Shown here in pieces: positions 1 through 64,000 of a DNA stretch of 64,000 bases (position 1 is its first letter; every line of letters starts with the position of its first letter). Location of the stretch: the IMG/VR virus record IMGVR_UViG_3300029448_000016; one strand, written 5' to 3'. Source of the stretch: an uncultured virus (IMG/VR IMGVR_UViG_3300029448_000016) (Duplodnaviria; Heunggongvirae; Uroviricota; Caudoviricetes). The notes under the pieces were generated by a model. That model had not been told where the DNA came from and did no database searches. It worked only from the letters and a program-made list of their open reading frames with translations. The position numbers were made by a program, and so were the translations under genes.

Positions 1-1
1 T

Positions 2-376
2 TTTTATAATGGTTTACAATATGGAAACTATTCTAGAGAAGACAACTCTTTAAATATTACAGTAGATATAGATACAGATTGTGACCAAGACACATTACCA
101 GTTATGGTGTTCTATGATATAGGACATATAAAGGTAGTGGACAATGAGACAGTTTGGAATGGTTATATGTACAACAATTACTTTTTTAATATAACAGGAT
201 GGGAAGGTAACGAATATACGTTATCTTCAGGAGTAGAATACTTTACTGAACCTTATACTGGTTGGTATATGGTATATGTTAATCTATATGCAGATTGGAA
301 TAGAAATGGTGAGTATGAATACGTAAATTACTTTTATATAGATGAAATAATATTGGAGGACCCAGATGAAGAATAG
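2..376 (+). CDS. Hypothetical acidic, Tyr/Asn-rich protein, 5'-truncated by the window edge
   Basis: The frame of track ORF 104..376 is open back to position 2. Confidence 0.6.
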   Translation, partial: FYNGLQYGNYSREDNSLNITVDIDTDCDQDTLPVMVFYDIGHIKVVDNETVWNGYMYNNYFFNITGWEGNEYTLSSGVEYFTEPYTGWYMVYVNLYADWNRNGEYEYVNYFYIDEIILEDPDEE

Positions 377-412
377 ATATAATAAGTTATTAGAAGCTAT
401 AGGAGAGGAAGA

Positions 413-544
413 GTGAAAGCACGTGAAATGCTTATCCTTACTAATATGTTAGCTAAAATAATTTCAGATGTAGATGATTTAAAAGAAATGATAAGAAAGA
501 AGACCTTCGAAGATTTCGAAGAGAATTTCGCGGAGGAAGAATGA
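413..544 (+). CDS. Small hypothetical protein (43 aa, GTG start)
   Basis: Hand-translated; AGGAG upstream; fills the gap between neighbouring ORFs. Confidence 0.45.
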   Translation: MKAREMLILTNMLAKIISDVDDLKEMIRKKTFEDFEENFAEEE

Positions 545-547
545 TTA

Positions 548-1063
548 ATGATTACAGATACTCTAATAAAGATACTGGAGTTTACAGCACTAATTTGTGT
601 GGGACTCTCTCTTTATATAATAGGGCTAATGATAAGGTATGTAAAGAAAAGAACAACACCAGTAAAGAAAGAACCAGAACCAAAAAAGGAGAAAACAAGA
701 ATGAGTAAAGAAGCAAGTGAGGGAATAACCTTCAACGATATTTTTATGTTTATGATTGCAGTACCTTTAGTTCTACTTTGGGTTGGGTTTGCAGGGTTCG
801 TTATACACACAGGACTTAATAACTCAGCAGTACTTGAGAACATTGAAGCATATACAACTTTAATAGCTATATTAGGAGGCCCAGCGCTTCTTATTATTAA
901 AGACGCATTAGATGTTTGGAAACAAGAACAAGCAGAAAAGACAGCGTTTTATAAAGTAAAGGCACAAGCCGTTATTGATTATAACGACGCAAGTCAGAAA
1001 CAATCTCAAATGATAGAAACTAAAGCACAAGAACAAGAACATAAGATGGAGACAAAAAAATGA
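548..1063 (+). CDS. Membrane protein with about 3 TM helices
   Basis: Hydrophobic segments ILEFTALICVGLSLYIIGLMI, IFMFMIAVPLVLLWVGFAGFVI and TTLIAILGGPALLII. Confidence 0.7.
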   Translation: MITDTLIKILEFTALICVGLSLYIIGLMIRYVKKRTTPVKKEPEPKKEKTRMSKEASEGITFNDIFMFMIAVPLVLLWVGFAGFVIHTGLNNSAVLENIEAYTTLIAILGGPALLIIKDALDVWKQEQAEKTAFYKVKAQAVIDYNDASQKQSQMIETKAQEQEHKMETKK

Positions 1064-1140
1064 GTAAAGAAATACTAGAAGCAAGCAGCTGTTGCTGCGA
1101 TGATTGCAGCTGTGATTGCAGTTGCTCGAAGGAGGAATAA
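1060..1140 (+). CDS. Cys-rich metallothionein-like micropeptide MSKEILEASSCCCDDCSCDCSCSKEE
   Basis: Hand-translated; ATGA overlap with the upstream stop; paralogue at 35105-35158. Confidence 0.6.
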   Translation: MSKEILEASSCCCDDCSCDCSCSKEE

Positions 1141-1142
1141 AT

Positions 1143-1331
1143 ATGTCAATGGGAAAAAAACCAATAACATCATATGAATCAATTCCAGCAGATAAACCTA
1201 AAACATCAGAGATGTACATGGGTTTGAAGCCAGATGAAGGATATGATAATCAAACACCAAACGTCAACTTTGTAGATGACAAAAAGAATTACCAAAAGAA
1301 CTCAGATAAATCAACATTATCATCAGGTTAA
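1143..1331 (+). CDS. Hypothetical protein (62 aa)
   Basis: Track ORF; the ATG at 1143 follows an AAGGAGG SD. Confidence 0.6.
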   Translation: MSMGKKPITSYESIPADKPKTSEMYMGLKPDEGYDNQTPNVNFVDDKKNYQKNSDKSTLSSG

Positions 1332-1333
1332 AT

Positions 1334-1492
1334 ATGGTAAAGAAAAAAGGCCTATATGCAAATATACACGCTAAACGTAAGCGCATCAAGAAAGGTTCAA
1401 AAGAAAAGATGAGAAAACCGGGAACCAAAGGTGCTCCTACGAAGAAACAATTCAAGAGAGCAGCTAAGACTGCTAAAAGGAGAAAGAAATAA
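1334..1492 (+). CDS. Small highly basic phage protein (GLYANIHAKRKRI type)
   Basis: Hand-translated 52 aa MVKKKGLYANIHAKRKRIKKG...; a motif I recognise from aquatic tailed viruses. Confidence 0.7.
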   Translation: MVKKKGLYANIHAKRKRIKKGSKEKMRKPGTKGAPTKKQFKRAAKTAKRRKK

Positions 1493-1569
1493 TGCCATAC
1501 GGTAAAGGTACATACGGAAAAAAAGTAGGAAGACCAAAAAAGAAAAAAACTAAAAAGAGGAAGAAATAG
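1492..1569 (+). CDS. Basic micropeptide MPYGKGTYGKKVGRPKKKKTKKRKK (AT-hook-like GRP)
   Basis: Hand-translated; coupled to both neighbours (TAATG and TAGTG overlaps). Confidence 0.6.
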   Translation: MPYGKGTYGKKVGRPKKKKTKKRKK

Positions 1570-1853
1570 TGGCTCCTAAGAAAAAAGATGCTAAGCTAAC
1601 AAGAGCAGGAGTATCAGGATACAATAAACCTAAAAGAACACCTAAACACCCAAAGAAATCACATGTAGTTGTTGCTAAAGAAGGTTCAAAGACTAAACTT
1701 ATTAGATTTGGACAACAAGGAGTAACTACTGCTGGTAAGAAGACAGACAAGAAATCTAAAGCCCGAAGAAAGAGTTTTAAAGCGCGCCACGCTAAGAACA
1801 TTAAGAAGGGTAAGATGTCTGCTGCATACTGGGCAGATAAGGTTAAATGGTAA
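1569..1853 (+). CDS. Basic conserved phage protein (IRFGQQG...RKSFKARH...SAAYW type)
   Basis: Track ORF; a motif pattern common in aquatic phages. Confidence 0.75.
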   Translation: MAPKKKDAKLTRAGVSGYNKPKRTPKHPKKSHVVVAKEGSKTKLIRFGQQGVTTAGKKTDKKSKARRKSFKARHAKNIKKGKMSAAYWADKVKW

Positions 1854-1864
1854 GCTTTATATAC
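1852..1864 (+). promoter_or_regulatory. Archaeal BRE-TATA promoter (AAGCTTTATATAC)
   Basis: Matches the AAAVCTTTATATA motif recurring upstream of operons in this window. Confidence 0.6.
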
Positions 1865-1970
1865 ATAGGGCTTCTAAATATGTATGGGCACCCGCCACAG
1901 GGCCATTGCTCCACAGGTTACTTAACGCAAGTGCCATTGTGGGTACCCCAATATATGGAGATATCAACAT

Positions 1971-2399
1971 ATGAATAATACAAACAATGAAACAGCTGGA
2001 AATGAGACAGCAGAAGATGGTAACATCACTGCTCTTATCGACACTGTAGAAGAATCTGGAATGTTAGACGCAATAATGGACGAACCATTACTTATGGCAT
2101 TAGTTGCCGTAGTACTAGGTATGGGCGGTTATATCGCTTATACTGTACCAGCAGTCAAAGAATTAGTTTTTAAATACATTAAGAACAATGAGACAGAGTT
2201 AATGGGACTTTTAGATAAAAATCTAACTAAAGTACAGATGAAAGCTTTTGAGAAGCTAGACGAAACAGCACAAAAGCACGTCAAAGACTCTTTAGTCCGA
2301 AATGTTTTAGTAACAGCTTGGGATGAAAAGGATGACGAGCTAGCTAGTCTTGTAAAATCTAAAGTCAAAGCAGCCCTCGATGAAGGGAAAGGGCTTTGA
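1971..2399 (+). CDS. Single-TM membrane protein
   Basis: TM segment LLMALVAVVLGMGGYIAYTV; GGAG SD. Confidence 0.7.
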   Translation: MNNTNNETAGNETAEDGNITALIDTVEESGMLDAIMDEPLLMALVAVVLGMGGYIAYTVPAVKELVFKYIKNNETELMGLLDKNLTKVQMKAFEKLDETAQKHVKDSLVRNVLVTAWDEKDDELASLVKSKVKAALDEGKGL

Positions 2400-2731
2400 A
2401 CGTAGAGGAATACGAGCAAAGATTAAAGCAGAGGGTTGGAGAAGCTGAATATGGACGTCATAAAGAGCTTGTCCGCCTTCTTGCGCGCAATCTTGCTCTT
2501 GAAGACATACTGTGGGAAGAAATTCTTGTATGTATTCGGGATGTTAACGCTAGAACAGAGCTCTTGCGCCAAAGAAATACAATCGTTAAGGACATTCATA
2601 CTGAATTCCGAGCGTTAAACATTGAAGTGCCAACTACTGTAGAGAAGAATACTGAAGCATTCGCTTCGTTTTTAGGAGATTTATCCGATGAAGGAAAACC
2701 AAAAGAGTCTAAACAGCCTGCTGACAGGTAA
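2396..2731 (+). CDS. Putative terminase small subunit
   Basis: Helical 111-aa ORF immediately upstream of and overlapping TerL; positional inference. Confidence 0.5.
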   Translation: MNVEEYEQRLKQRVGEAEYGRHKELVRLLARNLALEDILWEEILVCIRDVNARTELLRQRNTIVKDIHTEFRALNIEVPTTVEKNTEAFASFLGDLSDEGKPKESKQPADR

Positions 2732-4367
2732 AGGTGGATTAGATTCAAGAAAGTTAGAGGATATCTTTAAAAGTTGCAGACAAGATTCTGCAAAAATGAG
2801 AAAATTGATTAGGGCATTCTGTACTTCATACCTAATTGATGGAAAACAACGACCATTACTACTCAGACCTTTACAAGAAGACATAGTTTTAGAATGTCTA
2901 ATGTTAAGAGATGACGATAAACAAACCAAATTAGCAATATTAGCTCCACGAGGCAGTGGGAAATCGTTCGCATTGTCTGTAGCGGTGACTATATATATGT
3001 TTTTTAATAGATTTAGAGATTTAGTATTTATATTGGCTCCTACTGAGGACCAAGCAGCTCTAATCTTTAACTACGTCTATAGACATTTTGCTGATAACAG
3101 TTTTTTAAACGGCTTAGTTAAGAATTATCGCTTTCATAACAAGCCCAACATAACACTTAAGGGGGGCACAATAATGCGTAGAGCTCCATTGGCGCCTAGT
3201 AACCAAGGACAAGCTATCCGTGGACAACACCCTACGTTCCTCGTAGTGGACGAATCTCCACTAATTGATGATAAACTATTCATTGACAATGTAGAGCCTG
3301 CTATTGTCGCTAATAAGGCACCTTTTATTAATCTAGGCACTCCTAAGTCAAAAGATAATCATATGTATAAGTATCTTTATGACGATGGTTATGCTGATAC
3401 ATTTAAAAGATTACACTATACATGGAGAGACGCCGTAAAGAAAGGGGATGCTTATTCAGCTCCCTACACTGATGAAGAAATGTTAGATAAAATGACTGAA
3501 TGGGGAGAAGATTCCGTCTACTGGAGGACAGAATATGAATGTGAGTTTGTAGAGTCTGTATCGAACGTATTTAATCCAGAAAAAATAAAGGCGTGTTACG
3601 ATGATTACATACTTAATAGACTTGATGGGGATGGAGACAAGAGAGGAGGCAATATTACTGTTGGTGTTGACATTGGCAAATCTGTTAACTCTACTGTCAT
3701 TAGTGCATGGTCCCTTGAAAAGTCTGACGAAGAAAATATTGCTAGACTTATATACATTGAAGAAATCAATGCCAGAACTGGTGGACATGATATTCCATAC
3801 CAACGTAGACGTATCATGGACGTTACCAACCAGCTTGGTGCTAATCGGCTCATTGTTGATTGTACTGGTATGGGTGGTGCGGTTGAACATGATTTACGGT
3901 TGGCGTGTTTAGAAACTGACGTTCATTTTGTTGCGTTTGTTTTTACAGGAGGACCAAAAGGGACAAAAACACAAATGTATAGAGATTTTACTTCTTATAT
4001 ACAACAAGGACGTGTAAAAGTACCCAATCCAAAAGGATTAGAACAACCAGAAGCTAAACTAATTAATAAATGGACTAAAGAACATATTGATTTAGAATAT
4101 ACTATGGATGCAGCTAATAAGACAGAAAAAATATCTGCACCGTCAGGTAGACATGATGATTATTGTGATAGTACTGCAATGGCTTTACATGCTACTTTAA
4201 GTATGTTACCAATGTCAGGTAACTTTGCACAATCAATAGTGTCACGTCCAATTAATAAAAATTATTCAGCATCGGTAGGAAATCGCGGAACTCACTCAGG
4301 GGTTTCACTTTTCACCACTTCTCAACGAAAACATACACTAAACAAACGCGGGCTAAGGGGAATCTAA
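2688..4367 (+). CDS. terL: Terminase large subunit
   Basis: Walker A APRGSGKS, Walker B LVVDES, coupling motif LGTP, nuclease motifs VGVDIGK and HDDYCDS. Confidence 0.95.
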   Translation: MKENQKSLNSLLTGKGGLDSRKLEDIFKSCRQDSAKMRKLIRAFCTSYLIDGKQRPLLLRPLQEDIVLECLMLRDDDKQTKLAILAPRGSGKSFALSVAVTIYMFFNRFRDLVFILAPTEDQAALIFNYVYRHFADNSFLNGLVKNYRFHNKPNITLKGGTIMRRAPLAPSNQGQAIRGQHPTFLVVDESPLIDDKLFIDNVEPAIVANKAPFINLGTPKSKDNHMYKYLYDDGYADTFKRLHYTWRDAVKKGDAYSAPYTDEEMLDKMTEWGEDSVYWRTEYECEFVESVSNVFNPEKIKACYDDYILNRLDGDGDKRGGNITVGVDIGKSVNSTVISAWSLEKSDEENIARLIYIEEINARTGGHDIPYQRRRIMDVTNQLGANRLIVDCTGMGGAVEHDLRLACLETDVHFVAFVFTGGPKGTKTQMYRDFTSYIQQGRVKVPNPKGLEQPEAKLINKWTKEHIDLEYTMDAANKTEKISAPSGRHDDYCDSTAMALHATLSMLPMSGNFAQSIVSRPINKNYSASVGNRGTHSGVSLFTTSQRKHTLNKRGLRGI

Positions 4368-4370
4368 CAC

Positions 4371-4384
4371 AATCTTTATATACT
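4371..4384 (+). promoter_or_regulatory. TATA promoter for the head operon
   Basis: AATCTTTATATAC about 25 nt upstream of the portal ATG. Confidence 0.6.
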
Positions 4385-4408
4385 CATTAAAGTTAATTAT
4401 AAATAGCC

Positions 4409-5713
4409 ATGTCGTTTATAGATAGAGTTAGACGTACGTTTGCTTCAGTTGGAAGTAATCCTACGTACAAAGAAGACGACCCGAGAAGTTATGGAGCGGG
4501 AGTTATACAACGCCTGAAGATTAATAGAGGGTACGCCGTCGGTGGTGAAAAAGATTATGAACCACACATAGGTAAAAACAGAACATATATGAATGTATAT
4601 TTATCTGACCCTATAGTTCGTAGTTTAATTGATTTACCATGTTTATACGCAGTTAAAGATAACTTTGACATTGTAACAGCCGATGAAAATGTAAGAGAAG
4701 AAGTAGAAGAAATGTTCCGAGATATAAATATAGAACATATATTGTATGGTTGGTTAAGAAATGCCCGTATTTTTGGTACTGGATATTTAGAATGGACTGG
4801 AGACAACTTAGTACTCAGGTCTAGTCAAAACATGTTTGTCAAAAGGAATGAACATGGGCAAATAGAATATTACTATCAAAAAATAGGAGATGACCAAGAA
4901 AATATTAGATTTGAAGAAGATGAGATTATTGAATTGAAGAATAACCAGTTTGATGATTTTGCTTATGGATTATCTGACATACATCCGATATTATATCTTG
5001 TTGATTTAAAAGACTATGCAGAACGTGACATAGGTGCAGCACTAAACAAATACGCTAATTCAAGGTATGATGTTTCTGCTGGATTACCTGACATGCCTTA
5101 TGGTCCAGATAAAATTAACGAAATAGTAGAAGCATTTAATAATTTAGCGCCCGGTGAAGATATCATCCACGGAAACGATATAGTTATTAAAGAACTACAA
5201 GGAACTCAGCGTGCATTTGAATATGGTAAATATACAGACGATATTATGGATAAAATACATGTGGCTCTGAAAACACCAAAAACAATGTGGACAGACCCAG
5301 ATAAAGCACGACCTATTTTTGAACCTTATGTAAGATATCTACAAACGATGGTAGAGGGTGCACTTAACGCCCAGCTTATGCCTCAATTAGAAAAAGGAGA
5401 AGCTAAATTTAAGTTTAGGCAAATTAATGTTGAAGACGCATTTGTTAAAGCTAAGACTGATATGATATACTTATCAGAAGGAGTTTTATCACCCGGCGAA
5501 GTTAGAGAGGAAAGAGGACTTGACCCTGAAGGAGTAGCAGAATTAGACATGGAAACTTCTGAAGACATTAAGGCTTCACCTATAAGACAAGAGCAGGGAG
5601 ACAAGAATGCAAATATTTCTGGAGGAAAAAATCAAGACAAGAAAGAAGAATCATCCAGAGCACAGAACAGGGGTAACAAACCCTCCGCAAACGCAACAGG
5701 AGATAGAGCATGA
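4409..5713 (+). CDS. Portal protein
   Basis: Follows TerL; portal-like motifs IFGTGYLE, YGLSDI and GVLSPGEVREERGL. Confidence 0.9.
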   Translation: MSFIDRVRRTFASVGSNPTYKEDDPRSYGAGVIQRLKINRGYAVGGEKDYEPHIGKNRTYMNVYLSDPIVRSLIDLPCLYAVKDNFDIVTADENVREEVEEMFRDINIEHILYGWLRNARIFGTGYLEWTGDNLVLRSSQNMFVKRNEHGQIEYYYQKIGDDQENIRFEEDEIIELKNNQFDDFAYGLSDIHPILYLVDLKDYAERDIGAALNKYANSRYDVSAGLPDMPYGPDKINEIVEAFNNLAPGEDIIHGNDIVIKELQGTQRAFEYGKYTDDIMDKIHVALKTPKTMWTDPDKARPIFEPYVRYLQTMVEGALNAQLMPQLEKGEAKFKFRQINVEDAFVKAKTDMIYLSEGVLSPGEVREERGLDPEGVAELDMETSEDIKASPIRQEQGDKNANISGGKNQDKKEESSRAQNRGNKPSANATGDRA

Positions 5714-6963
5714 CATTCGATAAATGTATGATAGCTACCAAAGCTACTCTAAGGAAAAGGGGTTTTGATAACTCCGAAGAGATTGCAGCAGGCATGTGTA
5801 GCATGTGGGCGCAAGAGAACGGCGTTGAACGGGAATTTGCAGATATCAAATCCGAACCAGTTCGCAGGTCATTTGCTCTTTCAGTTAGTGAAAGTGAAGA
5901 AGTGACATTTACAAGCGAAGAGGGAATAGACTCTGTTTCTTTCCCAGTCATCGCTATAACATCGGGACTTCACGAATATGAAGTCGACGGTGATATGAAT
6001 AAAGTTTATATTGAAAAAGGGATGCTAAAAGATAATTTAACTTCTTTTACTGACCTTCCGATATATGTAGACCATCAAAGAACAGCCGAGGACCTAATCG
6101 GCATGGCTGCTAATCCGGAGCTAATCGAGATGGAAAATGGAAAGACCGCAGTAAAGATGTTGGCAACAGTATCTAATAAATATGGCCGCGGTGAAGAAGT
6201 AATGAATAAAGTTAAGGAGGGAGACATGACGCATGTTAGTATCGATTGGTTTTCAAACGATATTGATGTCATGGGTGACACTTATGCCACCAATATTCGT
6301 CCTACAGAGGTAAGTTTCATTGACAATGAAAAGATGGACCCAGTATGTAAGGAATGTACGATAGAAACGAAGTGTGATTCACAAGAACCTGATGACGACC
6401 ACGACTGTGGTTGTGGTGGCCATGAAGGAACATGTGGATGCGATAATACAGAGGAACAAACTATGTCAGAAGATAAAGTAGAAACTAATGTAAAATCCGA
6501 CGCAGAAAGCATTGTCGAACGCGAGTTCGCTTCGCTACGAACTCAACTTGAGGAAGCAACTGCATCTAAGAAGGATATCGAATCTCAGTACGAAGCTGCT
6601 ATGAAAGAAATAGAAGCATTCAAATTAGCTGAAGAAGAGAGAGCCGCAAAAGAAGCAGAAGCCCGCAAGTTAGAAGCAGTAGAAGCAATTATATCCAGAG
6701 AAATCTTATTCGGTACAGTCGAAGAAGAAAAGAAGGATGCACGTGTAGAAGAACTTTCAGCTTGGGATGAGTCCAGATTGACTGGATTTAACGACGCTCT
6801 AGCAGCAATGCCAGAGCCAAACATGGATGTCGAAAGAACTTTCGGAAAAGGTAAAGTAGCTTCAGAAGATACAGAACCAGTTGTCGAGAGAGAATTCGGT
6901 ATGACAAAGGACAACAGTGGCAGAATTCGATTGAATGCTGACTACTACAAAAAAGGTGATTAA
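5710..6963 (+). CDS. Prohead protease fused to a coiled-coil scaffold
   Basis: PIYVDH, VSIDW and EVSF motifs typical of HK97-type proteases; Glu/Ala-rich coiled-coil C-terminus; Cys-rich linker. Confidence 0.8.
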   Translation: MTFDKCMIATKATLRKRGFDNSEEIAAGMCSMWAQENGVEREFADIKSEPVRRSFALSVSESEEVTFTSEEGIDSVSFPVIAITSGLHEYEVDGDMNKVYIEKGMLKDNLTSFTDLPIYVDHQRTAEDLIGMAANPELIEMENGKTAVKMLATVSNKYGRGEEVMNKVKEGDMTHVSIDWFSNDIDVMGDTYATNIRPTEVSFIDNEKMDPVCKECTIETKCDSQEPDDDHDCGCGGHEGTCGCDNTEEQTMSEDKVETNVKSDAESIVEREFASLRTQLEEATASKKDIESQYEAAMKEIEAFKLAEEERAAKEAEARKLEAVEAIISREILFGTVEEEKKDARVEELSAWDESRLTGFNDALAAMPEPNMDVERTFGKGKVASEDTEPVVEREFGMTKDNSGRIRLNADYYKKGD

Positions 6964-6965
6964 AT

Positions 6966-7358
6966 ATGGCAACAGAAATTTTAATTAATGACGGTGGAGC
7001 TCCAGCACGTATACTTCCGTATACCGCAGCTGAAGCTATCGTAGCCGGAGATGCATGTACCATTGATGCCAATGGTAAATTGCAAAAAGCAGACACAGGC
7101 GATGCGCTATTCAAATTTGCATACGCAGGTATTGCTCTAACAAACATTGACTCAGGAGCTGTAGGTTCCTTAGTAACTGGTGTTGGAGTAGTATTGAACA
7201 TCAACTGTGCAGATGTAGCAGCTGGTTCAGCTATGATGATGGGAACAGTCGCTGGTAGATTACTATTAGCAACCAACGCAGCAGCAGCAGCTAAAGCACA
7301 AGCCGTTACGTTAGAAAATAACGCAGCAGCAGGACTGACCAAGTGTCAGACGCTCTAA
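6966..7358 (+). CDS. Capsid cement/decoration protein
   Basis: Small Ala/Gly-rich protein between protease and MCP; AAEAIVAGD...GIAL pattern. Confidence 0.7.
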   Translation: MATEILINDGGAPARILPYTAAEAIVAGDACTIDANGKLQKADTGDALFKFAYAGIALTNIDSGAVGSLVTGVGVVLNINCADVAAGSAMMMGTVAGRLLLATNAAAAAKAQAVTLENNAAAGLTKCQTL

Positions 7359-7372
7359 GGAGATAAAGAAAT

Positions 7373-8482
7373 ATGACAGAATACCCAGCAGCAACGCCCG
7401 GTTTATTGACCAGTTTGAATACTGGCTCCGTGGACGGAGGACTTGGAGAGAGAGTACTTATTGATTACAAAGAAGCTATCATGGACTACAAAGTCACTGA
7501 ACTTCCTGTAATGTCTTTCTTTGCAGAACCAATGACCACAGATACCGGCGGTAATATTGATATTACACTAGCACGCCCAAGCATGAAGCTTGAGCAAATA
7601 AACGAAGGAACAACTCCTGAATACCAACACACTAAACTACGCTCCGAGCGTATCTCAGTGAAAGAATGGGGTATAGCAGTAGGTGTTACCCGAAGAATGA
7701 TTGAAGATTCAAGGTTCAACGAAGTTGAAATGGCTTTGAATGAAGCTCGCAGAGCTGTAGACCGTCACGTCACTGACAGTGTTGTCAAAGTCGTTTTCGG
7801 AAGCAAAACTGCTGACGCTACATTAGGAACCATCGCAATTGATGAAACCACAACTGAAGCAACAATCACAACTTTTGCATCTAATCCATACTCCGGATTC
7901 TTCGGAGCAGGTATGACAGCAGCCGATATAGACAGTGGAAGCTCACGATTGAATTCATACGGTAATGAATCTGCAACCAGATTAATCCGTAATTCATACG
8001 TAAGAGCAGCTGGTGATGCAGCAGGAGACTTAGCTCTCTCTGATATCACATCATCTATTGACCGCATCTCTACCCACGGATACAATGCAAGCCACTTGTT
8101 TATCTCCCCAGCTCACTACAAGTCTTTATTAGACTTAGGTGACTTTGTAACTGCTTTCACAGCAGCACAAGGAGAAGCTGGTGGTGCAGCTAACCCAACT
8201 CAAGCAGCTATGATGCCGGGAAGCCCAGTCTCTCAGACAGCTTCATCTGGTGTTGTTGGTTCCTTGTACGGATTAGATGTAATCGTCAACGCATATGTCC
8301 CATCAGACAGATTTGGTGTCTTTGACCTTTCCGTTAAACCTATGGTTTACGTAGAAAGAAGACCTCTCACAGTAGAACAAGCAAACCCCGGTTTCGGAAT
8401 CGTCGGTTCGTACATGTCTATGAGATATGGTCTAAAAGTCATCCGACCTGAAGTTGGAGTCATAGTCATCAACGGAGCTTAA
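7373..8482 (+). CDS. Major capsid protein (HK97 fold)
   Basis: Position; EG..PEY, KEWGIAVGVTRRMIED, LFISP, GSLYGLDVI and MRYGLKVIRPE motifs. Confidence 0.9.
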   Translation: MTEYPAATPGLLTSLNTGSVDGGLGERVLIDYKEAIMDYKVTELPVMSFFAEPMTTDTGGNIDITLARPSMKLEQINEGTTPEYQHTKLRSERISVKEWGIAVGVTRRMIEDSRFNEVEMALNEARRAVDRHVTDSVVKVVFGSKTADATLGTIAIDETTTEATITTFASNPYSGFFGAGMTAADIDSGSSRLNSYGNESATRLIRNSYVRAAGDAAGDLALSDITSSIDRISTHGYNASHLFISPAHYKSLLDLGDFVTAFTAAQGEAGGAANPTQAAMMPGSPVSQTASSGVVGSLYGLDVIVNAYVPSDRFGVFDLSVKPMVYVERRPLTVEQANPGFGIVGSYMSMRYGLKVIRPEVGVIVINGA

Positions 8483-8634
8483 GCTCATTGATACACCTTT
8501 AAGTATAGGATAAAATACTTACCTTTGGGGGCAGGTTAAAGTCCCCACTTAGATTAATCAAAGTGTTATATTCGCAAGCCTTGCAAAAGGTCTTCTAGGG
8601 CGATTATAATTTTTTCATTAAAAGGAGATAAAAT

Positions 8635-9612
8635 ATGGCAGGATATAAATTCGGCAATAAAGCAAATTTCGGAGAGAATACAACTCTCTCTGGAAGCTTC
8701 CAATATGTTTTTGGAAGTGGAAATAGTAATTCGGCTGACTATTCAGTAGTTGGTGGGATAAGTAATACAGCAACATCCGCAGCGGATGAATCTTTCATAT
8801 GGGGTTCTGGAAATTCTGTTACGGGTTCAAACAATGTTGTGTTTGGAGATAGTCACACAGTCAACACCGCAGCAACACATAATTTAATAGTTGGAATCAA
8901 CTGTAGTGGTGCTTCAACTAATACAGATGGTAACTTGATGATTGGTCAAAATCTTAAATCAACCATGAGATACAATCTTACATTCGGACAGGATAACATT
9001 AACGATGAGGACGTTTATGGTGTAGGACATCATTTACTTGGTGGAAAAGATAATACTGTAAGTGGTTCTTATTATGGAATTACCACTGGAAAAGATAACC
9101 TTGCACCATTTCAATTTGGTTATGGTTTACAAATAGGTAATAGTGGTTCAACAAGAGATAATATTCACGGTGCAATAAGTACCGCAGCAGGGGCTTTCGC
9201 AGCAAAAGGTGATGCACAGTTAACATCACATGTTGTATACAGAGGTCAGACAACTAATAATACAGCTACTGTAATATATAATGCTGCTGCTTCAGCTAAT
9301 AAATGGACTTTAGCAGCAAACGACAGTGTAATAGTTAAAGCAACTGTTATAGGAAGAAAAGTAGGAGATGCAGGACAAAGTGCGGCTTATGAAGTAATAT
9401 GTGCATTTAAAAACCAAGGTGGAACTTCAACTGCGGGAACTACTGGTGTAACTAAGAGAGTTCTTAACGAAGACACTGGTACAACTAACTACGATGCTAC
9501 ATTGGCAGTAAACAATACTGACGATACATTTGAACTTAAAGTAACAGGTGACACTGGTCATACAGTTAACTGGATGGCCCATGTAGAGGTATTAAAGCTT
9601 AACATAGCTTAA
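8635..9612 (+). CDS. Virion fibre/spike protein A (Gly/Asn beta-repeats)
   Basis: GxxN repeats; paralogous to 9623-10729. Confidence 0.65.
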   Translation: MAGYKFGNKANFGENTTLSGSFQYVFGSGNSNSADYSVVGGISNTATSAADESFIWGSGNSVTGSNNVVFGDSHTVNTAATHNLIVGINCSGASTNTDGNLMIGQNLKSTMRYNLTFGQDNINDEDVYGVGHHLLGGKDNTVSGSYYGITTGKDNLAPFQFGYGLQIGNSGSTRDNIHGAISTAAGAFAAKGDAQLTSHVVYRGQTTNNTATVIYNAAASANKWTLAANDSVIVKATVIGRKVGDAGQSAAYEVICAFKNQGGTSTAGTTGVTKRVLNEDTGTTNYDATLAVNNTDDTFELKVTGDTGHTVNWMAHVEVLKLNIA

Positions 9613-9622
9613 GGAGATTAAT

Positions 9623-10729
9623 ATGGCAGGATATAAATTCGGAAAGAACGCCGTTTTTGGAAGCGGCAACACAACAGACAACTTAGTAGGACCTAATCTT
9701 ATTGTTGGAAACACCAATATAGTATCTGGTTCGGCAGTTAATAGTTTAGTAGTAGGTACAGGTAACACCATTAAGGAAGACGCAGTGAATGTAAGTATAT
9801 TGGGTGGTAAAAATCATACAATAAATCCTAATTCAGAAGAGTGTGCTATCATTGGTGGTTCAGGTAATACAATAGAATCAACAAGTGGTTCACCTTCAGA
9901 TGCGTCTGTTATTCTTGGTGGAGCCTTGAATAAAGTAAAAGCTAGTTCTGATGGTATGATTGTAGTAGGTGGTTTGTTAGGTAACGCCTCATCTACAACT
10001 GGAGCTGACGATAGTGTTATACTAGGTGGTACGGCAAATTCGCTTGACGCTGGTATTAGTGATGCTATTGTAGGTGGAACACTTAATATAGGAAATGGTA
10101 GTTTTTCAGATGGAATTATAATAGGTAGTGGTAATAACTTCGGTTCTCAAAATTCTTCTTGTTTCGGTGATGGTAATACATTAGTTAACACAAATTATAG
10201 AATGTTCCTTGGAGGAAGTCATTTTGGTGCTGGGTCAACGACTGGAGATTATGCTGTAATGAGTGGATATTATCCATACTCTAACATAGCCCTTAATCGA
10301 GTTCACGGTGGAGGAAAGTTTGGTTCTGTAACAGGAAGTGCTCAATTTTTAGATACTATAGTAGGATGTCAGACAACTGACGGAACAGAAACTACAATGG
10401 TAAACCAAATCGCCGGAAGTGGTACTTCAATCCCTATTAGGCAAGATTCGTCGATGTTGATGAAAATTCACATTGTAGCTAGAAGGACAGGTACTCAAAC
10501 TGAGAGTGCTGCATATGAAATTCTAGGTTGTATTAAAAATGATAATGGAACAACTGCTTTACAAGGTTCAATTACTAAAACAGTTATTGCAGAAGCAGAT
10601 GCAGCTTGGGATGTTACAGCTGTAGCTAATAATACAGATGACACTTTAGATATTAAAGTCACTGGAGCAGCAGCTAAAAATATCAACTGGGTAGCTAAAG
10701 TTACTTTAGTGGAGACTAACGGAGCATAA
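9623..10729 (+). CDS. Virion fibre/spike protein B (paralogue of A)
   Basis: Same MAGYKFG start; shared C-terminal SAAYE...NNTDDT...KVTG...NW motifs; IGGxxN repeats. Confidence 0.65.
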   Translation: MAGYKFGKNAVFGSGNTTDNLVGPNLIVGNTNIVSGSAVNSLVVGTGNTIKEDAVNVSILGGKNHTINPNSEECAIIGGSGNTIESTSGSPSDASVILGGALNKVKASSDGMIVVGGLLGNASSTTGADDSVILGGTANSLDAGISDAIVGGTLNIGNGSFSDGIIIGSGNNFGSQNSSCFGDGNTLVNTNYRMFLGGSHFGAGSTTGDYAVMSGYYPYSNIALNRVHGGGKFGSVTGSAQFLDTIVGCQTTDGTETTMVNQIAGSGTSIPIRQDSSMLMKIHIVARRTGTQTESAAYEILGCIKNDNGTTALQGSITKTVIAEADAAWDVTAVANNTDDTLDIKVTGAAAKNINWVAKVTLVETNGA

Positions 10730-10731
10730 AC

Positions 10732-10890
10732 ATGAGTGCAGAAGAAGGTTTAAAAATACAAATAGCGCAACAAAAGTTACTCGTAGGAGAAGCCCTCTGT
10801 CCTAAAGAGGATGGAACTCTATGCGATGCTTGCTTAAGTGGTGACTTGAATTGTGCATTTAAGTTAGCTGTTAAAGAGCTACGTAAGTAG
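10732..10890 (+). CDS. Small Cys4 protein (52 aa)
   Basis: Hand-translated MSAEEGLKIQ...CPKEDGTLCDACLSGDLNCAF...; GGAG upstream. Confidence 0.5.
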   Translation: MSAEEGLKIQIAQQKLLVGEALCPKEDGTLCDACLSGDLNCAFKLAVKELRK

Positions 10891-10910
10891 AACACAAACA
10901 TCAAAACAAC

Positions 10911-10943
10911 GATAGTGGGGCTGAGCCCTGCTATCCTTTTTTT
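10911..10943 (+). terminator. Hairpin plus T-run terminator-like element
   Basis: GATAGTGGGG-CTGAG-CCCTGCTATC followed by CTTTTTTT. Confidence 0.55.
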
Positions 10944-10951
10944 AAGATAAT

Positions 10952-13705
10952 ATGGCCAGATTTAGTAATGTATTAAAGAGTATGCCTCACAACGCCGTTA
11001 ACAGGAGAGCACAATCTTCTGGTACACAAGGTACACAAGGTATCCAAGGTAAACAAGGTACTACCGGTGGAGGTGGTGGCGGAGGTACTCAAGGAACTCA
11101 AGGTAGACAAGGAACTACTGGTGGTCAAGGAACTCAAGGTAGACAAGGAACTACTGGTGGTCAAGGTACTCAAGGAAGACAAGGAACTACTGGCTCACAA
11201 GGAACTCAAGGTAGACAAGGAACTACTGGTGGACAAGGTACACAAGGTAGACAAGGAACTACAGGTAGTCAAGGTACACAAGGAACTACTGGCGCACAAG
11301 GAACACAGGGTAGACAAGGTACACAAGGTATTCAAGGCAAACAAGGTACTACAGGTAGTCAAGGAACTCAAGGAAGACAAGGAACAACTGGTTCTCAAGG
11401 TACACAGGGTAGACAAGGTACACAAGGTATTCAAGGTAAACAAGGAACTACAGGTAGTCAAGGTACACAAGGAACTACTGGCGCACAAGGAACACAAGGG
11501 CGTCAAGGTACACAAGGTAAACAAGGGACATTAGGTCTTTTTGGTGGAAACAGTATTGAATTTAATTATAGTAGTTTTGATATTACCGCTGGTTCTCCGG
11601 GACAAACTAATTTTGGATTTAATATTGCATTACCCGGTGGTGGAGGTGTGCCTAATTACGGTTTAATTTCTAAAGTAGGAATATCTGATTTTGATATTAA
11701 TACTACTGACGTCAGTGATTGGGTGGACTCACTCGATGATGGTACTGGTGCAGTAAGAGGACATTTAAGAATTTTTAGAACTAACGACTCAGATGAATTC
11801 GTTACTTTTAATATTACAGGAGCAAATGTTGCTGGTGGAGCAGGGACTACAGCTTATGAAGAAGTACAAGTACAGTTTGTTGATAGTAATGGTACTTTTA
11901 GTAATGGTGATGATTGTGTTATTAGTTTTGTACAAGCTGGAGCTCAGGGCACACAAGGTGTCCAAGGTAAACAGGGTACAACTGGTGGAGGAGGCGGTGG
12001 TGGTTCTCAAGGAACACAAGGTAGACAAGGAACACAAGGAACTACAGGAGCGCAAGGTACACAAGGAACTACAGGAGCTCAAGGTATTCAGGGTAAACAA
12101 GGTGTTCAAGGAGTTCAAGGAAAACAAGGAACACAAGGAACTACAGGAGCGCAAGGTACACAAGGAACTACAGGAGCTCAAGGTATTCAGGGTAAACAAG
12201 GAATACAAGGTACAACTGGTGCAGCTTCTACAGTAGCTGGTCCTCAAGGAACTCAAGGAACTACAGGAGCCCAAGGCATTCAGGGTAAACAAGGAATACA
12301 AGGAAAACAAGGTACACAAGGTAGACAAGGTACTACTGGAGAGGATTCCACAGTGGTTGGTCCTCAAGGTACACAAGGTAGACAAGGTACTACTGGTGCT
12401 ACAGGTTCTCAAGGAACCCAAGGAATACAAGGTAAACAAGGTACTCAGGGTATACAAGGTAAACAAGGTATTCAAGGTAATACTGGTGGCGGTGGTGGAG
12501 GAGGTACTCAAGGTACTCAAGGTCGTCAAGGAACACAAGGAACTACAGGAGCGCAAGGTACACAAGGAACTACAGGAGCACAAGGTATTCAGGGTAAACA
12601 AGGAATACAAGGTACAACTGGTGCAGATTCTACAGTAGCTGGTCCTCAAGGAACTCAAGGCCGTCAAGGTGTACAAGGAAAACAAGGTACTCAAGGTACA
12701 CAAGGAATACAAGGTAAACAAGGAACACAAGGTAGACAAGGAGTTACTGGTGCAGATTCTACAGTAGTTGGTCCTCAAGGTACTCAGGGTATACAAGGTA
12801 AACAAGGTATTCAAGGTAATACTGGTGGCGGTGGTGGAGGAGGTTCACAAGGAACTCAAGGCCGTCAAGGTGTACAAGGAAAACAAGGTAAACAAGGAAC
12901 ACAAGGAACTACAGGTTTACAAGGAACACAAGGTAGACAAGGAGTTACTGGTGCAGATTCTACTGTTCCGGGACCAGTTGGTAATCAGGGAATTCAAGGT
13001 AAACAAGGACGTGTAGGTGACCAAGGTACACAAGGAAGACAAGGTACTCAGGGTATACAAGGTAAACAAGGTATTCAAGGTAATACTGGTGGCGGTGGTG
13101 GAGGAGGTTCTCAAGGAACTCAAGGCCGTCAAGGTACTACTGGTTCACAAGGTACACAAGGTAGACAAGGAGTTACTGGTGCAGATTCTACTGTTCCGGG
13201 ACCAGTTGGTAATCAGGGAATTCAAGGTAAACAAGGACGTGTAGGTGACCAAGGTACACAAGGAAGACAAGGTACACAAGGTAGACAGGGTGTACAAGGA
13301 AAACAAGGTTCATCCGGTGGAGGAGGCGGTGGTGGTTCTCAAGGAACTCAAGGCCGCCAAGGTGTACAAGGTAAACAGGGAACTACAGGAAGTACTGGTT
13401 CAGGTGGTTCTACAGGAAGTCAAGGTACACAAGGAAAACAAGGTACGACTGGTACTGGTAACCAAGGTACACAAGGAAAACAAGGACAAACTGGTGCAAC
13501 TGGTGGTGGTGGTGGTGGTGGAGGAACTACTATTTCACACGTAGGTGCAGGTGGTTCGGCTTTATTTGGTGCAGCTCCAGTAACTTATGTACCTTCTGGT
13601 GCTCCAGTAGAAATGTATGATATGGCAACCGTAGGAGTACCAAATGGATATTTAACCGCGTCTGTAGGAGGAGCAACGCGTGCTTGGCCATCTTGGTCAC
13701 CATAA
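10952..13705 (+). CDS. Collagen-like (Gly-X-Gln) fibre protein with an internal globular domain
   Basis: Long GTQ/GRQ/GKQ/GIQ triplet runs, poly-Gly hinges and a non-repetitive domain at about aa 195-330. Confidence 0.85.
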   Translation: MARFSNVLKSMPHNAVNRRAQSSGTQGTQGIQGKQGTTGGGGGGGTQGTQGRQGTTGGQGTQGRQGTTGGQGTQGRQGTTGSQGTQGRQGTTGGQGTQGRQGTTGSQGTQGTTGAQGTQGRQGTQGIQGKQGTTGSQGTQGRQGTTGSQGTQGRQGTQGIQGKQGTTGSQGTQGTTGAQGTQGRQGTQGKQGTLGLFGGNSIEFNYSSFDITAGSPGQTNFGFNIALPGGGGVPNYGLISKVGISDFDINTTDVSDWVDSLDDGTGAVRGHLRIFRTNDSDEFVTFNITGANVAGGAGTTAYEEVQVQFVDSNGTFSNGDDCVISFVQAGAQGTQGVQGKQGTTGGGGGGGSQGTQGRQGTQGTTGAQGTQGTTGAQGIQGKQGVQGVQGKQGTQGTTGAQGTQGTTGAQGIQGKQGIQGTTGAASTVAGPQGTQGTTGAQGIQGKQGIQGKQGTQGRQGTTGEDSTVVGPQGTQGRQGTTGATGSQGTQGIQGKQGTQGIQGKQGIQGNTGGGGGGGTQGTQGRQGTQGTTGAQGTQGTTGAQGIQGKQGIQGTTGADSTVAGPQGTQGRQGVQGKQGTQGTQGIQGKQGTQGRQGVTGADSTVVGPQGTQGIQGKQGIQGNTGGGGGGGSQGTQGRQGVQGKQGKQGTQGTTGLQGTQGRQGVTGADSTVPGPVGNQGIQGKQGRVGDQGTQGRQGTQGIQGKQGIQGNTGGGGGGGSQGTQGRQGTTGSQGTQGRQGVTGADSTVPGPVGNQGIQGKQGRVGDQGTQGRQGTQGRQGVQGKQGSSGGGGGGGSQGTQGRQGVQGKQGTTGSTGSGGSTGSQGTQGKQGTTGTGNQGTQGKQGQTGATGGGGGGGGTTISHVGAGGSALFGAAPVTYVPSGAPVEMYDMATVGVPNGYLTASVGGATRAWPSWSP

Positions 13706-13720
13706 AACTAACAATGACAG

Positions 13721-13735
13721 AGAAACCTTTAAATA
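13721..13735 (+). promoter_or_regulatory. BRE-TATA promoter (AGAAACCTTTAAATA) for a leaderless transcript
   Basis: About 22 nt upstream of the ATG at 13757. Confidence 0.6.
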
Positions 13736-13756
13736 TGGGTGAGAGGTATTATTATA

Positions 13757-13966
13757 ATGAAGACTGAAGAGCGCGACGAACTTTTAATCCGTATGGACGA
13801 AAGAGTTAAAACAGTATTCAATAAAATGGAACAATTCGAAACTCTTTTCACGAATCATCTTGCACACCACGAATTGTGGGAAAACGATATCCGTAGCCAA
13901 ATACGATGGTGGGTCGGTATTGCTTTTGTAGCAGCTGGTGGAGCAGGTGCAATGGGGATGATGTAA
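13757..13966 (+). CDS. Small coiled-coil protein with C-terminal TM (holin-like)
   Basis: LIRMDERV coiled coil and TM WWVGIAFVAAGG; start moved to the promoter-proximal ATG. Confidence 0.55.
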   Translation: MKTEERDELLIRMDERVKTVFNKMEQFETLFTNHLAHHELWENDIRSQIRWWVGIAFVAAGGAGAMGMM

Positions 13967-13967
13967 A

Positions 13968-14435
13968 ATGGCAATAACAGCAATAACTGATTTACCGAGT
14001 CTTAGAACTCGGGTAAGACTTATATCCGGTATAGAACAGGAGGAGTTAGATAATGACACTGTCGATATTCTTATCAGTGTAGCTTCTGAGTGGTTTTTAT
14101 CTCAAATAGGCACTGCTTATGTTATCGGAAATGATTCTGCTTATGATAACGCAGTTATGTATTATTCTTGTTATCTTGCCTGTATAGCTCAGAATGGTAT
14201 GGGTATAGAACGAATACAAGTAGGAGACTTAGCTGTATATTACGAGGATGACCAATTTATACATTTCAAAGAATTAGCTGAACAATGTTTAGTAATGAAA
14301 CAAAGTCTCAGTATCAAACGAACTGAGTACAATGCAGCACCATGGCTTGGGAAAGTTAACTGGAATAAAAACGTTACTGGTGTCGACGCTACTAAAGATA
14401 TGTACCCAAGTCCTAGAGGGACAAGGGAGAATTAA
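13968..14435 (+). CDS. Head-tail adaptor
   Basis: Position; RTRVRLISG and ERIQVGDLAVYY patterns typical of adaptor proteins. Confidence 0.6.
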   Translation: MAITAITDLPSLRTRVRLISGIEQEELDNDTVDILISVASEWFLSQIGTAYVIGNDSAYDNAVMYYSCYLACIAQNGMGIERIQVGDLAVYYEDDQFIHFKELAEQCLVMKQSLSIKRTEYNAAPWLGKVNWNKNVTGVDATKDMYPSPRGTREN

Positions 14436-15490
14436 TGCCCGGTCTGATTGGTTCTCAGGGCATTCGTCCCGGAGCCTTAAATATGGGAAGAGTATTCCGT
14501 GCCCTTAGGTACAGAACAGAACAAGCTCAAACAGTTACATACCATAGACCACCTATTTATACAACAGATGCATATGGTGTACCAAATGGTGCAGTTTTGA
14601 CAGAAGAACTTTTATTACCAGATTTACCAGCTATTATAAGACCAGCAGTTACTGCAAATTTTCAACATCAAAGAGATGGGAATAATATTATAGGAGCTGC
14701 TAGGATATACACACCTAATATGAATACAATCAAAGGTGTATCTTTAAGTGGTAGCGCAGGTATAAGCAACGGTAATTTTAATCAAAATAATAATGCTAAC
14801 TTTAATGAAATAGAAGGTTGGGATAGATTAATTACAAATTATAGAACTGTTTATAATGTATGGACAAGTGGGACTACAATGACTTCAGGTAGTAATAGAT
14901 ATGCTTGGACTGAGGGCGGTGCTGGAACTCTTAGTTCAGATGGAGAATCTATAACTAACACTGGTGTATCAACTTCTATGACATACACACCAACAGTAGC
15001 TGCTGGAGTAAATAATAATGTTCTAGAAGCAGATAGACTTAGATTTAAGATTAAAACAAATGATACCAATTTAGTATTAACCTCAATTGTTGTAACAAAC
15101 GCATCCAACCACACACTTACTTACACACCTACTGCTTTGACAGTAACCCAAAATACATGGTTATCTGTCGATGTACCTTATATATCAGGAACTACTACTG
15201 ACAATACAAGTATATTCCAAGCTGGTACTAGATACGCAGTTGGAGTAGCAGCAGCCAATTTAGGGGGTGCTTCATCTTATGATTACGAAAAAGGATTAAA
15301 AAACATAACATTTAATTACACTGGCCCAGCCGCAATAACAGACACTGTACAAATAAGGCAAGCTGAGTTTTATAAATCAGTATCATGGCACGTACATTCA
15401 TTAAAAGATATGACTGATGGTTACATAATATTTGATTGTGTAAGGGTTTCAGGAAGAGACGACGCACGTAGAAGGGCGGAGGATACTTAA
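14435..15490 (+). CDS. Head-closure-like protein with an inserted beta-rich domain
   Basis: Position; QTVTYHR..TDAYG N-terminus; larger than a typical stopper. Confidence 0.5.
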   Translation: MPGLIGSQGIRPGALNMGRVFRALRYRTEQAQTVTYHRPPIYTTDAYGVPNGAVLTEELLLPDLPAIIRPAVTANFQHQRDGNNIIGAARIYTPNMNTIKGVSLSGSAGISNGNFNQNNNANFNEIEGWDRLITNYRTVYNVWTSGTTMTSGSNRYAWTEGGAGTLSSDGESITNTGVSTSMTYTPTVAAGVNNNVLEADRLRFKIKTNDTNLVLTSIVVTNASNHTLTYTPTALTVTQNTWLSVDVPYISGTTTDNTSIFQAGTRYAVGVAAANLGGASSYDYEKGLKNITFNYTGPAAITDTVQIRQAEFYKSVSWHVHSLKDMTDGYIIFDCVRVSGRDDARRRAEDT

Positions 15491-16023
15491 TGGCAATAGA
15501 CCATCTTAACGACATTGAGCGAGCTCTAATTGACAATCTCCGTTTAGGCAAATATAATACAGTTACAGCTCCAGACACAGCTGCAACAGGCAATGCTTGG
15601 ACAAGTGCAGACGTGACCGTTTTTGGGCAATTTCCAACCACAGTAGAAACTAAGTATCCATGTATTATCACAGAGATGGCAGCTAATGGGATTGAGACTC
15701 AATTTATGGGTCAACGTTTAACTAGTGGCTCATCTAATGCAATAGGGGAGCTCTATGGAGTAGCCTTTAATATCTATGTAGCAGTGGATAGTAAGTGCTC
15801 TATCACAGTAGGGGGAGAGGTCTATAAAGAGAGAAGGTTGCTTAATTATCTCATGCTTAATTGCGCTAATGTACTTATGGATGTAGATTTCCCAGCAGCA
15901 ACAGTGCCTGCAACCGTAGTAGAGCGTCATTTTAGTGGCTTTAGAGATATCGGATATAATCCTGATTTAGAGACGTGGAACGCTATAAGTTCGATGGTAA
16001 TAGTGTTTAAGAACAGTAGGTAG
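15490..16023 (+). CDS. Tail terminator/completion protein
   Basis: Position; KYPCII motif. Confidence 0.55.
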   Translation: MAIDHLNDIERALIDNLRLGKYNTVTAPDTAATGNAWTSADVTVFGQFPTTVETKYPCIITEMAANGIETQFMGQRLTSGSSNAIGELYGVAFNIYVAVDSKCSITVGGEVYKERRLLNYLMLNCANVLMDVDFPAATVPATVVERHFSGFRDIGYNPDLETWNAISSMVIVFKNSR

Positions 16024-16025
16024 TT

Positions 16026-17732
16026 ATGCCAGATAACTATGAATATGTTGGTGACAAATTTCAAACGCAGGATGCAATTAGAACTATTCATTTTTCTTTT
16101 CAACCACATCTTCCTTTTACAGCAGCTTATTCAATGGCTTTACAAAATGCCGGCGGAGGAAAACTTACACAAGACCCCGGTAAAAAGGCTTACTTTAGAT
16201 TAGCACCAAAAGATATAAAAGGTAGTTCAAATCCTAAATCGTTGAGTAATGATAGAAAATATCCTTGGGAGTCAGGACATCCTCTTTCTAGACGAGACAT
16301 CTTTAGAGGAATAGGTTCTGGAAGATTAACCAAAATGGCACAGTCTCAGAACAGACAAGAAAATACACTGAGGCAATTACCTAACACAGGTCCACCAACT
16401 TCATTTATGGGTGGACAATTGGCAGCATTGTTAAATGTAGATTATAAAACTAAAAACCCAATATTCACACCAGAATCGTCGAGAGATGCGACTGAGATGG
16501 AATTAAAGATGATTGCAGAAGGGTTTGATAACATAGCAAAAGTTCAAGGAGGTCAGGGTCAGGATTTAAACAAAAAGTTTGAACCAACATATACTGATAG
16601 GACTGGAAGAGGTTTCGATATAGATTTAACTAAATATAATACACTATCTAGTTATATTGAATCCGTTATGAAAGATGGTGTACAGTATTCTGATTTAGAA
16701 ATAACAAAGGCAGAAAATAAAGTATTAGGTACTTTTAAAGGTCAAGAAAAGATAACTCAGAAGAACAAGAAAGTGTGGGAAAACCATATAGATAATAAGT
16801 TTGCAAAATACAATGCAACCATTAGAGAAGCCTATGCTAATTCTGAAGCAACTTTAGAAAGTGGATTAATGCCTTCAAAGGCTTTAGTAGGAGGACAAAG
16901 TTTTGAATATGCTAGAACTTTAGCTACTACACCCGGAGGCGATAGTTCTTCAGATAATTATAATATTAGACAGATTTTAGATAGGTTTGCTCGTAACAAT
17001 ATGAAACCATATTTATTTCAAGCACAATTTTCGAGTGACAGATGGGGTCTTACTGTAATTACGCCTCAGCTTGAAAATGGAATCCCTCAGTTTAGTAGAG
17101 GAACAACAGCAGTCATAACTACGTCGAAGGATATGATGACAGGATATACTAGACATGTTAGTAATTTAAAAACTACTGATTCAAAAAAAGTAGCAGCAGA
17201 AGTTACAAAGGTCAAACGAATTATAAGAGAGACTGCGGTTTTGACTCGAGCAAGAATAGAAACCTTAGGAAAGTACGCCAACGCCCTTACACAGATTAAT
17301 GCAGATGGACAGATAGAAACTTATCTAAGTACTGATGGACCAGACCAAGTACACAAAATACAAATGAAGGTTGCTAAAAAACTAAAAGACGATATTGATG
17401 CTTATTTTAATAGTGCTCCAATGCAAGGAAGATTTAAAGAATTTTACAATAATCTTATTGTAGTTAGTAATCAATTAACTAAAGCATGGTTTAGAAACTC
17501 TGCGGCAATTGTAGGTAAGGTAACTGGAGAACCCATATCTGAAGAGTTTAAATATGGTCAAGCGTGGGATGGCCCACGTAAAAAATATTTAGGTGTGTGG
17601 AGTAGCCCTACCGAAAACACTTGGAAAGGTGATGGTATGGGGTATAATTTTTCAGTCGCTCCTGTGCTTGAGTCCCGTCGTGATTTATCTTCTAATTTAA
17701 ATATAAAAAGCACCTATGAAATACAAGAGTAA
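16026..17732 (+). CDS. Hypothetical protein in the morphogenesis module (568 aa)
   Basis: Long ORF; no motif recognised. Confidence 0.7.
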   Translation: MPDNYEYVGDKFQTQDAIRTIHFSFQPHLPFTAAYSMALQNAGGGKLTQDPGKKAYFRLAPKDIKGSSNPKSLSNDRKYPWESGHPLSRRDIFRGIGSGRLTKMAQSQNRQENTLRQLPNTGPPTSFMGGQLAALLNVDYKTKNPIFTPESSRDATEMELKMIAEGFDNIAKVQGGQGQDLNKKFEPTYTDRTGRGFDIDLTKYNTLSSYIESVMKDGVQYSDLEITKAENKVLGTFKGQEKITQKNKKVWENHIDNKFAKYNATIREAYANSEATLESGLMPSKALVGGQSFEYARTLATTPGGDSSSDNYNIRQILDRFARNNMKPYLFQAQFSSDRWGLTVITPQLENGIPQFSRGTTAVITTSKDMMTGYTRHVSNLKTTDSKKVAAEVTKVKRIIRETAVLTRARIETLGKYANALTQINADGQIETYLSTDGPDQVHKIQMKVAKKLKDDIDAYFNSAPMQGRFKEFYNNLIVVSNQLTKAWFRNSAAIVGKVTGEPISEEFKYGQAWDGPRKKYLGVWSSPTENTWKGDGMGYNFSVAPVLESRRDLSSNLNIKSTYEIQE

Positions 17733-17736
17733 ACAC

Positions 17737-17749
17737 AAGCTTTATATAG
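17737..17749 (+). promoter_or_regulatory. BRE-TATA promoter of the tail operon
   Basis: AAGCTTTATATAG in the intergenic gap. Confidence 0.6.
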
Positions 17750-17828
17750 TAACTTAATCTAATTTAAAAGTAACGAGTGTAATGTAACGCAAATTTGTCT
17801 AGACAACAAAATAAGGAGAAAATAAAAT

Positions 17829-18773
17829 ATGACATATTTCCTAGGAAGAGACGTCGACGTATTCGTCACATTAGAAGCCACAACCGCTTCAACTGCTGTA
17901 GGCTTAGAGGCAGATGTACAAGGGACAACTATCCCAGTTTGTGCATTGGTTACTTCTGGTGCTACCGGTCCTGACACCAACATTTTTGCAAATACCATGC
18001 AAAGCGATGCTACTGTCTTGGCCTCACGAGTACACGACTTGACAGGAGTTGACCTGTCTATATCTACATCTGATGAAGAAGTTGGTCCATTCATGGGTCA
18101 AGTTTCAACTCAGTCTGTAGAATTAAGAAAAGATATGACTGTCACACTAACACACAAGAAGAGTGATGAATTGTGGGACGCCATATACAATGGTCCAAGT
18201 AATGGACTCGAATTTGAAGGTCGCGAAACAGATGCTACTGGTGACACTAATAGTAACACTACACTTGATGGACTTACATCCACTGCCGGTTATAGAGTAG
18301 GTATGTTCATTGTAGGTGCAGGTATACCAAAAGGAACAATTATAGCTGCTATTGTAGACGCAAATACCGTAACAATGTCAGCATCCGCAACAGCTACTGC
18401 AAACGTTCCAGTATCATTTTTAGACTTACCAGCATATTTACATCAAGGTGCAAGATTTGGAGTAATGTATACCGGTTCAACGCCATTAATATCAATGGGA
18501 AGAACTAATCCTAAATCTGCTGTATCTGGTGCAACATATGCTTTACACCCTTCTAATCCGGTTAATTACGGATACAGGGTTCACGTTAGAATGAAAGACA
18601 CGGCTGAAGTATACACCGTTAGAAACGCTGCAATAACAGGACACACAGTTACCTTAAATGCAGACGGTGTTACAGAAGAAACTTTAGAATTAAAATCATC
18701 AGTATTACCAACATTATACACTGGTGCAACTAATACTTTTGACACAACAATGACAACTGTAGGGGAGATGTAA
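17829..18773 (+). CDS. Major tail (tube) protein 1 with insertion
   Basis: YFLGRDV start and HTVTLNADGVTEETLEL end; paralogous to the next ORF. Confidence 0.7.
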   Translation: MTYFLGRDVDVFVTLEATTASTAVGLEADVQGTTIPVCALVTSGATGPDTNIFANTMQSDATVLASRVHDLTGVDLSISTSDEEVGPFMGQVSTQSVELRKDMTVTLTHKKSDELWDAIYNGPSNGLEFEGRETDATGDTNSNTTLDGLTSTAGYRVGMFIVGAGIPKGTIIAAIVDANTVTMSASATATANVPVSFLDLPAYLHQGARFGVMYTGSTPLISMGRTNPKSAVSGATYALHPSNPVNYGYRVHVRMKDTAEVYTVRNAAITGHTVTLNADGVTEETLELKSSVLPTLYTGATNTFDTTMTTVGEM

Positions 18774-18775
18774 GT

Positions 18776-19402
18776 ATGGTTTACTTTATGGGACAAGATA
18801 TTGCTATGTTTATTACAACAGAAAACACAGCAACAGATAACGTATACGGTCTTTGCAGTCCAGCAGGAGTAATATCATGGTCGATAACGACAGGAAGCAA
18901 TCACATATTTGCAGGACCTTTATCAGGAAGTCTTGATTATCGAGATGGTACTGTGAAAGGTGTACCTCAGTTAACTAATGTAATTGGTTTAGATGTTTCA
19001 ATTGGAACTATGGATGAAGATATTACATATTTCGGATTCAGACAAACAACCAAAGCAGAAATCAAAAAAGAAACAACCATTAGTATTACACGAAAGAAAG
19101 AATCATTAGTGTGGGATTCAGTTTTTAATAACGAATCAGCAGCTTATGGTCGATGGGGTTGTTCAGGTACTACAGGTAACTCTGGACTTGAAGAACCTAC
19201 GGTTAACTTAGGTTTTAGAGTACATATACAATTACAAAATGGTACTGAAGTAATGAGTATACCCGGTTGTGTTTTAGCATCACACACAGTCACTACAAAC
19301 GTAGATGGCTCTGCTGATGAAACACTCGAGTTTACTACACCACTAACGCCAAGTTTCGGTCAAACAGCTGACCAAGCTGAATTATTGGCTACAGACCTAT
19401 AA
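18776..19402 (+). CDS. Tail tube protein 2 (paralogue)
   Basis: YFMGQDI, GFRVHIQL and HTVTTNVDGSADETLEF match the preceding ORF. Confidence 0.7.
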   Translation: MVYFMGQDIAMFITTENTATDNVYGLCSPAGVISWSITTGSNHIFAGPLSGSLDYRDGTVKGVPQLTNVIGLDVSIGTMDEDITYFGFRQTTKAEIKKETTISITRKKESLVWDSVFNNESAAYGRWGCSGTTGNSGLEEPTVNLGFRVHIQLQNGTEVMSIPGCVLASHTVTTNVDGSADETLEFTTPLTPSFGQTADQAELLATDL

Positions 19403-19487
19403 GGAGTATAGATGTTGAGAAACATCATTACACACGGGCGTCGTGTAAATAATACATGGCGCCTTGAATAAAAAAAGGAGAACAACA

Positions 19488-19850
19488 ATGACAGAAAAGG
19501 AAATATGGTCAATGGATGAATTAGTAGCCCTCACTGATGAGGTGCAAGTAGAGAAAGTAGATTTTAGAAAGAAAGTAGTGGAATTTCAATTTTGTGAGCT
19601 AACAGAAACAGAAGAACCTAAATTCACAGGAATAAATGATTCACTACCAGAAGAAGAAAAGATGGAAATTTACCAAGAGATTGGAACAAAAAGGGTAATA
19701 AAAATGTTATTAAAAGCTAATGACAAAAACCCAGACGGTCCAGTAATAACAAAAAAACAGTGGGCTTTGTTACCAACCACTTTAAGATATGCAATATCAA
19801 ATAAGATTGTAGGTATTCAGGACGAACAAGCAGAAAATTTTCGCGATTGA
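19488..19850 (+). CDS. Tail assembly chaperone (gpG-like)
   Basis: Lies between tube and tape measure genes; AGGAG SD before ATG 19488; slippery heptamer at its 3' end. Confidence 0.75.
   Translation: MTEKEIWSMDELVALTDEVQVEKVDFRKKVVEFQFCELTETEEPKFTGINDSLPEEEKMEIYQEIGTKRVIKMLLKANDKNPDGPVITKKQWALLPTTLRYAISNKIVGIQDEQAENFRD
19835..19841 (+). other. Programmed -1 frameshift heptamer A AAT TTT
   Basis: In-frame X XXY YYZ; the -1 frame runs directly into ORF 19847..20146. Confidence 0.75.
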
Positions 19851-20146
19851 TGCTGGAATCGCCTGATGCGATAATGATTTACATACCCTTAATGAAAAAT
19901 TTGGGTATGAGTTGGAATGAAATTAAAAAGACACCTCGTCATGAATTAGAGGCGTTATGCCGTGCTATGTACGAACATAGTGCTTACCATTCAATGGATG
20001 GCTACACGGCCGAGGATGTCAGCGAAATGGCTAAAAACAAGCCACAAGTGAGGGCACAGTACAATACTTACCTAAAAACGCGACGTAAGTATGAAAGAAT
20101 GACTGGAACGGAAAAGAAACCAAAAAGTTTCAAAGGTATTAGATAA
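19847..20146 (+). CDS. Tail assembly chaperone gpT-like part
   Basis: In the -1 frame relative to the upstream ORF; abuts the tape measure gene. Confidence 0.7.
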   Translation: MMLESPDAIMIYIPLMKNLGMSWNEIKKTPRHELEALCRAMYEHSAYHSMDGYTAEDVSEMAKNKPQVRAQYNTYLKTRRKYERMTGTEKKPKSFKGIR

Positions 20147-22668
20147 TGAGTATGACAGGCCAGCTGTTTGCCACTCGCATTGCTGTAGGATTAGCAGTTC
20201 CTAGTCCACAGGCTTTACAAAAAACAGGTAGTCTTTTAGCTAAAGGTATACGAAGTATGGTTGGTATGGCCCAACAGGCAGGTAAGAGTGGTGGTACTGG
20301 TTTAGTTAAAAATGCGTATTTAACCGATTTACGACAAATTAATGAAGGCACTATTCGTTCCCAGACTAGAATGAACAACGAAATGCACGCTCTTTTAAAA
20401 CAAAACTTAGCACAAATGGACCACACTGCTAGTTCTCAGTTGGGTAAGTCATTTGATAGAACCTCAAAAGCATTTAATTCACTTAAAATGACTATGGCAG
20501 CTCCTCTACAAGCACAATTATCTAAAGGTATGGGTGGCTTAGATGGTATAAATGCTGTTATTAAACAAACCCAAAACTTATATGATATGGGTGCTACAAA
20601 TAGAAGAGAAGTTTTAGCACACGCTGCTCAAAAAGTACAGTTAAGCCAAAAAGCTATCGATTCAATGACACAAGAAGCAGCATTGACTGACACAACTACT
20701 AAAGAAGGACAAAGACAAGTCAATACTTTAGTCGGTAAAATTGATAAAAAACAAAAAGAATTAGATTTAGATAAAGAAATATTAGACAACCTCCAAAGAC
20801 AGTCCCGCGAAGCAGATAAAATGGATAGACTATCTCATAAATTATTATTAAAACAAAGACAAATATCTAGAGCCATATTATCCACAACAGATGCAGTACG
20901 AAATAAATTTAATGAAGCTTTACGAAACTCAGTAATGCTTTTAACTGCTGTAGGTTTTAAATTAACCCAAAATACACAGGAATTAATGGAGTTTGAAAGA
21001 GAACTTTTAAATGCTAATTCTGTATTTAACCTTACTAACGACCAGCTTTTCGAAGTCGGTAATTCAATTATACAATTTGGTAACGAATTTGGTATAGCTA
21101 CGCAAAATGGTGCAACTGGTCTTTACCAACTTGCATCTGCTGGTTTGACCGCAAATGAAGCACTCGAAGTTTTACCACACACCTTAAAACTATCTATGGC
21201 TGTACAAGGAGACCACAATACTATCTCTAAACTTACAGCACAAACGTTGTTTGGTTTTGGTATGGAGATGGACCAAGCAGCACTTATAACAGATAAGTTC
21301 GCTTTTGCTATACAGAAGTCTCTTATTGAGTATCAAGATTTATCAAGCGCTGTTAAGTTTGCTCTACCTTTCTTTACCTCTACAGGGCAATCTATTGACC
21401 AATTGTTAGGGGCTTTACAGATATTGACTAATAGAGCTTTAGAGGCTGGTATAGCTGGTAGGGGTCTTAGACAAGCATTGGCTGAGTTTGCTGAAAGCGC
21501 TATGGATGCTGAAGTAGGATTCCGTAAAATGGGCGTTGAGATATTAAACGCTGAAGGTGAAATGATGCAATTAACTGAGATAGCTGCTCAGTTTGCTGCC
21601 GCAGTTGGACCTGAAACTGCTTCGAATACAGAATTGTTAACAACTTTAATACAAGACTTGAATGTAAGAGGTGCTACCGCATTTATTCACTTGGTTCAAG
21701 CTTCAGATGAATTTACACAAGCAGTTGAAGATACTGCTAATGCAGGTGGACAATTAGATGATATGGTTAGAATACAGAATGAATCTCTAACTGCTCAAAT
21801 ACAAATATTGAAGACTAATATATTTTCTATATTTGCTTTTAGAGATGCTGCTTTTGAAGGAACTGAATTTATTAATGGCTTTCATAAGGCTGTAGTAGAG
21901 ATGGTGGCTGGTTTTAAAGATTTAATTATTGAAGGTGAAGGAGCAGAACAACAATTAACTAGTTTTGGTCAACAAATACAAGATTTTGCAATTGGAGCCG
22001 TTGAAGGTTTCGATGAAGTACTTCAGGATTTAATTAAAAATGCCCAAGAATTAATGGACACTGGTTTCTTTACAGCTGAGAATTTTAGATTGCTAACTAT
22101 ACCTTTACGATTGATGGCAGATATATTAGACATCATGGCTAATACTACAGTGCCCATTTTTAATAGGTCATTGTTTGAATTTTTCATGTATTGGAAAGCT
22201 TTGAAGATGCTAGGTATACCAAGTTTATTAACAGGTATAGGTGGTGGAATTGCATCTGTAGGAAGTGCGATGTATGCTGCCTCTTTTACTGGCACTGGAG
22301 CTGTTGCTGGAAGTGCTACTGGTCTCGCTGCAAGATTAGGAGGGGGATTTGCTGCTAGAACTGCGATTAAATGGGGTGCTAGAGCTGCTTTAGCTGGTAC
22401 TGGTATAGGAACAGCGCTGTTAGCCTATGAAGCCTTAAAGTTTGTAGATAGTAAAGGATATGCGGATGTTCCGGGTATGGCAAATGGTGGTTATATGAAC
22501 AGAGCCAACGGTGGTCCAGTTATGGTAGGAGAACAAGGTCCAGAGTTATTTATGCCGGGACAGGCAGGACAAGTTTTAAATAATGCTGAAACCAATAATA
22601 TACTAGGTAGTGACGTGGTTATGAGAAATGTAACAATAGGAATAGATTCTTTTGGAGGTATAGTATGA
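20146..22668 (+). CDS. Tail tape measure protein
   Basis: TP901-type core (GLYQLASAG, AGIAGRGLRQAL) and C-terminal ANGG...VGEQGPELFMP. Confidence 0.9.
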   Translation: MSMTGQLFATRIAVGLAVPSPQALQKTGSLLAKGIRSMVGMAQQAGKSGGTGLVKNAYLTDLRQINEGTIRSQTRMNNEMHALLKQNLAQMDHTASSQLGKSFDRTSKAFNSLKMTMAAPLQAQLSKGMGGLDGINAVIKQTQNLYDMGATNRREVLAHAAQKVQLSQKAIDSMTQEAALTDTTTKEGQRQVNTLVGKIDKKQKELDLDKEILDNLQRQSREADKMDRLSHKLLLKQRQISRAILSTTDAVRNKFNEALRNSVMLLTAVGFKLTQNTQELMEFERELLNANSVFNLTNDQLFEVGNSIIQFGNEFGIATQNGATGLYQLASAGLTANEALEVLPHTLKLSMAVQGDHNTISKLTAQTLFGFGMEMDQAALITDKFAFAIQKSLIEYQDLSSAVKFALPFFTSTGQSIDQLLGALQILTNRALEAGIAGRGLRQALAEFAESAMDAEVGFRKMGVEILNAEGEMMQLTEIAAQFAAAVGPETASNTELLTTLIQDLNVRGATAFIHLVQASDEFTQAVEDTANAGGQLDDMVRIQNESLTAQIQILKTNIFSIFAFRDAAFEGTEFINGFHKAVVEMVAGFKDLIIEGEGAEQQLTSFGQQIQDFAIGAVEGFDEVLQDLIKNAQELMDTGFFTAENFRLLTIPLRLMADILDIMANTTVPIFNRSLFEFFMYWKALKMLGIPSLLTGIGGGIASVGSAMYAASFTGTGAVAGSATGLAARLGGGFAARTAIKWGARAALAGTGIGTALLAYEALKFVDSKGYADVPGMANGGYMNRANGGPVMVGEQGPELFMPGQAGQVLNNAETNNILGSDVVMRNVTIGIDSFGGIV

Positions 22669-25600
22669 GCTTAAGAGCTGTACGAAGAAATACCTTTTAT
22701 AAAAAAGAATTTGTCACTGACGTTTTCAATGTAAATCCACAATTTAAAGATTTAACACAAGCAAATAATACTACCAAGGCAGGAAATAAATTTACAGTAG
22801 GTACTGTATTAGACTCTAATTTGGCTTATTTAAATGGACTTTGTGCAGATTATCCTGATTATGGTTCGGGAGAGTTAGTTGGTGGTTTTTTACAATTATA
22901 CAATAGTAGTATTGATTTTCAAGATGGGAGAAGTGTCCCTGAAATTGCTGGTTTTAGAACACAACCAGATATAACTCCAGTTGAGGGTCAATATTTTTTA
23001 GCTACGGATAGCGGTAGTATAGTAGGTAGTGGAGTTGGAGATATTGTAGGAAACAGAGTTACAGCATTTGATAGTAGGCCAGTGTCTCAGATACCCTTCG
23101 CATATGATAGTTTTGAAGGTATTACTGAGTTAAATGGTGTAACAAAGATAACTGGTGGCTCTATTACACAATATGTAGGTCCTTATATTTCATTTGAAAA
23201 GTGGCCTGCGTTTTTAAAATGGGCTGGATTAGAAGCTGGTGATATAAATGCAGGTATACAAAGCAGTGGAATCGAAGTTATGAGTGGAACAAATGGTGTA
23301 CAAATAGGATATAAAATATATATTAATAAGTCGAGTGGAAGACATAGTTATAGTATACGGTCAAAACTAGATGAATTTACTTTTTCTAAAAAGGCATTAT
23401 CGTCTGAAGTAGAACCTACGAGCATAAGTAGAGAATTTGCATTAAATATTGCAAAAGCGTTATATAATACTACTACTGGGGTTTATGGTCCCGATGTAAT
23501 GCAGACACAAGAAGAACCATTTTATAATGGTACATTTTCACTTTCTAGTGCTATGGCAGAAGGATTAATAGATTTTGAAAGTGTATTTGCTGTACCTGCT
23601 ACCGACAATAGTACAGGACCAGCAGCAACTACTACTAACACTATATTTAACGACATTTATGCAACCGACGTAAGTAACAATCCGTTTTTCAGTGGACCAA
23701 ACGAACCTCTCGTAAGTACAGTAACTGAGTTAAGTACTGAAAAAAGTTTAGACGGTAATAACTCGTTGCGTATGTACCATACTTGGGAACATTCGACAAT
23801 TCCTTTTTCTTTAGGTGATGGGAAAAATATAATTCCACAAGTTTTAAGAGCTAGTATATATAATATACCAATGCCTCCACCTCCTTTTGATGTAGGAATG
23901 GACACTGTTTCAACTCAACTACCGAATACTAACAATGTAGGTAATATGCAAAGTGTTATTCCAGAAATAAGAATGGGACTTAATATTACTAAATTAGCTT
24001 CAAATTTACCATTAAGAATCAAACAAACTAATTCAAGTAACCCTGTAAGTGGAGCACGTAGTTTTATGAATAGTGCTGATATGGCTAACACTCTTTTTAG
24101 TAGTTACGAAAATACATTTTTGAGAAGTGCAGTTGTTACTTTCTCTAATTACAAACCTAAACCCGAGCATACTACTGTGGATAAATTTATGGCTTACGGC
24201 TTAGAAAGATTTTACACAGGTAAAGATACTGATAATATAGTGGGTGGTGTAGTTTTTACTACATTCGACCAAAGTATTGTAGACCAAGCTAATATAGCTT
24301 CTACTACTGTAGGGTCTGTTCCTGACATGTATGCCTTCCCTTTACCAGTTACACAGATAAAGAGTCTGGTTTCTAATACAGGTCATACTGATGGTAAAAC
24401 TTTACTGTCTGGTGGAATGGTAAGAGCAATTGGTAAAGCTGCTGATGATTATCCATTTTTAGATACACTTACTTGGGGTGTTACACCTGTAATTTCAGGA
24501 GCTACAACTGGTAGCAATTCTTTAGAAGATACTGATGGTTATTTAAGATTTGCTGAATTACCTTTGAATGGTTGGTTTGACATGAGATGCTTTTTTGATG
24601 TTAAACAAAAAAATAACTTTGGTACTACATCTAAAAGACCATACGGTCTTGATAGTGGTCCTCTCAGCAATCCAACTATGGCTGCCGACGCTGATACTGG
24701 TATACCATTACGCATTATATTTGATACACACGAAGGACCAAGAGAAGAGGGTCAAACTTTAGAAACCGATACACGTAATTTACCTTTCTTAGATATATTC
24801 TTTCCTGTAGGTGTAGGAGGAGTCGAGGGTACCAACTATCCTACTGGAGGAGCTAATTATAATTTTGCAGATAATCCTTCATGGTTTCCTAAGCATATGA
24901 CTATATGGTTACAGAATTACCCATGGAGTGAAGGAGGTAGTAATTTTGCATTTGAAACTACTGCTGGAGACCAAGTACGATATCCTTCTGGAGCTAATAT
25001 GGAAGCTGAAATGTTTATTGATAGTGTAGGTCTATACAACTTTGCACCTAGGATAAGAAACTTCTCAGCTCAGGGTAGAAATAGTAATATGACTTTTGAA
25101 TCTTTACAACACAGTAGTCCTATATCAACTATGATATCAGGTACTTCAACTGTTTCTGCTACGCCTAAATATTTTAAAAAGGCTTGGGTACAGTCTTATG
25201 CTGCGGTAAGTGGTACTGCTGCTTTGGAAGTAACTGGAACTTGTTCTTTGGTGTCTGGAACTGCTATAGTAACTATACCTGAAACTAGTGGTTTTGATTG
25301 TGGGACTATAGAAAATTTAGCAACCTCAACTGGAGTAGATGGTGAAAGCCCACCTACTATTGCTAGTGCAAGTGAAGGACTTTCTATACGAGGTACGGGT
25401 ATACCTGCTGATACTTTTGTAAACATTTTAACTGCAAATACTTTTCAAATGGTAGGTGGTGGTGCTGGTGCAGCTGTCAATTCAACCGGTGACGGTGTTA
25501 CTGATACTTACACTACTGATGTAATATTTAGTTCTTTTGGTACATTAAGACCGGGTCGAAATAAAGCTAATTTATACAATTATAATGTAGGACAAAACGT

Positions 25601-27887
25601 AGCGTTAGGACTTAATGAAAAAACTTATTTACCTCAAACTACTAATTATTCATCCTACGCAAATGGATATTTACTTTGGAATGATTTTTCTACTCCTAAT
25701 TATGAAGAGATTAAAACTGACCCAATTTTACCATTAAAGATAGATAATAATGTTAATTCTGCAATATTTGGTAAAACCAGTGGTATCATTAGTGTTGATA
25801 CTGGCATAGTTTCACATGATATTAATCTAGGTGCACAATTTGATGCCCCAAGTTATTATGTAAGTGGTACTACAACTGGTAGTAATATATCGGGTGCTCA
25901 ATTTGGTTTGTCTGAGGGAACTACTGTTGTTACACTAGGTTCTAATTCTATGGGAATTGGTACAGGTAATAGTAATCAGTTTGTTAATAATGATGGATTC
26001 CGTCAAAAAGGATTTATAAGTTGGGATGTTAGTGGGACTAACAATGGTATTAGTGATTGGTCTAAGAGAGAGGCGATTGCATGTAGTACCAAACTAACCG
26101 AAGTTGGAGGTATTACTTTGAATGCTAATCAAATAAGAGTGGACCAACCTACTATATTTAATAGTGTGGACCCTGATGAAACTTATATTATATATTATGT
26201 GGGGGAAACTAAAACCACGGCTAGTATGAAGACTGGTTTAAAATTGAATTCATTAGAACCAATTGTAGGTGACGTTATATCTTTTACTGAAGATTTACAT
26301 TATGCAGATAATGGTGATAGAAATTTAATAACCGAAAGTAATCTTTCTCAACTGTGGATATGCCCAGAAAAGTATTGGGTAACTATGACTTTTGATACTC
26401 CTCCTACTCGTGTTTCTAGAAGTTATTCTAATGTTTGTATGATTCAGAACATTCCAGCAATAGCAACTTGTTCTGGAGCTTCTTATAATGAATGGCAATA
26501 TAGTTATAATGCTCCTTCAACTACTGGTGGAAGAGCAGGGTATTATGAACGTACTTGGGATTTGACTCCCTCTATTGATAATGATACTTTTGTACTCGAT
26601 ACGGATTTTGGTTTTGGAGAGTTTGACGAAGAAACTAGTGCTGGCGGAACTTTTATAGAAGGGCCAGTATATGTTAACAATTACATGCAATATAGCTTAA
26701 ATAATGTAATGGGCGCTCGAAAAATAGAACCCGGAAGAAATGTACCTCTTGCTTTTTATCTTAAAGATAGTGGTACAGCTACTAAAAGCGTAACTTTCCA
26801 TAACAATGATTCTACTTCAGGTAAGAATTTCCAAAGAAGACCTACTTATTATTGGGAATTTAAAGATGAAGCACCTGTAATAAGGAATCTTAAAATAACT
26901 CCACCTATAGATGTAAACACTGAAGATTTCTATGATATGGAATCTCAAAATTTAAACTCTTTAACTTTCAACTGGGATGAAGATGGTGATGACATATGGT
27001 ATAGGATGTTAATAATTGATGACGTTCCTATCAAAGACAAATATTCAAGCGCAACAGCGTGGTTACCTCTCAACGAAAGTCTAAACGATTTAAATTCACC
27101 CCCTACTATAAATATATATAACCCTACTACAAATGCTTCGGCTGCTTTAGGAGCAGGTGTAGCAACTGGTGTAGGAACAGATGTTAGAACTGATATTGAT
27201 GGTCAGGGAGGTTATGCTCCAATCTTTTTAAATTCAGCTAATGGGTACATTACAATACCTAAGACAGTTAATAGTGGATTATATAATTTGGAAGCCTTTA
27301 CTTTATCTACTCATGTGACATTTTCTACTGGTGACCTTGGAAGTCGCGCAGGTCTAGTTACACAAGCAGCTTCTGCTACTGCTTCTGCTACTGATAACTT
27401 TTTCATGTATAAAGACAGTAATGATAAAATAGTAGTTACAATTGGCGCTGATATAGCTATGACAGGTAGCGCGGTAGTTCCTTGTAATAGTAATGAACCT
27501 GTTTCTATTATAGTAACTATGGATAAAAATAGTAGTGCTAACATAAAAGCTAAACTTTTCCAGAATGGTGTTTTAGTTGCATCCAGCACTGGTGAAACTA
27601 TAGTCGCAGGAAACAATGATTGGTATCTAGGTGGTAAATATGCAGCTTCAAGACCAGTAACCACTGGTAGAATAGAAGAATTTGTTATATATAACAAAGC
27701 TCTTGAGATAGTAAGTTCTGCTAATGAGTACTTATTTAATAGTGTTGATTTACTAGATATAGATGGTACTACAAATAAAACTTATAATGCACGTTTGATT
27801 GCAGCAGATTATCATAATTTCAGAGGTAGTTCACCTCGTGGCATTGGTATGTCAAATCAACTATCATGGAGGCCTACTACGGTATAG
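22665..27887 (+). CDS. Large tail-tip/adhesion protein with C-terminal LamG-like domain
   Basis: 1740 aa, S/T/G/N-rich; C-terminal KLFQNGVLV...WYLGG...GRIEEFVIYNKAL. Confidence 0.75.
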   Translation: MSLRAVRRNTFYKKEFVTDVFNVNPQFKDLTQANNTTKAGNKFTVGTVLDSNLAYLNGLCADYPDYGSGELVGGFLQLYNSSIDFQDGRSVPEIAGFRTQPDITPVEGQYFLATDSGSIVGSGVGDIVGNRVTAFDSRPVSQIPFAYDSFEGITELNGVTKITGGSITQYVGPYISFEKWPAFLKWAGLEAGDINAGIQSSGIEVMSGTNGVQIGYKIYINKSSGRHSYSIRSKLDEFTFSKKALSSEVEPTSISREFALNIAKALYNTTTGVYGPDVMQTQEEPFYNGTFSLSSAMAEGLIDFESVFAVPATDNSTGPAATTTNTIFNDIYATDVSNNPFFSGPNEPLVSTVTELSTEKSLDGNNSLRMYHTWEHSTIPFSLGDGKNIIPQVLRASIYNIPMPPPPFDVGMDTVSTQLPNTNNVGNMQSVIPEIRMGLNITKLASNLPLRIKQTNSSNPVSGARSFMNSADMANTLFSSYENTFLRSAVVTFSNYKPKPEHTTVDKFMAYGLERFYTGKDTDNIVGGVVFTTFDQSIVDQANIASTTVGSVPDMYAFPLPVTQIKSLVSNTGHTDGKTLLSGGMVRAIGKAADDYPFLDTLTWGVTPVISGATTGSNSLEDTDGYLRFAELPLNGWFDMRCFFDVKQKNNFGTTSKRPYGLDSGPLSNPTMAADADTGIPLRIIFDTHEGPREEGQTLETDTRNLPFLDIFFPVGVGGVEGTNYPTGGANYNFADNPSWFPKHMTIWLQNYPWSEGGSNFAFETTAGDQVRYPSGANMEAEMFIDSVGLYNFAPRIRNFSAQGRNSNMTFESLQHSSPISTMISGTSTVSATPKYFKKAWVQSYAAVSGTAALEVTGTCSLVSGTAIVTIPETSGFDCGTIENLATSTGVDGESPPTIASASEGLSIRGTGIPADTFVNILTANTFQMVGGGAGAAVNSTGDGVTDTYTTDVIFSSFGTLRPGRNKANLYNYNVGQNVALGLNEKTYLPQTTNYSSYANGYLLWNDFSTPNYEEIKTDPILPLKIDNNVNSAIFGKTSGIISVDTGIVSHDINLGAQFDAPSYYVSGTTTGSNISGAQFGLSEGTTVVTLGSNSMGIGTGNSNQFVNNDGFRQKGFISWDVSGTNNGISDWSKREAIACSTKLTEVGGITLNANQIRVDQPTIFNSVDPDETYIIYYVGETKTTASMKTGLKLNSLEPIVGDVISFTEDLHYADNGDRNLITESNLSQLWICPEKYWVTMTFDTPPTRVSRSYSNVCMIQNIPAIATCSGASYNEWQYSYNAPSTTGGRAGYYERTWDLTPSIDNDTFVLDTDFGFGEFDEETSAGGTFIEGPVYVNNYMQYSLNNVMGARKIEPGRNVPLAFYLKDSGTATKSVTFHNNDSTSGKNFQRRPTYYWEFKDEAPVIRNLKITPPIDVNTEDFYDMESQNLNSLTFNWDEDGDDIWYRMLIIDDVPIKDKYSSATAWLPLNESLNDLNSPPTINIYNPTTNASAALGAGVATGVGTDVRTDIDGQGGYAPIFLNSANGYITIPKTVNSGLYNLEAFTLSTHVTFSTGDLGSRAGLVTQAASATASATDNFFMYKDSNDKIVVTIGADIAMTGSAVVPCNSNEPVSIIVTMDKNSSANIKAKLFQNGVLVASSTGETIVAGNNDWYLGGKYAASRPVTTGRIEEFVIYNKALEIVSSANEYLFNSVDLLDIDGTTNKTYNARLIAADYHNFRGSSPRGIGMSNQLSWRPTTV

Positions 27888-30800
27888 ATAGTATGGGTCT
27901 TGTTTGGTATTCTGATTCAGGAGCCTCTTCTGTAATTACTACTAGTACGGTGAATTCTGAAATATATGCTAAGTTATCATTTAAACAACCTGATGTTCGT
28001 GCTGTTTATATAGATTGGGATGATGGAACTTCTAATAAAAAAACCGAATCTAATTATCAATGGGTTCAAACTACTGAACCTGTACAAGATATTGTGGTAA
28101 GTCACACATATAATAAATCTGGTACGTTTAATCCAGTTGTACAGAGTATAAATTCAGATGGAATTGTATCTCGATACTACGGTAAAGACGCCACTAATAC
28201 AGATGTAGTCCCTTATAGTCAACTAACTACAGTTTTAGGTATGGCTGTGAGTGATACCTCCCCTACAGCAATTATGAGAGTAGAAAACACCACCGTAAAT
28301 GCAGGAATAGATAATTCTGTTATGGAAGGTGAAGGACCATGTAGTGTATATTTTGGATTAGCTCCTACTTTAACGCAAGCAGAATTAAATACAATAGGTC
28401 AAGTAAAGGTCGAAGTAGAAGTTATTGTTAATTACAGCAAGTATATATCAACAAGTTCAGATATAGTTAAAATGGGGAGTAACGAATCACCACAAACAAT
28501 AAGCTTTGACGTAGACCTTACATCTTCAACTAATAAAACTCAAAGTTTATATAGTATATTAGCCTCAACTACAGCACCTCTCAGTAATGGTGTTGCTGTT
28601 TTTGGTAAGATATCGAGAATACTTAAATTTAAATATGTTAGTGCAAAGAGTTATGGTGCAGCTTCTTCTGAAGCTAATACAGGTACAGATTACACTTTAA
28701 ATGCTCTTTATAATAAATTAAAAATGTTTTTGGTGGCTAAATCTCCATCAACTGGTAAGTTTTATCCTATTTGTTATATATCATCAGGTATGCCTGTTAA
28801 ATCAGTAGATACTAATACAAGGTTTTCAACATTAGATTTCTCACAAAGTAGAGCTGCGGCTTCTAATTCCACTATTTCTAATTATCGGTTTGATAATGGT
28901 AAAATGTGGGATAGTTATTGGCCTGTTTCTAACTGGTCTTTGAGTACAAATATCTTAGGTACTGCAACTTTACAGTCAGGTAGTGTTCTACCAGTACACT
29001 ATTCATATGTTACTCCTTCTCGTGGTATTGGAACAACAGGCGCTATATCTGGAAAAATCTTATTTGACGATGATAATGCCCAAAAGTGGTATACCGGAGC
29101 TATTCCTCAAGCAGATGAACTTATTTTAACTGATGATTTTGGTAGGATTTATGACCAGTATTACATGACTAGAAACTCTGTAGTCGCTTCTTCTACTTCA
29201 GGTAGTGTAATAACAGGTAATCAACCAGAAGTATTTGTAGTAGAACCATCTCCTAACTTTACAACATCGGCTGATGTATCTACACATAACCCTGTAACAG
29301 ATATAACTACTGCAATGAAAAACAACGCATCTGGTTCTAGTTTTATTGCTGGTGCTATAAATTCTGTAACTGAAGGGGGAACAGACATGTTCAATAACCC
29401 TATTGGATATGCAAATCAAGATTATTTAATATTAGCTTTTGATTCGATTACAAATAAAGTTTTCTTTAATATGGCTAATTATGCTCAAGGTATGATGGAT
29501 GACGCTGGTGCAGCTTTAAACGCTTTAAGTATTGGAAGTGTCGAATATTTACGTCTCGAAAACTCAGGTACAAAAACACAACATGCAACGTGGAAACCTT
29601 TAGTATTTAAAGATACTACGAAGATAGATAAAGAAGAGTGGACTGTTGCTAGTGATGATTATAAATTTTACTCGAGTTCATTTTGTAAATCAGGGTATAT
29701 CTCGTTTGATATGCCTTTAGATTGGGGCGCAACTTCTATTACAAATCTATGTGGTGGCGTCTACAATACTGCTGCTGGAACTTTATCTGAAGCTATAAGT
29801 GCTGGAACTGATGATATAATAATAACTGGTACTGTTACTAATAATGGTTCTGTTTCTAATTATGGTAAAACTAGTACTATAGTTGGAATTAATACTTCAC
29901 TAGCAGCTATTGGAAGTGCTGATGATGTAGGTGCATATAAATACATGGGTATTTTAAAGTCAGGAAGTGGAGTTAGTCAGCCCTCTGGTGCAGCGTATTG
30001 GTTAGCCTCAGGTACCTCAGTGAATGGTTGGAACGGTGAAACCGATGCAACTAGTGCAGTAACATTCCAGTATGGTGAAACTGGTACTTCTGCTAAGGAT
30101 TCAGAGTTCTGGGTTGCTCCGGTGAATAGTTCTACTGTTCAAATGATAGTTCGTAGAGTTAATATGTATGATGTTTTACCGGGTGCTTCAAAAGTATTCC
30201 AAGACGACAAAAATAATACAACGGTGAGCGCTGCTAAAATTATGCCTGTGGATTCTAACAACTGGAGAGCGGGCTCTGTATATTTTAGAAACAGATATAA
30301 CGCTACTCAAGCTGGACTTACAGGTTCTTCATGGGCTACCAATTCTAAATATTTATTAAGGATTGCATTCAGCGGAACAACTGGTGTATCAAGTGCCTCA
30401 GTTGCAGTCCCTCAGTTTGAAAATGTCTTTGATGGTACACGTGGAGATAGTGCTATAATCAAGGTAGTTGATGATTCTGCTTATAGTTTGAACTCTTTAG
30501 CTATTACTAGTGATGTTTCTTTAAGTAGAAGTGGACATTACTTTAAAGCTATTACACGTAAAGGTAAAGTTTATATTAGTAAAACTGGCATTCAATTAAC
30601 TACTTTTGGTTTGAGTAGTGTAGCTCTAGGAGATGAATCTCTAAGTAGCTCTGCTATGTTTGATAATCACGGACCTTCTACATTATATGGACATCTTCAT
30701 ACTGTACGTAGATTGCAGGCTGAGAATGTACCTGTGTATTGGGATGAACCTCAGAAGGACGGTACTTTTGTTAGAATATGGGGTTCAATAACTGATGTAA

Positions 30801-30952
30801 CTGAAACACGAGGAACTGGTGGACCAAAAGCTATAGTTAATTTTTCATTTAATATAACCGTCAAAGAGATAGCAATGATAGATAATACTGGTGATTTAAT
30901 GACTGATTTATTTCCTTTAGGAGGAATACTCAATGATAGAAACTATTCCTAG
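27866..30952 (+). CDS. Tail protein with N-terminal PKD-like domain
   Basis: IDWDDG...SHTYNKSGTF PKD signature; position. Confidence 0.7.
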   Translation: MEAYYGIDSMGLVWYSDSGASSVITTSTVNSEIYAKLSFKQPDVRAVYIDWDDGTSNKKTESNYQWVQTTEPVQDIVVSHTYNKSGTFNPVVQSINSDGIVSRYYGKDATNTDVVPYSQLTTVLGMAVSDTSPTAIMRVENTTVNAGIDNSVMEGEGPCSVYFGLAPTLTQAELNTIGQVKVEVEVIVNYSKYISTSSDIVKMGSNESPQTISFDVDLTSSTNKTQSLYSILASTTAPLSNGVAVFGKISRILKFKYVSAKSYGAASSEANTGTDYTLNALYNKLKMFLVAKSPSTGKFYPICYISSGMPVKSVDTNTRFSTLDFSQSRAAASNSTISNYRFDNGKMWDSYWPVSNWSLSTNILGTATLQSGSVLPVHYSYVTPSRGIGTTGAISGKILFDDDNAQKWYTGAIPQADELILTDDFGRIYDQYYMTRNSVVASSTSGSVITGNQPEVFVVEPSPNFTTSADVSTHNPVTDITTAMKNNASGSSFIAGAINSVTEGGTDMFNNPIGYANQDYLILAFDSITNKVFFNMANYAQGMMDDAGAALNALSIGSVEYLRLENSGTKTQHATWKPLVFKDTTKIDKEEWTVASDDYKFYSSSFCKSGYISFDMPLDWGATSITNLCGGVYNTAAGTLSEAISAGTDDIIITGTVTNNGSVSNYGKTSTIVGINTSLAAIGSADDVGAYKYMGILKSGSGVSQPSGAAYWLASGTSVNGWNGETDATSAVTFQYGETGTSAKDSEFWVAPVNSSTVQMIVRRVNMYDVLPGASKVFQDDKNNTTVSAAKIMPVDSNNWRAGSVYFRNRYNATQAGLTGSSWATNSKYLLRIAFSGTTGVSSASVAVPQFENVFDGTRGDSAIIKVVDDSAYSLNSLAITSDVSLSRSGHYFKAITRKGKVYISKTGIQLTTFGLSSVALGDESLSSSAMFDNHGPSTLYGHLHTVRRLQAENVPVYWDEPQKDGTFVRIWGSITDVTETRGTGGPKAIVNFSFNITVKEIAMIDNTGDLMTDLFPLGGILNDRNYS

Positions 30953-31985
30953 TATTAAAATAGAAGGAAGAAATGTACCTTATATCAAAGGTGCGTATAC
31001 TAACACTGGTTTATTAAGAGCTGCTACATTACAATTTAGTTTACCATTAACTTATGGTGGTTTAAAAAAGCTATGGAACAAAGAAGTAACTTTTTTTCTC
31101 AATGAGTCAGATACTACTCCTCTATTTAGAGGTTATATAAAAAGAGTCAAAGAAGATTTCGACATGGTACAAATCATAGCGCAAGATATGCTTGGGTATT
31201 TACTTTTAGGTGGTAACCCTGAGAATGCTAAAATTGCTTTGACAGATGATGATAACTTAGATGGTTTGACAGTGGGTAATGCTATTAGTAAAGCTATCAA
31301 TAAAGCTCAACTAGGCTCAAAGATAAGCACTACGTACATAGGCGATACAACGCCCCTTGTGAGCGCTTCTACGCCCCCTTTAAGAGGAACTAAGACTGTT
31401 TTAGATATAATAAAGACATTGATGAGTAGAGCAATAGATAATTCAAGCTCCCCTCCTAGACCTAATATAGCACGCTTAATAGATAATGGAAGCACTTCAG
31501 AGCTTATTATAGAGTTACAGAGCGAACTAGATGTAAGTCAAATAAAGCATGTGTTTTCAGAGCATGCTAATATAACAGACTTACAAATTATAAAACGTAA
31601 AATACCTACAATAGTTATAATAAATGGTGCCAATGATGTTACAGGTACTTTCCAACACGATAGTGCTATGGCAGCGTATGATAGAAATTATTTAGAGGCT
31701 ACTAATGAAAACCTTAGAAGTCCAGCAGAGTGTAAAGACTTTGCTCAAAAAGTATTTAGGGCTAATTTAGAAACTCAATATCAATATACTATTAAAAGTT
31801 GGGAAGGAGCATATTTAGCTGAGAATGATATTGTTAGAGTAGAAACTGATGATGATATATTTAATGGTAACTACAGAGTAACTGGTAAAAAAATAGCATT
31901 TAGTCAAAACTCCTTTGATGTAGGAATAAATATAAATAGAAATCCACCTACACTAACTGAGTATATAGCTCAACAAGATAATTAA
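30933..31985 (+). CDS. Baseplate hub/Tal-like tail protein
   Basis: LFRGYIKRV, IIAQDMLGYL and NDIVRV...GNYRVTG pattern of hub proteins. Confidence 0.65.
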   Translation: MIETIPSIKIEGRNVPYIKGAYTNTGLLRAATLQFSLPLTYGGLKKLWNKEVTFFLNESDTTPLFRGYIKRVKEDFDMVQIIAQDMLGYLLLGGNPENAKIALTDDDNLDGLTVGNAISKAINKAQLGSKISTTYIGDTTPLVSASTPPLRGTKTVLDIIKTLMSRAIDNSSSPPRPNIARLIDNGSTSELIIELQSELDVSQIKHVFSEHANITDLQIIKRKIPTIVIINGANDVTGTFQHDSAMAAYDRNYLEATNENLRSPAECKDFAQKVFRANLETQYQYTIKSWEGAYLAENDIVRVETDDDIFNGNYRVTGKKIAFSQNSFDVGININRNPPTLTEYIAQQDN

Positions 31986-32386
31986 GCTGAAGTTGTACCT
32001 ATTAGTTCTGATATTGTGACATATGTCTGACAGTTAACTGAAGTACCATCTGTTTGGTTGTCTCCTGTTACTTTCAAATTTGTACCTTTTGGTATAATAA
32101 AATCTAATCCTTCTGAATTACTGCTAGTATATGCAGTGTCACTTGTAATAACACCGACGGCTGTGCCATCTACATATATTATAAAGTCAAAAGCTTTTAC
32201 TGTTCTAACACTTGGATGTGCTCTTACATTTACTTTCACATCGGCTGTGGTGCTCATGGCGTCATCCATGATTGTTTCTGCTGCGTTTGTACAAGCTACC
32301 GGACCGCTAAAATAAAAACCCATTGGTAATGGATTATATTGAGTCATTTGGGAGCCTGAGTATACTGAGTCTGCTGTTATTGCCAT
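31982..32386 (-). CDS. Hypothetical beta-rich protein (possibly virion)
   Basis: Track ORF; GAGG SD. Confidence 0.6.
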   Translation of the reverse strand: MAITADSVYSGSQMTQYNPLPMGFYFSGPVACTNAAETIMDDAMSTTADVKVNVRAHPSVRTVKAFDFIIYVDGTAVGVITSDTAYTSSNSEGLDFIIPKGTNLKVTGDNQTDGTSVNCQTYVTISELIGTTSA

Positions 32387-32390
32387 ATTT

Positions 32391-32654
32391 TTATCCTCTT
32401 GGGTTTCCTATCTGCATATCTGTCCTTCCGTTAGTTGGTGCGAAATCTCCTGCTTCACCTGAACCACCTGAGGATTCTGTGTTACCGGGAGTAATTGTTC
32501 TAACTGGAACTGTACCAGCTGGTTGCATTCCTGCATAGTTTTCTACGGTTTCGTCGCCGAGTCTGACAACATTGTCAATCATTCCATTGGAAGTTACGCC
32601 TGCGTCCATTCCCATTTTGCGACCATATCCTGTTATATCTGTATCGAATTCCAT
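32391..32654 (-). CDS. Hypothetical protein
   Basis: Track ORF; AGGAG SD. Confidence 0.6.
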   Translation of the reverse strand: MEFDTDITGYGRKMGMDAGVTSNGMIDNVVRLGDETVENYAGMQPAGTVPVRTITPGNTESSGGSGEAGDFAPTNGRTDMQIGNPRG

Positions 32655-32663
32655 ATTTACTCC

Positions 32664-34553
32664 TTAAATTTCACACTTGTCACCAACACAAGCATACTCG
32701 GATTTACCCTGAGTATTGTCTTGATGTTCGTATTTTGACAATAATGCATAGTTAATTAGGGGTAGCCCCTTTATAAGCCTTTCGTAGGTTCTGTGGTCTA
32801 TCTCTTCATATGGTGCTAATTTATACTTACCGCCAGAATATGGTAAAAAGGATACTCCGTTAATTATTTCCCAGTTTTGATACACCCAATTACCTACTTC
32901 GAACCATTCGTCATCTCTGACATACACAGTCATACTAGCGTTATGTTCACACCAGTTGTGTTGTAGGTTTTTATAATGTTTAAGCTGGTCTAAAGCTGTA
33001 ACATCCTTTCTAGTAATACATCCTTCTGGAGATTTGACTGGAAATTCTAATACCCATGTCGAAGCATCCTTTGTTGTCTGTCCATTCTCAGGACTACATT
33101 TTATACCAGCTTCTTTCATCATAGTAAATAATGGGTCACGAGCTGCAATTCGGTAACGACGTATGTAGTATTTAGAGTAGCGCGGGTGAACACCTGAGGC
33201 AGAGTCGACTAATTGTGAAACAGTGCCACTTGGTTTAACACAAGTAGTAGCTGCTGGCATTTTTGTACCCAAAATAGATGATGCTTTACGTGAGATACGT
33301 AAAACACGGCTTTTAAGGGCCGCTAGTGCCTCTGAGGTCAAGACCGAAGGGTTATCCATCTGTCCTGTCAAACTAACACCTAACAGCGCTTCTACGTCAC
33401 AATTCTTTTTCCACTCTTTTCTTAGATAGGGAAAGTGAGTGAATGAACTTTGTATAACTCCTATCCAAGTTGCTGTTTCAACCTTGTCTAACAGCGTGTC
33501 AAGGTCATCGTCTTCTCGGATTACTACTTCCGAAAGGTTACAAAATTGCATATCTCGTAACATTATTTCTCCACAAGGATTAGTTCCTTGTATTAGAGGA
33601 GCGTAACGACGGGAAGGTGCTTTAGCTTGGGCTGAGGAAAGATTAAATAATCCTCTTTCTCCAGTTCCAGACTTAGCTAACGCTCCCCATTCAATTAAAA
33701 AATCAGCTGCGGATGGCTTCTCCCTAAATATAGCGCTATTGTTTGCCATAGCTCGTTTAATTGGGAAAGGCCAATCCTTAGCGTGACGCATATCTTTGTC
33801 ATCAAGGTCGCTCAAAGAGATTTGTGAGCTGCGTCTAACTCCACCTACAACAACAATTTCTGCAATCTGATTACATATATCATGAGCTTCGAGGGTTGTA
33901 AGCTTTCGACCTTGAGCATTGTGCATAGTTTCACGAATGAAATCATGCAACTTTACTAGCGGTGCAGGACCAGAAGCACGTCCACCCATAGTCAAGAGGC
34001 GTGCGCCTTCTAATCTTATCGCTGAGTAATCGAAATAAATATTTTGTCCATCATAAAGATTTCCCATAAGTGTCTTTACTGAGTCAGCCCAACCTGCTTT
34101 GGAATCCTCAATGGTGACCTTAGCTATCCCTTGTCCTGATTTTATTTCAGGGACTTCTGGTAGTTTCATTACTTCTTCAGACTCAACTGAGAAACCGAAA
34201 CCAGTACCGCACATCAATACATATAAACATTCAGCGAAAGCTTCTATAGAATTAATTTTAGCAAAGGAGCAATTATATATACAAGTATTATCTGCTTTAG
34301 CGGCTGGACCTGCGGCCCATAAGAAACGCATCGATGGCATTACTGCAAACTCTAACATATATTTTCTAATCTTGTTAACAGTTTTTTCAGGTATCTCAGG
34401 TCTTTCTGAAATTATGAAACCGATAAATCTTTCTATTGTTTCAGGCCAATCTTCTCGCCTGTTTTCTTCTTCTAGCCAACGTGAATACGTTCTTTTATAT
34501 ATAAATTCTGATACTTCGTTCTTAAACATTTTACCACTCCTTTTGCGGTTCAT
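32664..34553 (-). CDS. nrdJ: Class II (adenosylcobalamin-dependent) ribonucleotide reductase; alternative start 34529
   Basis: YNCS, GTNPCGEI, FCNLSEV, TCVKPSGTVS and the C-terminal CVGDKC redox pair; no beta subunit in the window. Confidence 0.92.
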   Translation of the reverse strand: MNRKRSGKMFKNEVSEFIYKRTYSRWLEEENRREDWPETIERFIGFIISERPEIPEKTVNKIRKYMLEFAVMPSMRFLWAAGPAAKADNTCIYNCSFAKINSIEAFAECLYVLMCGTGFGFSVESEEVMKLPEVPEIKSGQGIAKVTIEDSKAGWADSVKTLMGNLYDGQNIYFDYSAIRLEGARLLTMGGRASGPAPLVKLHDFIRETMHNAQGRKLTTLEAHDICNQIAEIVVVGGVRRSSQISLSDLDDKDMRHAKDWPFPIKRAMANNSAIFREKPSAADFLIEWGALAKSGTGERGLFNLSSAQAKAPSRRYAPLIQGTNPCGEIMLRDMQFCNLSEVVIREDDDLDTLLDKVETATWIGVIQSSFTHFPYLRKEWKKNCDVEALLGVSLTGQMDNPSVLTSEALAALKSRVLRISRKASSILGTKMPAATTCVKPSGTVSQLVDSASGVHPRYSKYYIRRYRIAARDPLFTMMKEAGIKCSPENGQTTKDASTWVLEFPVKSPEGCITRKDVTALDQLKHYKNLQHNWCEHNASMTVYVRDDEWFEVGNWVYQNWEIINGVSFLPYSGGKYKLAPYEEIDHRTYERLIKGLPLINYALLSKYEHQDNTQGKSEYACVGDKCEI

Positions 34554-34586
34554 TATTATAGTTTGGGCTACTATAAAAGCCTTGTT

Positions 34587-34679
34587 CTATTTTTTAAAAT
34601 CAATTAATACTCGTCTACCACAAGTGCAAGGCTCGTCTGCCTTACACTCACAGCGACTTTCTGTAGTCAAAAGAGCCAT
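34587..34679 (-). CDS. Cys-rich micropeptide MALLTTESRCECKADEPCTCGRRVLIDFKK
   Basis: Hand-translated; TAATG overlap with the upstream ORF. Confidence 0.5.
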   Translation of the reverse strand: MALLTTESRCECKADEPCTCGRRVLIDFKK

Positions 34680-35104
34680 TACTCTTTTAGTTCTTCTACA
34701 GGTTGACCATGAACATCGATATGAACACCGTCAAATCTTACACGGCCACCATTTGGTTTTTTGCCATACAATTCTTTATTCCATCTCTTCGATGGTGTGT
34801 TTGGTCTTTTTGGGACAGTATAAGCACCATTGATAAGGAATGCTCCTTTACCTAAGTCTATTACTTCATCCTCTTTTTCTTCAGTAGGTTCTTCTACTTC
34901 TACGGGTGCTTCTTCTTCTTCAGCTATTTCTTCAGCAATCTCTTCTTCAGCTACTTCTTCAATAACTTCATCTTCAATTGCATCTTCATCTACAGGTTCT
35001 TCATATTTTAAAGCTCCTGCTAATCTAAATTCTAAATCTGCTTTATTACCCTTTGTGGATAATCCCATATCTTTTAGCTGTTTTTTAAGTTCTTTAACTT
35101 TCAT
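34679..35104 (-). CDS. SAP-domain protein with acidic linker
   Basis: MKVKELKKQLKDMGLSTKGNKADLEFRL matches the SAP consensus. Confidence 0.75.
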   Translation of the reverse strand: MKVKELKKQLKDMGLSTKGNKADLEFRLAGALKYEEPVDEDAIEDEVIEEVAEEEIAEEIAEEEEAPVEVEEPTEEKEDEVIDLGKGAFLINGAYTVPKRPNTPSKRWNKELYGKKPNGGRVRFDGVHIDVHGQPVEELKE

Positions 35105-35158
35105 CTATTCCTCCTTGCTACATTCACATGAGCACGAGCAGTCATCACAACAGCACAT
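35105..35158 (-). CDS. Cys-rich micropeptide MCCCDDCSCSCECSKEE
   Basis: Hand-translated; near-identical to 1060-1140. Confidence 0.55.
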   Translation of the reverse strand: MCCCDDCSCSCECSKEE

Positions 35159-35159
35159 A

Positions 35160-35315
35160 TTATAGTTCCTCTATCTTGCCATCAGCGTAAGTTCGAACTG
35201 TTACGTTCTTACCTCTGCGGCTTATTACTTTGTCGTAATAGGTAGCTTTTGGTGCTTCCTTTACAACCTCTTTCTTGACGTCAACGTCTTTTTTGCTAGC
35301 TTTATCCTTTACCAT
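35160..35315 (-). CDS. Small hypothetical protein (51 aa)
   Basis: Hand-translated MVKDKASKKDVDV...; fills the operon gap. Confidence 0.55.
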   Translation of the reverse strand: MVKDKASKKDVDVKKEVVKEAPKATYYDKVISRRGKNVTVRTYADGKIEEL

Positions 35316-35319
35316 GGTA

Positions 35320-35475
35320 TCACTTTTTCTTGCGGCGTCCCGCTTTTTTCTTTGTTTTTGGCTTTACTTTGCGAGGAAGTTTGGCGCCTTTAGGCGTCTC
35401 CTTCTCCCATTTCTTCGCCATCGTCGGCTTGTTCTTGTGCATCCAAGCTCTCTGTTTCTTGCTTTTGAAGGGCAT
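35320..35475 (-). CDS. Basic protein, MPFKSKKQRAWM type (51 aa)
   Basis: Hand-translated; AAGGAG SD; an N-terminal motif I recognise from phages; overlaps the upstream ORF by 86 nt. Confidence 0.65.
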   Translation of the reverse strand: MPFKSKKQRAWMHKNKPTMAKKWEKETPKGAKLPRKVKPKTKKKAGRRKKK

Positions 35476-35758
35476 TTTCGTTCTCCTTTTGTATTGCGGC
35501 TATGTGGGCTTGCCATTGCATAACCATTTCTTCTTTCTCCATGAACTCATTTACTATGCCTGCATTGTCTTGTAATGCTTGGGACATCTGTTGTGCCTGT
35601 CCTTCGACTTGTTGTAGTCTCTCGGTTGCAGTACGAATTTGGGCTAATAGCCAATTCATGTTATCCATTGTTTGTGCTGGGCCTGCACCTTTTTCAAAGT
35701 CCTTAACCCATGCTTCTACTTCGTTCATACGTTTCTCTAGTCTTTTTAATGTTGCCAT
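35390..35758 (-). CDS. Coiled-coil hypothetical protein
   Basis: Track ORF; GGAG SD. Confidence 0.65.
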   Translation of the reverse strand: MATLKRLEKRMNEVEAWVKDFEKGAGPAQTMDNMNWLLAQIRTATERLQQVEGQAQQMSQALQDNAGIVNEFMEKEEMVMQWQAHIAAIQKENENALQKQETESLDAQEQADDGEEMGEGDA

Positions 35759-35768
35759 TGTTTATCTC

Positions 35769-36854
35769 CTATGAACAAGTGCAATCACTTGAACATACTT
35801 TCATTTCTATTAATTTATCCTTTGAATATCTATTTAAAGCTTTCTCTCGCATATTGATAATAATATGCCCTGCGGTGTCTGGGTCATCTGTATACCAACC
35901 CCAATCACCACCATCTTCGTTATATATACTCTCGAATATAAAATGAATGTCACGGTTGGAATATCCTGCATTGATTAATTCCATACCAATTATTTTGTTA
36001 TCTTCGTGGGAGCTATGTCCACGCTCTATATTAAGCTCTATAAGCTTCATTACGCATTTACGTAAGGGCATAATATAATCATTGTTATGTATAGCATGCT
36101 TAGTAGGGCTTGCTACATCATTGATTTTATCTAAGAGGTAAGTAACGCTTTGAGATACATTATGCTTGATTCCTTTTTCATTACACATAAACTCTACAAA
36201 GTCTCTATAAGCTTTCTTACTTCTATTACTTTCAAACTTTTCATCACGAGGTTCTACAGCTATACCATAGATTTCCTCTATACTCATCTTCATAACTTCC
36301 TCAACTGAGAGCTGTGTACACCACACCCCTGTTGGTTCTTGAGTTAGTTTAGATATATACTTTGTGTTAGGTATACGTCTTAAACACGCTACACTATTGT
36401 TAATACAAGCTTGGTCAAGGGTCTTCAGTTTGTATTCTGTTTTTATAAAGCTCAAGTATTTTCTTAGCATGTCTCGTTTCAAACCATCCGATAAGCCCAC
36501 GTGCGAGTATAGGTCTATATTCATTTGAAAGCCCTTGCCCCCTGTAAGATATATCCTTGGGATTATCTCTCTCGGCTTGCAATACTGCCTTATAAATTTT
36601 CTTACGTCCTTTAAACATTTATTTACATCCTTTTCATCATCAAAATCAAACCACAAAGTATTTATTGCAGCTGAATCATAATCTGTTTTACTCCAGCTAC
36701 TTTTAACTCTAGGGTTCTCTCTTCGGTCATCAAATACATAAACACTAGTGTAACAATTTTTGTCACCATTAAATTTATCTACTTGTATTTCCAATTCTTC
36801 TATGGAATAACACCTAGCTATTCTGGCTGGGATTCCAAATTCTCTGTAATACAT
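35769..36854 (-). CDS. Archaeo-eukaryotic primase (PriS catalytic domain with PriL/PriX-like C-terminal fusion)
   Basis: YREFG, WFDFDD (motif I), TGGKGFQ (motif II) and LRRIPNT; C-terminal helical Cys/His domain. Confidence 0.85.
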   Translation of the reverse strand: MYYREFGIPARIARCYSIEELEIQVDKFNGDKNCYTSVYVFDDRRENPRVKSSWSKTDYDSAAINTLWFDFDDEKDVNKCLKDVRKFIRQYCKPREIIPRIYLTGGKGFQMNIDLYSHVGLSDGLKRDMLRKYLSFIKTEYKLKTLDQACINNSVACLRRIPNTKYISKLTQEPTGVWCTQLSVEEVMKMSIEEIYGIAVEPRDEKFESNRSKKAYRDFVEFMCNEKGIKHNVSQSVTYLLDKINDVASPTKHAIHNNDYIMPLRKCVMKLIELNIERGHSSHEDNKIIGMELINAGYSNRDIHFIFESIYNEDGGDWGWYTDDPDTAGHIIINMREKALNRYSKDKLIEMKVCSSDCTCS

Positions 36855-37180
36855 TCTCCTTGTATCTCCATTACTTCAATCTTCTGACACCAATCAGTTG
36901 GTATAGCCATTATATCACATCCGTCACACTGTGACCCATGCATGACTAATACTATTGCTTTGTCGTCTTTTGCCACCATTTCTCCGACTGTTTCACATAC
37001 AGTAAGATGTTCTGATGGGTTTTCTGCATTTATTATATATGATTTGAAAGTGCTTGCTGCATCATTCCAAGTTACCTTTACAAAAGGTCCTACACTACCT
37101 AGTGTTTCGCCTTCTCTAGCGGTGTTGTCTATCATATTTGCACTTCTAGTGTTTACTTTTTTATCTTTTAATTCTGTCAT
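36818..37180 (-). CDS. Conserved phage protein (V.W.DA...C.TVG...IP type)
   Basis: Track ORF, start moved to 37180 after GAGGT. Confidence 0.6.
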   Translation of the reverse strand: MTELKDKKVNTRSANMIDNTAREGETLGSVGPFVKVTWNDAASTFKSYIINAENPSEHLTVCETVGEMVAKDDKAIVLVMHGSQCDGCDIMAIPTDWCQKIEVMEIQGECITENLESQPE

Positions 37181-37187
37181 CTTTACC

Positions 37188-37553
37188 TCACTCTTTTGAT
37201 AGTCTAACCAGATTATCTTTCCAATCTTCAAACAATCCTGCAACAATACTTAAATCGTTATCGTGTTTATAATACTTAGCGTTTGGTGGTGTTTCAGAAA
37301 CCATAACGGGATTATAAGGTTTTTCAAACAAAACCCTATCGTATGGTATTTGGTTTACTTTTAACCAATCTTTGGTAGCCATAACCCAATCTAATGAGTT
37401 AGGTCTTTTACACCATATTGTTATCTGATGGTTGTTGTCTGTCAACCATATCATAAATTCTCTAACGTTAGCTAGAGGTCTTGCTTTCTCTACTTCAGTG
37501 TAGTCATTACATGGGGTACATATAATTCCATCCATTCCAAATACTAAATTCAT
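37188..37553 (-). CDS. HAD-superfamily phosphatase-like protein (motif I degenerate)
   Basis: LVFGMDGIIC, ITIWCKR and IPYDRVLFEKP. Confidence 0.7.
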   Translation of the reverse strand: MNLVFGMDGIICTPCNDYTEVEKARPLANVREFMIWLTDNNHQITIWCKRPNSLDWVMATKDWLKVNQIPYDRVLFEKPYNPVMVSETPPNAKYYKHDNDLSIVAGLFEDWKDNLVRLSKE

Positions 37554-39034
37554 TTCTTTATTTCCTCTTCTATTTTATTTATCCAATCAATCCACCGTTT
37601 ACCTACAACGTCCCAACTATATTCTTTTAAAACATGTTTGCGTCCTGCTATTCCTGTTTCTAATTTCTTATCAGGATTGTCATAGTAATATTGTATTGCT
37701 TCGCATATAGCATTTTCTGATGCTAGTGCTCTTTGGGGTGCTGCACGAGCGGGAGTATCCCACCACATGTCTTTATATGGTATTAATATACCTCTCTCAC
37801 ATATATCCTCTTCTTCAAGATGGTCTCTACCATTAGGCATAGGGTCATCATGTGCACCTCCTAAAGGATACATTGGTATGTCGTCATTCTCTGGGTCATT
37901 GCTCTTTATCAACTCATACGATGTTGTGTAATTAGTAACACATATTGGTACACCACATGACATAGCTTCTAGTGTAGGGATACCAAAGCCTTCACCTGCT
38001 GTAGGTAGAACAAATACATCCATACAGTTATATAGATTGGCCATAGCTTCTTCATCAATAGCCTGACTGGCATCTAGTGAACCCATAAGTGGTTTCATAA
38101 GATATTTTTCGATTCCATACTGTGCAGCAAAGTCTGGGAATTTCCAACCCATAGCATCCTTCCAATCCATATGTAACATTAATTTAGCTTCATCTGGACT
38201 GAGATTATTTTTCTTTACAAACTGAGCAAATCCTTTCACTAGACGTGGTAGGTTCTTTCGATGTTGATTTCTAGCTACACATCCTACTATGAATGCGTCT
38301 GGTTTTTCTTCAGCACCATACTTAGGGTTCATTACAGGTTTAAATAAACCAGTATCTACACCATGAGGTATATATGTAGTGTCCACATCAAAATCTTTTT
38401 TGAGTCCTATTTGTCCATATCTAGACATAGCGATACCATAGTCAACATTATTGAGTTGAAATTTCCATTCCGGTACAGAAGGTTCTCCGTCGTATGGTAT
38501 AACAACTCCTAATTTCCAAGACACTCCTTTAGAAATTTGTTTGAATGCCTCATTCATCATATCCATTCGTTGCTTTCTATTAAGTATATTACCCTTCTCA
38601 TCATAGAAAGGCATTGTAACTTGACTAGGTTGCTTCAAATCTGTCATATGTTTAAACATCTGAAAATCAAGATGCCCTATCACAAGGTCAGGTTTAAAGT
38701 TTTTTACCCAATGTGGGAATGATTTCTCACCGAATCTTTCTTGTCCCGCAAACATTATTGGTAACATCTCAAACCAAGATTGTTTCTCTGTTTGTCCTAG
38801 CGGCCATGGTGTAAACCATTGACCATGTCTATCGTTTTGACACCCTCCATATCCTATACGGTGTCCTTCATTATGTAATAGCGAAGCTACATTTTTTGTA
38901 TTTGTTCCAAAACCAGTGGGTGCCCAAGGACTATCAGACACTGGCATAATTCTCAGTCCAGTGTAAGGTTCTAATATATAATTCTCATCGTTACCGTATT
39001 GACCTACGGCCTTTTGCTGTTGCTTATCTTTCAT
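37550..39034 (-). CDS. GT-B glycosyltransferase (GT4-like)
   Basis: PTGFG, IPHGVD, RNQHRKN and GEGFGIPTLEAMSCG. Confidence 0.9.
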   Translation of the reverse strand: MKDKQQQKAVGQYGNDENYILEPYTGLRIMPVSDSPWAPTGFGTNTKNVASLLHNEGHRIGYGGCQNDRHGQWFTPWPLGQTEKQSWFEMLPIMFAGQERFGEKSFPHWVKNFKPDLVIGHLDFQMFKHMTDLKQPSQVTMPFYDEKGNILNRKQRMDMMNEAFKQISKGVSWKLGVVIPYDGEPSVPEWKFQLNNVDYGIAMSRYGQIGLKKDFDVDTTYIPHGVDTGLFKPVMNPKYGAEEKPDAFIVGCVARNQHRKNLPRLVKGFAQFVKKNNLSPDEAKLMLHMDWKDAMGWKFPDFAAQYGIEKYLMKPLMGSLDASQAIDEEAMANLYNCMDVFVLPTAGEGFGIPTLEAMSCGVPICVTNYTTSYELIKSNDPENDDIPMYPLGGAHDDPMPNGRDHLEEEDICERGILIPYKDMWWDTPARAAPQRALASENAICEAIQYYYDNPDKKLETGIAGRKHVLKEYSWDVVGKRWIDWINKIEEEIKK

Positions 39035-39042
39035 CTTTAATC

Positions 39043-39237
39043 CTATTGTTTTATAGCTATAATATCTCTCTTATTAACAATAACTGTACCTTTTTCACCA
39101 GTAAGATAAACAAAATTTTCATCATCATTTGTTATCATTCCTCTTCCTACCTTTGTTCTTTCTTCTTCACGCCAAACCACTTTGACTTCTGCGTCTGACA
39201 AAAATGCAGACAACGGTTTATTTTCTTTTTCATCCAT
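39043..39237 (-). CDS. Sm/LSm-like small protein
   Basis: 64 aa; EVKVVW..GRGMITNDDENFVYL..TVIVNKRDIIAI fits the Sm1/Sm2 strand pattern. Confidence 0.5.
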   Translation of the reverse strand: MDEKENKPLSAFLSDAEVKVVWREEERTKVGRGMITNDDENFVYLTGEKGTVIVNKRDIIAIKQ

Positions 39238-39291
39238 TATATCACTTCCCCCGAGGGGTTAGGAGCAGCAAACGTGCTGTCCTTATATTAA

Positions 39292-40116
39292 TTAATCTAT
39301 TGTGCTATTTAAAGCTTTGTCTCCTATTTTATTAATTAAGACTGGCCTTTTACCATCTGCGGCATATCTACCACCCTGTGCATTTTTAAATACAGACTCT
39401 TGAATTGGTGAATCTTTTCTCAGTTTAGGTTTGTCAGGTTCCGGAGAAGACATGGCAGCTAATACTCCATTGATACCATCACTAAGGTGGGTTGATACTT
39501 TGTCCTGTGTTTCATAACGACTACTAACTACTCTATGACAGTTAGAACAAATAAGTTTACATTTTTCTACTTCTGTTATTATATCATCAACACTTCTATG
39601 AGCGAGTCCATTTAATCCTAGCGTAAATTCTTTAGCATCGGGGTCTATGTGGTCAAAATCCATTTGACATGGTTGACCTGTGAAACCACAACGTGTACAA
39701 GCTCTTCCAAAATAGTTCATTAATACATTCTTTATAGCTCTACCTCTTGTTTCTGCGTTGCCTTTATATACCCGCAATCTAGGTTTTCCTTCATAACGTG
39801 GTAATGCTGCATCTTCTCTATCTCTAGCAGCTTGACAATCTTTACAATTAGCCAAAATATTTAAAAGACCAGTTCTATAACTGCGTGCCCTTCTTATTCC
39901 AAATTGTGTAATGTGAAGGTGTTCTTTGCATGTAGGACAATCTTTATAAGGGTGTTCCTTAGACCATTTTCTAGTTCCCCATGCTTTCTCAGGTAGTTTA
40001 TCATTCTCTATCCACCATTCTACTCTCATATCTTTCGATTCTATTTGTATTTCTTCTAATGATTTTTTCAACCATTCTTTACTACGCTTTAAATGAGGGT
40101 AGTCTATCATATCCAC
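39292..40116 (-). CDS. HNH endonuclease (putative free-standing homing endonuclease)
   Basis: CTRCG...DFDHIDP...CKLICSNCHR plus N-terminal CxxC pairs; overlaps the polB stop. Confidence 0.85.
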   Translation of the reverse strand: MDMIDYPHLKRSKEWLKKSLEEIQIESKDMRVEWWIENDKLPEKAWGTRKWSKEHPYKDCPTCKEHLHITQFGIRRARSYRTGLLNILANCKDCQAARDREDAALPRYEGKPRLRVYKGNAETRGRAIKNVLMNYFGRACTRCGFTGQPCQMDFDHIDPDAKEFTLGLNGLAHRSVDDIITEVEKCKLICSNCHRVVSSRYETQDKVSTHLSDGINGVLAAMSSPEPDKPKLRKDSPIQESVFKNAQGGRYAADGKRPVLINKIGDKALNSTID

Positions 40117-42338
40117 TCCGCTAAAGACTTTTGTTTTTTATCTAACATAGTTATGGGTGGTTTTCTTTTAACATGTTCTTTCAAGCCAAATTTCATCAGT
40201 AGATTACTTACTACATCCCAATAGTAACGCATGTCTATTGCATCTATTGTTGATATAGATTCTTTAAGAACAAATCCTTCTTTACATCGGGCATAAAAGT
40301 AAGTAGTTCCTTCACTTGGTATTATACCCATAATCTTTCCTTGATTCATTAAGTTAACCATAAGGTCAGTATCTGATTTATACTCATCGTATCCTCTATT
40401 CATTGAACGACGCATTATATAATCATCTAACTTGTATTCAGAAAAGTCATATAAAGAATCTACAAAGTCAGGAGAAACGGTATTATTCAACGCCGCGTCT
40501 GATAACCTATCTAATACCTTGTTATAGAATATAGAGCGGCTCTTAGATTTAAATGTGCTTCCATGCTTTGTAACACTACCATCCAAGTTACGCAATATAT
40601 AATTACCAACTTGTATCCATACACCTTCTAAGAATTCATCTTTATCCATAGATATGTGTTGTGATTCAGTGAACGGTAGGTGGTGTTTCAATAGTCTTTG
40701 AAGTCTTTTACTTAACCACTGCTCATCCACATCCACATTAGTATTAATCCCATCTGTATGTACATATACCACAGAATCCTTTCCATACCTAGAACGGATG
40801 ATGTCGACAGCCGATAGTAGGAGCCAACGGGCAACTGCTGTAATAGTAAGACCGACGCCCATATCGCCGTAAGAAATGTAAGGATTAGCATTGGCACCAT
40901 AAAATGTATTCACCATTATTTTAAGAGCATCGGATTTGCTCTTATCTTCCTTCGTCTTCCCAGCCTTATAAGGTTTTCGCATCTCTTTAAATAGGTTACA
41001 CATCTCATATAGGCAACTTTTTTTACTTTGGTCTATCTGAATCATAAGTCTCTTGTCAACTTTATTGTCAGGAACATAGAGGATTCCATCCTTAAACTCT
41101 ATGTCTGGTGTATAGTCGTCATAGCCCACAATTTTAGTCGTATCGGGTCCTAAGTTGAGAGCCATCGCTACAGAGGGATAATAAGAACTAAAGTCAACTT
41201 TGTAGTTTCTCGGTTCAAAACCCTTTCTATAAAGCTCTATGTGTGCAGCCTGATAATTACCTTTATCGAATCTAAATATCTCTGGGTGTCTCGCTTTGTT
41301 ATTATTAAGCGCTACTATGCCCTGCTCGAATAAACTCCTGCCCTGTAGAATTTTCGTAATGTAGCTACTGGGGGCGTTCACATAGGTTGCTAAGGGGACA
41401 CTGAGTGTCTCTGCTACGTACTGTATTTGTGGAAAATAGTGATTATACATATAGAGCGTACAATCTACATCTGATAAGACATAGTCTTCGATTTCTTCTA
41501 GTGAATAGTCCATCAGAGTTTTGTGTGCGAAGTCGAGCTCAATGGGGTTGAGTCCGAATGCCTGAGATACCTGTTTTAAACCACGTGGTAACCCAGATAG
41601 CGAATAGTCTAGTCGAGCCCATCTTAATAAATCAAGTATAACTCGACCACCAGCGCTCATCTTTAGTTCACGACTGTCTTTAGGAGGTTCATACCCCCAG
41701 CTAGACCCATCTCGGTTGAGATGTTTTTTATATTGGGTTTCGTTTATATGATTATACCTAACTCTGTGTAGAATTTGCGGAATATCATACCCCACCAAAT
41801 TCCACCCCGTAATAATATCAGGGTCATAGTCCTGTACAAAATTAGCGAAGTCCCATAACAATTTTTTATCATCTTCATTTTCGTTATCCCATAAGAATAC
41901 TTTGCGCTCTCCGGTGGAACATACAATGCCAATAGCAACAATAGGGTATTTTTCACCAAAGGGAAATTTACCGTCAGGGGAGTGTGTTTCAATATCAAAC
42001 ACAAGGCATTTAACGTCGTTGTCGTTAGGGTAGTCTGCAAAGAACGTCGGATGTTCTATGCATAACCTTTCGAGTAACGCTTCTCGTCCACCATCAAAGA
42101 GTGCGTGGGTAGGAATATGGTCCTTTCCCGGGGTGTATTCATGTTTCCTTAGTTTGATTGTCTCATCTGAAGCAATCAACTTCTTGGTCTCCCCTTCTTC
42201 GTCTTCGGTATAGAAATAGGGACTGTAGGGTGATTCCACAGCTTCCGTCTCTCCGTTCCTATACATCTTGACCATCAGTTTATTATTTTTAAGATTAATT
42301 GTGCGTTTGTTTATACTACCAATTAGAGGGACTTTCAT
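40107..42338 (-). CDS. polB: Family B DNA polymerase
   Basis: Exo I FDIET, Exo II GWNLVGYD, Exo III YVLSD; pol motifs DFSSYYPS, KIMVNTFYG and YVHTDG; PIP-box-like C-terminus QKSLAEW. Confidence 0.95.
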   Translation of the reverse strand: MKVPLIGSINKRTINLKNNKLMVKMYRNGETEAVESPYSPYFYTEDEEGETKKLIASDETIKLRKHEYTPGKDHIPTHALFDGGREALLERLCIEHPTFFADYPNDNDVKCLVFDIETHSPDGKFPFGEKYPIVAIGIVCSTGERKVFLWDNENEDDKKLLWDFANFVQDYDPDIITGWNLVGYDIPQILHRVRYNHINETQYKKHLNRDGSSWGYEPPKDSRELKMSAGGRVILDLLRWARLDYSLSGLPRGLKQVSQAFGLNPIELDFAHKTLMDYSLEEIEDYVLSDVDCTLYMYNHYFPQIQYVAETLSVPLATYVNAPSSYITKILQGRSLFEQGIVALNNNKARHPEIFRFDKGNYQAAHIELYRKGFEPRNYKVDFSSYYPSVAMALNLGPDTTKIVGYDDYTPDIEFKDGILYVPDNKVDKRLMIQIDQSKKSCLYEMCNLFKEMRKPYKAGKTKEDKSKSDALKIMVNTFYGANANPYISYGDMGVGLTITAVARWLLLSAVDIIRSRYGKDSVVYVHTDGINTNVDVDEQWLSKRLQRLLKHHLPFTESQHISMDKDEFLEGVWIQVGNYILRNLDGSVTKHGSTFKSKSRSIFYNKVLDRLSDAALNNTVSPDFVDSLYDFSEYKLDDYIMRRSMNRGYDEYKSDTDLMVNLMNQGKIMGIIPSEGTTYFYARCKEGFVLKESISTIDAIDMRYYWDVVSNLLMKFGLKEHVKRKPPITMLDKKQKSLAEWI

Positions 42339-42628
42339 TCTTCCTCATCTGGTGTAACGTTCTTAGCAGGTGGTGTTGAGTTTACTTCAATTATTTCTTC
42401 TTCAAGTGCCCACATGTCTATAAGATTAACTGAGTCTTGTATAGCTCTACCCCATGCTCGATGTATTTTAGCTACTACAGCTAAGTCTTCTGGGTCATCT
42501 TCAGGGTCTTCGGGTTCGAACTGACCTGACATGTCATAATGGTAGTCACTCGCTGCTTTCAGCATCTTCTTCCACTGTTCTCTTTCTTCATCAGTGTTGA
42601 CAACTAAATTGTTTAAGTCTGACATCAA
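42335..42628 (-). CDS. Acidic hypothetical protein
   Basis: Track ORF, translationally coupled. Confidence 0.65.
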   Translation of the reverse strand: MMSDLNNLVVNTDEEREQWKKMLKAASDYHYDMSGQFEPEDPEDDPEDLAVVAKIHRAWGRAIQDSVNLIDMWALEEEIIEVNSTPPAKNVTPDEEE

Positions 42629-42942
42629 TGACCTCTATACTCTTCCATTTGTTCTTCAGACATTCTGTTAAATAATTTATCCATATTATTAACCATAAGT
42701 TCTGATAACTTAATATCATACACATCACACAGACGTGTTAGATACCATAGCACATCACCCATTTCATCTATAATGAGGTCGGTATTGTCTATGCGGTCTC
42801 TTATTTCTTTTTTGAATGCACCACCGACTTCGCCGGCTTCGTTCATTAAACCTAACATTAGGTATTCTTTTTCCCTTCTCTTTGGGTATCTTGCTGTTTT
42901 ACGGGTAAAATCCGTATATGTTGTTTCTATTCCTTTTACCAT
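42625..42942 (-). CDS. MazG-like NTP pyrophosphohydrolase
   Basis: LGLMNEAGEV...DEMGDVLWYL. Confidence 0.88.
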   Translation of the reverse strand: MVKGIETTYTDFTRKTARYPKRREKEYLMLGLMNEAGEVGGAFKKEIRDRIDNTDLIIDEMGDVLWYLTRLCDVYDIKLSELMVNNMDKLFNRMSEEQMEEYRGH

Positions 42943-43253
42943 ATATTCAACTCCTGTGGTATTTTACTGAGAACATTCTTTCTCTCAGTTGGCAAATACC
43001 TATATACTAGGTCTGCCTTTTCATTACTCTGTATGACCCATGGTTTGATGATTATTAAATCACGTTCCCTGACCCACATTCTCTTTTTTAATTTGCCACC
43101 GATGCGTATCATTCTAGTGTTACCATCAGCGCATAGGGCTCTAAATCTCGAACCCCCTGACATTTCCGAAACCACCGCAAACTGTTCTCCGCGCCTAGGT
43201 AACCTAAGCTTTCTCGAAATATAGTTTGATGGCTTCGAATTCTTTGTCATCAT
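42936..43253 (-). CDS. eif1a: Translation initiation factor aIF-1A (eIF1A family)
   Basis: RLP..GEQFAVV.EM.GG.R....CADG..R..RI.GKLKKRMWVRE.DLIIIKPW.....KADLVYRY. Confidence 0.92.
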   Translation of the reverse strand: MMTKNSKPSNYISRKLRLPRRGEQFAVVSEMSGGSRFRALCADGNTRMIRIGGKLKKRMWVRERDLIIIKPWVIQSNEKADLVYRYLPTERKNVLSKIPQELNIW

Positions 43254-44817
43254 AATCTCCTTCTGCTTTCAATAGAAAAGACTCATAGTCTTTAATCTTA
43301 GAGTCAGCGGCACTCTTAAATATGTCAGGATAGTCACTATCCACGACATCTACCGCTCTCTTTGCTCTCTCACCCAGTTCAACGTTGTCCCCACTAAACG
43401 GGTCAACAAGCTTGATACTGCTACAACTGCTCCTAATGTATTCTTCAGATACTTCAGGCCAGTTCTCTCGTATAAAGTTTTTTGTTTCTTCAATTAACTC
43501 ACTCCAATTTATTTTTGATGCTGGTTCTGTTATCAATGGACTTTTATAATAGAGTTGACGCTTACCATCATCTTCTACTTCTAGAAATCCAGTCATTAAC
43601 AAACCTGATATTACAGGTTTTAACTTTGTAAAAGGCAACCCTGCTGCCTTAGCTGCTTTCTTTAGTTCACCTTCAGACATCTTTACAGTCTCACTGTCAG
43701 CAAATCCAAACCTATCCATTCTTGTCTCTGGAAAGAGTTTTAATATATCTGTTCCATGACTTGGCATGTGTAAACATTCTTCTACAAATGAATTAAGATA
43801 AATACGTAAGCCTAACCAATTATGTTTAGGTGATACCATACCATAAGTTACACCATCCTTCTCGGTTCGGACTATTTCATCAGGATAAAATCTAGCAATA
43901 GCATTGATTAGTCTCAATAGGTATTGGACCTTAGACCGAGAAACAGGAAAAGCTGAAGGTATAGCATCAAATAAGAAAGGAGCACATGGGTTTTTTAATA
44001 CAGTAGCATCGTCTGCATCTCGTTCTCTTATAGCTTTGATGATGTGTGCCTTTAGTGTTTCGACTTCATCACTACTCATACTTGATAACTTAGTAGGTGG
44101 AGCTGCTGCGTGCATCAGCTTATGTTCTACTACTCTCTCAGTTTGTTTAACTGTGGGATTAGTATGCATAATCATACACCTACGTTCTAACTCAGCATCA
44201 AACATAGCTGAACCTTTATCATTCTCTACAGCTACAGCCATCAATACAAATTTAGGTTCTAAATAGTGAATCTTCGTTGGTGCAGCTTTAGAAGTTACAT
44301 CTGTTCTCTTACGTCTAGCCGTTCTTCCATCTGCCCATGTTTTAATTACTTCCATTACTCCTTCAGGGATTTTCTGTGCTTCAGGTATAGCAACAAATCT
44401 AGCTTTGTTTATGTTTTCCATATCATACCATACCGCAGTCTCAGATAAATGTTCTATTGTATGTATCCAATCTTTAGGTAGAAGTCCTGATATAGCTTCC
44501 ATTAACACTGTCTTCCCTGTTCCACTATAGGCTTTGATACAAAAGTTTGTGTCTTCTAATAAATAAGAAAGACTTGCAGTCAAAGCGAGAGCATCCTCTC
44601 CCAAAATAGGAAAGAGGGTGCCATCTGGTTTCTTTGCATTGTGAAAGTATCTGAGTAAATCATACACTTCTAACTTTGTATGAGGCTCTACTTTCTTTGT
44701 CTTTACCTTTTTAGTATATGTGACACCTTCTTCAGGAGAAAAAGATATGAGATGAGCTGGGACTGCTTTCCCTGTCTCGGCTTGAAGCTTTATGTAATCT
44801 TCAGGTTTCATATCCAT
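43204..44817 (-). CDS. AAA+ P-loop ATPase, probable replicative (MCM-like) helicase
   Basis: Walker A AYSGTGKT, Arg finger ELERR, winged-helix-like C-terminus; in the replication operon. Confidence 0.7.
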   Translation of the reverse strand: MDMKPEDYIKLQAETGKAVPAHLISFSPEEGVTYTKKVKTKKVEPHTKLEVYDLLRYFHNAKKPDGTLFPILGEDALALTASLSYLLEDTNFCIKAYSGTGKTVLMEAISGLLPKDWIHTIEHLSETAVWYDMENINKARFVAIPEAQKIPEGVMEVIKTWADGRTARRKRTDVTSKAAPTKIHYLEPKFVLMAVAVENDKGSAMFDAELERRCMIMHTNPTVKQTERVVEHKLMHAAAPPTKLSSMSSDEVETLKAHIIKAIRERDADDATVLKNPCAPFLFDAIPSAFPVSRSKVQYLLRLINAIARFYPDEIVRTEKDGVTYGMVSPKHNWLGLRIYLNSFVEECLHMPSHGTDILKLFPETRMDRFGFADSETVKMSEGELKKAAKAAGLPFTKLKPVISGLLMTGFLEVEDDGKRQLYYKSPLITEPASKINWSELIEETKNFIRENWPEVSEEYIRSSCSSIKLVDPFSGDNVELGERAKRAVDVVDSDYPDIFKSAADSKIKDYESFLLKAEGDYDDKEFEAIKLYFEKA

Positions 44818-45479
44818 TTTGTTCTCACATTACGTAAACTGAGAACATTGTGTTCACATAGTTTAACTGCATACTTTTTCATTTCTTTTTCATCTATAGC
44901 TGGAAAGTTTTCTTTTAATAATAAAAACAAATCAATCATAGTGATTGGGTCTCCATCTTTATCTTTCAAAAACTCTACTATTTCTTCTGGCACTGCCCAT
45001 ACATAACTCTGTTCTTCACTTGATTCTAAGCTTGGTCTGAACTTCTCTTCCACAAAGGCATCGAGTTCAGTAATACTTAAATCATATCCATTCACTTCTC
45101 TTCCTGACGTTGTCATTACTTTACCTTTCTTAATTTCAAAAACCTTATCGGTTGGGTTGAATCCATTTTCAATTAATATGGTAAAAACTCTTTGAGCTAA
45201 TGTATGAGCACCCACTGTTAGCGTTAAATATTTAACTTGTTTGGACTCACTTGTATAGAGTCCATAAGTGAATTCATTTATCTTAGGTGTATTGTTTTTA
45301 CAGAACACACATTCACCTTCCTTAGCCCAGCACTTGTTTCTTTTCTTAGTTGTAGGATTCCAATGCTTCACTCTATGGATAGGTGATATAAAAGCGAACT
45401 GACCCAAAGCGGTCATTGAATCTTCTAACCATATCCTATCGCTTCGGGTTGACTGAATCCAGTCGTCGTATTCACTCAT
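44808..45479 (-). CDS. Putative Zn-binding ssDNA-binding protein
   Basis: H...C......C..C (KHW...KCW...ECVFC) resembles gp32-type SSBs; next to the helicase. Confidence 0.45.
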   Translation of the reverse strand: MSEYDDWIQSTRSDRIWLEDSMTALGQFAFISPIHRVKHWNPTTKKRNKCWAKEGECVFCKNNTPKINEFTYGLYTSESKQVKYLTLTVGAHTLAQRVFTILIENGFNPTDKVFEIKKGKVMTTSGREVNGYDLSITELDAFVEEKFRPSLESSEEQSYVWAVPEEIVEFLKDKDGDPITMIDLFLLLKENFPAIDEKEMKKYAVKLCEHNVLSLRNVRTKWI

Positions 45480-45850
45480 TCTATTTTTATTATTTTTCCT
45501 TTAGTAGGGGTTATCTTGTGTATAGTTACATCAAGAACTCCGTTGTTGAAGGTTGCTTTTACTTTGTTAGGATTTAATTCAAAATCAAATGATTGACCAA
45601 AATCATAATCTCTATCTTCAGTAGTAGCCTTGAAAGCTACACTCTCTGCATGAACTGAGAGCTCAATATCTTTCTTCTCAACTCCCGGAAGGTCAGCGGT
45701 AAGAACTATACAATCTTCTCTTTCTTCTACTGTTCCTATTTTAGGTTGTGTCCTATTCCAACTCATCTGCCGGTCATCATTCTCAATATGAGAAAGTAAG
45801 TCAACCCACATGTCCATCATGCGTTCAGTGTTCTTATCTGGGAAGAACAT
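45476..45850 (-). CDS. hsp20: Small heat-shock protein (Hsp20)
   Basis: ADLPGVEKKDIEL and KATFNNGVLDVTI alpha-crystallin motifs. Confidence 0.92.
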   Translation of the reverse strand: MFFPDKNTERMMDMWVDLLSHIENDDRQMSWNRTQPKIGTVEEREDCIVLTADLPGVEKKDIELSVHAESVAFKATTEDRDYDFGQSFDFELNPNKVKATFNNGVLDVTIHKITPTKGKIIKIE

Positions 45851-46056
45851 TAGTCCTCCACTGTTGGAGCTGATGCTCCGTCTGTTCTCTTCATTAACCT
45901 GAAGTAAGGTTTGTTGCTACCTTCTTTCCAGTAGGTATTTCTGAACATAACATATTCATCTCCACCCTCAGATTTACCTGAGTAGTAGATGTTTCCGTTT
46001 TTGTCAGTGTTCCGGAACAATCCGGCTGCGAGTTCTAAGCTAGTTTTTTCTGCCAT
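45850..46056 (-). CDS. DUF736-like small protein
   Basis: GLFRNTDKNGNIYYSG...NKPYFRL. Confidence 0.55.
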   Translation of the reverse strand: MAEKTSLELAAGLFRNTDKNGNIYYSGKSEGGDEYVMFRNTYWKEGSNKPYFRLMKRTDGASAPTVED

Positions 46057-46072
46057 TTTTCTTTCCTCCTTT

Positions 46073-46330
46073 TTATTGATGCATATTACCGCTTTGCATC
46101 TGTGCGGTTTTGATATCTATTTCTAATAGCTTCTCTCCATAAGCTCCTATTAGTTTATCTATCGTTTCATTAAAGAATGCCCTAACATCGACTTTCTCGT
46201 TAGGTGCTATCTCCATTTGAAATGTCCCGATGCGTAGAAGATGTGTCATCTTACTTGCATCCATCTTAGCCTGAATTAAATCTCCGGCTAGTTCTGCCAT
46301 TACAGGGTCATTAGAAGATGAATCTGTCAT
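46073..46330 (-). CDS. Hypothetical protein
   Basis: Track ORF in a coupled operon. Confidence 0.6.
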   Translation of the reverse strand: MTDSSSNDPVMAELAGDLIQAKMDASKMTHLLRIGTFQMEIAPNEKVDVRAFFNETIDKLIGAYGEKLLEIDIKTAQMQSGNMHQ

Positions 46331-46577
46331 CGATGACCTCCAACTTGATTAGTATTTTTCTTAAGTTCTTTATCATTCCTTGTGTTTCTCCTATTTTGTT
46401 TTCCAAATCATCAAAACGCTGGGACATCTTATCTATTCTCGCTAAGACGTCTTCCACGTTCTGAACAAATGGAAACCAATTACTCTCTTCGCTATATCTA
46501 GCGTTTCTTCGGCGGATTTCTTCTGCCCATCTTGTGTGATGGTTTACTTCCGCCTTTCTGTCCTCTTCTATTGTCAT
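46311..46577 (-). CDS. Coiled-coil hypothetical protein
   Basis: Track ORF. Confidence 0.6.
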   Translation of the reverse strand: MTIEEDRKAEVNHHTRWAEEIRRRNARYSEESNWFPFVQNVEDVLARIDKMSQRFDDLENKIGETQGMIKNLRKILIKLEVIDDRFIF

Positions 46578-46815
46578 TATTTTGATTCCTTTTTAGTTGT
46601 TTCATGAGTATTTTGTTCTTACGTGGGTTCACATGATGACCCTGTCCTGTCCAACCATCTGTATAATATCGAATGTAACCCATCCAATAATCACGACAGT
46701 TATCCTCAGTTGGTTCTAACCCTCTTATCTTAACCTTTTCCATTAAGCGTTGAACCATCTTATTGTTTTTACCTTTAGCCCAAATTCTTTCGAAAGCTTC
46801 CCATCTTTCGTTCAT
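46498..46815 (-). CDS. Hypothetical protein
   Basis: Track ORF. Confidence 0.55.
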   Translation of the reverse strand: MNERWEAFERIWAKGKNNKMVQRLMEKVKIRGLEPTEDNCRDYWMGYIRYYTDGWTGQGHHVNPRKNKILMKQLKRNQNNDNRRGQKGGSKPSHKMGRRNPPKKR

Positions 46816-46912
46816 AATATATAATGTCCTATTACTGCACCGAATCCAAACCCGAATAAGAATCCTGATACTAACATTACTAAGTCTGAAGATAAATGTA
46901 AATCTTTATCGC

Positions 46913-47245
46913 TCATCCAAACATACTCCCTGTGTAGGTTTTGTGTTCAGGTTCACTTTCTGGAACTGGTTTGAAGCTTTCGGGTGAGTGCTCTTTGGCT
47001 GCTTTTACCATGATTTCTAATACTTTAACATAAGCTAAGATTGACATCTCTTGCCATTTTTTTAACTGATATGTCTTACTTATTTTTTCAAGGCATTCGC
47101 CTATGTGCATTATATCTATTGTATCCATAGCTTTAACTAAAATTTCCCATTCTATCTGTTCGTCTTTACTCATGAGAGATTTAACCTCTAAGGCTTTATC
47201 TTTATTTTGGGCGGCTTTCAAAAAGCCATCTAACATTTCATTCAT
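46913..47245 (-). CDS. Hypothetical protein
   Basis: Track ORF. Confidence 0.6.
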   Translation of the reverse strand: MNEMLDGFLKAAQNKDKALEVKSLMSKDEQIEWEILVKAMDTIDIMHIGECLEKISKTYQLKKWQEMSILAYVKVLEIMVKAAKEHSPESFKPVPESEPEHKTYTGSMFG

Positions 47246-47246
47246 A

Positions 47247-47414
47247 TTAATCTAATATATCCACTTGAACTTTCTTGATGAGGTAATGTCCATCATCATT
47301 CTGGAACCAAACTACATTGTCGCCTGAGTCCATGCTCATATCTTCCAAAATTACATCTGGAATATATATCGATTTATATTCACTTATTCTTTTTATACTA
47401 CTTACTTGTTTCAT
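47247..47414 (-). CDS. AbrB/MazE/SpoVT-family DNA-binding protein (55 aa)
   Basis: Hand-translated MKQVSSIKRISEYKSIYIPDVILEDMSMDSGDNVVWFQNDDGHYLIKKV...; ATGA overlap with the WYL gene. Confidence 0.7.
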   Translation of the reverse strand: MKQVSSIKRISEYKSIYIPDVILEDMSMDSGDNVVWFQNDDGHYLIKKVQVDILD

Positions 47415-47725
47415 TTTACCACCAATCTATCTAATCTATATGCTCTCACATGTTGTTTATGCTGAGAAGTATACTGTTTTAGATTGTATCTGTTGTCTTT
47501 TCCTACTACATAGAAGTTACCTTCTGAAGACATTCTAATATCTTCCGGTAGGATATTCCTTACAGAGTCACTGTCTGAACTGTGCTTCCATGAAGCAAAG
47601 TTAAATTGTGTTCTGTTTTCAGGGTTGTATCTAATACTTACCTGTTTGTGCTGACCTGTCTTCTGATAATGCTTTACAGCATCCATGAGACTGTTGATTT
47701 GTTCTGTTCTATTCATTTTAATCAC
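47411..47725 (-). CDS. Stand-alone WYL-domain protein
   Basis: VSIRY...RNILP...FYVVGKD...RAYRLDRL; TATA box at 47751-47758. Confidence 0.7.
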   Translation of the reverse strand: MIKMNRTEQINSLMDAVKHYQKTGQHKQVSIRYNPENRTQFNFASWKHSSDSDSVRNILPEDIRMSSEGNFYVVGKDNRYNLKQYTSQHKQHVRAYRLDRLVVK

Positions 47726-47936
47726 TGTAATTTAACCAAAACCACCTCCCTATATAAAGGTTATGGTTATGTAAACTGAGAGTTGTATAGCGTATACTCT
47801 CAGTTGGTCCCGTAAAGGGATTTCTAATGGGATTATGTCCATTATTTTTTATCTGCACATCTCGTGCAATAAGCTCGTCCGTCGTAGCTATGAAAAATTG
47901 CTCGACTAAAACAAGCTGGGCATTGTGTAAATGTTT

Positions 47937-48599
47937 TTACCATAGTGTTACCTTAAGTTTTATCCATGCTCTTACTAATCCATTAGGTTTAGGATTCTTG
48001 TAACCTTTCCTAAGTTTCTTTGCACACCAACGATACATTTCATTAGCATATCGTATCGGTTTTCTAACTTTTCGGGGTAGATACTTTAGTCCGAGCTCAC
48101 CAAAAAACAGTGACGCTTCAAACATATCTAAGTATTTATCGTGCTCAGGTCCTATATAATGGTATCCTCTGGCAATATCTTCATCGTAATCTCTAACAAA
48201 ATTAATAATCTGATAAGCTCTACCTAAATGTTCTGCATATGGATAAGCTGATTCAGGTGCATTTAATATCTTAGCCATCATAAGACCAATGACCTCAGCT
48301 GAACCTCTACAATACCTCAACATAGACTCATCATCATGATGCACTTTCTTTGCATCCATTCTCATCGAGTTATAAAAGTCATGTTTCCATTCTTTAGGCA
48401 TATCATATTTTTTGTTTACATAAGCAAAGTTATAAGCTAACCTCTTCAGGTCGCCTACTAACTCGTCTCCGTCGACTATATTATCTACGTGTCTTATAAA
48501 TCCATATAGACTATATACATCTTTTCGCACCTCAGCTGGGAAAGCTTTAGTGCAACAGGCGAATGTTGTTGAACATTTATCCATTACTTCTTTTGTCAT
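47937..48599 (-). CDS. crtB: Phytoene/squalene synthase family protein (CrtB-like)
   Basis: LYGFIRHVDNIVD, YCRGSAEVIGLM and LGRAYQIINFVRDYDED; start set at the ATGA overlap at 48599. Confidence 0.85.
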   Translation of the reverse strand: MTKEVMDKCSTTFACCTKAFPAEVRKDVYSLYGFIRHVDNIVDGDELVGDLKRLAYNFAYVNKKYDMPKEWKHDFYNSMRMDAKKVHHDDESMLRYCRGSAEVIGLMMAKILNAPESAYPYAEHLGRAYQIINFVRDYDEDIARGYHYIGPEHDKYLDMFEASLFFGELGLKYLPRKVRKPIRYANEMYRWCAKKLRKGYKNPKPNGLVRAWIKLKVTLW

Positions 48600-48850
48600 T
48601 TTAATATTAGGTATCCTACAATAAATGCTACTACAATGAGACAGGCCCATATGTATAGCAAATAGTCTAAGACTTCCCATTCCTCTTTCTTTTCTATTTT
48701 CTTTTGTGGTGTTTGCACGACGAAGTGCGGAACACTATTCCAACAATCATCACAGAGATATGCTCTTAGATGAGGTTCATCACTCATGTAATGTATTTTA
48801 CATATATTACAATTATGCCACAATGCTTTATAGTATGTTGGTTGGGTCAT
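48596..48850 (-). CDS. Zn-finger protein with C-terminal TM
   Basis: CNIC...CDDC; hydrophobic C-terminus. Confidence 0.6.
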   Translation of the reverse strand: MTQPTYYKALWHNCNICKIHYMSDEPHLRAYLCDDCWNSVPHFVVQTPQKKIEKKEEWEVLDYLLYIWACLIVVAFIVGYLILK

Positions 48851-48853
48851 ACG

Positions 48854-49003
48854 TCATCGCTTCTTTTTAATTATTCTTTTTACAGGCACCTTAGTTGGTG
48901 CTTCTTTGTATGCTTGAATAAAGTCTACAAATTGTCCACCCTTCTCAGATGAGGCAGGTAGTTTGTATCCTTCGTAAGGTTCTTTAGTTACTCTTTTTTT
49001 CAT
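48854..49003 (-). CDS. Small hypothetical protein (49 aa)
   Basis: Hand-translated; ATGA overlap with the resolvase stop. Confidence 0.5.
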   Translation of the reverse strand: MKKRVTKEPYEGYKLPASSEKGGQFVDFIQAYKEAPTKVPVKRIIKKKR

Positions 49004-49506
49004 ATTACTTGTTCATAGAGCTTATGTAGGTTCCATCTTAGAGGTGCCTTCAATCTCTCAACGAGGTAGGCGTTCTCTTCGAACCAACTCCATTTGATTG
49101 ATTTCTTATTGTTTCTGTTCCTATATAAGTCTTTCGCTTGTTGGGGTGAGATAGCATAAACTTTCTTATTTCTATACTCCTCTCTTCGTATTAAGATGAG
49201 AGATATACCCCCAGCTCGTTCTAATTTTAAACCAGCTTCTATTTGATGCTTAGCGATAGCAGGAGTATTACTATAATATAAAGGAAAGCTACTGAGATTC
49301 CTAGAAGTTTTAGCCTCCACCATAATTGGCCTTCCTCTATAGACTGAGAAGAAGTCAGCGGGTTGTTTCTCTGCCACAGCAATCTTAACAAACCTATTAA
49401 TATCATTTGTATCTTGTATCCTGAACCACCATATATGTTTACTCCCTTGTAAACTCTTTCTTATTTCGTTCTCGAAATTCTTTCCAGTGTCTCGTTTCTT
49501 TCCCAT
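49000..49506 (-). CDS. Holliday junction resolvase (RecU/Hjc-like PD-(D/E)xK)
   Basis: GKNFENEI...PADF...VEAKTS...HQ. Confidence 0.85.
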   Translation of the reverse strand: MGKKRDTGKNFENEIRKSLQGSKHIWWFRIQDTNDINRFVKIAVAEKQPADFFSVYRGRPIMVEAKTSRNLSSFPLYYSNTPAIAKHQIEAGLKLERAGGISLILIRREEYRNKKVYAISPQQAKDLYRNRNNKKSIKWSWFEENAYLVERLKAPLRWNLHKLYEQVI

Positions 49507-49641
49507 TGTTGCCTCATTTAGCTAACATAAGGTTAGTATAGAGCACCTTAAAGAATGCTTTATTAGTCATGCTCTATAAACCATGCTATATTATATATCC
49601 CTTTAGAGATATATAAAGCTTTGCTAAATGGGGCTTAATGC

Positions 49642-49746
49642 TTAGATAGTCTTCATGTTGCACATAATACAACGTCCTTTACCAAAACCATCTTCAGCTA
49701 TAGAAATTCTCTTTCCACAATCGATACACTTTCTATTCGCTAACAC
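49642..49746 (-). CDS. Zn-finger micro-protein (34 aa, CIDC...CIMC)
   Basis: Hand-translated; GTG start. Confidence 0.45.
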   Translation of the reverse strand: MLANRKCIDCGKRISIAEDGFGKGRCIMCNMKTI

Positions 49747-49849
49747 GTTTCAGTTCGTTCATCCCTAAGCCTTGACCACAATGAGGACAATTAAATTTAT
49801 TAACTTTCTTCATTCCGATGTAGTTCTTACCACATCTTATACATCTCAT
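49733..49849 (-). CDS. Zn-ribbon micro-protein (38 aa, CIRC...CPHC)
   Basis: Hand-translated; ATGA overlap with the upstream ORF. Confidence 0.55.
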   Translation of the reverse strand: MRCIRCGKNYIGMKKVNKFNCPHCGQGLGMNELKRVSE

Positions 49850-50115
49850 TCTTTAGTCATTCCTCTCTGTTTGTTCATCAGTTCTTTGAGAGCTGTTTCG
49901 TGTTCTGTCTCTTCGTCATCTATCATTTCGTTTTCCATCGTCATATCATATAGATACTTCCGGACTAACTTAATAGATTCTTTAACTGAGTCATTGTCAG
50001 TTGTGTCAGCGATATAGAAATCCATATCATCCAACATCATTCTAGCCACCTTCGGGCTACACCAGTCTAACAGTATCTTATAGAACTGTATTGCGTCACT
50101 TTTGTTTGTCACCAT
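49846..50115 (-). CDS. Hypothetical protein
   Basis: Track ORF; GGAG SD. Confidence 0.6.
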   Translation of the reverse strand: MVTNKSDAIQFYKILLDWCSPKVARMMLDDMDFYIADTTDNDSVKESIKLVRKYLYDMTMENEMIDDEETEHETALKELMNKQRGMTKE

Positions 50116-50208
50116 TTTTGTTTGCTCCGTATTTACGTGGTCTTATCATAAGTTTCTTAGTTCGGTTCATACCGAATACCTTATCTAACCACACTATTAA
50201 TTCTCTTA

Positions 50209-50646
50209 TCATTGTTTCTTCTCCGGTGGCCAATAGTATTCATACTCGTTTATGATTGCGAGGTCCGTTTGTGCATCGGCATCGAAGTGCTGTTTATAAA
50301 AGTCGTAATCCTTACGTAATAGGTTCATTCGATGCGACTTGTGCAGTTCCGGATAGCCTAACCATGAGGGGAATACTATCGGCTCTTCTATTGTGTATAG
50401 TTGCATTGTGTTGTTATATCCACGTGCAACCCACTCTTCTATCATTACGTTAGTGTAATGTTTGAGTGCTGTCTCGTAACCACGCCACATTAAACGTGCT
50501 GGGTGGTTAAGCCAACCTTTCTTATCATAGTCTGGACTGAGTGAGTTGATGAGCTGAAGGCCCTCGACTCTCTGCTTACCTAGACGACGATAGTCTAAAA
50601 GTTTGGCTGCTGTTCTAAAGTTTTTTGTTGGTAGAAATGTTTGCAT
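50209..50646 (-). CDS. Pyrimidine-dimer DNA glycosylase (DenV/MSMEG_6728-like)
   Basis: MQTFLP...LDYRRLGKQRVE...NHPA..MW...SHR.NLLRKD...Y.WP. Confidence 0.85.
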   Translation of the reverse strand: MQTFLPTKNFRTAAKLLDYRRLGKQRVEGLQLINSLSPDYDKKGWLNHPARLMWRGYETALKHYTNVMIEEWVARGYNNTMQLYTIEEPIVFPSWLGYPELHKSHRMNLLRKDYDFYKQHFDADAQTDLAIINEYEYYWPPEKKQ

Positions 50647-50702
50647 ATTATCAATTCCGTTTCATTATAATTCAATATATATCAAATAGTATATAAAGCT
50701 TT

Positions 50703-50841
50703 TGGTGCACGAACTGAGAGCGGCTTCTCATAACCTTTCATCGCTATGCGACGTTCTCGGTTGTATAACTGTCCTACTCTCTTTACATTATATAAAGCGT
50801 GGCCTGTATACAGTTGAGATTCAAAACTCAATCGTTCGTGC
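50703..50841 (-). ncRNA. tRNA-like cloverleaf ending in ACCA (non-canonical)
   Basis: 8-bp acceptor GCACGAAC/GTTCGTGC plus ACCA; stacked TGAGA/TCTCA arm; TTGAG/CTCAA and TGTATA/TATACA arms; no TTC loop. Confidence 0.35.
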
Positions 50842-51006
50842 GTTTGGTGGGATATAAGCTAAGACAATGAGCAAACCGACCAAGATTAAAATAATAATCT
50901 TAACTTATACCCTGTCACCCTCAGCCCACCATCATTAGGATTACCATCCATATGATTATGAAGAAAGCAAATAGCATATACCACTCAGCTTCTTGCATGT
51001 CTTCAT

Positions 51007-53124
51007 TCATACTTTTATTACCCTTCTTATTATTTTACTAACTGTGCCGGATAGTTCAGCAGTGTCCTCAATGATTACATAGTTCTTAAACATCTCTCTC
51101 ATAGCTGACTCACGTGCTCCAGTAATACCTAATTCTATTATGTTCCAACCTTGACCTTCTAAATGAGACACTACTTTCTTAACATGAGGAACTCCAACAT
51201 GATACCGGTAATCTTTAGCTGATGGTTCACCGTCTGATATAACAATCATAAGTTTATTACTACCCATTGATGGTGACTCAGCTTTGACTCTCTCGGCTGA
51301 TGCTAAGATAGCCATACCATCTCGGTTCTCGGAACGTGCTCTCATAGCACCAATAGCTTTGATATCATTTTGATAGGTTGGTGACCAGTAACAAGACATG
51401 TTTGTCTCACCGGTGCCATCCCAATCGTATCCGTCGGCTGTATGACCGAACACCCATAGGTTGAGGGCTTGATTATCTTTTAAGGCTTCTCGTAATGCTA
51501 AGGCAGTCTGACGTGCTTTAGCCATCTTATATGAACCCATACTACCTGACTCGTCAACTAAGAGACACACGTCTAATGGTTTGTCTTCATCTATAATAGT
51601 ATTCTTGAATAAGTCTGGCCTACCGAGAGGTATTTTATGTAACATCTTCTTGTCTAACTTACCTCTTCGTTGGTTACGAATAGTATATTTGTTAGTATTA
51701 CCAAAGAGTTGTATACGTCTTTTTAGTTGACCAATGGCTGGTTTCATACGAGCTAAGTCTTTGTCATAACCGAAGTTACCATCTTCATTACTACGTTGGT
51801 TACGCCATGTTACTTTAGTTCCTTTCCTTAAACCGAGAGCTTTACTAGTATCCCACTTTTCCTCAGAATACTCAGTATCTTCTAACTCTTTGATTTGTTT
51901 ATCTAAATAAGAATCAATATCTGACATGCCTTTAGCGTAATCAGCTAACTCTTTAGGCATACTTGCCTCACCATCTCGAACTGTTGAACGAACTGAGTGT
52001 CTTCTTTCATACTCTACGTCTAATTTAATATCTTCTATAAGTTTATCCATCATCTTACCTTTAACTTCTTCAGTTAATGCATCCTCACCACCCCAGTCGT
52101 TGATGATTGACTCATACTTTTCAGCAGCTCGACGCTCAGCTTCTTCTTTCGGCGACTCATCTGATGCTTCAGACTTAGCTAAATCTTTAGCCAACTGAAC
52201 CATATACTCATACACTGCTTGTATTGCAACGAGACTGGACGCTCGGTCTGTATATGCTGGAGCTAAGGCTCTAGCAAAGAACTGAATATGTTTAGCATGT
52301 TTCTTTTTACGCTCAGCATCTAAAGCTGAGGGAAACCTAACTAAAGATAATAGTGTATTCAAAACATTACCGAACTCACTGTCACCCTCAGCCATCTTTT
52401 CACCATGCTTCTCAAAGTAATGGGTTTTAACTTTTTCGATGTAACTAGTAAAACCACCATGTGTTTTAGCTAACTGAGACTCTATATACTCATCTTCGAT
52501 TATGTTACCAATATTGTGTAACAAACTCTGTTGCCATGTCAAGAGGTCTTTGTCTCTACCATAGGTGCGTTCCCAACTAAGTAATGGTTTACTGTGAACT
52601 AAATGTAACTTCTCGTGTATAGCTAGTCCGGCTACTACATCTAACTTATCATCATTATCCTCTAACAGAGAACCGTCAACATATATGAGCCCACGATTAA
52701 TACTAGAGTAACTACTATCAGTTGAGTAGTTTAGAGTATGCTTCACTGTTGGGTCTACAACTTTACAAAGAGAATCTAAATGTCTTTTATTCTTTAACAT
52801 TCTAGTCTTCTTATCTGACTGAGATGAGGAATGACCCCACATAGAGGTCATAGCACTAACGCCTCTGTTCCACCATGAACCACCACTACCCCACGTATAA
52901 CCTGAGGTGCGACCATAAAGGTCACCACTGGCTGAGACAGTTGGTGCAGTTGAACTATAAGCAGTTGCTACTGCTGGGCTAATGAATGGGTCGACTGATT
53001 TATATTTGATACCACATGCTTTACAGTTACCATGACCATCGTCATCAGTCCAGTCATCACATGCGTCACAGAAGTCATCCTCTGTGTCCTCAGCCCACTC
53101 GTCTATTGAATGTCCGTAATCCAT
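51007..53124 (-). CDS. VWA-domain protein (CobT-like) with N-terminal Zn ribbon and HExxH motif
   Basis: MIDAS DESGSM and ISDG; HEKLH; CDAC/CKAC. Confidence 0.88.
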   Translation of the reverse strand: MDYGHSIDEWAEDTEDDFCDACDDWTDDDGHGNCKACGIKYKSVDPFISPAVATAYSSTAPTVSASGDLYGRTSGYTWGSGGSWWNRGVSAMTSMWGHSSSQSDKKTRMLKNKRHLDSLCKVVDPTVKHTLNYSTDSSYSSINRGLIYVDGSLLEDNDDKLDVVAGLAIHEKLHLVHSKPLLSWERTYGRDKDLLTWQQSLLHNIGNIIEDEYIESQLAKTHGGFTSYIEKVKTHYFEKHGEKMAEGDSEFGNVLNTLLSLVRFPSALDAERKKKHAKHIQFFARALAPAYTDRASSLVAIQAVYEYMVQLAKDLAKSEASDESPKEEAERRAAEKYESIINDWGGEDALTEEVKGKMMDKLIEDIKLDVEYERRHSVRSTVRDGEASMPKELADYAKGMSDIDSYLDKQIKELEDTEYSEEKWDTSKALGLRKGTKVTWRNQRSNEDGNFGYDKDLARMKPAIGQLKRRIQLFGNTNKYTIRNQRRGKLDKKMLHKIPLGRPDLFKNTIIDEDKPLDVCLLVDESGSMGSYKMAKARQTALALREALKDNQALNLWVFGHTADGYDWDGTGETNMSCYWSPTYQNDIKAIGAMRARSENRDGMAILASAERVKAESPSMGSNKLMIVISDGEPSAKDYRYHVGVPHVKKVVSHLEGQGWNIIELGITGARESAMREMFKNYVIIEDTAELSGTVSKIIRRVIKV

Positions 53125-53570
53125 TGTTCTACCTTTTTTACTTCATCTTCTTCTTCAGCTATGAACTTGAACTGAAAACATTCAAGAGTTCTCTTAGCTG
53201 AACCTACACTACAATTATATATAAACATATCTTCAGCTGAGACTAACTGGTGAGCTAACTTAGTAGCTTCGTTCTTACCCATAGTTGGTCTATCTGGAAG
53301 AATTAAATCTTCTTGATTGACTATTCTTCTTTTGTATGCACCGATGTGTCTACCATTGATATCAGTCTCGGGGAACACATCTTGAATGATGCGTGAACAC
53401 ATGGCTGGTTTGAATCCACTGAGAATTAATATCTTAGCCAAACCATGCCAGTATGTGTGTTTTACTCTACTCATAAATATACTCCGGTTCTCGGTTATCA
53501 AAGTCTGAGACGAGCTGAGAAAGGATGCCATATATAATACTCTCTTCGTATGAGTCACCCATAGGTTCAA
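53103..53570 (-). CDS. Hypothetical protein (true start may be 53474)
   Basis: Track ORF. Confidence 0.55.
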   Translation of the reverse strand: MNLWVTHTKRVLYMASFLSSSQTLITENRSIFMSRVKHTYWHGLAKILILSGFKPAMCSRIIQDVFPETDINGRHIGAYKRRIVNQEDLILPDRPTMGKNEATKLAHQLVSAEDMFIYNCSVGSAKRTLECFQFKFIAEEEDEVKKVEQWITDIQ

Positions 53571-53639
53571 AGGTCGTGAAGTAGTCAGCTAAGACACTGA
53601 ACTCTTCTAAGGTTAAACCTACTACGAACTTAGGCACTC

Positions 53640-54596
53640 TTAGTCCCCCATTGATTGAATGACCTGTATAACTCTGACACGTTCTGAGTCATCACCAGCT
53701 TGAACTGGGTAGAACGGTAGACAGGTGTGTTTGAGTGCTTCGATTAAACTCATGCCGTCAACTACTAACTCTGAGACTGCAAGACACATACGTGTTGAGA
53801 CTGCTGTAGTTAGTTCGTCTGAGTTGTGTAAGTCGCGAACTCGCTTAGCAAAGTCTACAATCTTTTCAGCACTGTATTTGTCCAGCTGAGGGTTACGAAT
53901 CATAATTAATTCCATCTCTTTCTTCATAGGTAGGTATTCTAACTCATAGATACCACCAGTGAATCTATCTTTCCATGCTCGGTCTAAGTCATGAGATGCA
54001 CCGAGATACTCTCTACCTATATTAGCAGTAGCGTAAAAGAATGCTTTCTTATTGACTGAGACACTGTCAGCGTCTTCACTCTCATCAAGAGCTAAATACT
54101 TTTGACCATCTAAAACTGGCATAAGAATGTTAGCAAGGTCACCTGTTCGGTCACGAGTAACCTCATCTAACATAATGAAGGAATTACTTTGGATTGCGTT
54201 AACAAACCGAGAAGGCTTGAACCACGTTCCTGCTTCCTTATCATATTTAGTATCACCCAGCAACTTAGCTGAGGGATTCATAGTATCACCAAAGTTAAAA
54301 GAGTAAAACTCTTTGTTGGTAATACCAGCTAATATCTTACCGAGACTAGACTTACCACAACCGGATGGTCCGGTGATGAGGATGTTCTTACCTCGATATA
54401 TATTGCGTAACATTGTATAGAAAGTAATATTGTCAGCAAACTTAAACTCTTCAGGTATCTGAACTGAGCCTTTAAGCTTAGACATGACTGTCTCTTTCTC
54501 AACTACTGGTTCCGGTTCACTGGCCGGTGCCTCTTCTATCTCGGGAGTATCTGACATTAAGTCATCAATTCCTCTGTGTCGGTATTCTTCACTCAT
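53640..54596 (-). CDS. MoxR/CbbQ/CobS-type AAA+ ATPase
   Basis: GPSGCGKS, MLDEV, ATAN, LDRAWKDRF and STR; start set at 54596 from TATA spacing (54620-54627). Confidence 0.9.
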   Translation of the reverse strand: MSEEYRHRGIDDLMSDTPEIEEAPASEPEPVVEKETVMSKLKGSVQIPEEFKFADNITFYTMLRNIYRGKNILITGPSGCGKSSLGKILAGITNKEFYSFNFGDTMNPSAKLLGDTKYDKEAGTWFKPSRFVNAIQSNSFIMLDEVTRDRTGDLANILMPVLDGQKYLALDESEDADSVSVNKKAFFYATANIGREYLGASHDLDRAWKDRFTGGIYELEYLPMKKEMELIMIRNPQLDKYSAEKIVDFAKRVRDLHNSDELTTAVSTRMCLAVSELVVDGMSLIEALKHTCLPFYPVQAGDDSERVRVIQVIQSMGD

Positions 54597-54644
54597 TGTT
54601 GTATCCATAGTGTTTAGGGTATTTAAAGGTTTCCCTATTCCTTC

Positions 54645-54989
54645 TCAGTTCGCCCTCCCACGTCTGATGAGAGTTCTGTCAACTCTGGACTTATCGTATC
54701 CATAGGTTCTCTTTCCGTGTATTCCGGACGAGGTGCCTTTGACTTCATATTTGCGAACTGTGTTTGTAATCTTATTTACATCTTCAGGTTCCATTGTGCT
54801 GAGAGCGTCAATGAACTTTCCTAAGTTCTGACTCACAGACCAAGCGTTATCCTCTACATTATCAAATGAAGCGGAGAGGAATTCTCTCAACACAGTGAAA
54901 CGATTATCTTTAATTGACTGCACACTTAACAAAGGAACTCTGTCAGTATGCTGAGTCATGAAGTTATTGAACTTCTCTATTGGGTTCAT
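54645..54989 (-). CDS. Hypothetical protein
   Basis: Track ORF. Confidence 0.6.
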   Translation of the reverse strand: MNPIEKFNNFMTQHTDRVPLLSVQSIKDNRFTVLREFLSASFDNVEDNAWSVSQNLGKFIDALSTMEPEDVNKITNTVRKYEVKGTSSGIHGKRTYGYDKSRVDRTLIRRGRAN

Positions 54990-55095
54990 AGTCCACCTTC
55001 TATATGAAAGTTTACTAAACAGTGTTCACAACATGATGCATTTATTTCATGTCCACCGTTATCAGCCCAAGAATATTCACCACAGTCTGAACAAA

Positions 55096-55386
55096 TCATT
55101 GTTTCCTCACTGTAACAAATGTAGCGTTCTTAGTTTGGTTGTTTACTTTCTGAGACAACCATTTGTCTATACCTATTTCATGTATGTAATCTACTGTGTC
55201 TGAGTAGACACCGTAAGTGAGACAGTGATGTGGTTTCGGAGCGTGTTCGAAATACTTCTCAGTTGCTCTAATCTTTTTGGCTTTAATTGTGGAACCATCT
55301 ACAGTAGAGGTTCTAGTCATCAACTGTTGTAGTTGACGTGGCGTTAATTGTTTTAGCGTTGCAGCTAATTGGTCGACTTTTGTCAT
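55096..55386 (-). CDS. Hypothetical protein (leaderless, MTKVDQL...)
   Basis: Promoter AAACCTTTATATAC at 55408-55421 lies about 22 nt before ATG 55386. Confidence 0.6.
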   Translation of the reverse strand: MTKVDQLAATLKQLTPRQLQQLMTRTSTVDGSTIKAKKIRATEKYFEHAPKPHHCLTYGVYSDTVDYIHEIGIDKWLSQKVNNQTKNATFVTVRKQ

Positions 55387-55490
55387 CTTATTCAGATAGT
55401 ATAGAGGGTATATAAAGGTTTCCCCTCTTGAACTGAGAGCCCAGCACGAAAAATGAACTGAGTATAAAAAACGGGGGGCTTTTTCATGCA

Positions 55491-55503
55491 AAACCTTATA
55501 TAG
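55491..55503 (+). promoter_or_regulatory. Divergent BRE-TATA promoter firing into non-coding DNA
   Basis: AAACCTTATATAG; no downstream ORF. Confidence 0.5.
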
Positions 55504-55578
55504 TTCAGCTTCCCTATATTAACTATATTAAGATATAGATTAGTTATGCTATAGTATTGCTATAAGTAAAGAGACTAA

Positions 55579-55656
55579 TAGAGCATGCTTAGTTTAGCAC
55601 TCTTATGTCTTAGTATAGCATGGTTAGTAGAGCATGTTTAGTAGAGCATTCTTAAT
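55579..55656 (+). repeat. 14-bp periodic TAGAGCATGYTTAG repeats
   Basis: Three tandem copies at 55614-55655 plus one at 55579. Confidence 0.7.
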
Positions 55657-55960
55657 ATAGGCTTCTTAATTACTTACTCTACTTTGTCGCATGAACACAT
55701 TTCATCGCGAACTAAGAACTTAAACTGGTTTTAGTTTGGGTTTTAAGCCCTACTAAGCACTTTTATTTTCTCATTGGGGCCTACGGTTGTGCTCAGTGGA
55801 GCCCTGAGCCCGACTGAGACAGTTTCTCACTGTGCTTTACGGACCTCCCCTGTTTCTTTATAGAGCCAACTGAGCAATGTTTTCTCACCTCGCCTTACCG
55901 AGCTTTCTCACGAAGGTTTAAAGCTCAACTGAGAGCCCACGAGCTGAGTAGAGCGAAGAA

Positions 55961-55980
55961 GTTTCACTCGAGTGGAAAAA
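55961..55980. promoter_or_regulatory. Palindrome copy 5 without an adjacent TATA box
   Basis: GTTTCACTCGAGTGGAAAAA. Confidence 0.6.
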
Positions 55981-55999
55981 TAAAATTTATAAAAAATAA

Positions 56000-56220
56000 T
56001 AGGATGAGTAGGAGGATTTATTGTATACCTCCAAAGGGTTTATGCCACTACAAAGTAGAACCCTTACCAGCTTTGCATCCCTCCAGCAGTCGCTTCTCGG
56101 TTTGCGCAGTTCTGTGCCTTAGTCCGTGGCGGACTTGTTCGGCCATACTCGATTACGGAAGAGCTACTTCCATAAATATAAGGTGGGTAGTTGTTCGAGA
56201 TACCCAGCTCGATTACTGAT
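56000..56220 (-). ncRNA. Candidate structured RNA (cassette 4 trailer)
   Basis: At least five short helices and an internal duplicated motif. Confidence 0.35.
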
Positions 56221-56223
56221 TGC

Positions 56224-56556
56224 CTATTTAATTAGACCTGCCTTTTTCATAGCTTTCTTCAAATCAGCTTCTGACATCTTACCTGATGCAAGAGCAGCAA
56301 CAACAGAGTCCACTGAAGGAGCTTTGCCAGTTACTTTTCTTTGTGATTGAAGTTCATGTGTGCGTGATGCAACCATAGATGCAGTTTTATCATTTGCAGA
56401 TATTACATCGCAAATGGCAACGAGTGCATCATACTTTACACCAGTAGGATATCTTTCGGAAGTTCCTACTTTTTCTATTCCTAGTGAGTCCAATAAAGAA
56501 CTCACGAGCTTTTCATCCTTTGGTGCCCAAAGGTAATCCATCTTGGCCTTAGTCAT
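56224..56556 (-). CDS. Hypothetical protein (leaderless)
   Basis: Track ORF; AAGCTTAAATAG promoter at 56576-56587. Confidence 0.7.
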   Translation of the reverse strand: MTKAKMDYLWAPKDEKLVSSLLDSLGIEKVGTSERYPTGVKYDALVAICDVISANDKTASMVASRTHELQSQRKVTGKAPSVDSVVAALASGKMSEADLKKAMKKAGLIK

Positions 56557-56585
56557 AATATACCATCCGCTAGTGCTATTTAAGC

Positions 56586-56822
56586 TTATCCCCTGCTGAT
56601 GACTTGACGAAGTTCGTATTGCTCAAAGACGTCTGGATTAGATAATCTCACAGAGTCTGCAATTTCTTGATGGCTTCCTCGGCTACCAGTGCCAACCGGA
56701 ATCATTTCTTTATACATTCCATACTTACCGTATGGGGTAGTGCCCACTTCTACGAAGAAGTCGACTTCTTTCTCACTGCGACCCTTCCATGGAAGAGACG
56801 TCTTGGTCTGAATTCTGTTCAT
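56586..56822 (-). CDS. Hypothetical protein (leaderless)
   Basis: Track ORF; promoter at 56843-56875. Confidence 0.7.
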   Translation of the reverse strand: MNRIQTKTSLPWKGRSEKEVDFFVEVGTTPYGKYGMYKEMIPVGTGSRGSHQEIADSVRLSNPDVFEQYELRQVISRG

Positions 56823-56842
56823 GTATAACCAAGGGAGGGGGT

Positions 56843-56875
56843 CTATATAAAGGTTTTTTCACACGAGTGGAAAAA
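56843..56875 (-). promoter_or_regulatory. Palindrome + BRE-TATA promoter repeat, copy 4
   Basis: TTTTCCACTCGTGTGAAAAAACCTTTATATAG. Confidence 0.85.
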
Positions 56876-56884
56876 GATGCAACT

Positions 56885-57290
56885 TCACCCAAGGCTCTAA
56901 TTAGAATTTAAAGCCTACCTTGGGGAGCGGTTGCCTGAGGGCGCGACAATCTTCATAGGTAGCGCCACACGTGGGGTGACCTGTCGCCAGTCAAAAGCCG
57001 AAGCTTCACGAAAGGCGAACACAAACAGAACAGGTGTGATGCAGCATAGCGAATACGAGAAGACATATAACAGGGACAAAGTGATTCAAAGGTGATACAT
57101 AATGTTAGCTACACGTCTTTAATCAACTAAGATGGCCATAGACCGGCAAGGGATTGGTCAGCACTGTTCAGCTAATGTTTGTTATTTTGTCTTTCGTATT
57201 TGGCGTATGGTCGATTTTGTTTCTTTGTCAGGTCACGGTGTTACAGCTGATAACTGTAAGTGAGCGGGGGTAATTTGGGCTCCCCGCTCT
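56885..57290 (-). ncRNA. Candidate ~410-nt structured ncRNA with its own promoter
   Basis: TATA at 57311-57323 with the same TTGGTTATAC initiator context as neighbouring genes but no ATG; nested long-range helices; C(UUCG)G hairpin. Confidence 0.55.
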
Positions 57291-57314
57291 GTATAACCAA
57301 TAGGGTATGCCTAT

Positions 57315-57584
57315 TTAAGCTTTGCCCCTTACAAAGTCAATTACTTCATTTGGGACTTTAGTTCCATATTTTTTAATCTCAGAGACATAGACATCACCAA
57401 GTTCGAATTCTCCGTAAGTGAAATTACTTTTCACCGCACAGAACCAACGAGCGTGAGCGTTCTTTGCTTCGTTTTCTTCGTTTTGGTATTTCTTTAATAC
57501 TCTCCATTCAAAGCCATTAGCTCCAGTCCAGACCTCGTATGGGTCGTCAGCACTACGGGATTTACCGCACATGTTTTTAGTCAT
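57315..57584 (-). CDS. Conserved phage protein (EFELGDVY motif, DUF2958-like)
   Basis: Track ORF; leaderless behind repeat copy 3. Confidence 0.7.
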   Translation of the reverse strand: MTKNMCGKSRSADDPYEVWTGANGFEWRVLKKYQNEENEAKNAHARWFCAVKSNFTYGEFELGDVYVSEIKKYGTKVPNEVIDFVRGKA

Positions 57585-57604
57585 ACAATACCAAGTGTGG
57601 GGGT

Positions 57605-57636
57605 CTATATAAAGGTTTTTTCACATGAGTGGAAAA
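57605..57636 (-). promoter_or_regulatory. Palindrome + BRE-TATA promoter repeat, copy 3
   Basis: TTTTCCACTCATGTGAAAAAACCTTTATATAG. Confidence 0.85.
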
Positions 57637-57639
57637 GGC

Positions 57640-57661
57640 GGGGGAGAGGCTCTACTCCCCC
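57640..57661 (-). terminator. GC-rich hairpin before the palindrome T-run
   Basis: GGGGGAG-N8-CTCCCCC. Confidence 0.45.
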
Positions 57662-57686
57662 TGAGGTGTCCGAAAACTTGCGAAAA

Positions 57687-57761
57687 CTATTTGCTAGCCT
57701 TTTTGATAATCTTATTTGTTTTCTTTTTCCAACTGCGTTCCAATGGTTTATCGTAGCTCAT
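57687..57761 (-). CDS. Basic micropeptide (24 aa)
   Basis: Hand-translated MSYDKPLERSWKKKTNKIIKKASK; ATGA coupled. Confidence 0.4.
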   Translation of the reverse strand: MSYDKPLERSWKKKTNKIIKKASK

Positions 57762-57874
57762 TGGTGACACCCGCAGCAAGGTGCGTCTTCACACCCGCAG
57801 AGAACAATGTAGTCCCCTGCTTCACTTATACCAGAGATGACCATGTCATCTAAAATATCCAAGATGCTCTTCAT
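57758..57874 (-). CDS. Cys-rich micro-protein with CEDAPCCGC motif (38 aa)
   Basis: Hand-translated; ATGA coupled at both ends. Confidence 0.6.
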   Translation of the reverse strand: MKSILDILDDMVISGISEAGDYIVLCGCEDAPCCGCHQ

Positions 57875-58071
57875 TCCCACACCCTCACGTTATTGTGGTG
57901 GTCTGTCAAGGGAATGTTAGCTGGGTCTTCCTTGCGTGGGTCGTCTGTTAGTCCCATGTCAATTGCTTTTAGCTGGTCTAGTAAACCAGAGTCAACTAAG
58001 TTTTTGGTTTGGGTTCTTCGGGCGGCTTTGCGGAAACGGAAGTCGTTTCTCATGTCCTGTATTTTACTCAT
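57871..58071 (-). CDS. Hypothetical protein (leaderless)
   Basis: Track ORF; promoter at 58091-58104. Confidence 0.65.
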   Translation of the reverse strand: MSKIQDMRNDFRFRKAARRTQTKNLVDSGLLDQLKAIDMGLTDDPRKEDPANIPLTDHHNNVRVWE

Positions 58072-58107
58072 ATTATACCATTGAGTGTCCCTATATAAGG
58101 GTTTCTC

Positions 58108-58218
58108 TCAGTCCCCCGTCCAGAAGGTCGCAAACATTTCTGTATCGCAATCCTCACACAGTCCACCGAATAATTCGATATCTTCCAAGCCACAGTCCTG
58201 ACACGTTTGATTAGTCAT
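58108..58218 (-). CDS. Zn-finger micro-protein MTNQTCQDCG...LCEDCD (36 aa)
   Basis: Hand-translated; leaderless behind repeat copy 2. Confidence 0.65.
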   Translation of the reverse strand: MTNQTCQDCGLEDIELFGGLCEDCDTEMFATFWTGD

Positions 58219-58238
58219 ACAATACCAAGAACACTACC

Positions 58239-58270
58239 CTATATAAAGGTTTTTTCACTTGAGTGGAAAA
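58239..58270 (-). promoter_or_regulatory. Palindrome + BRE-TATA promoter repeat, copy 2
   Basis: TTTTCCACTCAAGTGAAAAAACCTTTATATAG. Confidence 0.85.
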
Positions 58271-58520
58271 GCTGGCGCCCCTCCTAAGAGGGGGTAACCT
58301 GCGCCCAGCTGTCCTACCTCAATGGGCTGGCTCACTGGGCTGAAGATGCGTCGCTACGTTTAACGCTCGGGCGGACTTATGCCGTAGGCCCTTCGCCATC
58401 TCTTGTCAGGCGTCTTCTCTTGTCTTTACCAGTTTATTAGACTGTTGTCCTCTCACCGCTTCCAAACGGGGCGCCTACTCCTTGGGCCACCTATTTACAG
58501 AGAGCAAAGACTCATGGAAC
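58271..58520 (-). ncRNA. Candidate GC-rich structured RNA (cassette 1 trailer)
   Basis: Much higher GC than the flanks; no ORF of 60 aa or more; several helices. Confidence 0.4.
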
Positions 58521-58679
58521 TTAACCCCAGTATCCCGACGCTACACAGAACTTGTGCGTGTTGAATCTTGGGTTGTGTTTTACCATTTCACCAGACATAG
58601 CGAGTATTAGGTCCTCGCTTGCGTCATTGTCTTTTAGTATTTTTGCGATTGCTTCAAAGTGTTTTCTTGTCATAGTCAT
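58521..58679 (-). CDS. Conserved small phage protein (MTRKHF..IA...NPRF type, 52 aa)
   Basis: Hand-translated; promoter at 58699-58711. Confidence 0.7.
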   Translation of the reverse strand: MTMTRKHFEAIAKILKDNDASEDLILAMSGEMVKHNPRFNTHKFCVASGYWG

Positions 58680-58709
58680 AATATACCATAGAGTGTGCCT
58701 ATATAAGGT

Positions 58710-58856
58710 TTACGCTCTTCTCCTCCAGCGCAACATTCTCAGCAACATGCCCTGAGTTTTTATAGGTTGTTTATAAAATTCCTCAAATGTTTGTTTGCCG
58801 CCTAATTCGACGTAGTCGTGCCAGTTGTGGATTGTTTGTATTTCGTATTTGTCCAT
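58710..58856 (-). CDS. Hypothetical protein (48 aa, leaderless)
   Basis: Start moved to 58856 because the longer track start lies inside the promoter repeat. Confidence 0.6.
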   Translation of the reverse strand: MDKYEIQTIHNWHDYVELGGKQTFEEFYKQPIKTQGMLLRMLRWRRRA

Positions 58857-58875
58857 ATTATACCAACGGGTGTGC

Positions 58876-58907
58876 CTATATAAAGGTTTTTTCACACGAG
58901 TGGAAAA
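58876..58907 (-). promoter_or_regulatory. Palindrome + BRE-TATA promoter repeat, copy 1
   Basis: TTTTCCACTCGTGTGAAAAAACCTTTATATAG. Confidence 0.85.
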
Positions 58908-58910
58908 GTC

Positions 58911-59075
58911 CTACTTGAGCTGGCTTCTTTTGAAACCAGCCCACACGTGACCCTTATCCCAAATGTATTTACTACCACCTGTAGCAGGGTCATAGACTAA
59001 CCAATAGTTATTACCTCTGGCGTCTGTTCCTTTATTGATTATTTTATATCCGTCTTTGGTGTTTCTTTTTCTCAT
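58911..59075 (-). CDS. Small hypothetical protein (54 aa, leaderless)
   Basis: Hand-translated MRKRNTKDGYKIINKG...; promoter at 59096-59110. Confidence 0.65.
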   Translation of the reverse strand: MRKRNTKDGYKIINKGTDARGNNYWLVYDPATGGSKYIWDKGHVWAGFKRSQLK

Positions 59076-59104
59076 GAATTACCAATAGGGAATCCCTATA
59101 TAAA

Positions 59105-59174
59105 GCTTTCTCACCTAAGCGCTTTCTCACCTAGGCTGCTTTCTCACCCCACGCGGGTTTCTCACCCACGCAGG
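59105..59174. repeat. Four direct TTTCTCACC repeats, 16-18 bp period
   Basis: Copies start near 59107, 59123, 59140 and 59158. Confidence 0.8.
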
Positions 59175-59207
59175 TTAAAATCCCTCGTTTTGAGGGCCAT
59201 TAGGCAT

Positions 59208-59339
59208 TTATCTAAGTCTGATAAGACTATTTCTTAATGCTTTTGCATATGTTGATTTTGGTAAATTGATTTTACAATCTTCGTTTTGAAGTTTATATTT
59301 CAATGCACTAATCACGGCTATTGATGTTTTGTTATCCAT
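59208..59339 (-). CDS. Small hypothetical protein (43 aa)
   Basis: Hand-translated; GGAGGT SD. Confidence 0.5.
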   Translation of the reverse strand: MDNKTSIAVISALKYKLQNEDCKINLPKSTYAKALRNSLIRLR

Positions 59340-59549
59340 TTTAGTTACCTCCATGTTTGGGTTTGGGCTGAGAGAGCCGGAGCTCTCCCATACCCCCTAA
59401 CACGGCCTTTATTGTTGGTCGTGTATTTGGTCTATGATGTTATGTAATATGTCTAACATATAACCATAAGTTATCACATCATTGTGTCCATATCGATTCT
59501 TATTCATTTGGTCGATATCATACTTATTTAATTCTATTTCGAATTTCAC

Positions 59550-59792
59550 TTATTCACCTCCTTTTGTATTGATTCCTTCGTTTTTACCTGTCTCGAATTC
59601 TTTAACGATTGTTTGTAATCGCTCGATTACATGACGGCCGTATTTATTCAAATCATGACCCTTCATGCCGGCAGTATCTGAGAGATACATTAGTTGCCCC
59701 ATTAAATGGTGTAATGCGTTGGATTCATGATAGTTCGACCTATTCATGTCAGTTGTTGCGTATGCCCTTTTCATATATGTTTTTACGTTCAT
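59550..59792 (-). CDS. Hypothetical protein
   Basis: Track ORF. Confidence 0.6.
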   Translation of the reverse strand: MNVKTYMKRAYATTDMNRSNYHESNALHHLMGQLMYLSDTAGMKGHDLNKYGRHVIERLQTIVKEFETGKNEGINTKGGE

Positions 59793-59861
59793 ATTTTTTT
59801 TCCTATATCAGTATTTGATATTTAGTGCCCTAGCTCCGGAGAGCTAAGGTCACCTATCAGT

Positions 59862-60197
59862 TTACTTATTACCCCCGTAAGTATAACCTTTGTTACCTAT
59901 ACCGGCCATGCCTTGAAACTTTGGTTCTTTACCGTATTTCTTGACATGGTCCCAAACTAAGTTTGCTTCATGTGCTAAGCCCTCAAAAACATTATCAAAT
60001 TCAGCCATAACAATTAGGCTGATATCTTGACCCTTTTTAGGTCGGTGCTTAGATAGACGGCTTTGAGGGTCTGAGGTGATACCGTAATACACAGCTTCCT
60101 TAGTTGCCTCGCTACCGAAATCAGCATCTAGAAAATGATAGGATGTCTTTTCTTGCTGTTGGGCTAATCGATACACAAAATACTTTTGATTATTCAT
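59862..60197 (-). CDS. GIY-YIG nuclease-like protein
   Basis: FVYRL...YYGITSDPQSRLSKH...E. Confidence 0.7.
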   Translation of the reverse strand: MNNQKYFVYRLAQQQEKTSYHFLDADFGSEATKEAVYYGITSDPQSRLSKHRPKKGQDISLIVMAEFDNVFEGLAHEANLVWDHVKKYGKEPKFQGMAGIGNKGYTYGGNK

Positions 60198-60375
60198 TGA
60201 ACTCCATGTAACAATCGAAACACATTTCTACGTTATGGCTCTCATGTGTAGCCTCAACTTTATCAGTGAACAACTCAAAACAAGGCTCACAAAATATCTC
60301 TATATCACTATTAGGTAGTGACTCCTCAAATCCTATTTGGATTAACTCGCTATCGGACAAATGGTTTTTTACCAT
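60190..60375 (-). CDS. Small Zn-finger protein (CEPC...CFDC)
   Basis: Track ORF; TATA box near 60397-60404. Confidence 0.6.
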   Translation of the reverse strand: MVKNHLSDSELIQIGFEESLPNSDIEIFCEPCFELFTDKVEATHESHNVEMCFDCYMEFNE

Positions 60376-60685
60376 ATACTCAGAATAGCAACCTACTTAT
60401 AAAGATTTTAGGTCAATCCGTGCTTAGCGTTTCACTTCCTAGCTACAAAATAGATACCGTTTTATGTTTATTTTTTCTCAGTTTCTCATTAAGTATATTC
60501 TCAGTTTGTCAGCATGTGCCCCCGTCTAAAAAGAAAGGCCGCATCCTCTATTATCGTCGACTACCCCTAAAAACAAATCGAGTGAAATTTTGAAAGTCAT
60601 TATATAGCTCTATATAGGTATAGTAGATAAGCTACTACTAACAACAATAATGAGCTCTATAAAGCACTCCTCAGTTCAGGGACAG

Positions 60686-60699
60686 AAAGCCTTATATAC
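60686..60699 (+). promoter_or_regulatory. BRE-TATA promoter of the modification operon
   Basis: AAAGCCTTATATAC. Confidence 0.55.
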
Positions 60700-60742
60700 T
60701 GTCAAAGGTTAAAATTATTACCAAAAGGAGAAACTAACTTCA

Positions 60743-61237
60743 ATGACAACAAAAACGCAAAATTCCATTAAGTGGATATGTAATGAAATCAGGGATTTGC
60801 TATTAGCCAAGAACAAAGCATATGGCGATAGTGCATTAGAACCTGACAACATTTTTAGTAAGCTCGACTCAGCACAGGCTATCTGTGCACGAATCGACGA
60901 CAAGCTCAGCAGGATAAAGAATGTAGGGCTTGATGACAAAACAGAGGACACCCTTGATGACCTCATAGGATATTTAATCTTACTCAAAATCGCGAGGAGC
61001 AATGCGACAGCAAGAGCGACAGTATTCACTACGTGTAATTGCGAACATGGGTGGCATAATTGTACATGCAAAGTAGAGCTTAATACTAATGGTGATGGTA
61101 CCTTTGCTGACTATAGCGAAGGTTACGCTCCCCCGTGGAGCCATGAGGTACCTAGGGATGTTAGGGTGTTCGTTAGTGACCCCGGAGATGAGATGACTTC
61201 AATAAAAAAGAAGTCGGAGATGTGCGATAATGACTGA
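60743..61237 (+). CDS. Nucleotide-modification-associated domain protein (DUF1599/Nmad1-like)
   Basis: LLLAKNKAYGDS...RIDDKLSRI...EDTLDDLIGY. Confidence 0.75.
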   Translation: MTTKTQNSIKWICNEIRDLLLAKNKAYGDSALEPDNIFSKLDSAQAICARIDDKLSRIKNVGLDDKTEDTLDDLIGYLILLKIARSNATARATVFTTCNCEHGWHNCTCKVELNTNGDGTFADYSEGYAPPWSHEVPRDVRVFVSDPGDEMTSIKKKSEMCDND

Positions 61238-61402
61238 TGGTAAGAAATGGAGAACTCGTGTTGAGAAGAAGATTGAGAAACTCGAAGCTAAGCTTGCAGA
61301 GTTACACGCTCGCAAATTAGAGCTTAGTATCAAGTTAAAGAAATGGAAAGGTAGATTATTATGAGTGAAGTAAAAAGAGCAGTGACAAGTAGAGCTTAAT
61401 AC

Positions 61403-62407
61403 ATGAAGAAGACAATTTTAATAACCGGAGTAGCAGGATTGCTAGGCTCCCGATTAGCTGATTGGCTGATAGAGAATACAGAGCACGATGTAATAGGCGT
61501 TGATGACCTTAGTGGTGGATACTTAGAAAACGTTAACCACTTCGTTGACTTCTATAGCTTTGATTTAAAAGAATTAAAGTACGTGGATAATATGTTTGAA
61601 GAGAATAAGATAGATATTGTTTATCACATGGCTGCTTACGCAGCAGAAGGCCTTAGTCCGTTTATGAGGAAACATAACTATGAGAATAACTTGATAGCAT
61701 CTACTAATCTAATTACAAATAGTATTAAACATAATGTAGAACGCTTTGTGTTTACTTCTTCGATGGCTGTGTATGGAGATAAACATACTCCACCATTCCA
61801 CGAAGATTTACTACCCTCCCCGATTGACCCTTATGGTATAGCTAAACTCGCTGTAGAACAAGACTTAGAAGTAGCTCGCCGTCAACACGGCCTAAATTAT
61901 ACAGTGGTTCGGCCACATAACTTTTATGGACGAAACCAAAATATCTGGGACAGATATAGGAACGTACTAGGGATATGGATGTATCAGATTATGAATAACA
62001 TACCTCCTACAATATTTGGTGATGGTAAGCAAAAGAGAGCGTTTAGTTATATAGATGATGCTCTTGAACCACTTTGGAAAGCATCACAATCAGATGAGTG
62101 TATAGGAGAAACAATCAACCTAGGTGGTGTCAAAGAATACACTATCAATGAAGCTTGTAATATTTTATTAGAGGTAACAGGAACAGATTTAAAACCAGTA
62201 CACCTAGAACCACGGCATGAAACTAAATATGCGTGGTCTACATGGGACAAGTCAGTAGAACTATTAGATTTCAAACACAATATAGATTTAGAAGAAGGTT
62301 TAACTAAGATGTGGGAATGGGCACAGAATGCACCAGAACATAAAAGAAAAGAATGGAAGAACTTTGAATTAGATAAAGACATATATAACTTCTGGGAGAA
62401 ACAATGA
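61403..62407 (+). CDS. NAD-dependent NDP-sugar epimerase/dehydratase
   Basis: ITGVAGLLG, SSMAVYG, YGIAK and RPHNFYG. Confidence 0.93.
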   Translation: MKKTILITGVAGLLGSRLADWLIENTEHDVIGVDDLSGGYLENVNHFVDFYSFDLKELKYVDNMFEENKIDIVYHMAAYAAEGLSPFMRKHNYENNLIASTNLITNSIKHNVERFVFTSSMAVYGDKHTPPFHEDLLPSPIDPYGIAKLAVEQDLEVARRQHGLNYTVVRPHNFYGRNQNIWDRYRNVLGIWMYQIMNNIPPTIFGDGKQKRAFSYIDDALEPLWKASQSDECIGETINLGGVKEYTINEACNILLEVTGTDLKPVHLEPRHETKYAWSTWDKSVELLDFKHNIDLEEGLTKMWEWAQNAPEHKRKEWKNFELDKDIYNFWEKQ

Positions 62408-62955
62408 AAGTACCACCTAGTACCGTAGACCACAACCCTACAGATGGTAATACACCATTTCTTTGGACACACCCTCGTAATCACGAGTTTATTAGTCTTA
62501 TACCTAGAAGCCCATACTTCATTAAGATAGCTACAATAATACGTAGTACTCCAGACCACGAATGGACAATAGACCAATGTGTAGAGAATGCACATTCTAT
62601 ATCAGAACAAGTAATAGTACTAGATGACACACCACATAACGAAGGTATAAAACATATCGAAAAAGATATAAAGTGGGTATTGTTCTTAGATGGAGATGAA
62701 GTTATAGACACAGAACTGTTTGGTAACTTTTTAAATGACCCAGAGACTTACAACTACGCTATGTATCAATTCGCTAGTGTAGGTTCTGTTTTGATAAGAA
62801 AAGAATTTGCTAACATGAATACCTCTATATCATCAATAGATGATTGTAGATATCAATTACATTTGTGTAGGTATTGTTCTAACTTCCAATCAAAGAGTGG
62901 ACACCTCTATGAAGTGCAATACAACGATGAACCAATGATAAGGAGAATAAAATGA
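62404..62955 (+). CDS. GT2-like glycosyltransferase domain protein
   Basis: VIVLDD and WVLFLDGDE. Confidence 0.6.
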   Translation: MKVPPSTVDHNPTDGNTPFLWTHPRNHEFISLIPRSPYFIKIATIIRSTPDHEWTIDQCVENAHSISEQVIVLDDTPHNEGIKHIEKDIKWVLFLDGDEVIDTELFGNFLNDPETYNYAMYQFASVGSVLIRKEFANMNTSISSIDDCRYQLHLCRYCSNFQSKSGHLYEVQYNDEPMIRRIK

Positions 62956-63845
62956 AAGAAGACCCAGCAATAGAACATGAGAATGTACACACCTATTATG
63001 ATAATAAAAGGAGTGCAGAGAATAAAATACCTGTATTAGGAACTTTAGTAGTACGACAACCTAAATGGGTAAGACAACAAATAGAAAGCGTAGACTTTCC
63101 AGTAAAGAACTATATTATATTTAATAATAATGGTAAAGGAGAAATAACAGAAGAGCTAGATAAATTAGTTACCGAACACCAAGATAATAAATTTATAGAT
63201 AATCTTCAAGTATGTCACCTTCCATGCAACATAGGTATAGCAGGTGGATGGAACCTAATAATCAAATCATTTATGATGGAACCATATTGGTTGATTGCTA
63301 ATGATGATGTTTCTTTTGGTAGTGGATTCCTCGCAGAGATGTGCGATAAAGCTAAAGACCAAGAAGTTGGAATGATTCATGGGTTTGAAGGTGACTTTAC
63401 AGGAATAGGTAGTTGGAATGTATTTTTATTAAAGGACTGGGTAGTACAACAAATAGGATTGTTTGATGAAAACTTTTACCCAGCTTATTGTGAAGATAGT
63501 GATTATATAATGCGTATCTTTTTGAGAGAACGTAACATAGGTGGTTCCCCTATAAAACGTATCATGTCTTTAGATAGCACCTACTACCATGGTGGTGGTG
63601 ATTCTAAACAAGACAAAGATGAATACTACGAATATGGTATGCAGACTAGTCAAGGAGATGATGAGATTAGAAGAAAGTTAGAATTCTCTAATGTTATAAA
63701 TTTCGAATACATGGAACAGAAATGGGGGCCATGGTGGAGAACTTGTTGGCCATGGGGTAATGGTCCATTTGACAATAAAGATTTACCTTTGTCCCACACA
63801 ACATACGATTTACAATTTGTAAGAAAAAAGAATACGGGGTTTTAA
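62952..63845 (+). CDS. GT2-family glycosyltransferase
   Basis: NIGIAGGWN, IANDD and GLFDENFYPAYCEDSDY. Confidence 0.88.
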   Translation: MKEDPAIEHENVHTYYDNKRSAENKIPVLGTLVVRQPKWVRQQIESVDFPVKNYIIFNNNGKGEITEELDKLVTEHQDNKFIDNLQVCHLPCNIGIAGGWNLIIKSFMMEPYWLIANDDVSFGSGFLAEMCDKAKDQEVGMIHGFEGDFTGIGSWNVFLLKDWVVQQIGLFDENFYPAYCEDSDYIMRIFLRERNIGGSPIKRIMSLDSTYYHGGGDSKQDKDEYYEYGMQTSQGDDEIRRKLEFSNVINFEYMEQKWGPWWRTCWPWGNGPFDNKDLPLSHTTYDLQFVRKKNTGF

Positions 63846-63846
63846 G

Positions 63847-64000
63847 ATGACAATAAAAATGCAAGATTTATGTACAACATCAATAGTTAAAGACGCAGGT
63901 AAAGAAGGAGCACTCACAGCACTCATTATAGATGCTGAACTTACAAATGGTTTAGGATTAATGAATCCTACAATATTAAAAGATAATAACGATTGGATAA
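63847..64000 (+). CDS. Hypothetical ORF, probably short or 3'-truncated
   Basis: ATG right after the upstream stop; at the window edge. Confidence 0.35.
   Translation, partial: MTIKMQDLCTTSIVKDAGKEGALTALIIDAELTNGLGLMNPTILKDNNDWI

Follow-up and report, generated by a model that had tools for sequence, protein, structure and literature searches.

CTCAG(Y), a candidate activator site concentrated around the control region of a magrovirus-like genome

Results

At about 55.7 kb in the window (the whole stretch of DNA analysed, 64,000 nucleotides), an early gene cassette gives way to an operon that we take to be the first of a middle class. The early cassette (55,716–60,900) may form a long direct terminal repeat, contig depth being about doubled over it; its last gene (56,224–56,556, minus strand) encodes a protein of 110 aa. 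A manA RNA (56,001–56,175, minus strand; RF01745, 62.1 bits, E 2e-13) borders an ordered intergenic array (55,750–55,950, minus strand), in which CTCAG, CTCGG and CTTAG words alternate with (G/A)TGAGAAA modules. The array holds five CTCAG words and one inverted; its spacing varies among 10 aligned loci, and its module pattern has at least 120 matches in viral contigs, mostly single. Beside it lies an AT-rich tract (55,500–55,700; 30% G+C) with 14-bp-period repeats, a repeat type kept in both clades of relatives (clade A, which includes this virus, and its sister, clade B). A divergent BRE+TATA box (55,487–55,503, plus strand), also present in relatives of both clades, faces tract and array and has no gene downstream. 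The presumed middle operon itself (52,326–55,386, minus strand) comprises genes for proteins of 96 and 114 aa, a MoxR-type AAA protein, proteins of 56 and 125 aa, and the 5′ part of a VWA gene.

The genome is magrovirus-like and of seawater origin, and it combines head-tail genes, archaeal-type replication genes and archaeal-type promoters, as do Magrovirales; its host is likely to be archaeal. By description rather than by placement in a tree, it is nearest to Krittikaviridae (group E) as presented in PMC11706807, with which it has in common PolB, terminase, portal, major capsid, a CobT-type VWA protein, a GT4 glycosyltransferase, archaeal promoters and the seawater source. No magrovirus record was among the 11 phage matches of a database search, and no tRNA genes were found. 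The genome contig collection yielded neither a relative that would link the virus to Poseidoniales nor a host genome carrying it; the exact pattern of its promoter layout had 42 matches in genome contigs, none titled Poseidoniales, although so narrow a pattern makes this a weak test.

An earlier note had drawn attention to a strand-biased excess of CTGAG at 52,326–55,948. Our recount gives the same figures, 27 CTGAG and 5 CTCAG on the plus strand (strand split, P = 6e-5), and all ten example positions are exact; the expectation, put at 2–3 of each word, is slightly higher when derived from the remaining minus-coded DNA (5.3 and 3.9, respectively). On the coding strand the word reads CTCAG(Y), with a preference for T before and YY after; the extended form proposed earlier, A/G-CTGAGA, holds only as a trend, since 19 of the 27 sites have A or G at −1 and 14 have A at +5. 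The sites do span several genes and spacers: seven are intergenic, while 20 fall within genes, all on the minus strand, and are distributed 12, 6 and 2 over the three frames, with a spacing more even than random (CV 0.59, P = 0.006). Density peaks as described at 55.8–55.95 kb (five sites in 55,804–55,948) and thins beyond the palindrome TTTCAC-N4-GTGGAAAA (55,962–55,980), with two sites in 56,001–58,000. This palindrome, which the earlier note regarded as terminal, exists, but it is a TATA-less copy of an early-promoter element, whose four other copies (56,857, 57,619, 58,253 and 58,890) directly precede early TATA boxes.

A codon or amino-acid artefact is rejected by synonymous shuffles, set against an observed in-gene count of 19, the edge site at 52,326 being cut off. 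Expected counts were 2.4 under genome codon usage, 3.7 when the region's own codons were permuted, 9.9 when the next base was also preserved (19 reached in 0/5000) and 12.7 when the next residue was preserved as well (1/5000). The excess persists under all of these shuffles, and it is local rather than uniform: over all 5-mers and all 4-kb windows, a codon-aware model ranks the word first in the genome (28 vs 5.0), while over the whole genome it is mildly in excess (70 vs 39). Among the four complete clade A genomes, CTCAG/CTGAG is the top word genome-wide in three, and the overlapping TCTCA tops the fourth.

The relatives show that the word is held at silent positions. In the AAA gene of 29 clade A representatives (<92% identity) we counted 130 CTCAG against 15.4 expected; the corresponding clade B figures are 1 and 2.9. 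In pair comparisons with an unchanged peptide, CTCAG was retained in 604/604 (frame 1) and in 1132/1723 (frame 2), the rate being about 40% for words in general and 6–24% for four matched frame-2 words. The pair counts are non-independent, the conserved in-gene sites occupying only 11 columns of the gene. As an example, the peptide NPSAK is spelled with CTCAG in 27/29 clade A sequences and in 0/6 of clade B. The gradient that the earlier note proposed to look for in relatives is present: the pooled density climbs at the array from 0.6 to 13 per kb and then declines to 8, 5 and, by 5–5.5 kb, <3. A pooled clade A count that took in some mis-called ORFs of the array is not relied on here. In the sister clade the word is absent from genes and promoters and nearly absent from the array, where GATAG/CTATC is enriched in its place. 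Chance, or a codon history inherited by the clade, is largely refuted and in our judgement barely conceivable. The strictest shuffle does already expect 12.7 of the 19 sites and the relatives share ancestry, but neither the intergenic array, the promoter offset described below, retention well above that of matched words nor the genome-wide ranking in clade A is accounted for in this way.

The word also has a fixed place in promoters. CT[CG]AG starts at −22 to −20 of the BRE+TATA box in 4/18 strict promoters of the genome, a match with P = 8e-6 against genome density and 9e-4 against region density for an offset picked after inspection. These are the presumed middle operon promoter (55,409–55,462, minus strand), with CTCAG at about −21 (55,433) and again at −46 (55,458); that of the AAA gene (54,620–54,651, minus strand), where the word lies at that offset in the opposite orientation (54,644); that of a pyrimidine-dimer glycosylase gene (50,689–50,718, minus strand), with CTCAG at −21 (50,714); and a rightward promoter (60,670–60,699, plus strand), with CTCAG at −21, which in the relative G003 is inverted at the same offset. 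A fifth, preceding a gene for 101 aa (47,751–47,780, minus strand; CTCAG at −21), is detected by a looser TATA pattern only. Of 166 distinct boxes in clade A, 15 have a CTCAG beginning at −21, 2 have one beginning at −22, and 5 have CTGAG at −21/−20; none of 66 clade B boxes carries the word at this offset. Two promoter classes can accordingly be distinguished, one marked by the palindrome (4/18 boxes here, 26 of the 166) and one by CTCAG (4/18 and 22). In one relative the promoter position is occupied by CTTAG, a degenerate copy that fits a protein-bound site, and the promoter link, which the earlier note had missed, points to a transcription factor.

The same promoter offset bears on the suggestion that the word is a target of modification. 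Methylation or restriction of CTCAG or CTNAG, with targets grouped in the way that GATC is around origins and pac sites, would be in keeping with the raised counts of CTAAG (83 vs 23) and CTTAG (58 vs 35) in the AAA gene of relatives and with the mild genome-wide excess. We nevertheless consider it highly improbable, given the flank preference, the fixed offset and the fact that no methyltransferase was found among the 47 Pfam-scanned proteins of the genome; furthermore, a paper on marine methylomes (PMC8919816) mentions neither CTNAG nor CTSAG in its main text.

Silent-position conservation, the shuffles and the fixed promoter position all support a protein-binding signal superimposed on coding DNA, as had been proposed, but its polarity was overstated. 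In the AAA gene of the 29 relatives the reverse word is enriched as well (66 vs 16.8 expected), one complete relative has an orientation ratio of 11:12, and the promoter copy is found in either orientation; strict polarity is therefore rejected. The coding-strand bias, 19:3 in this genome, falls to about 2:1 across relatives. This bias would suit a signal in RNA, with CUCAG recognised by a nuclease or RNA-binding protein that times the middle mRNAs, but such a role is hardly credible: the reverse word, too, is at four times its expectation, and the copies upstream of TATA boxes, besides occurring in both orientations, are not transcribed from those promoters. On the other hand, a simple site without orientation would predict neither the residual 2:1 bias nor the lower rate at which the reverse word is kept (frame 1, 57%; frame 0, 31%), and both count against such a site. 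Short words maintained at silent sites throughout genes are familiar from dispersed polar or clustered motifs such as Chi, KOPS, the RacA ram sites and parS. The virus word differs from these in its local extent of about 5 kb, its tie to promoters and its polarity of no more than about 2:1 in relatives; a genome-wide strand skew of the Chi/KOPS type, flipping at a replication landmark, is absent.

Repeated sites adjoining an AT-rich tract are the layout of an iteron origin. An initiator could bind the array and the flanking genes and melt the tract, with the divergent promoter priming replication and the promoter copies serving secondary autoregulation. The conserved gene-less promoter facing the 30% G+C tract and its 14-bp repeats would fit, as would an inverted partner of the tract 6 kb away (49,551–49,593), near where the enrichment fades. 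GC skew shows no switch at the array, although it tracks gene direction, which confounds it; array spacing differs between relatives, and to our knowledge in-gene sites kilobases away are not usual for iterons. We regard this origin as rather unlikely in its own right; it is compatible with an activator if a single protein does both.

Exact-match contig depth over 55.7–60.9 kb is 1.9–3.6x that of the flanks in 4/4 runs and approximates the sum of left and right flanks in three of them. The step starts at about 55.7 kb, inside the intergenic region, and the right edge lies between about 60.4 and 61.1 kb. These four runs hint at a 5-kb terminal repeat with the array as its inner edge, but contig depth is not copy number and strain sharing could also raise it, the early region being more common to strains (87% shared with G001 over 59.1–61.1 kb). 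No relative's record holds two copies of the putative repeat, the ends of relatives' contigs and of shorter metagenome loci are scattered without clustering, and no pile-up of molecule ends was found in what are contigs only. The earlier pac idea, in which terminase or end processing would take its signal from the array at the physical terminus of the repeat, draws on this step; it seems to us quite doubtful, since the terminase gene lies about 15 kb from the array on the circle and the fixed promoter offset would be left unexplained.

A related alternative is two-step entry as in T5: the early cassette would enter first, entry would pause at the array, and binding of an early protein to the sites over the following 5 kb would ratchet in the rest and turn on the middle promoters. 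The abrupt start of the sites at the end of the early cassette, their inward decay and their even spacing are in line with this, and in T5 a non-coding, repeat-rich region (repeat region 3, the injection stop signal) closes the early cassette and straddles the inner edge of the terminal repeat (10.1101/866236), as the array may do here. The virus differs in having no DnaA boxes and in sites that run into genes, and its terminal repeat and two-step entry are putative. As it depends on this repeat, we find such a course of events very unlikely.

Discussion

With moderate confidence, we read CTCAG(Y) as the candidate binding site of a sequence-specific transcription activator, probably virus-encoded and made early, concentrated around the control region. 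A copy about 21 bp upstream of TATA in several presumably middle promoters would help to load TFB/TBP, and the additional copies, spread over the array and the first middle genes, would concentrate the protein at the control region; we presume that it activates rather than represses. The surplus sites may serve as an antenna for launching the middle programme, perhaps opening the adjacent AT-rich tract. Five promoters need five sites, and a role for the remaining ones is a guess.

The archaeal activators TFB-RF1 and Ptr2 use a short site set at a constant distance before BRE and TATA (PMC5937170, PMC5569661), and GvpE has two sites between divergent promoters (PMC2241852). The virus word resembles these in its fixed upstream placement and in having two sites between divergent promoters; it differs in being a word of 5–7 bp rather than a fixed-spacer dyad and in having about 25 extra copies in an array and 3–5 kb of coding DNA. 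The halovirus HF2, an archaeal tailed virus with intergenic repeats of classes I and II, is similar in its oppositely transcribed arms, in its promoter classes marked by repeated upstream motifs and in a conserved promoter that is bidirectional and carries short direct repeats (PMC8707807). Its motifs are largely confined to the repeats, whereas 20/27 sites of the virus word are in genes and the word changes between clades.

These readings can be joined more speculatively, and we offer the result as a tentative possibility: in an archaeal virus of the sea whose terminal repeat spans 5 kb, one early DNA-binding protein would serve as a switchboard, its word standing in the middle promoters, in the array that borders the repeat on its inner side, and at silent positions of the next 5 kb. 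This would couple the middle programme to DNA entry or origin firing, and sister clades would have rewritten the code to another word.

For viruses that are uncultured, as are their presumed hosts, the locus supplies a division of promoters into two classes, a contrast between clades, and candidates for an operator and for an origin or terminus region, and it illustrates regulatory words held at silent positions over several kb of a compact viral genome. Literature searches turned up nothing on this motif, and the word "promoter" is absent from the main text of the two magrovirus papers searched (PMC11706807 among them).

As for the binding protein, two candidates picked by eye do not track the word: a helix-turn-helix-like protein of 125 aa, whose putative recognition stretch is the same in both clades, and an AbrB-like protein of 55 aa, 95% identical to its clade B copy. 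The 110-aa product of the last early gene is a further, unproven candidate. Profile searches of three candidates gave no significant PDB match, and a search of the ESM Atlas returned unnamed clusters only. For the modelled 110-aa and 96-aa proteins Foldseek gave no match, and the best Z was 3.9 or less; residues 7–54 of the former aligned with three MerR-like DNA-binding domains at Z 2.6–2.9, within noise.

CTGAG excess in the source genome

The earlier note had reported a strand-biased enrichment of CTGAG at positions 52,326–55,948, and its counts (27 CTGAG vs. 5 CTCAG on the plus strand) and example coordinates proved correct. Since every gene of this interval lies on the minus strand, the word reads CTCAG on the coding strand. 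Twenty sites fall within genes, where all three frames are used, and 7 are intergenic. The excess goes beyond synonymous shuffling: in these tests, which count 19 in-gene sites because one edge site is cut off, 2.4 are expected from genome codon usage and 3.7 when the region's own codons are shuffled. Additionally preserving the next base raises the expectation to 9.9 (0/5000 shuffles reach 19), and preserving the next residue raises it to 12.7 (1/5000). In a whole-genome ranking under a codon-aware model, CTGAG is the top word in the top window. Raw k-mer scans are dominated by a collagen-like protein of QG repeats (10,952–13,705, plus strand).

Conservation and loss of the word among relatives

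The enrichment was found in 13 of 17 other viral loci and was absent in 4. We read the core of the MoxR-type AAA gene of the first middle operon (52,326–55,386, minus strand) from 98/99 loci, reduced to 29 representatives of the virus's own clade (clade A) and 6 of its sister clade B. The clade A cores contain 130 CTCAG (15.4 expected) and 66 CTGAG (16.8 expected); those of clade B contain 1 (2.9 expected) and 10 (4.1 expected), respectively. Both orientations are thus enriched in clade A, and the 27:5 ratio of the source genome is an extreme case within a family bias of 2:1, so that the signal is less polar than previously proposed; in one relative (G004) the split is 11:12. Where the peptide is unchanged, CTCAG was kept in 604/604 and 1132/1723 comparisons against about 40%, the retained sites occupying 11 columns and the 652 pairs not being independent. 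The reverse word is less well retained.

Pooled over 16 loci, the density is 0.6 per kb up to the array (55.75–55.95 kb), where it jumps to 13, and is below 3 by 5–5.5 kb. Per-gene enrichment is close to 1 for the pair of early genes adjoining the array and stays at 4–9 fold to the end of the gene of the VWA partner; therefore, the family's zone is wider than first described. Raised counts of CTAAG, CTTAG, and CTCGG suggest a degenerate site.

The sequences argue firmly that CTCAG was lost in clade B. There, GATAG/CTATC ranks first under the codon-aware model in each of the two larger records, at the same place as the clade A word (34 vs. 13.7 and 30 vs. 11.3 expected; 143 vs. 59 and 43 vs. 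16.5 over 7 loci); because this effect is only 2.5-fold and, once multiple testing is allowed for, marginal in each genome, and because GATAG/CTATC does not exactly match the clade B promoter word and locus L038 is intermediate, we hold with moderate confidence that another word replaced CTCAG.

Promoters and a putative activator site

In the source genome, CT[CG]AG starts 20–22 bp upstream in 4 of 18 strict BRE+TATA boxes, at 50,697, 54,627 (inverted), 55,416, and 60,691 (for an offset picked after inspection, P = 8e-6, increasing to 9e-4 when the density of the region is used). A fifth CTCAG promoter (47,759) was found with a looser pattern. Four other boxes of the 18 carry a palindrome at the same offset. 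The terminal palindrome of the earlier note is present but not unique, being a TATA-less fifth copy of the early-promoter element. The 166 distinct clade A boxes include 15 with CTCAG starting at −21 and 26 with the palindrome there; of the 66 clade B boxes, 0 have either one at this offset, and 21 have [CT]TATA starting at −24. In orthologous promoters of relatives, the word is inverted in one case and reads CTTAG in another. At 59,107–59,165 (minus strand), four GTGAGAAA modules, the array's second word, lie in a row ahead of an early promoter, and the last of them occupies its BRE position.

Archaeal activator sites consist of a word set a constant distance upstream of BRE and TATA (PMC5937170, PMC5569661). 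Because its own fixed offset, in either orientation, resembles this arrangement, we lean slightly towards CTCAG(Y) as a putative activator site of middle promoters: the activator would bind upstream of their BRE/TATA elements, and the array and in-gene copies would concentrate it where the middle programme starts. We infer the labels "early" and "middle" from the layout, taking HF2 (PMC8707807) as the analogue. The array could also have roles in origin, terminus, or entry, and the same protein could serve. The motifs for comparison are Chi, KOPS, ram, and parS. All parts are of known kinds; a literature search of main texts returned no match for an archaeal virus that combines them and changes the word across a whole clade.

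The last early gene (110 aa; 56,224–56,556, minus strand) and the first middle genes (96 and 114 aa) diverge between the clades; fold and profile searches of candidate proteins for a binder of the word gave nothing significant. Most clade B loci (L016–L018, L038, L039) carry the 110-aa gene in reverse orientation, driven by a promoter on the array side.

The intergenic region

Alignment of 55,390–55,990 across 10 loci revealed the order palindrome, modules, AT-rich tract with 14-bp repeats, tract-facing TATA, two CTCAG, and middle promoter; the array consists of 3–4 modules of CTCAG with (G/A)TGAGAAA. Clade B retains the TGAGAA modules and AT-rich repeats, as well as the tract-facing TATA in 3/7 loci (by the pattern used), but its gap contains only 0–2 CTCAG in the six loci where it was delimited. 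The region is bordered by a manA RNA (RF01745; 56,001–56,175, minus strand), located where the early cassette ends; some relatives have an almost identical copy, and in two loci (L009 and L014) it is strongly diverged. Most aligned relatives have an extra 80–90 bp with a manA-facing TATA between manA and the palindrome (about 55,990), which the source genome lacks. Other AT-rich tracts with GCTCTA at promoters occur at 49,551–49,618 and 60,590–60,690; the former is an inverted partner of 55,611–55,667 and is found again in front of the resolvase gene in clades A and B alike. At 47,247–47,716 (minus strand) lie genes of 55 and 101 aa, which by eye, from their motifs, we take to be AbrB-like and WYL-like, respectively. 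One clade B copy shares 95% identity with the 55-aa protein, which suggests exchange.

Genome unit and possible terminal repeat

The source record (G000) is a single 72,195-base sequence whose final 3.6 kb (68,612–72,195) resembles its initial 3 kb (1–3,023) at 80–85% identity; thus the genome unit is about 68.6 kb, the end probably being a related strain joined on. The genome encodes terminase, portal, major capsid, PolB, RecU, the MoxR-type AAA with its CobT-type VWA partner, eIF-1A, HSP20, and a GT4 glycosyltransferase, and has BRE+TATA promoters. Compared by description, gene content, promoters, and occurrence in seawater fit the magroviruses, best Krittikaviridae (PMC11706807).

The virus is present in seawater sequencing runs. 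Contigs of four runs, each from a different study, yield exact-match pieces that are deeper within about 55.7–60.9 kb than on either flank (77 vs. 29 and 45; 48 vs. 22 and 20; 288 vs. 167 and 139; 27 vs. 7.5 and 7.5; means over 31 of 32 pieces among the matches listed, 984 in total, one edge-straddling piece being dropped). The inside depth approximates left plus right in three of the four runs, as expected of a direct terminal repeat, and in T5 a repeat region likewise spans the inner edge of the T5 terminal repeat (10.1101/866236). However, contig depth does not measure copy number, strains have more of the early region in common, the depth step coincides with contig breaks, the contig ends of relatives are scattered, and in 0/22 viral loci is the 110-aa gene found twice from one record. 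On balance, we rate the chances that this segment is a direct terminal repeat as nearly even. Most of the complete relatives measure 65–70.5 kb, and the longest contigs of protein clusters P0128, P0261, P0079, and P0209 reach 73.7, 73.9, 72.1, and 82.4 kb; the first three, near the unit plus 5 kb, are a weak hint of such a repeat.

Follow-up and report, generated by a model that had tools for sequence, protein, structure and literature searches.

What kind of gene, if any, lies behind a promoter in the early region of a tailed virus at a position where the neighbouring units carry an ATG and the expected start reads AGA? The locus that raises this question is on the minus strand of a 64,000-nt stretch of DNA from an uncultured marine virus (the whole of this stretch is referred to below as the window). 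A sequence-only reading had proposed that positions 56885-57290 hold a promoter-driven, structured non-coding RNA of ~410 nt in a gene slot of a cassette, and this core proposal is borne out by covariation, by the absence of a conserved ORF, by synteny, by the lack of any matching Rfam family and by RNA-library contigs of two studies that cover the region. We conclude that an uncultured marine tailed dsDNA virus has, on the minus strand at 56871-57290, a genuine gene for a structured non-coding RNA not described before. The predicted transcript (56871-57290), which is delimited by nhmmer matches, covariation, the absence of a conserved ORF and RNA-library contigs at 56924-57254, measures ~420 nt in the virus under study and ~320-440 nt in its relatives.

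The window covers the greater part of a tailed dsDNA virus genome, which encodes a large terminase (T4-type), a portal, an HK97-type capsid protein and a tape-measure-like protein, together with a family B DNA polymerase, a class II ribonucleotide reductase, a CobS/CobT-like pair, phytoene synthase, MazG, Hsp20, a resolvase and sugar-modifying enzymes. Between 55.4 and 59.2 kb its minus strand is divided into short units, each headed by a repeated TATA-type box. With 17 occurrences in the window, YTTWTATAG exceeds the 6.3 expected, and none of 100 shuffles reached that number; 7 of the 17 sites lie on the minus strand within 56843-59104. Eight ORFs in 56554-59099 follow the pattern TTWWATAG, 19-20 nt, ATG (ATG at 56556, 56822, 57584, 58071, 58218, 58679, 58866 and 59075, with the distance counted from ATAG), and the RNA has the same spacing, as a sequence-pattern match only. 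None of these eight early ORFs has a Shine-Dalgarno motif before its ATG; AGGAG- or GGTGA-type motifs are present at the late genes. Neither sigma-70-type promoters (11 versus 12.2 expected) nor hairpin terminators (3 versus 4.2 expected) are enriched in the window.

A TATA box at a fixed distance from leaderless starts, with T-runs at the ends of units, is the archaeal pattern, and because this virus displays the same combination we consider it likely that its host is archaeal. The sequence-only reading had spoken of archaeal tailed viruses; the archaeal assignment derives from promoter architecture alone. Searches of Poseidoniales genomes with a model of the RNA core (0 of 151 genomes) and with the capsid protein (0 of 401) were run without a positive control and are uninformative on the host, and the capsid protein had no match in an annotated phage collection. 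The closest relatives of the polymerase and terminase are just 20-26% identical and come from bacterial and haloarchaeal viruses alike, so that these proteins name no host. Relatives of the capsid protein numbered at least 928 among 8000 candidates scored, which places the virus in a widespread uncultured marine group.

The promoter of the RNA gene is a TATA/BRE-like box, AAAGCTTAAATAG, the reverse complement of 57311-57323, and it overlaps the stop codon of an upstream 89-aa ORF. It is kept in 11 sequences (alignment A2) despite the fact that the overlapping ORF varies in end frame and in length (77-82 or 89 aa), which points to selection on the box as a DNA motif. The box is an 89% copy of the one ahead of the leaderless ORF 56224-56556 (repeat family D17). 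A 20-nt spacer (57291-57310) separates it from the predicted start and holds a near-palindrome, TAGG-N6-CCTA, which takes the form ATAGGG-N3-CCCTAT in relatives and at the 59075 promoter, as well as the initiator context TTGGTTATAC. This context precedes AGA at 57290-57288 and recurs ahead of the ATG at 56822; the bases from 57290 read AGAGCGGGG at the place where other units of the region carry ATG. For the promoter and the start context the sequence-only reading had both coordinates and letters right. We infer that the host polymerase would begin transcription at ~57290 from the RNA's own TATA-type promoter.

At the other end, a run of five Ts (56871-56875), with a T-run at the same place in homologues, is the inferred site at which transcription would stop. 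It is followed by the next unit (56823-56870), a repeated hairpin with the TATA promoter TTTTCCACTCGTGTGAAAAAACCTTTATATAG of the leaderless 78-aa ORF 56586-56822. This element belongs to repeat family D1, which has 4 copies, and it sits between the RNA and the downstream gene in those A2 loci that reach that far. Between the stop of the upstream ORF and the RNA there is neither a terminator nor a T-run, and read-through into the RNA from the promoter of the upstream ORF is possible.

The RNA region is not a protein gene. The longest ORF in 56885-57290 is 54 aa on either strand, in keeping with the earlier statement that no ORF of at least 60 aa is present. Across 39 aligned sequences no ORF of at least 12 aa, on either strand, has a common end in more than 20; the best-conserved ORF end is found in 20 of the 39 with lengths of 13-43 aa, and 1-nt indels occur within the most conserved blocks of the RNA. 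The interval also falls outside the families of Rfam 15, whose 4227 models include manA, pRNA, 6S, SRP, RNase P, 5S, GOLLD, ROOL, HEARO and OLE. At gathering scores the whole window returned manA alone (56001-56175), a 3-kb stretch searched at E<=10 returned nothing on 56871-57293, and the same threshold applied to 441 nt alone gave just two chance-level plus-strand matches (19.7 and 10.6 bits), while eight related loci at E<=0.1 again returned manA alone. This comparison, suggested alongside the sequence-only reading, thus yielded no family on the RNA even at E<=10. Identity with pRNA was rejected for want of a model match, as was mimicry of 5S, SRP or RNase P RNA, for which short look-alike words were the only resemblance. 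The template RNA of a diversity-generating retroelement was likewise rejected, as a scan of the 36 large ORFs turned up no reverse transcriptase. Within the 64-kb window no second copy, repeat or complementary stretch of the RNA rose above chance (best 17 nt, E 0.33), and a full-text literature search found no report of such an RNA or of RNA-based host takeover in archaeal viruses.

Approximately 65 copies of the RNA were found in marine viral and metagenome contigs. Scanning with patterns derived from conserved blocks identified homologues in 10 further IMG/VR contigs and, in addition, in the nearest record (G001), which is 100% identical, and a relaxed scan gave 28 stretches that resolved into 13 true homologues and 15 chance matches; three of the true homologues came from new viral contigs, all of the same lineage. 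The nhmmer matches fall in 13 distinct viral contigs. Many ocean metagenomes contain the RNA as well, nhmmer confirming 50 of the 52 stretches returned by a pattern scan of metagenomes. Three pattern matches (L028, L057 and L076) were dismissed as chance matches in a GC-rich gene, L076 being the sole stretch from a prokaryote genome (a marine group II MAG). Neither the RNA nor a 14-kb region matched anything in the annotated phage collection. For comparative work we used alignment A4, which consists of 39 distinct sequences and leaves out matches covering <300 model positions (L014, L025, L058, L071 and L072), the contig-end-truncated L066 and exact duplicates.

Three more distant loci were reached by way of relatives of a downstream 110-aa ORF. 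A model of the 175-position inner core of the RNA identifies divergent homologues in two of them, L118 (46 bits) and L111 (27 bits). In the third, L116, the core is absent from the locus, and its slot contains the same promoter and 5' hairpin (P1, described below); beyond them lies an unrelated sequence of ~300 nt, which has a folding z of -2.4 and contains no sense-strand ORF of at least 25 aa.

The RNA is present in one copy per genome within a fixed gene order: the 89-aa ORF, the RNA, the 78-aa ORF and then the 110-aa ORF. The 89-aa ORF lies upstream on the same strand, 4-43 nt away, in 60 of 61 locus rows, the single row that lacks it having a flank of just 53 nt, and the 78-aa ORF lies 47-102 nt downstream in 52 of the 61, the contigs of the other nine ending at or just after the RNA. 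The flanking small proteins matched no Pfam or PHROG family and gave no usable Atlas lead. The RNA core does not follow the sequence type of these proteins: one variant of the upstream protein is common to L116 and L118, yet the RNA is found in L118 alone. Across loci the flanking proteins fall to 57-64% identity, and many unpaired bases of the RNA are invariant in all 39 sequences; these unpaired bases appear to be under purifying selection.

The secondary structure of the RNA is conserved and covarying. RNAalifold, applied to A4, gave 60 consensus pairs, 24 of which show compensatory double changes; the collection of homologues had been suggested with the sequence-only reading, and these compensatory changes support an RNA gene. 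Standard pairs fill 99.9% of 2263 cells (92.0% in shuffles), double changes are seen in 24 pairs, with 156 cells involved (12.5 and 35.4, respectively, in shuffles), and the covariation score is 0.214 (0.068 shuffled); neither the observed double changes nor the observed score was reached in any of 500 shuffles. When the 3' partners were slid by 1-3 columns only 28-46% of cells remained paired and 2-6 pairs had double changes. The shuffle control takes no account of relatedness, and the aligned sequences are mosaics assembled from a few types; more weight therefore belongs to the slid controls and to the fact that hardly any pair is broken.

These cells also fix the strand. Among the wobble cells there are 108 G-U or U-G and no A-C or C-A, from which it follows that the minus strand is the RNA strand, and placing the same structure on the opposite strand lowers the proportion of paired cells to 95.1%. 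The sequence-only reading had based orientation on the promoter and on a UUCG loop; that loop is not conserved, and the wobble count takes its place. Folding energy, which that reading had proposed comparing with shuffles, is modestly better than chance on the minus strand (-116.6 kcal/mol, z -3.21, 0 of 100 shuffles as good), and on the plus strand the fold has -124.5 kcal/mol, z -2.20, with 2 of 100 shuffles as good. By itself folding energy is a modest argument for an RNA gene.

Helix coordinates were taken from a fold constrained by the covarying pairs, and six of the eight helices proposed from the sequence alone were supported. At the 5' end is the hairpin P1 (57262-57289; GAGCGGGG/CCCCGCUC), an exchangeable module in fold and alignment that occurs in at least four sequence versions in A4 and is absent in several members; as originally suggested it pairs 57262-57269 with 57282-57289, and it covaries (GCG/CGC to GUG/CAC). 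The next hairpin, P2 (57240-57259), had been proposed as TTACAG/CTGTAA at 57241-57259. Two of those pairs carry double changes (in 10 and 8 sequences, respectively), yet the proportion of paired cells is just 88% and the UUACAG/CUGUAA register fails in some variants, whereas a shifted register, GUUA/UAAC, is paired in all 39 sequences.

The centre of the RNA is a long stem whose 5' strand (57180-57236) carries one side of helices P3 to P7; the 3' strand of P4-P7 occupies 57021-57072, as judged from pair counts and the constrained fold. The closing helix P3 (57229-57236/56976-56983; GUGACCUG/CAGGUCAC) has its 3' arm, CAGGUCAC, at 56976-56983, where pair counts and the divergent homologues agree that it closes the core. 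This helix, proposed earlier as GTGACCTG, is invariant in the 39 sequences and carries compensatory changes in both divergent homologues, reading GUGACCAG/CUGGUCAC in L118 and GUGACGUG/CAUGUCAC in L111. Helix P4 (57218-57228/57021-57032) seems, in our reading of A4, to have been swapped as a whole complementary strand pair between the two main sequence types. It is followed by P5 (57203-57209/57045-57050), by P6 (57188-57200/57052-57065), also foreseen from the sequence, in which three core pairs covary (in 15, 6 and 6 sequences) and which the energy model lengthens to 13 bp, and by P7 (57180-57185/57067-57072).

The stem leads into a head (57073-57179), a conserved branched region in which invariant columns mark many unpaired bases. 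It contains the hairpin P8 (57115-57143), with double changes in 3 of 4 pairs, and a 3-bp contact (57153-57155/57101-57103) whose central pair covaries, changing from A-U to U-A in 11 of the 39 sequences. A helix TTAGCT (57105-57110/57170-57175) that had been drawn here was not upheld: 69% of its cells are paired, no double change occurs and it does no better than shuffles. The head is much less conserved in L118 and L111, which retain more of the stem, of P9 and of the 3' domain. P9 (56984-57018) is a side hairpin at the stem base, UCGCC...GGCGA capped by AAGC-UUCG-GCUU, in which double changes occur in 9 of 12 pairs and the cells are paired throughout (100%); the stem of the hairpin described earlier covaries accordingly, and its loop is UUCG, AUAU or AAUU.

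The last part of the RNA is an optional 3' domain (56879-56970) made of a variable hairpin (56937-56970) and a conserved hairpin closed by GCAAC...GUUGC (56879-56934). Double changes are seen in 7 of its 15 pairs, and a 3' hairpin placed previously at 56888-56924 has 6 of 10 pairs covarying. The domain is absent in 5 of the 39 sequences, in which the core is followed directly by the T-run. An alternative end-to-end helix, GGGGAGC, was not supported, performing no better than shuffles and lacking one arm in 15 of the 39 sequences. The overall shape had been called rod-like; this holds for the long irregular stem P3-P7 but not for the branched head, the side hairpin or the optional 5' hairpin and 3' domain.

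RNA-library contigs of four runs were compared over 55900-58600. Run X1 (study P1) has difference-free contigs on 56940-57107 and 57088-57254 at a word depth of 35-56, and run X6 (study P3) has contigs on 56924-57117 at a depth of 12-63, one of which runs on into a different 3'-hairpin variant. RNA-library contigs also lie on a 40-aa ORF (57744-57891), on 58276-58424 and on manA (56112-56211). Both flanking ORFs are among the stretches without contig cover in X1 and X6, which we do not count as evidence. From these data we claim only that RNA libraries of two studies contain the sequence of the RNA, since such contigs reveal neither ends nor strand nor level and DNA can be present in an RNA library. 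Contig ends at 56940/56941 in the two studies coincide with borders of the variable modules and are for that reason not read as RNA ends.

The early region harbours other structured RNAs. A manA RNA (RF01745; 62.1 bits) is located at 56001-56175, ~700 nt downstream of the RNA gene, where it forms the 3' end of a unit and not a 5' UTR, and it is present in all eight related loci tested. The manA motif is described in one report as nearly exclusive to marine metagenomes and T4-like cyanophages (PMC2864571). A 255-nt stretch on the minus strand (58268-58522), behind a 52-aa ORF, has compensatory changes in 20 of 50 predicted pairs among nine sequences, has no Rfam match and shows a conserved loop pattern that is found in 17 viral stretches; it is a second undescribed structured RNA of the early region. 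A further candidate, 57634-57872 (z -3.2), was rejected as an RNA because it consists mostly of a 40-aa Cys-rich ORF, one of its 42 pairs covaries and, in our reading of the alignment, its variation falls on third codon positions.

What might the RNA do? Taken as a whole, a new RNA gene that is transcribed from its own promoter and acts in trans is the best explanation, to which we assign a probability of about 60%. As for mechanism, we tentatively favour, at somewhat below even odds, a stable trans-acting RNA that binds a conserved factor of the host or the virus and so works as a decoy or scaffold. The RNA would accumulate early in infection as a stable trans-acting molecule, its long stem and head would present a fixed binding surface to that factor, and the exchangeable 5' hairpin and 3' domain would mainly protect the ends and set the 3' end. 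A trans-acting RNA with a binding surface fits best because of the early-type promoter of its own, the large fixed architecture, the selection on unpaired bases, the exchangeable end modules and the presence in metatranscriptomes. Several observations count against it: part of the RNA may exist as the 3' end of the upstream mRNA, with no terminator in between; the folding z-score is modest at -3.2; manA and 58268-58522 sit at 3' ends and have no promoter of their own; the head is poorly conserved in L118 and L111; and unrelated non-coding sequence fills the slot in L116, a replacement that fits a dispensable or replaceable function.

The first of these observations leads to the alternative that fares best, in which the structure is a cis-acting 3'-end element whose task is solely to stabilise or terminate the early mRNA of the 89-aa ORF upstream. 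Such an arrangement has parallels in the same region, where manA follows ORF 56224-56556 and the covarying 58268-58522 follows ORF 58521-58679, both structured elements behind a reading frame, and where the unit 57634-57872 ends in a GC hairpin and a T-run; the missing T-run between the upstream ORF and the RNA is also in line with it. A conserved promoter box with leaderless-gene spacing directly ahead of the RNA nevertheless counts against this role, 320-440 nt with at least nine conserved helices and dozens of invariant unpaired bases go far beyond the needs of end protection, and the 3' domain can be lost while the core stays. We consider a cis-acting element improbable, though with a real chance of being right.

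The invariant unpaired stretches could alternatively be loops that pair with host or viral RNAs, making the molecule a base-pairing regulator or sponge. One of them, AUCACCU, is similar to the 3' end of 16S rRNA and might pair with the Shine-Dalgarno sequences of messages led by them, which in this virus are those of the late genes, with the early genes being leaderless. No complementarity above chance was detected in the window, however, AUCACCU is lost in the divergent homologue L118 (for which reason an anti-Shine-Dalgarno mimic was rejected) and usual antisense regulators are much smaller and less structured; base pairing as the function is unlikely. We give an equally slim, if not slimmer, chance to a ribozyme that would process itself or act on a different substrate. 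In its favour are the size of the RNA, its multi-helix junctions and the invariant nucleotides found there, all typical of catalytic or ligand-binding RNAs; against it stand the absence of any Rfam ribozyme family even at E<=10, the strong variation of the head in divergent members and the lack of conspicuous joints or cleavage-like ends in contigs, which could hardly reveal such features.

It is very unlikely that the RNA is a leader or riboswitch of the downstream 78-aa ORF with regulated termination at the T-run. The RNA does lie upstream of that ORF on the same strand and does end in a T-run, but in the A2 loci reaching that far a complete, strongly conserved promoter of the repeated type intervenes, the ORF is leaderless, and variants without the 3' domain keep the same arrangement; with the T-run and a full repeated promoter between the RNA and ORF 56586-56822, a riboswitch or cis-regulatory leader was rejected. 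That there is no RNA gene here, and that the interval is a decayed protein gene (other cassettes hold a small ORF in this slot) or an element that acts as DNA, for example an origin or a packaging site, has a next to negligible chance given the strand-specific excess of G-U over A-C cells, the compensatory changes, the lack of a conserved frame and the RNA-library contigs covering the region.

Returning to the trans-acting RNA, a wider proposal can be made, namely that it is the first large structured non-coding RNA of archaeal tailed viruses and part of an early module of three RNAs (this RNA, 58268-58522 and manA) for host takeover, in which it would serve as an RNP decoy or ribozyme against a conserved host machine. 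This proposal is speculative and on balance doubtful. Were it true, manA-type RNAs would work in archaeal virus infection, beyond bacteria and cyanophages, and an archaeal host would by itself open the question of RNA-based host takeover in archaeal viruses. Whatever its function, the RNA represents a new family of structured RNAs in abundant marine viruses. Structured RNAs of >300 nt with many conserved helices are rare, and the known ones tend to unusual biochemistry. With its sequence, 39 natural variants, a helix map and natural deletion variants, the RNA is a defined object for further work.

How does it compare with known systems? The manA RNA is also a conserved structured RNA of marine viruses and metagenomes whose function is unproven. 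It is shorter (~175 nt against ~420 nt) and, unlike the new RNA with its promoter box, is without a promoter of its own here; its model gives no match to the new RNA, and no shared sequence was seen. The phi29-type pRNA is likewise a promoter-driven structured RNA of a tailed dsDNA virus with a family B DNA polymerase; the new RNA is more than twice its size, does not match its model and belongs to a virus with a T4-type large terminase. The 6S RNA and adenovirus VA RNA, which are abundant, stable, highly base-paired, protein-binding and transcribed from their own promoters, offer an analogy of mechanism only, with no sequence or structural homology to the new RNA. The RNA also resembles GOLLD, ROOL, HEARO, OLE and raiA, which share a length of >300 nt, many conserved helices and invariant junction bases, and which were found by comparative analysis, had no known function at discovery and are in some cases carried by phages. 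No Rfam model of these RNAs matches the new one, which differs from GOLLD-type RNAs in being confined to one lineage of marine viruses, in its TATA-type promoter and in its exchangeable end modules.

Comparison with a related locus that lacks the core of the main structured non-coding RNA gene (56871-57290, minus strand) suggests that the slot which this gene occupies, between ORFs of 89 and 78 aa, is a site where whole RNA cores are swapped. At this locus (L116, 2250-2640, plus strand) the same two ORFs flank a different content: the promoter box and 5' hairpin of the main RNA are kept, and are followed by approximately 300 nt of non-coding sequence that is unrelated to it, contains no sense-strand ORF of at least 25 aa, and gives a folding z-score of -2.4 against shuffles.

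A second structured RNA that has not previously been described was found on the minus strand at 58268-58522, behind a 52-aa ORF (58521-58679), and was matched by no family in Rfam. Compensatory changes were observed in 20 of its 50 predicted pairs (n = 9 sequences), its conserved loop pattern is present in 17 viral stretches, and part of it (58276-58424) is covered by RNA-library contigs; its folding z-score is only -0.57. The interval 57634-57872 was also considered as a further RNA and rejected, since only 1 of its 42 predicted pairs covaries and most of it is accounted for by a GC hairpin, a T-run and a 40-aa Cys-rich ORF (57758-57880, minus strand). The start codon of this ORF overlaps the stop codon of ORF 57871-58071 as ATGA.

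Several repeats were found in the early region. A 56-nt unit (families D1 and D5) recurs at 56823-56874, 57585-57636, 58219-58270 and 58856-58907, and consists of a bulged hairpin, TTTTCCAC-N4-GTGAAAAAA, and a TATA box; the hairpin may be a stop signal of the preceding unit or an operator. Four tandem GCTTTCTCACC-like 16-mers lie at 59105-59171, and resembling TTTCTCAC words are found at 55820-55916, downstream of a manA RNA (families D7, D9 and D20); these repeats may bind protein. Overlapping direct repeats of 14-nt period, TAGTAGAGCATGnT (family D3), occupy an ORF-free stretch at 55576-55668.

Outside this region, a 917-aa protein of the structural module (10952-13705, plus strand) matches Pfam Collagen (E 2.5e-66) and includes long runs of collagen triple-helix repeats.

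The manA RNA itself (56001-56175, minus strand) matches the full-length RF01745 model at 62.1 bits, and was present in all 8 related loci tested. The early genes of the virus carrying it are leaderless and TATA-type. On the minus strand this RNA comes after an ORF (56224-56556), and a T-rich stop and the next promoter hairpin lie beyond it; we therefore assign it a 3'-terminal position and not one within a 5' UTR.
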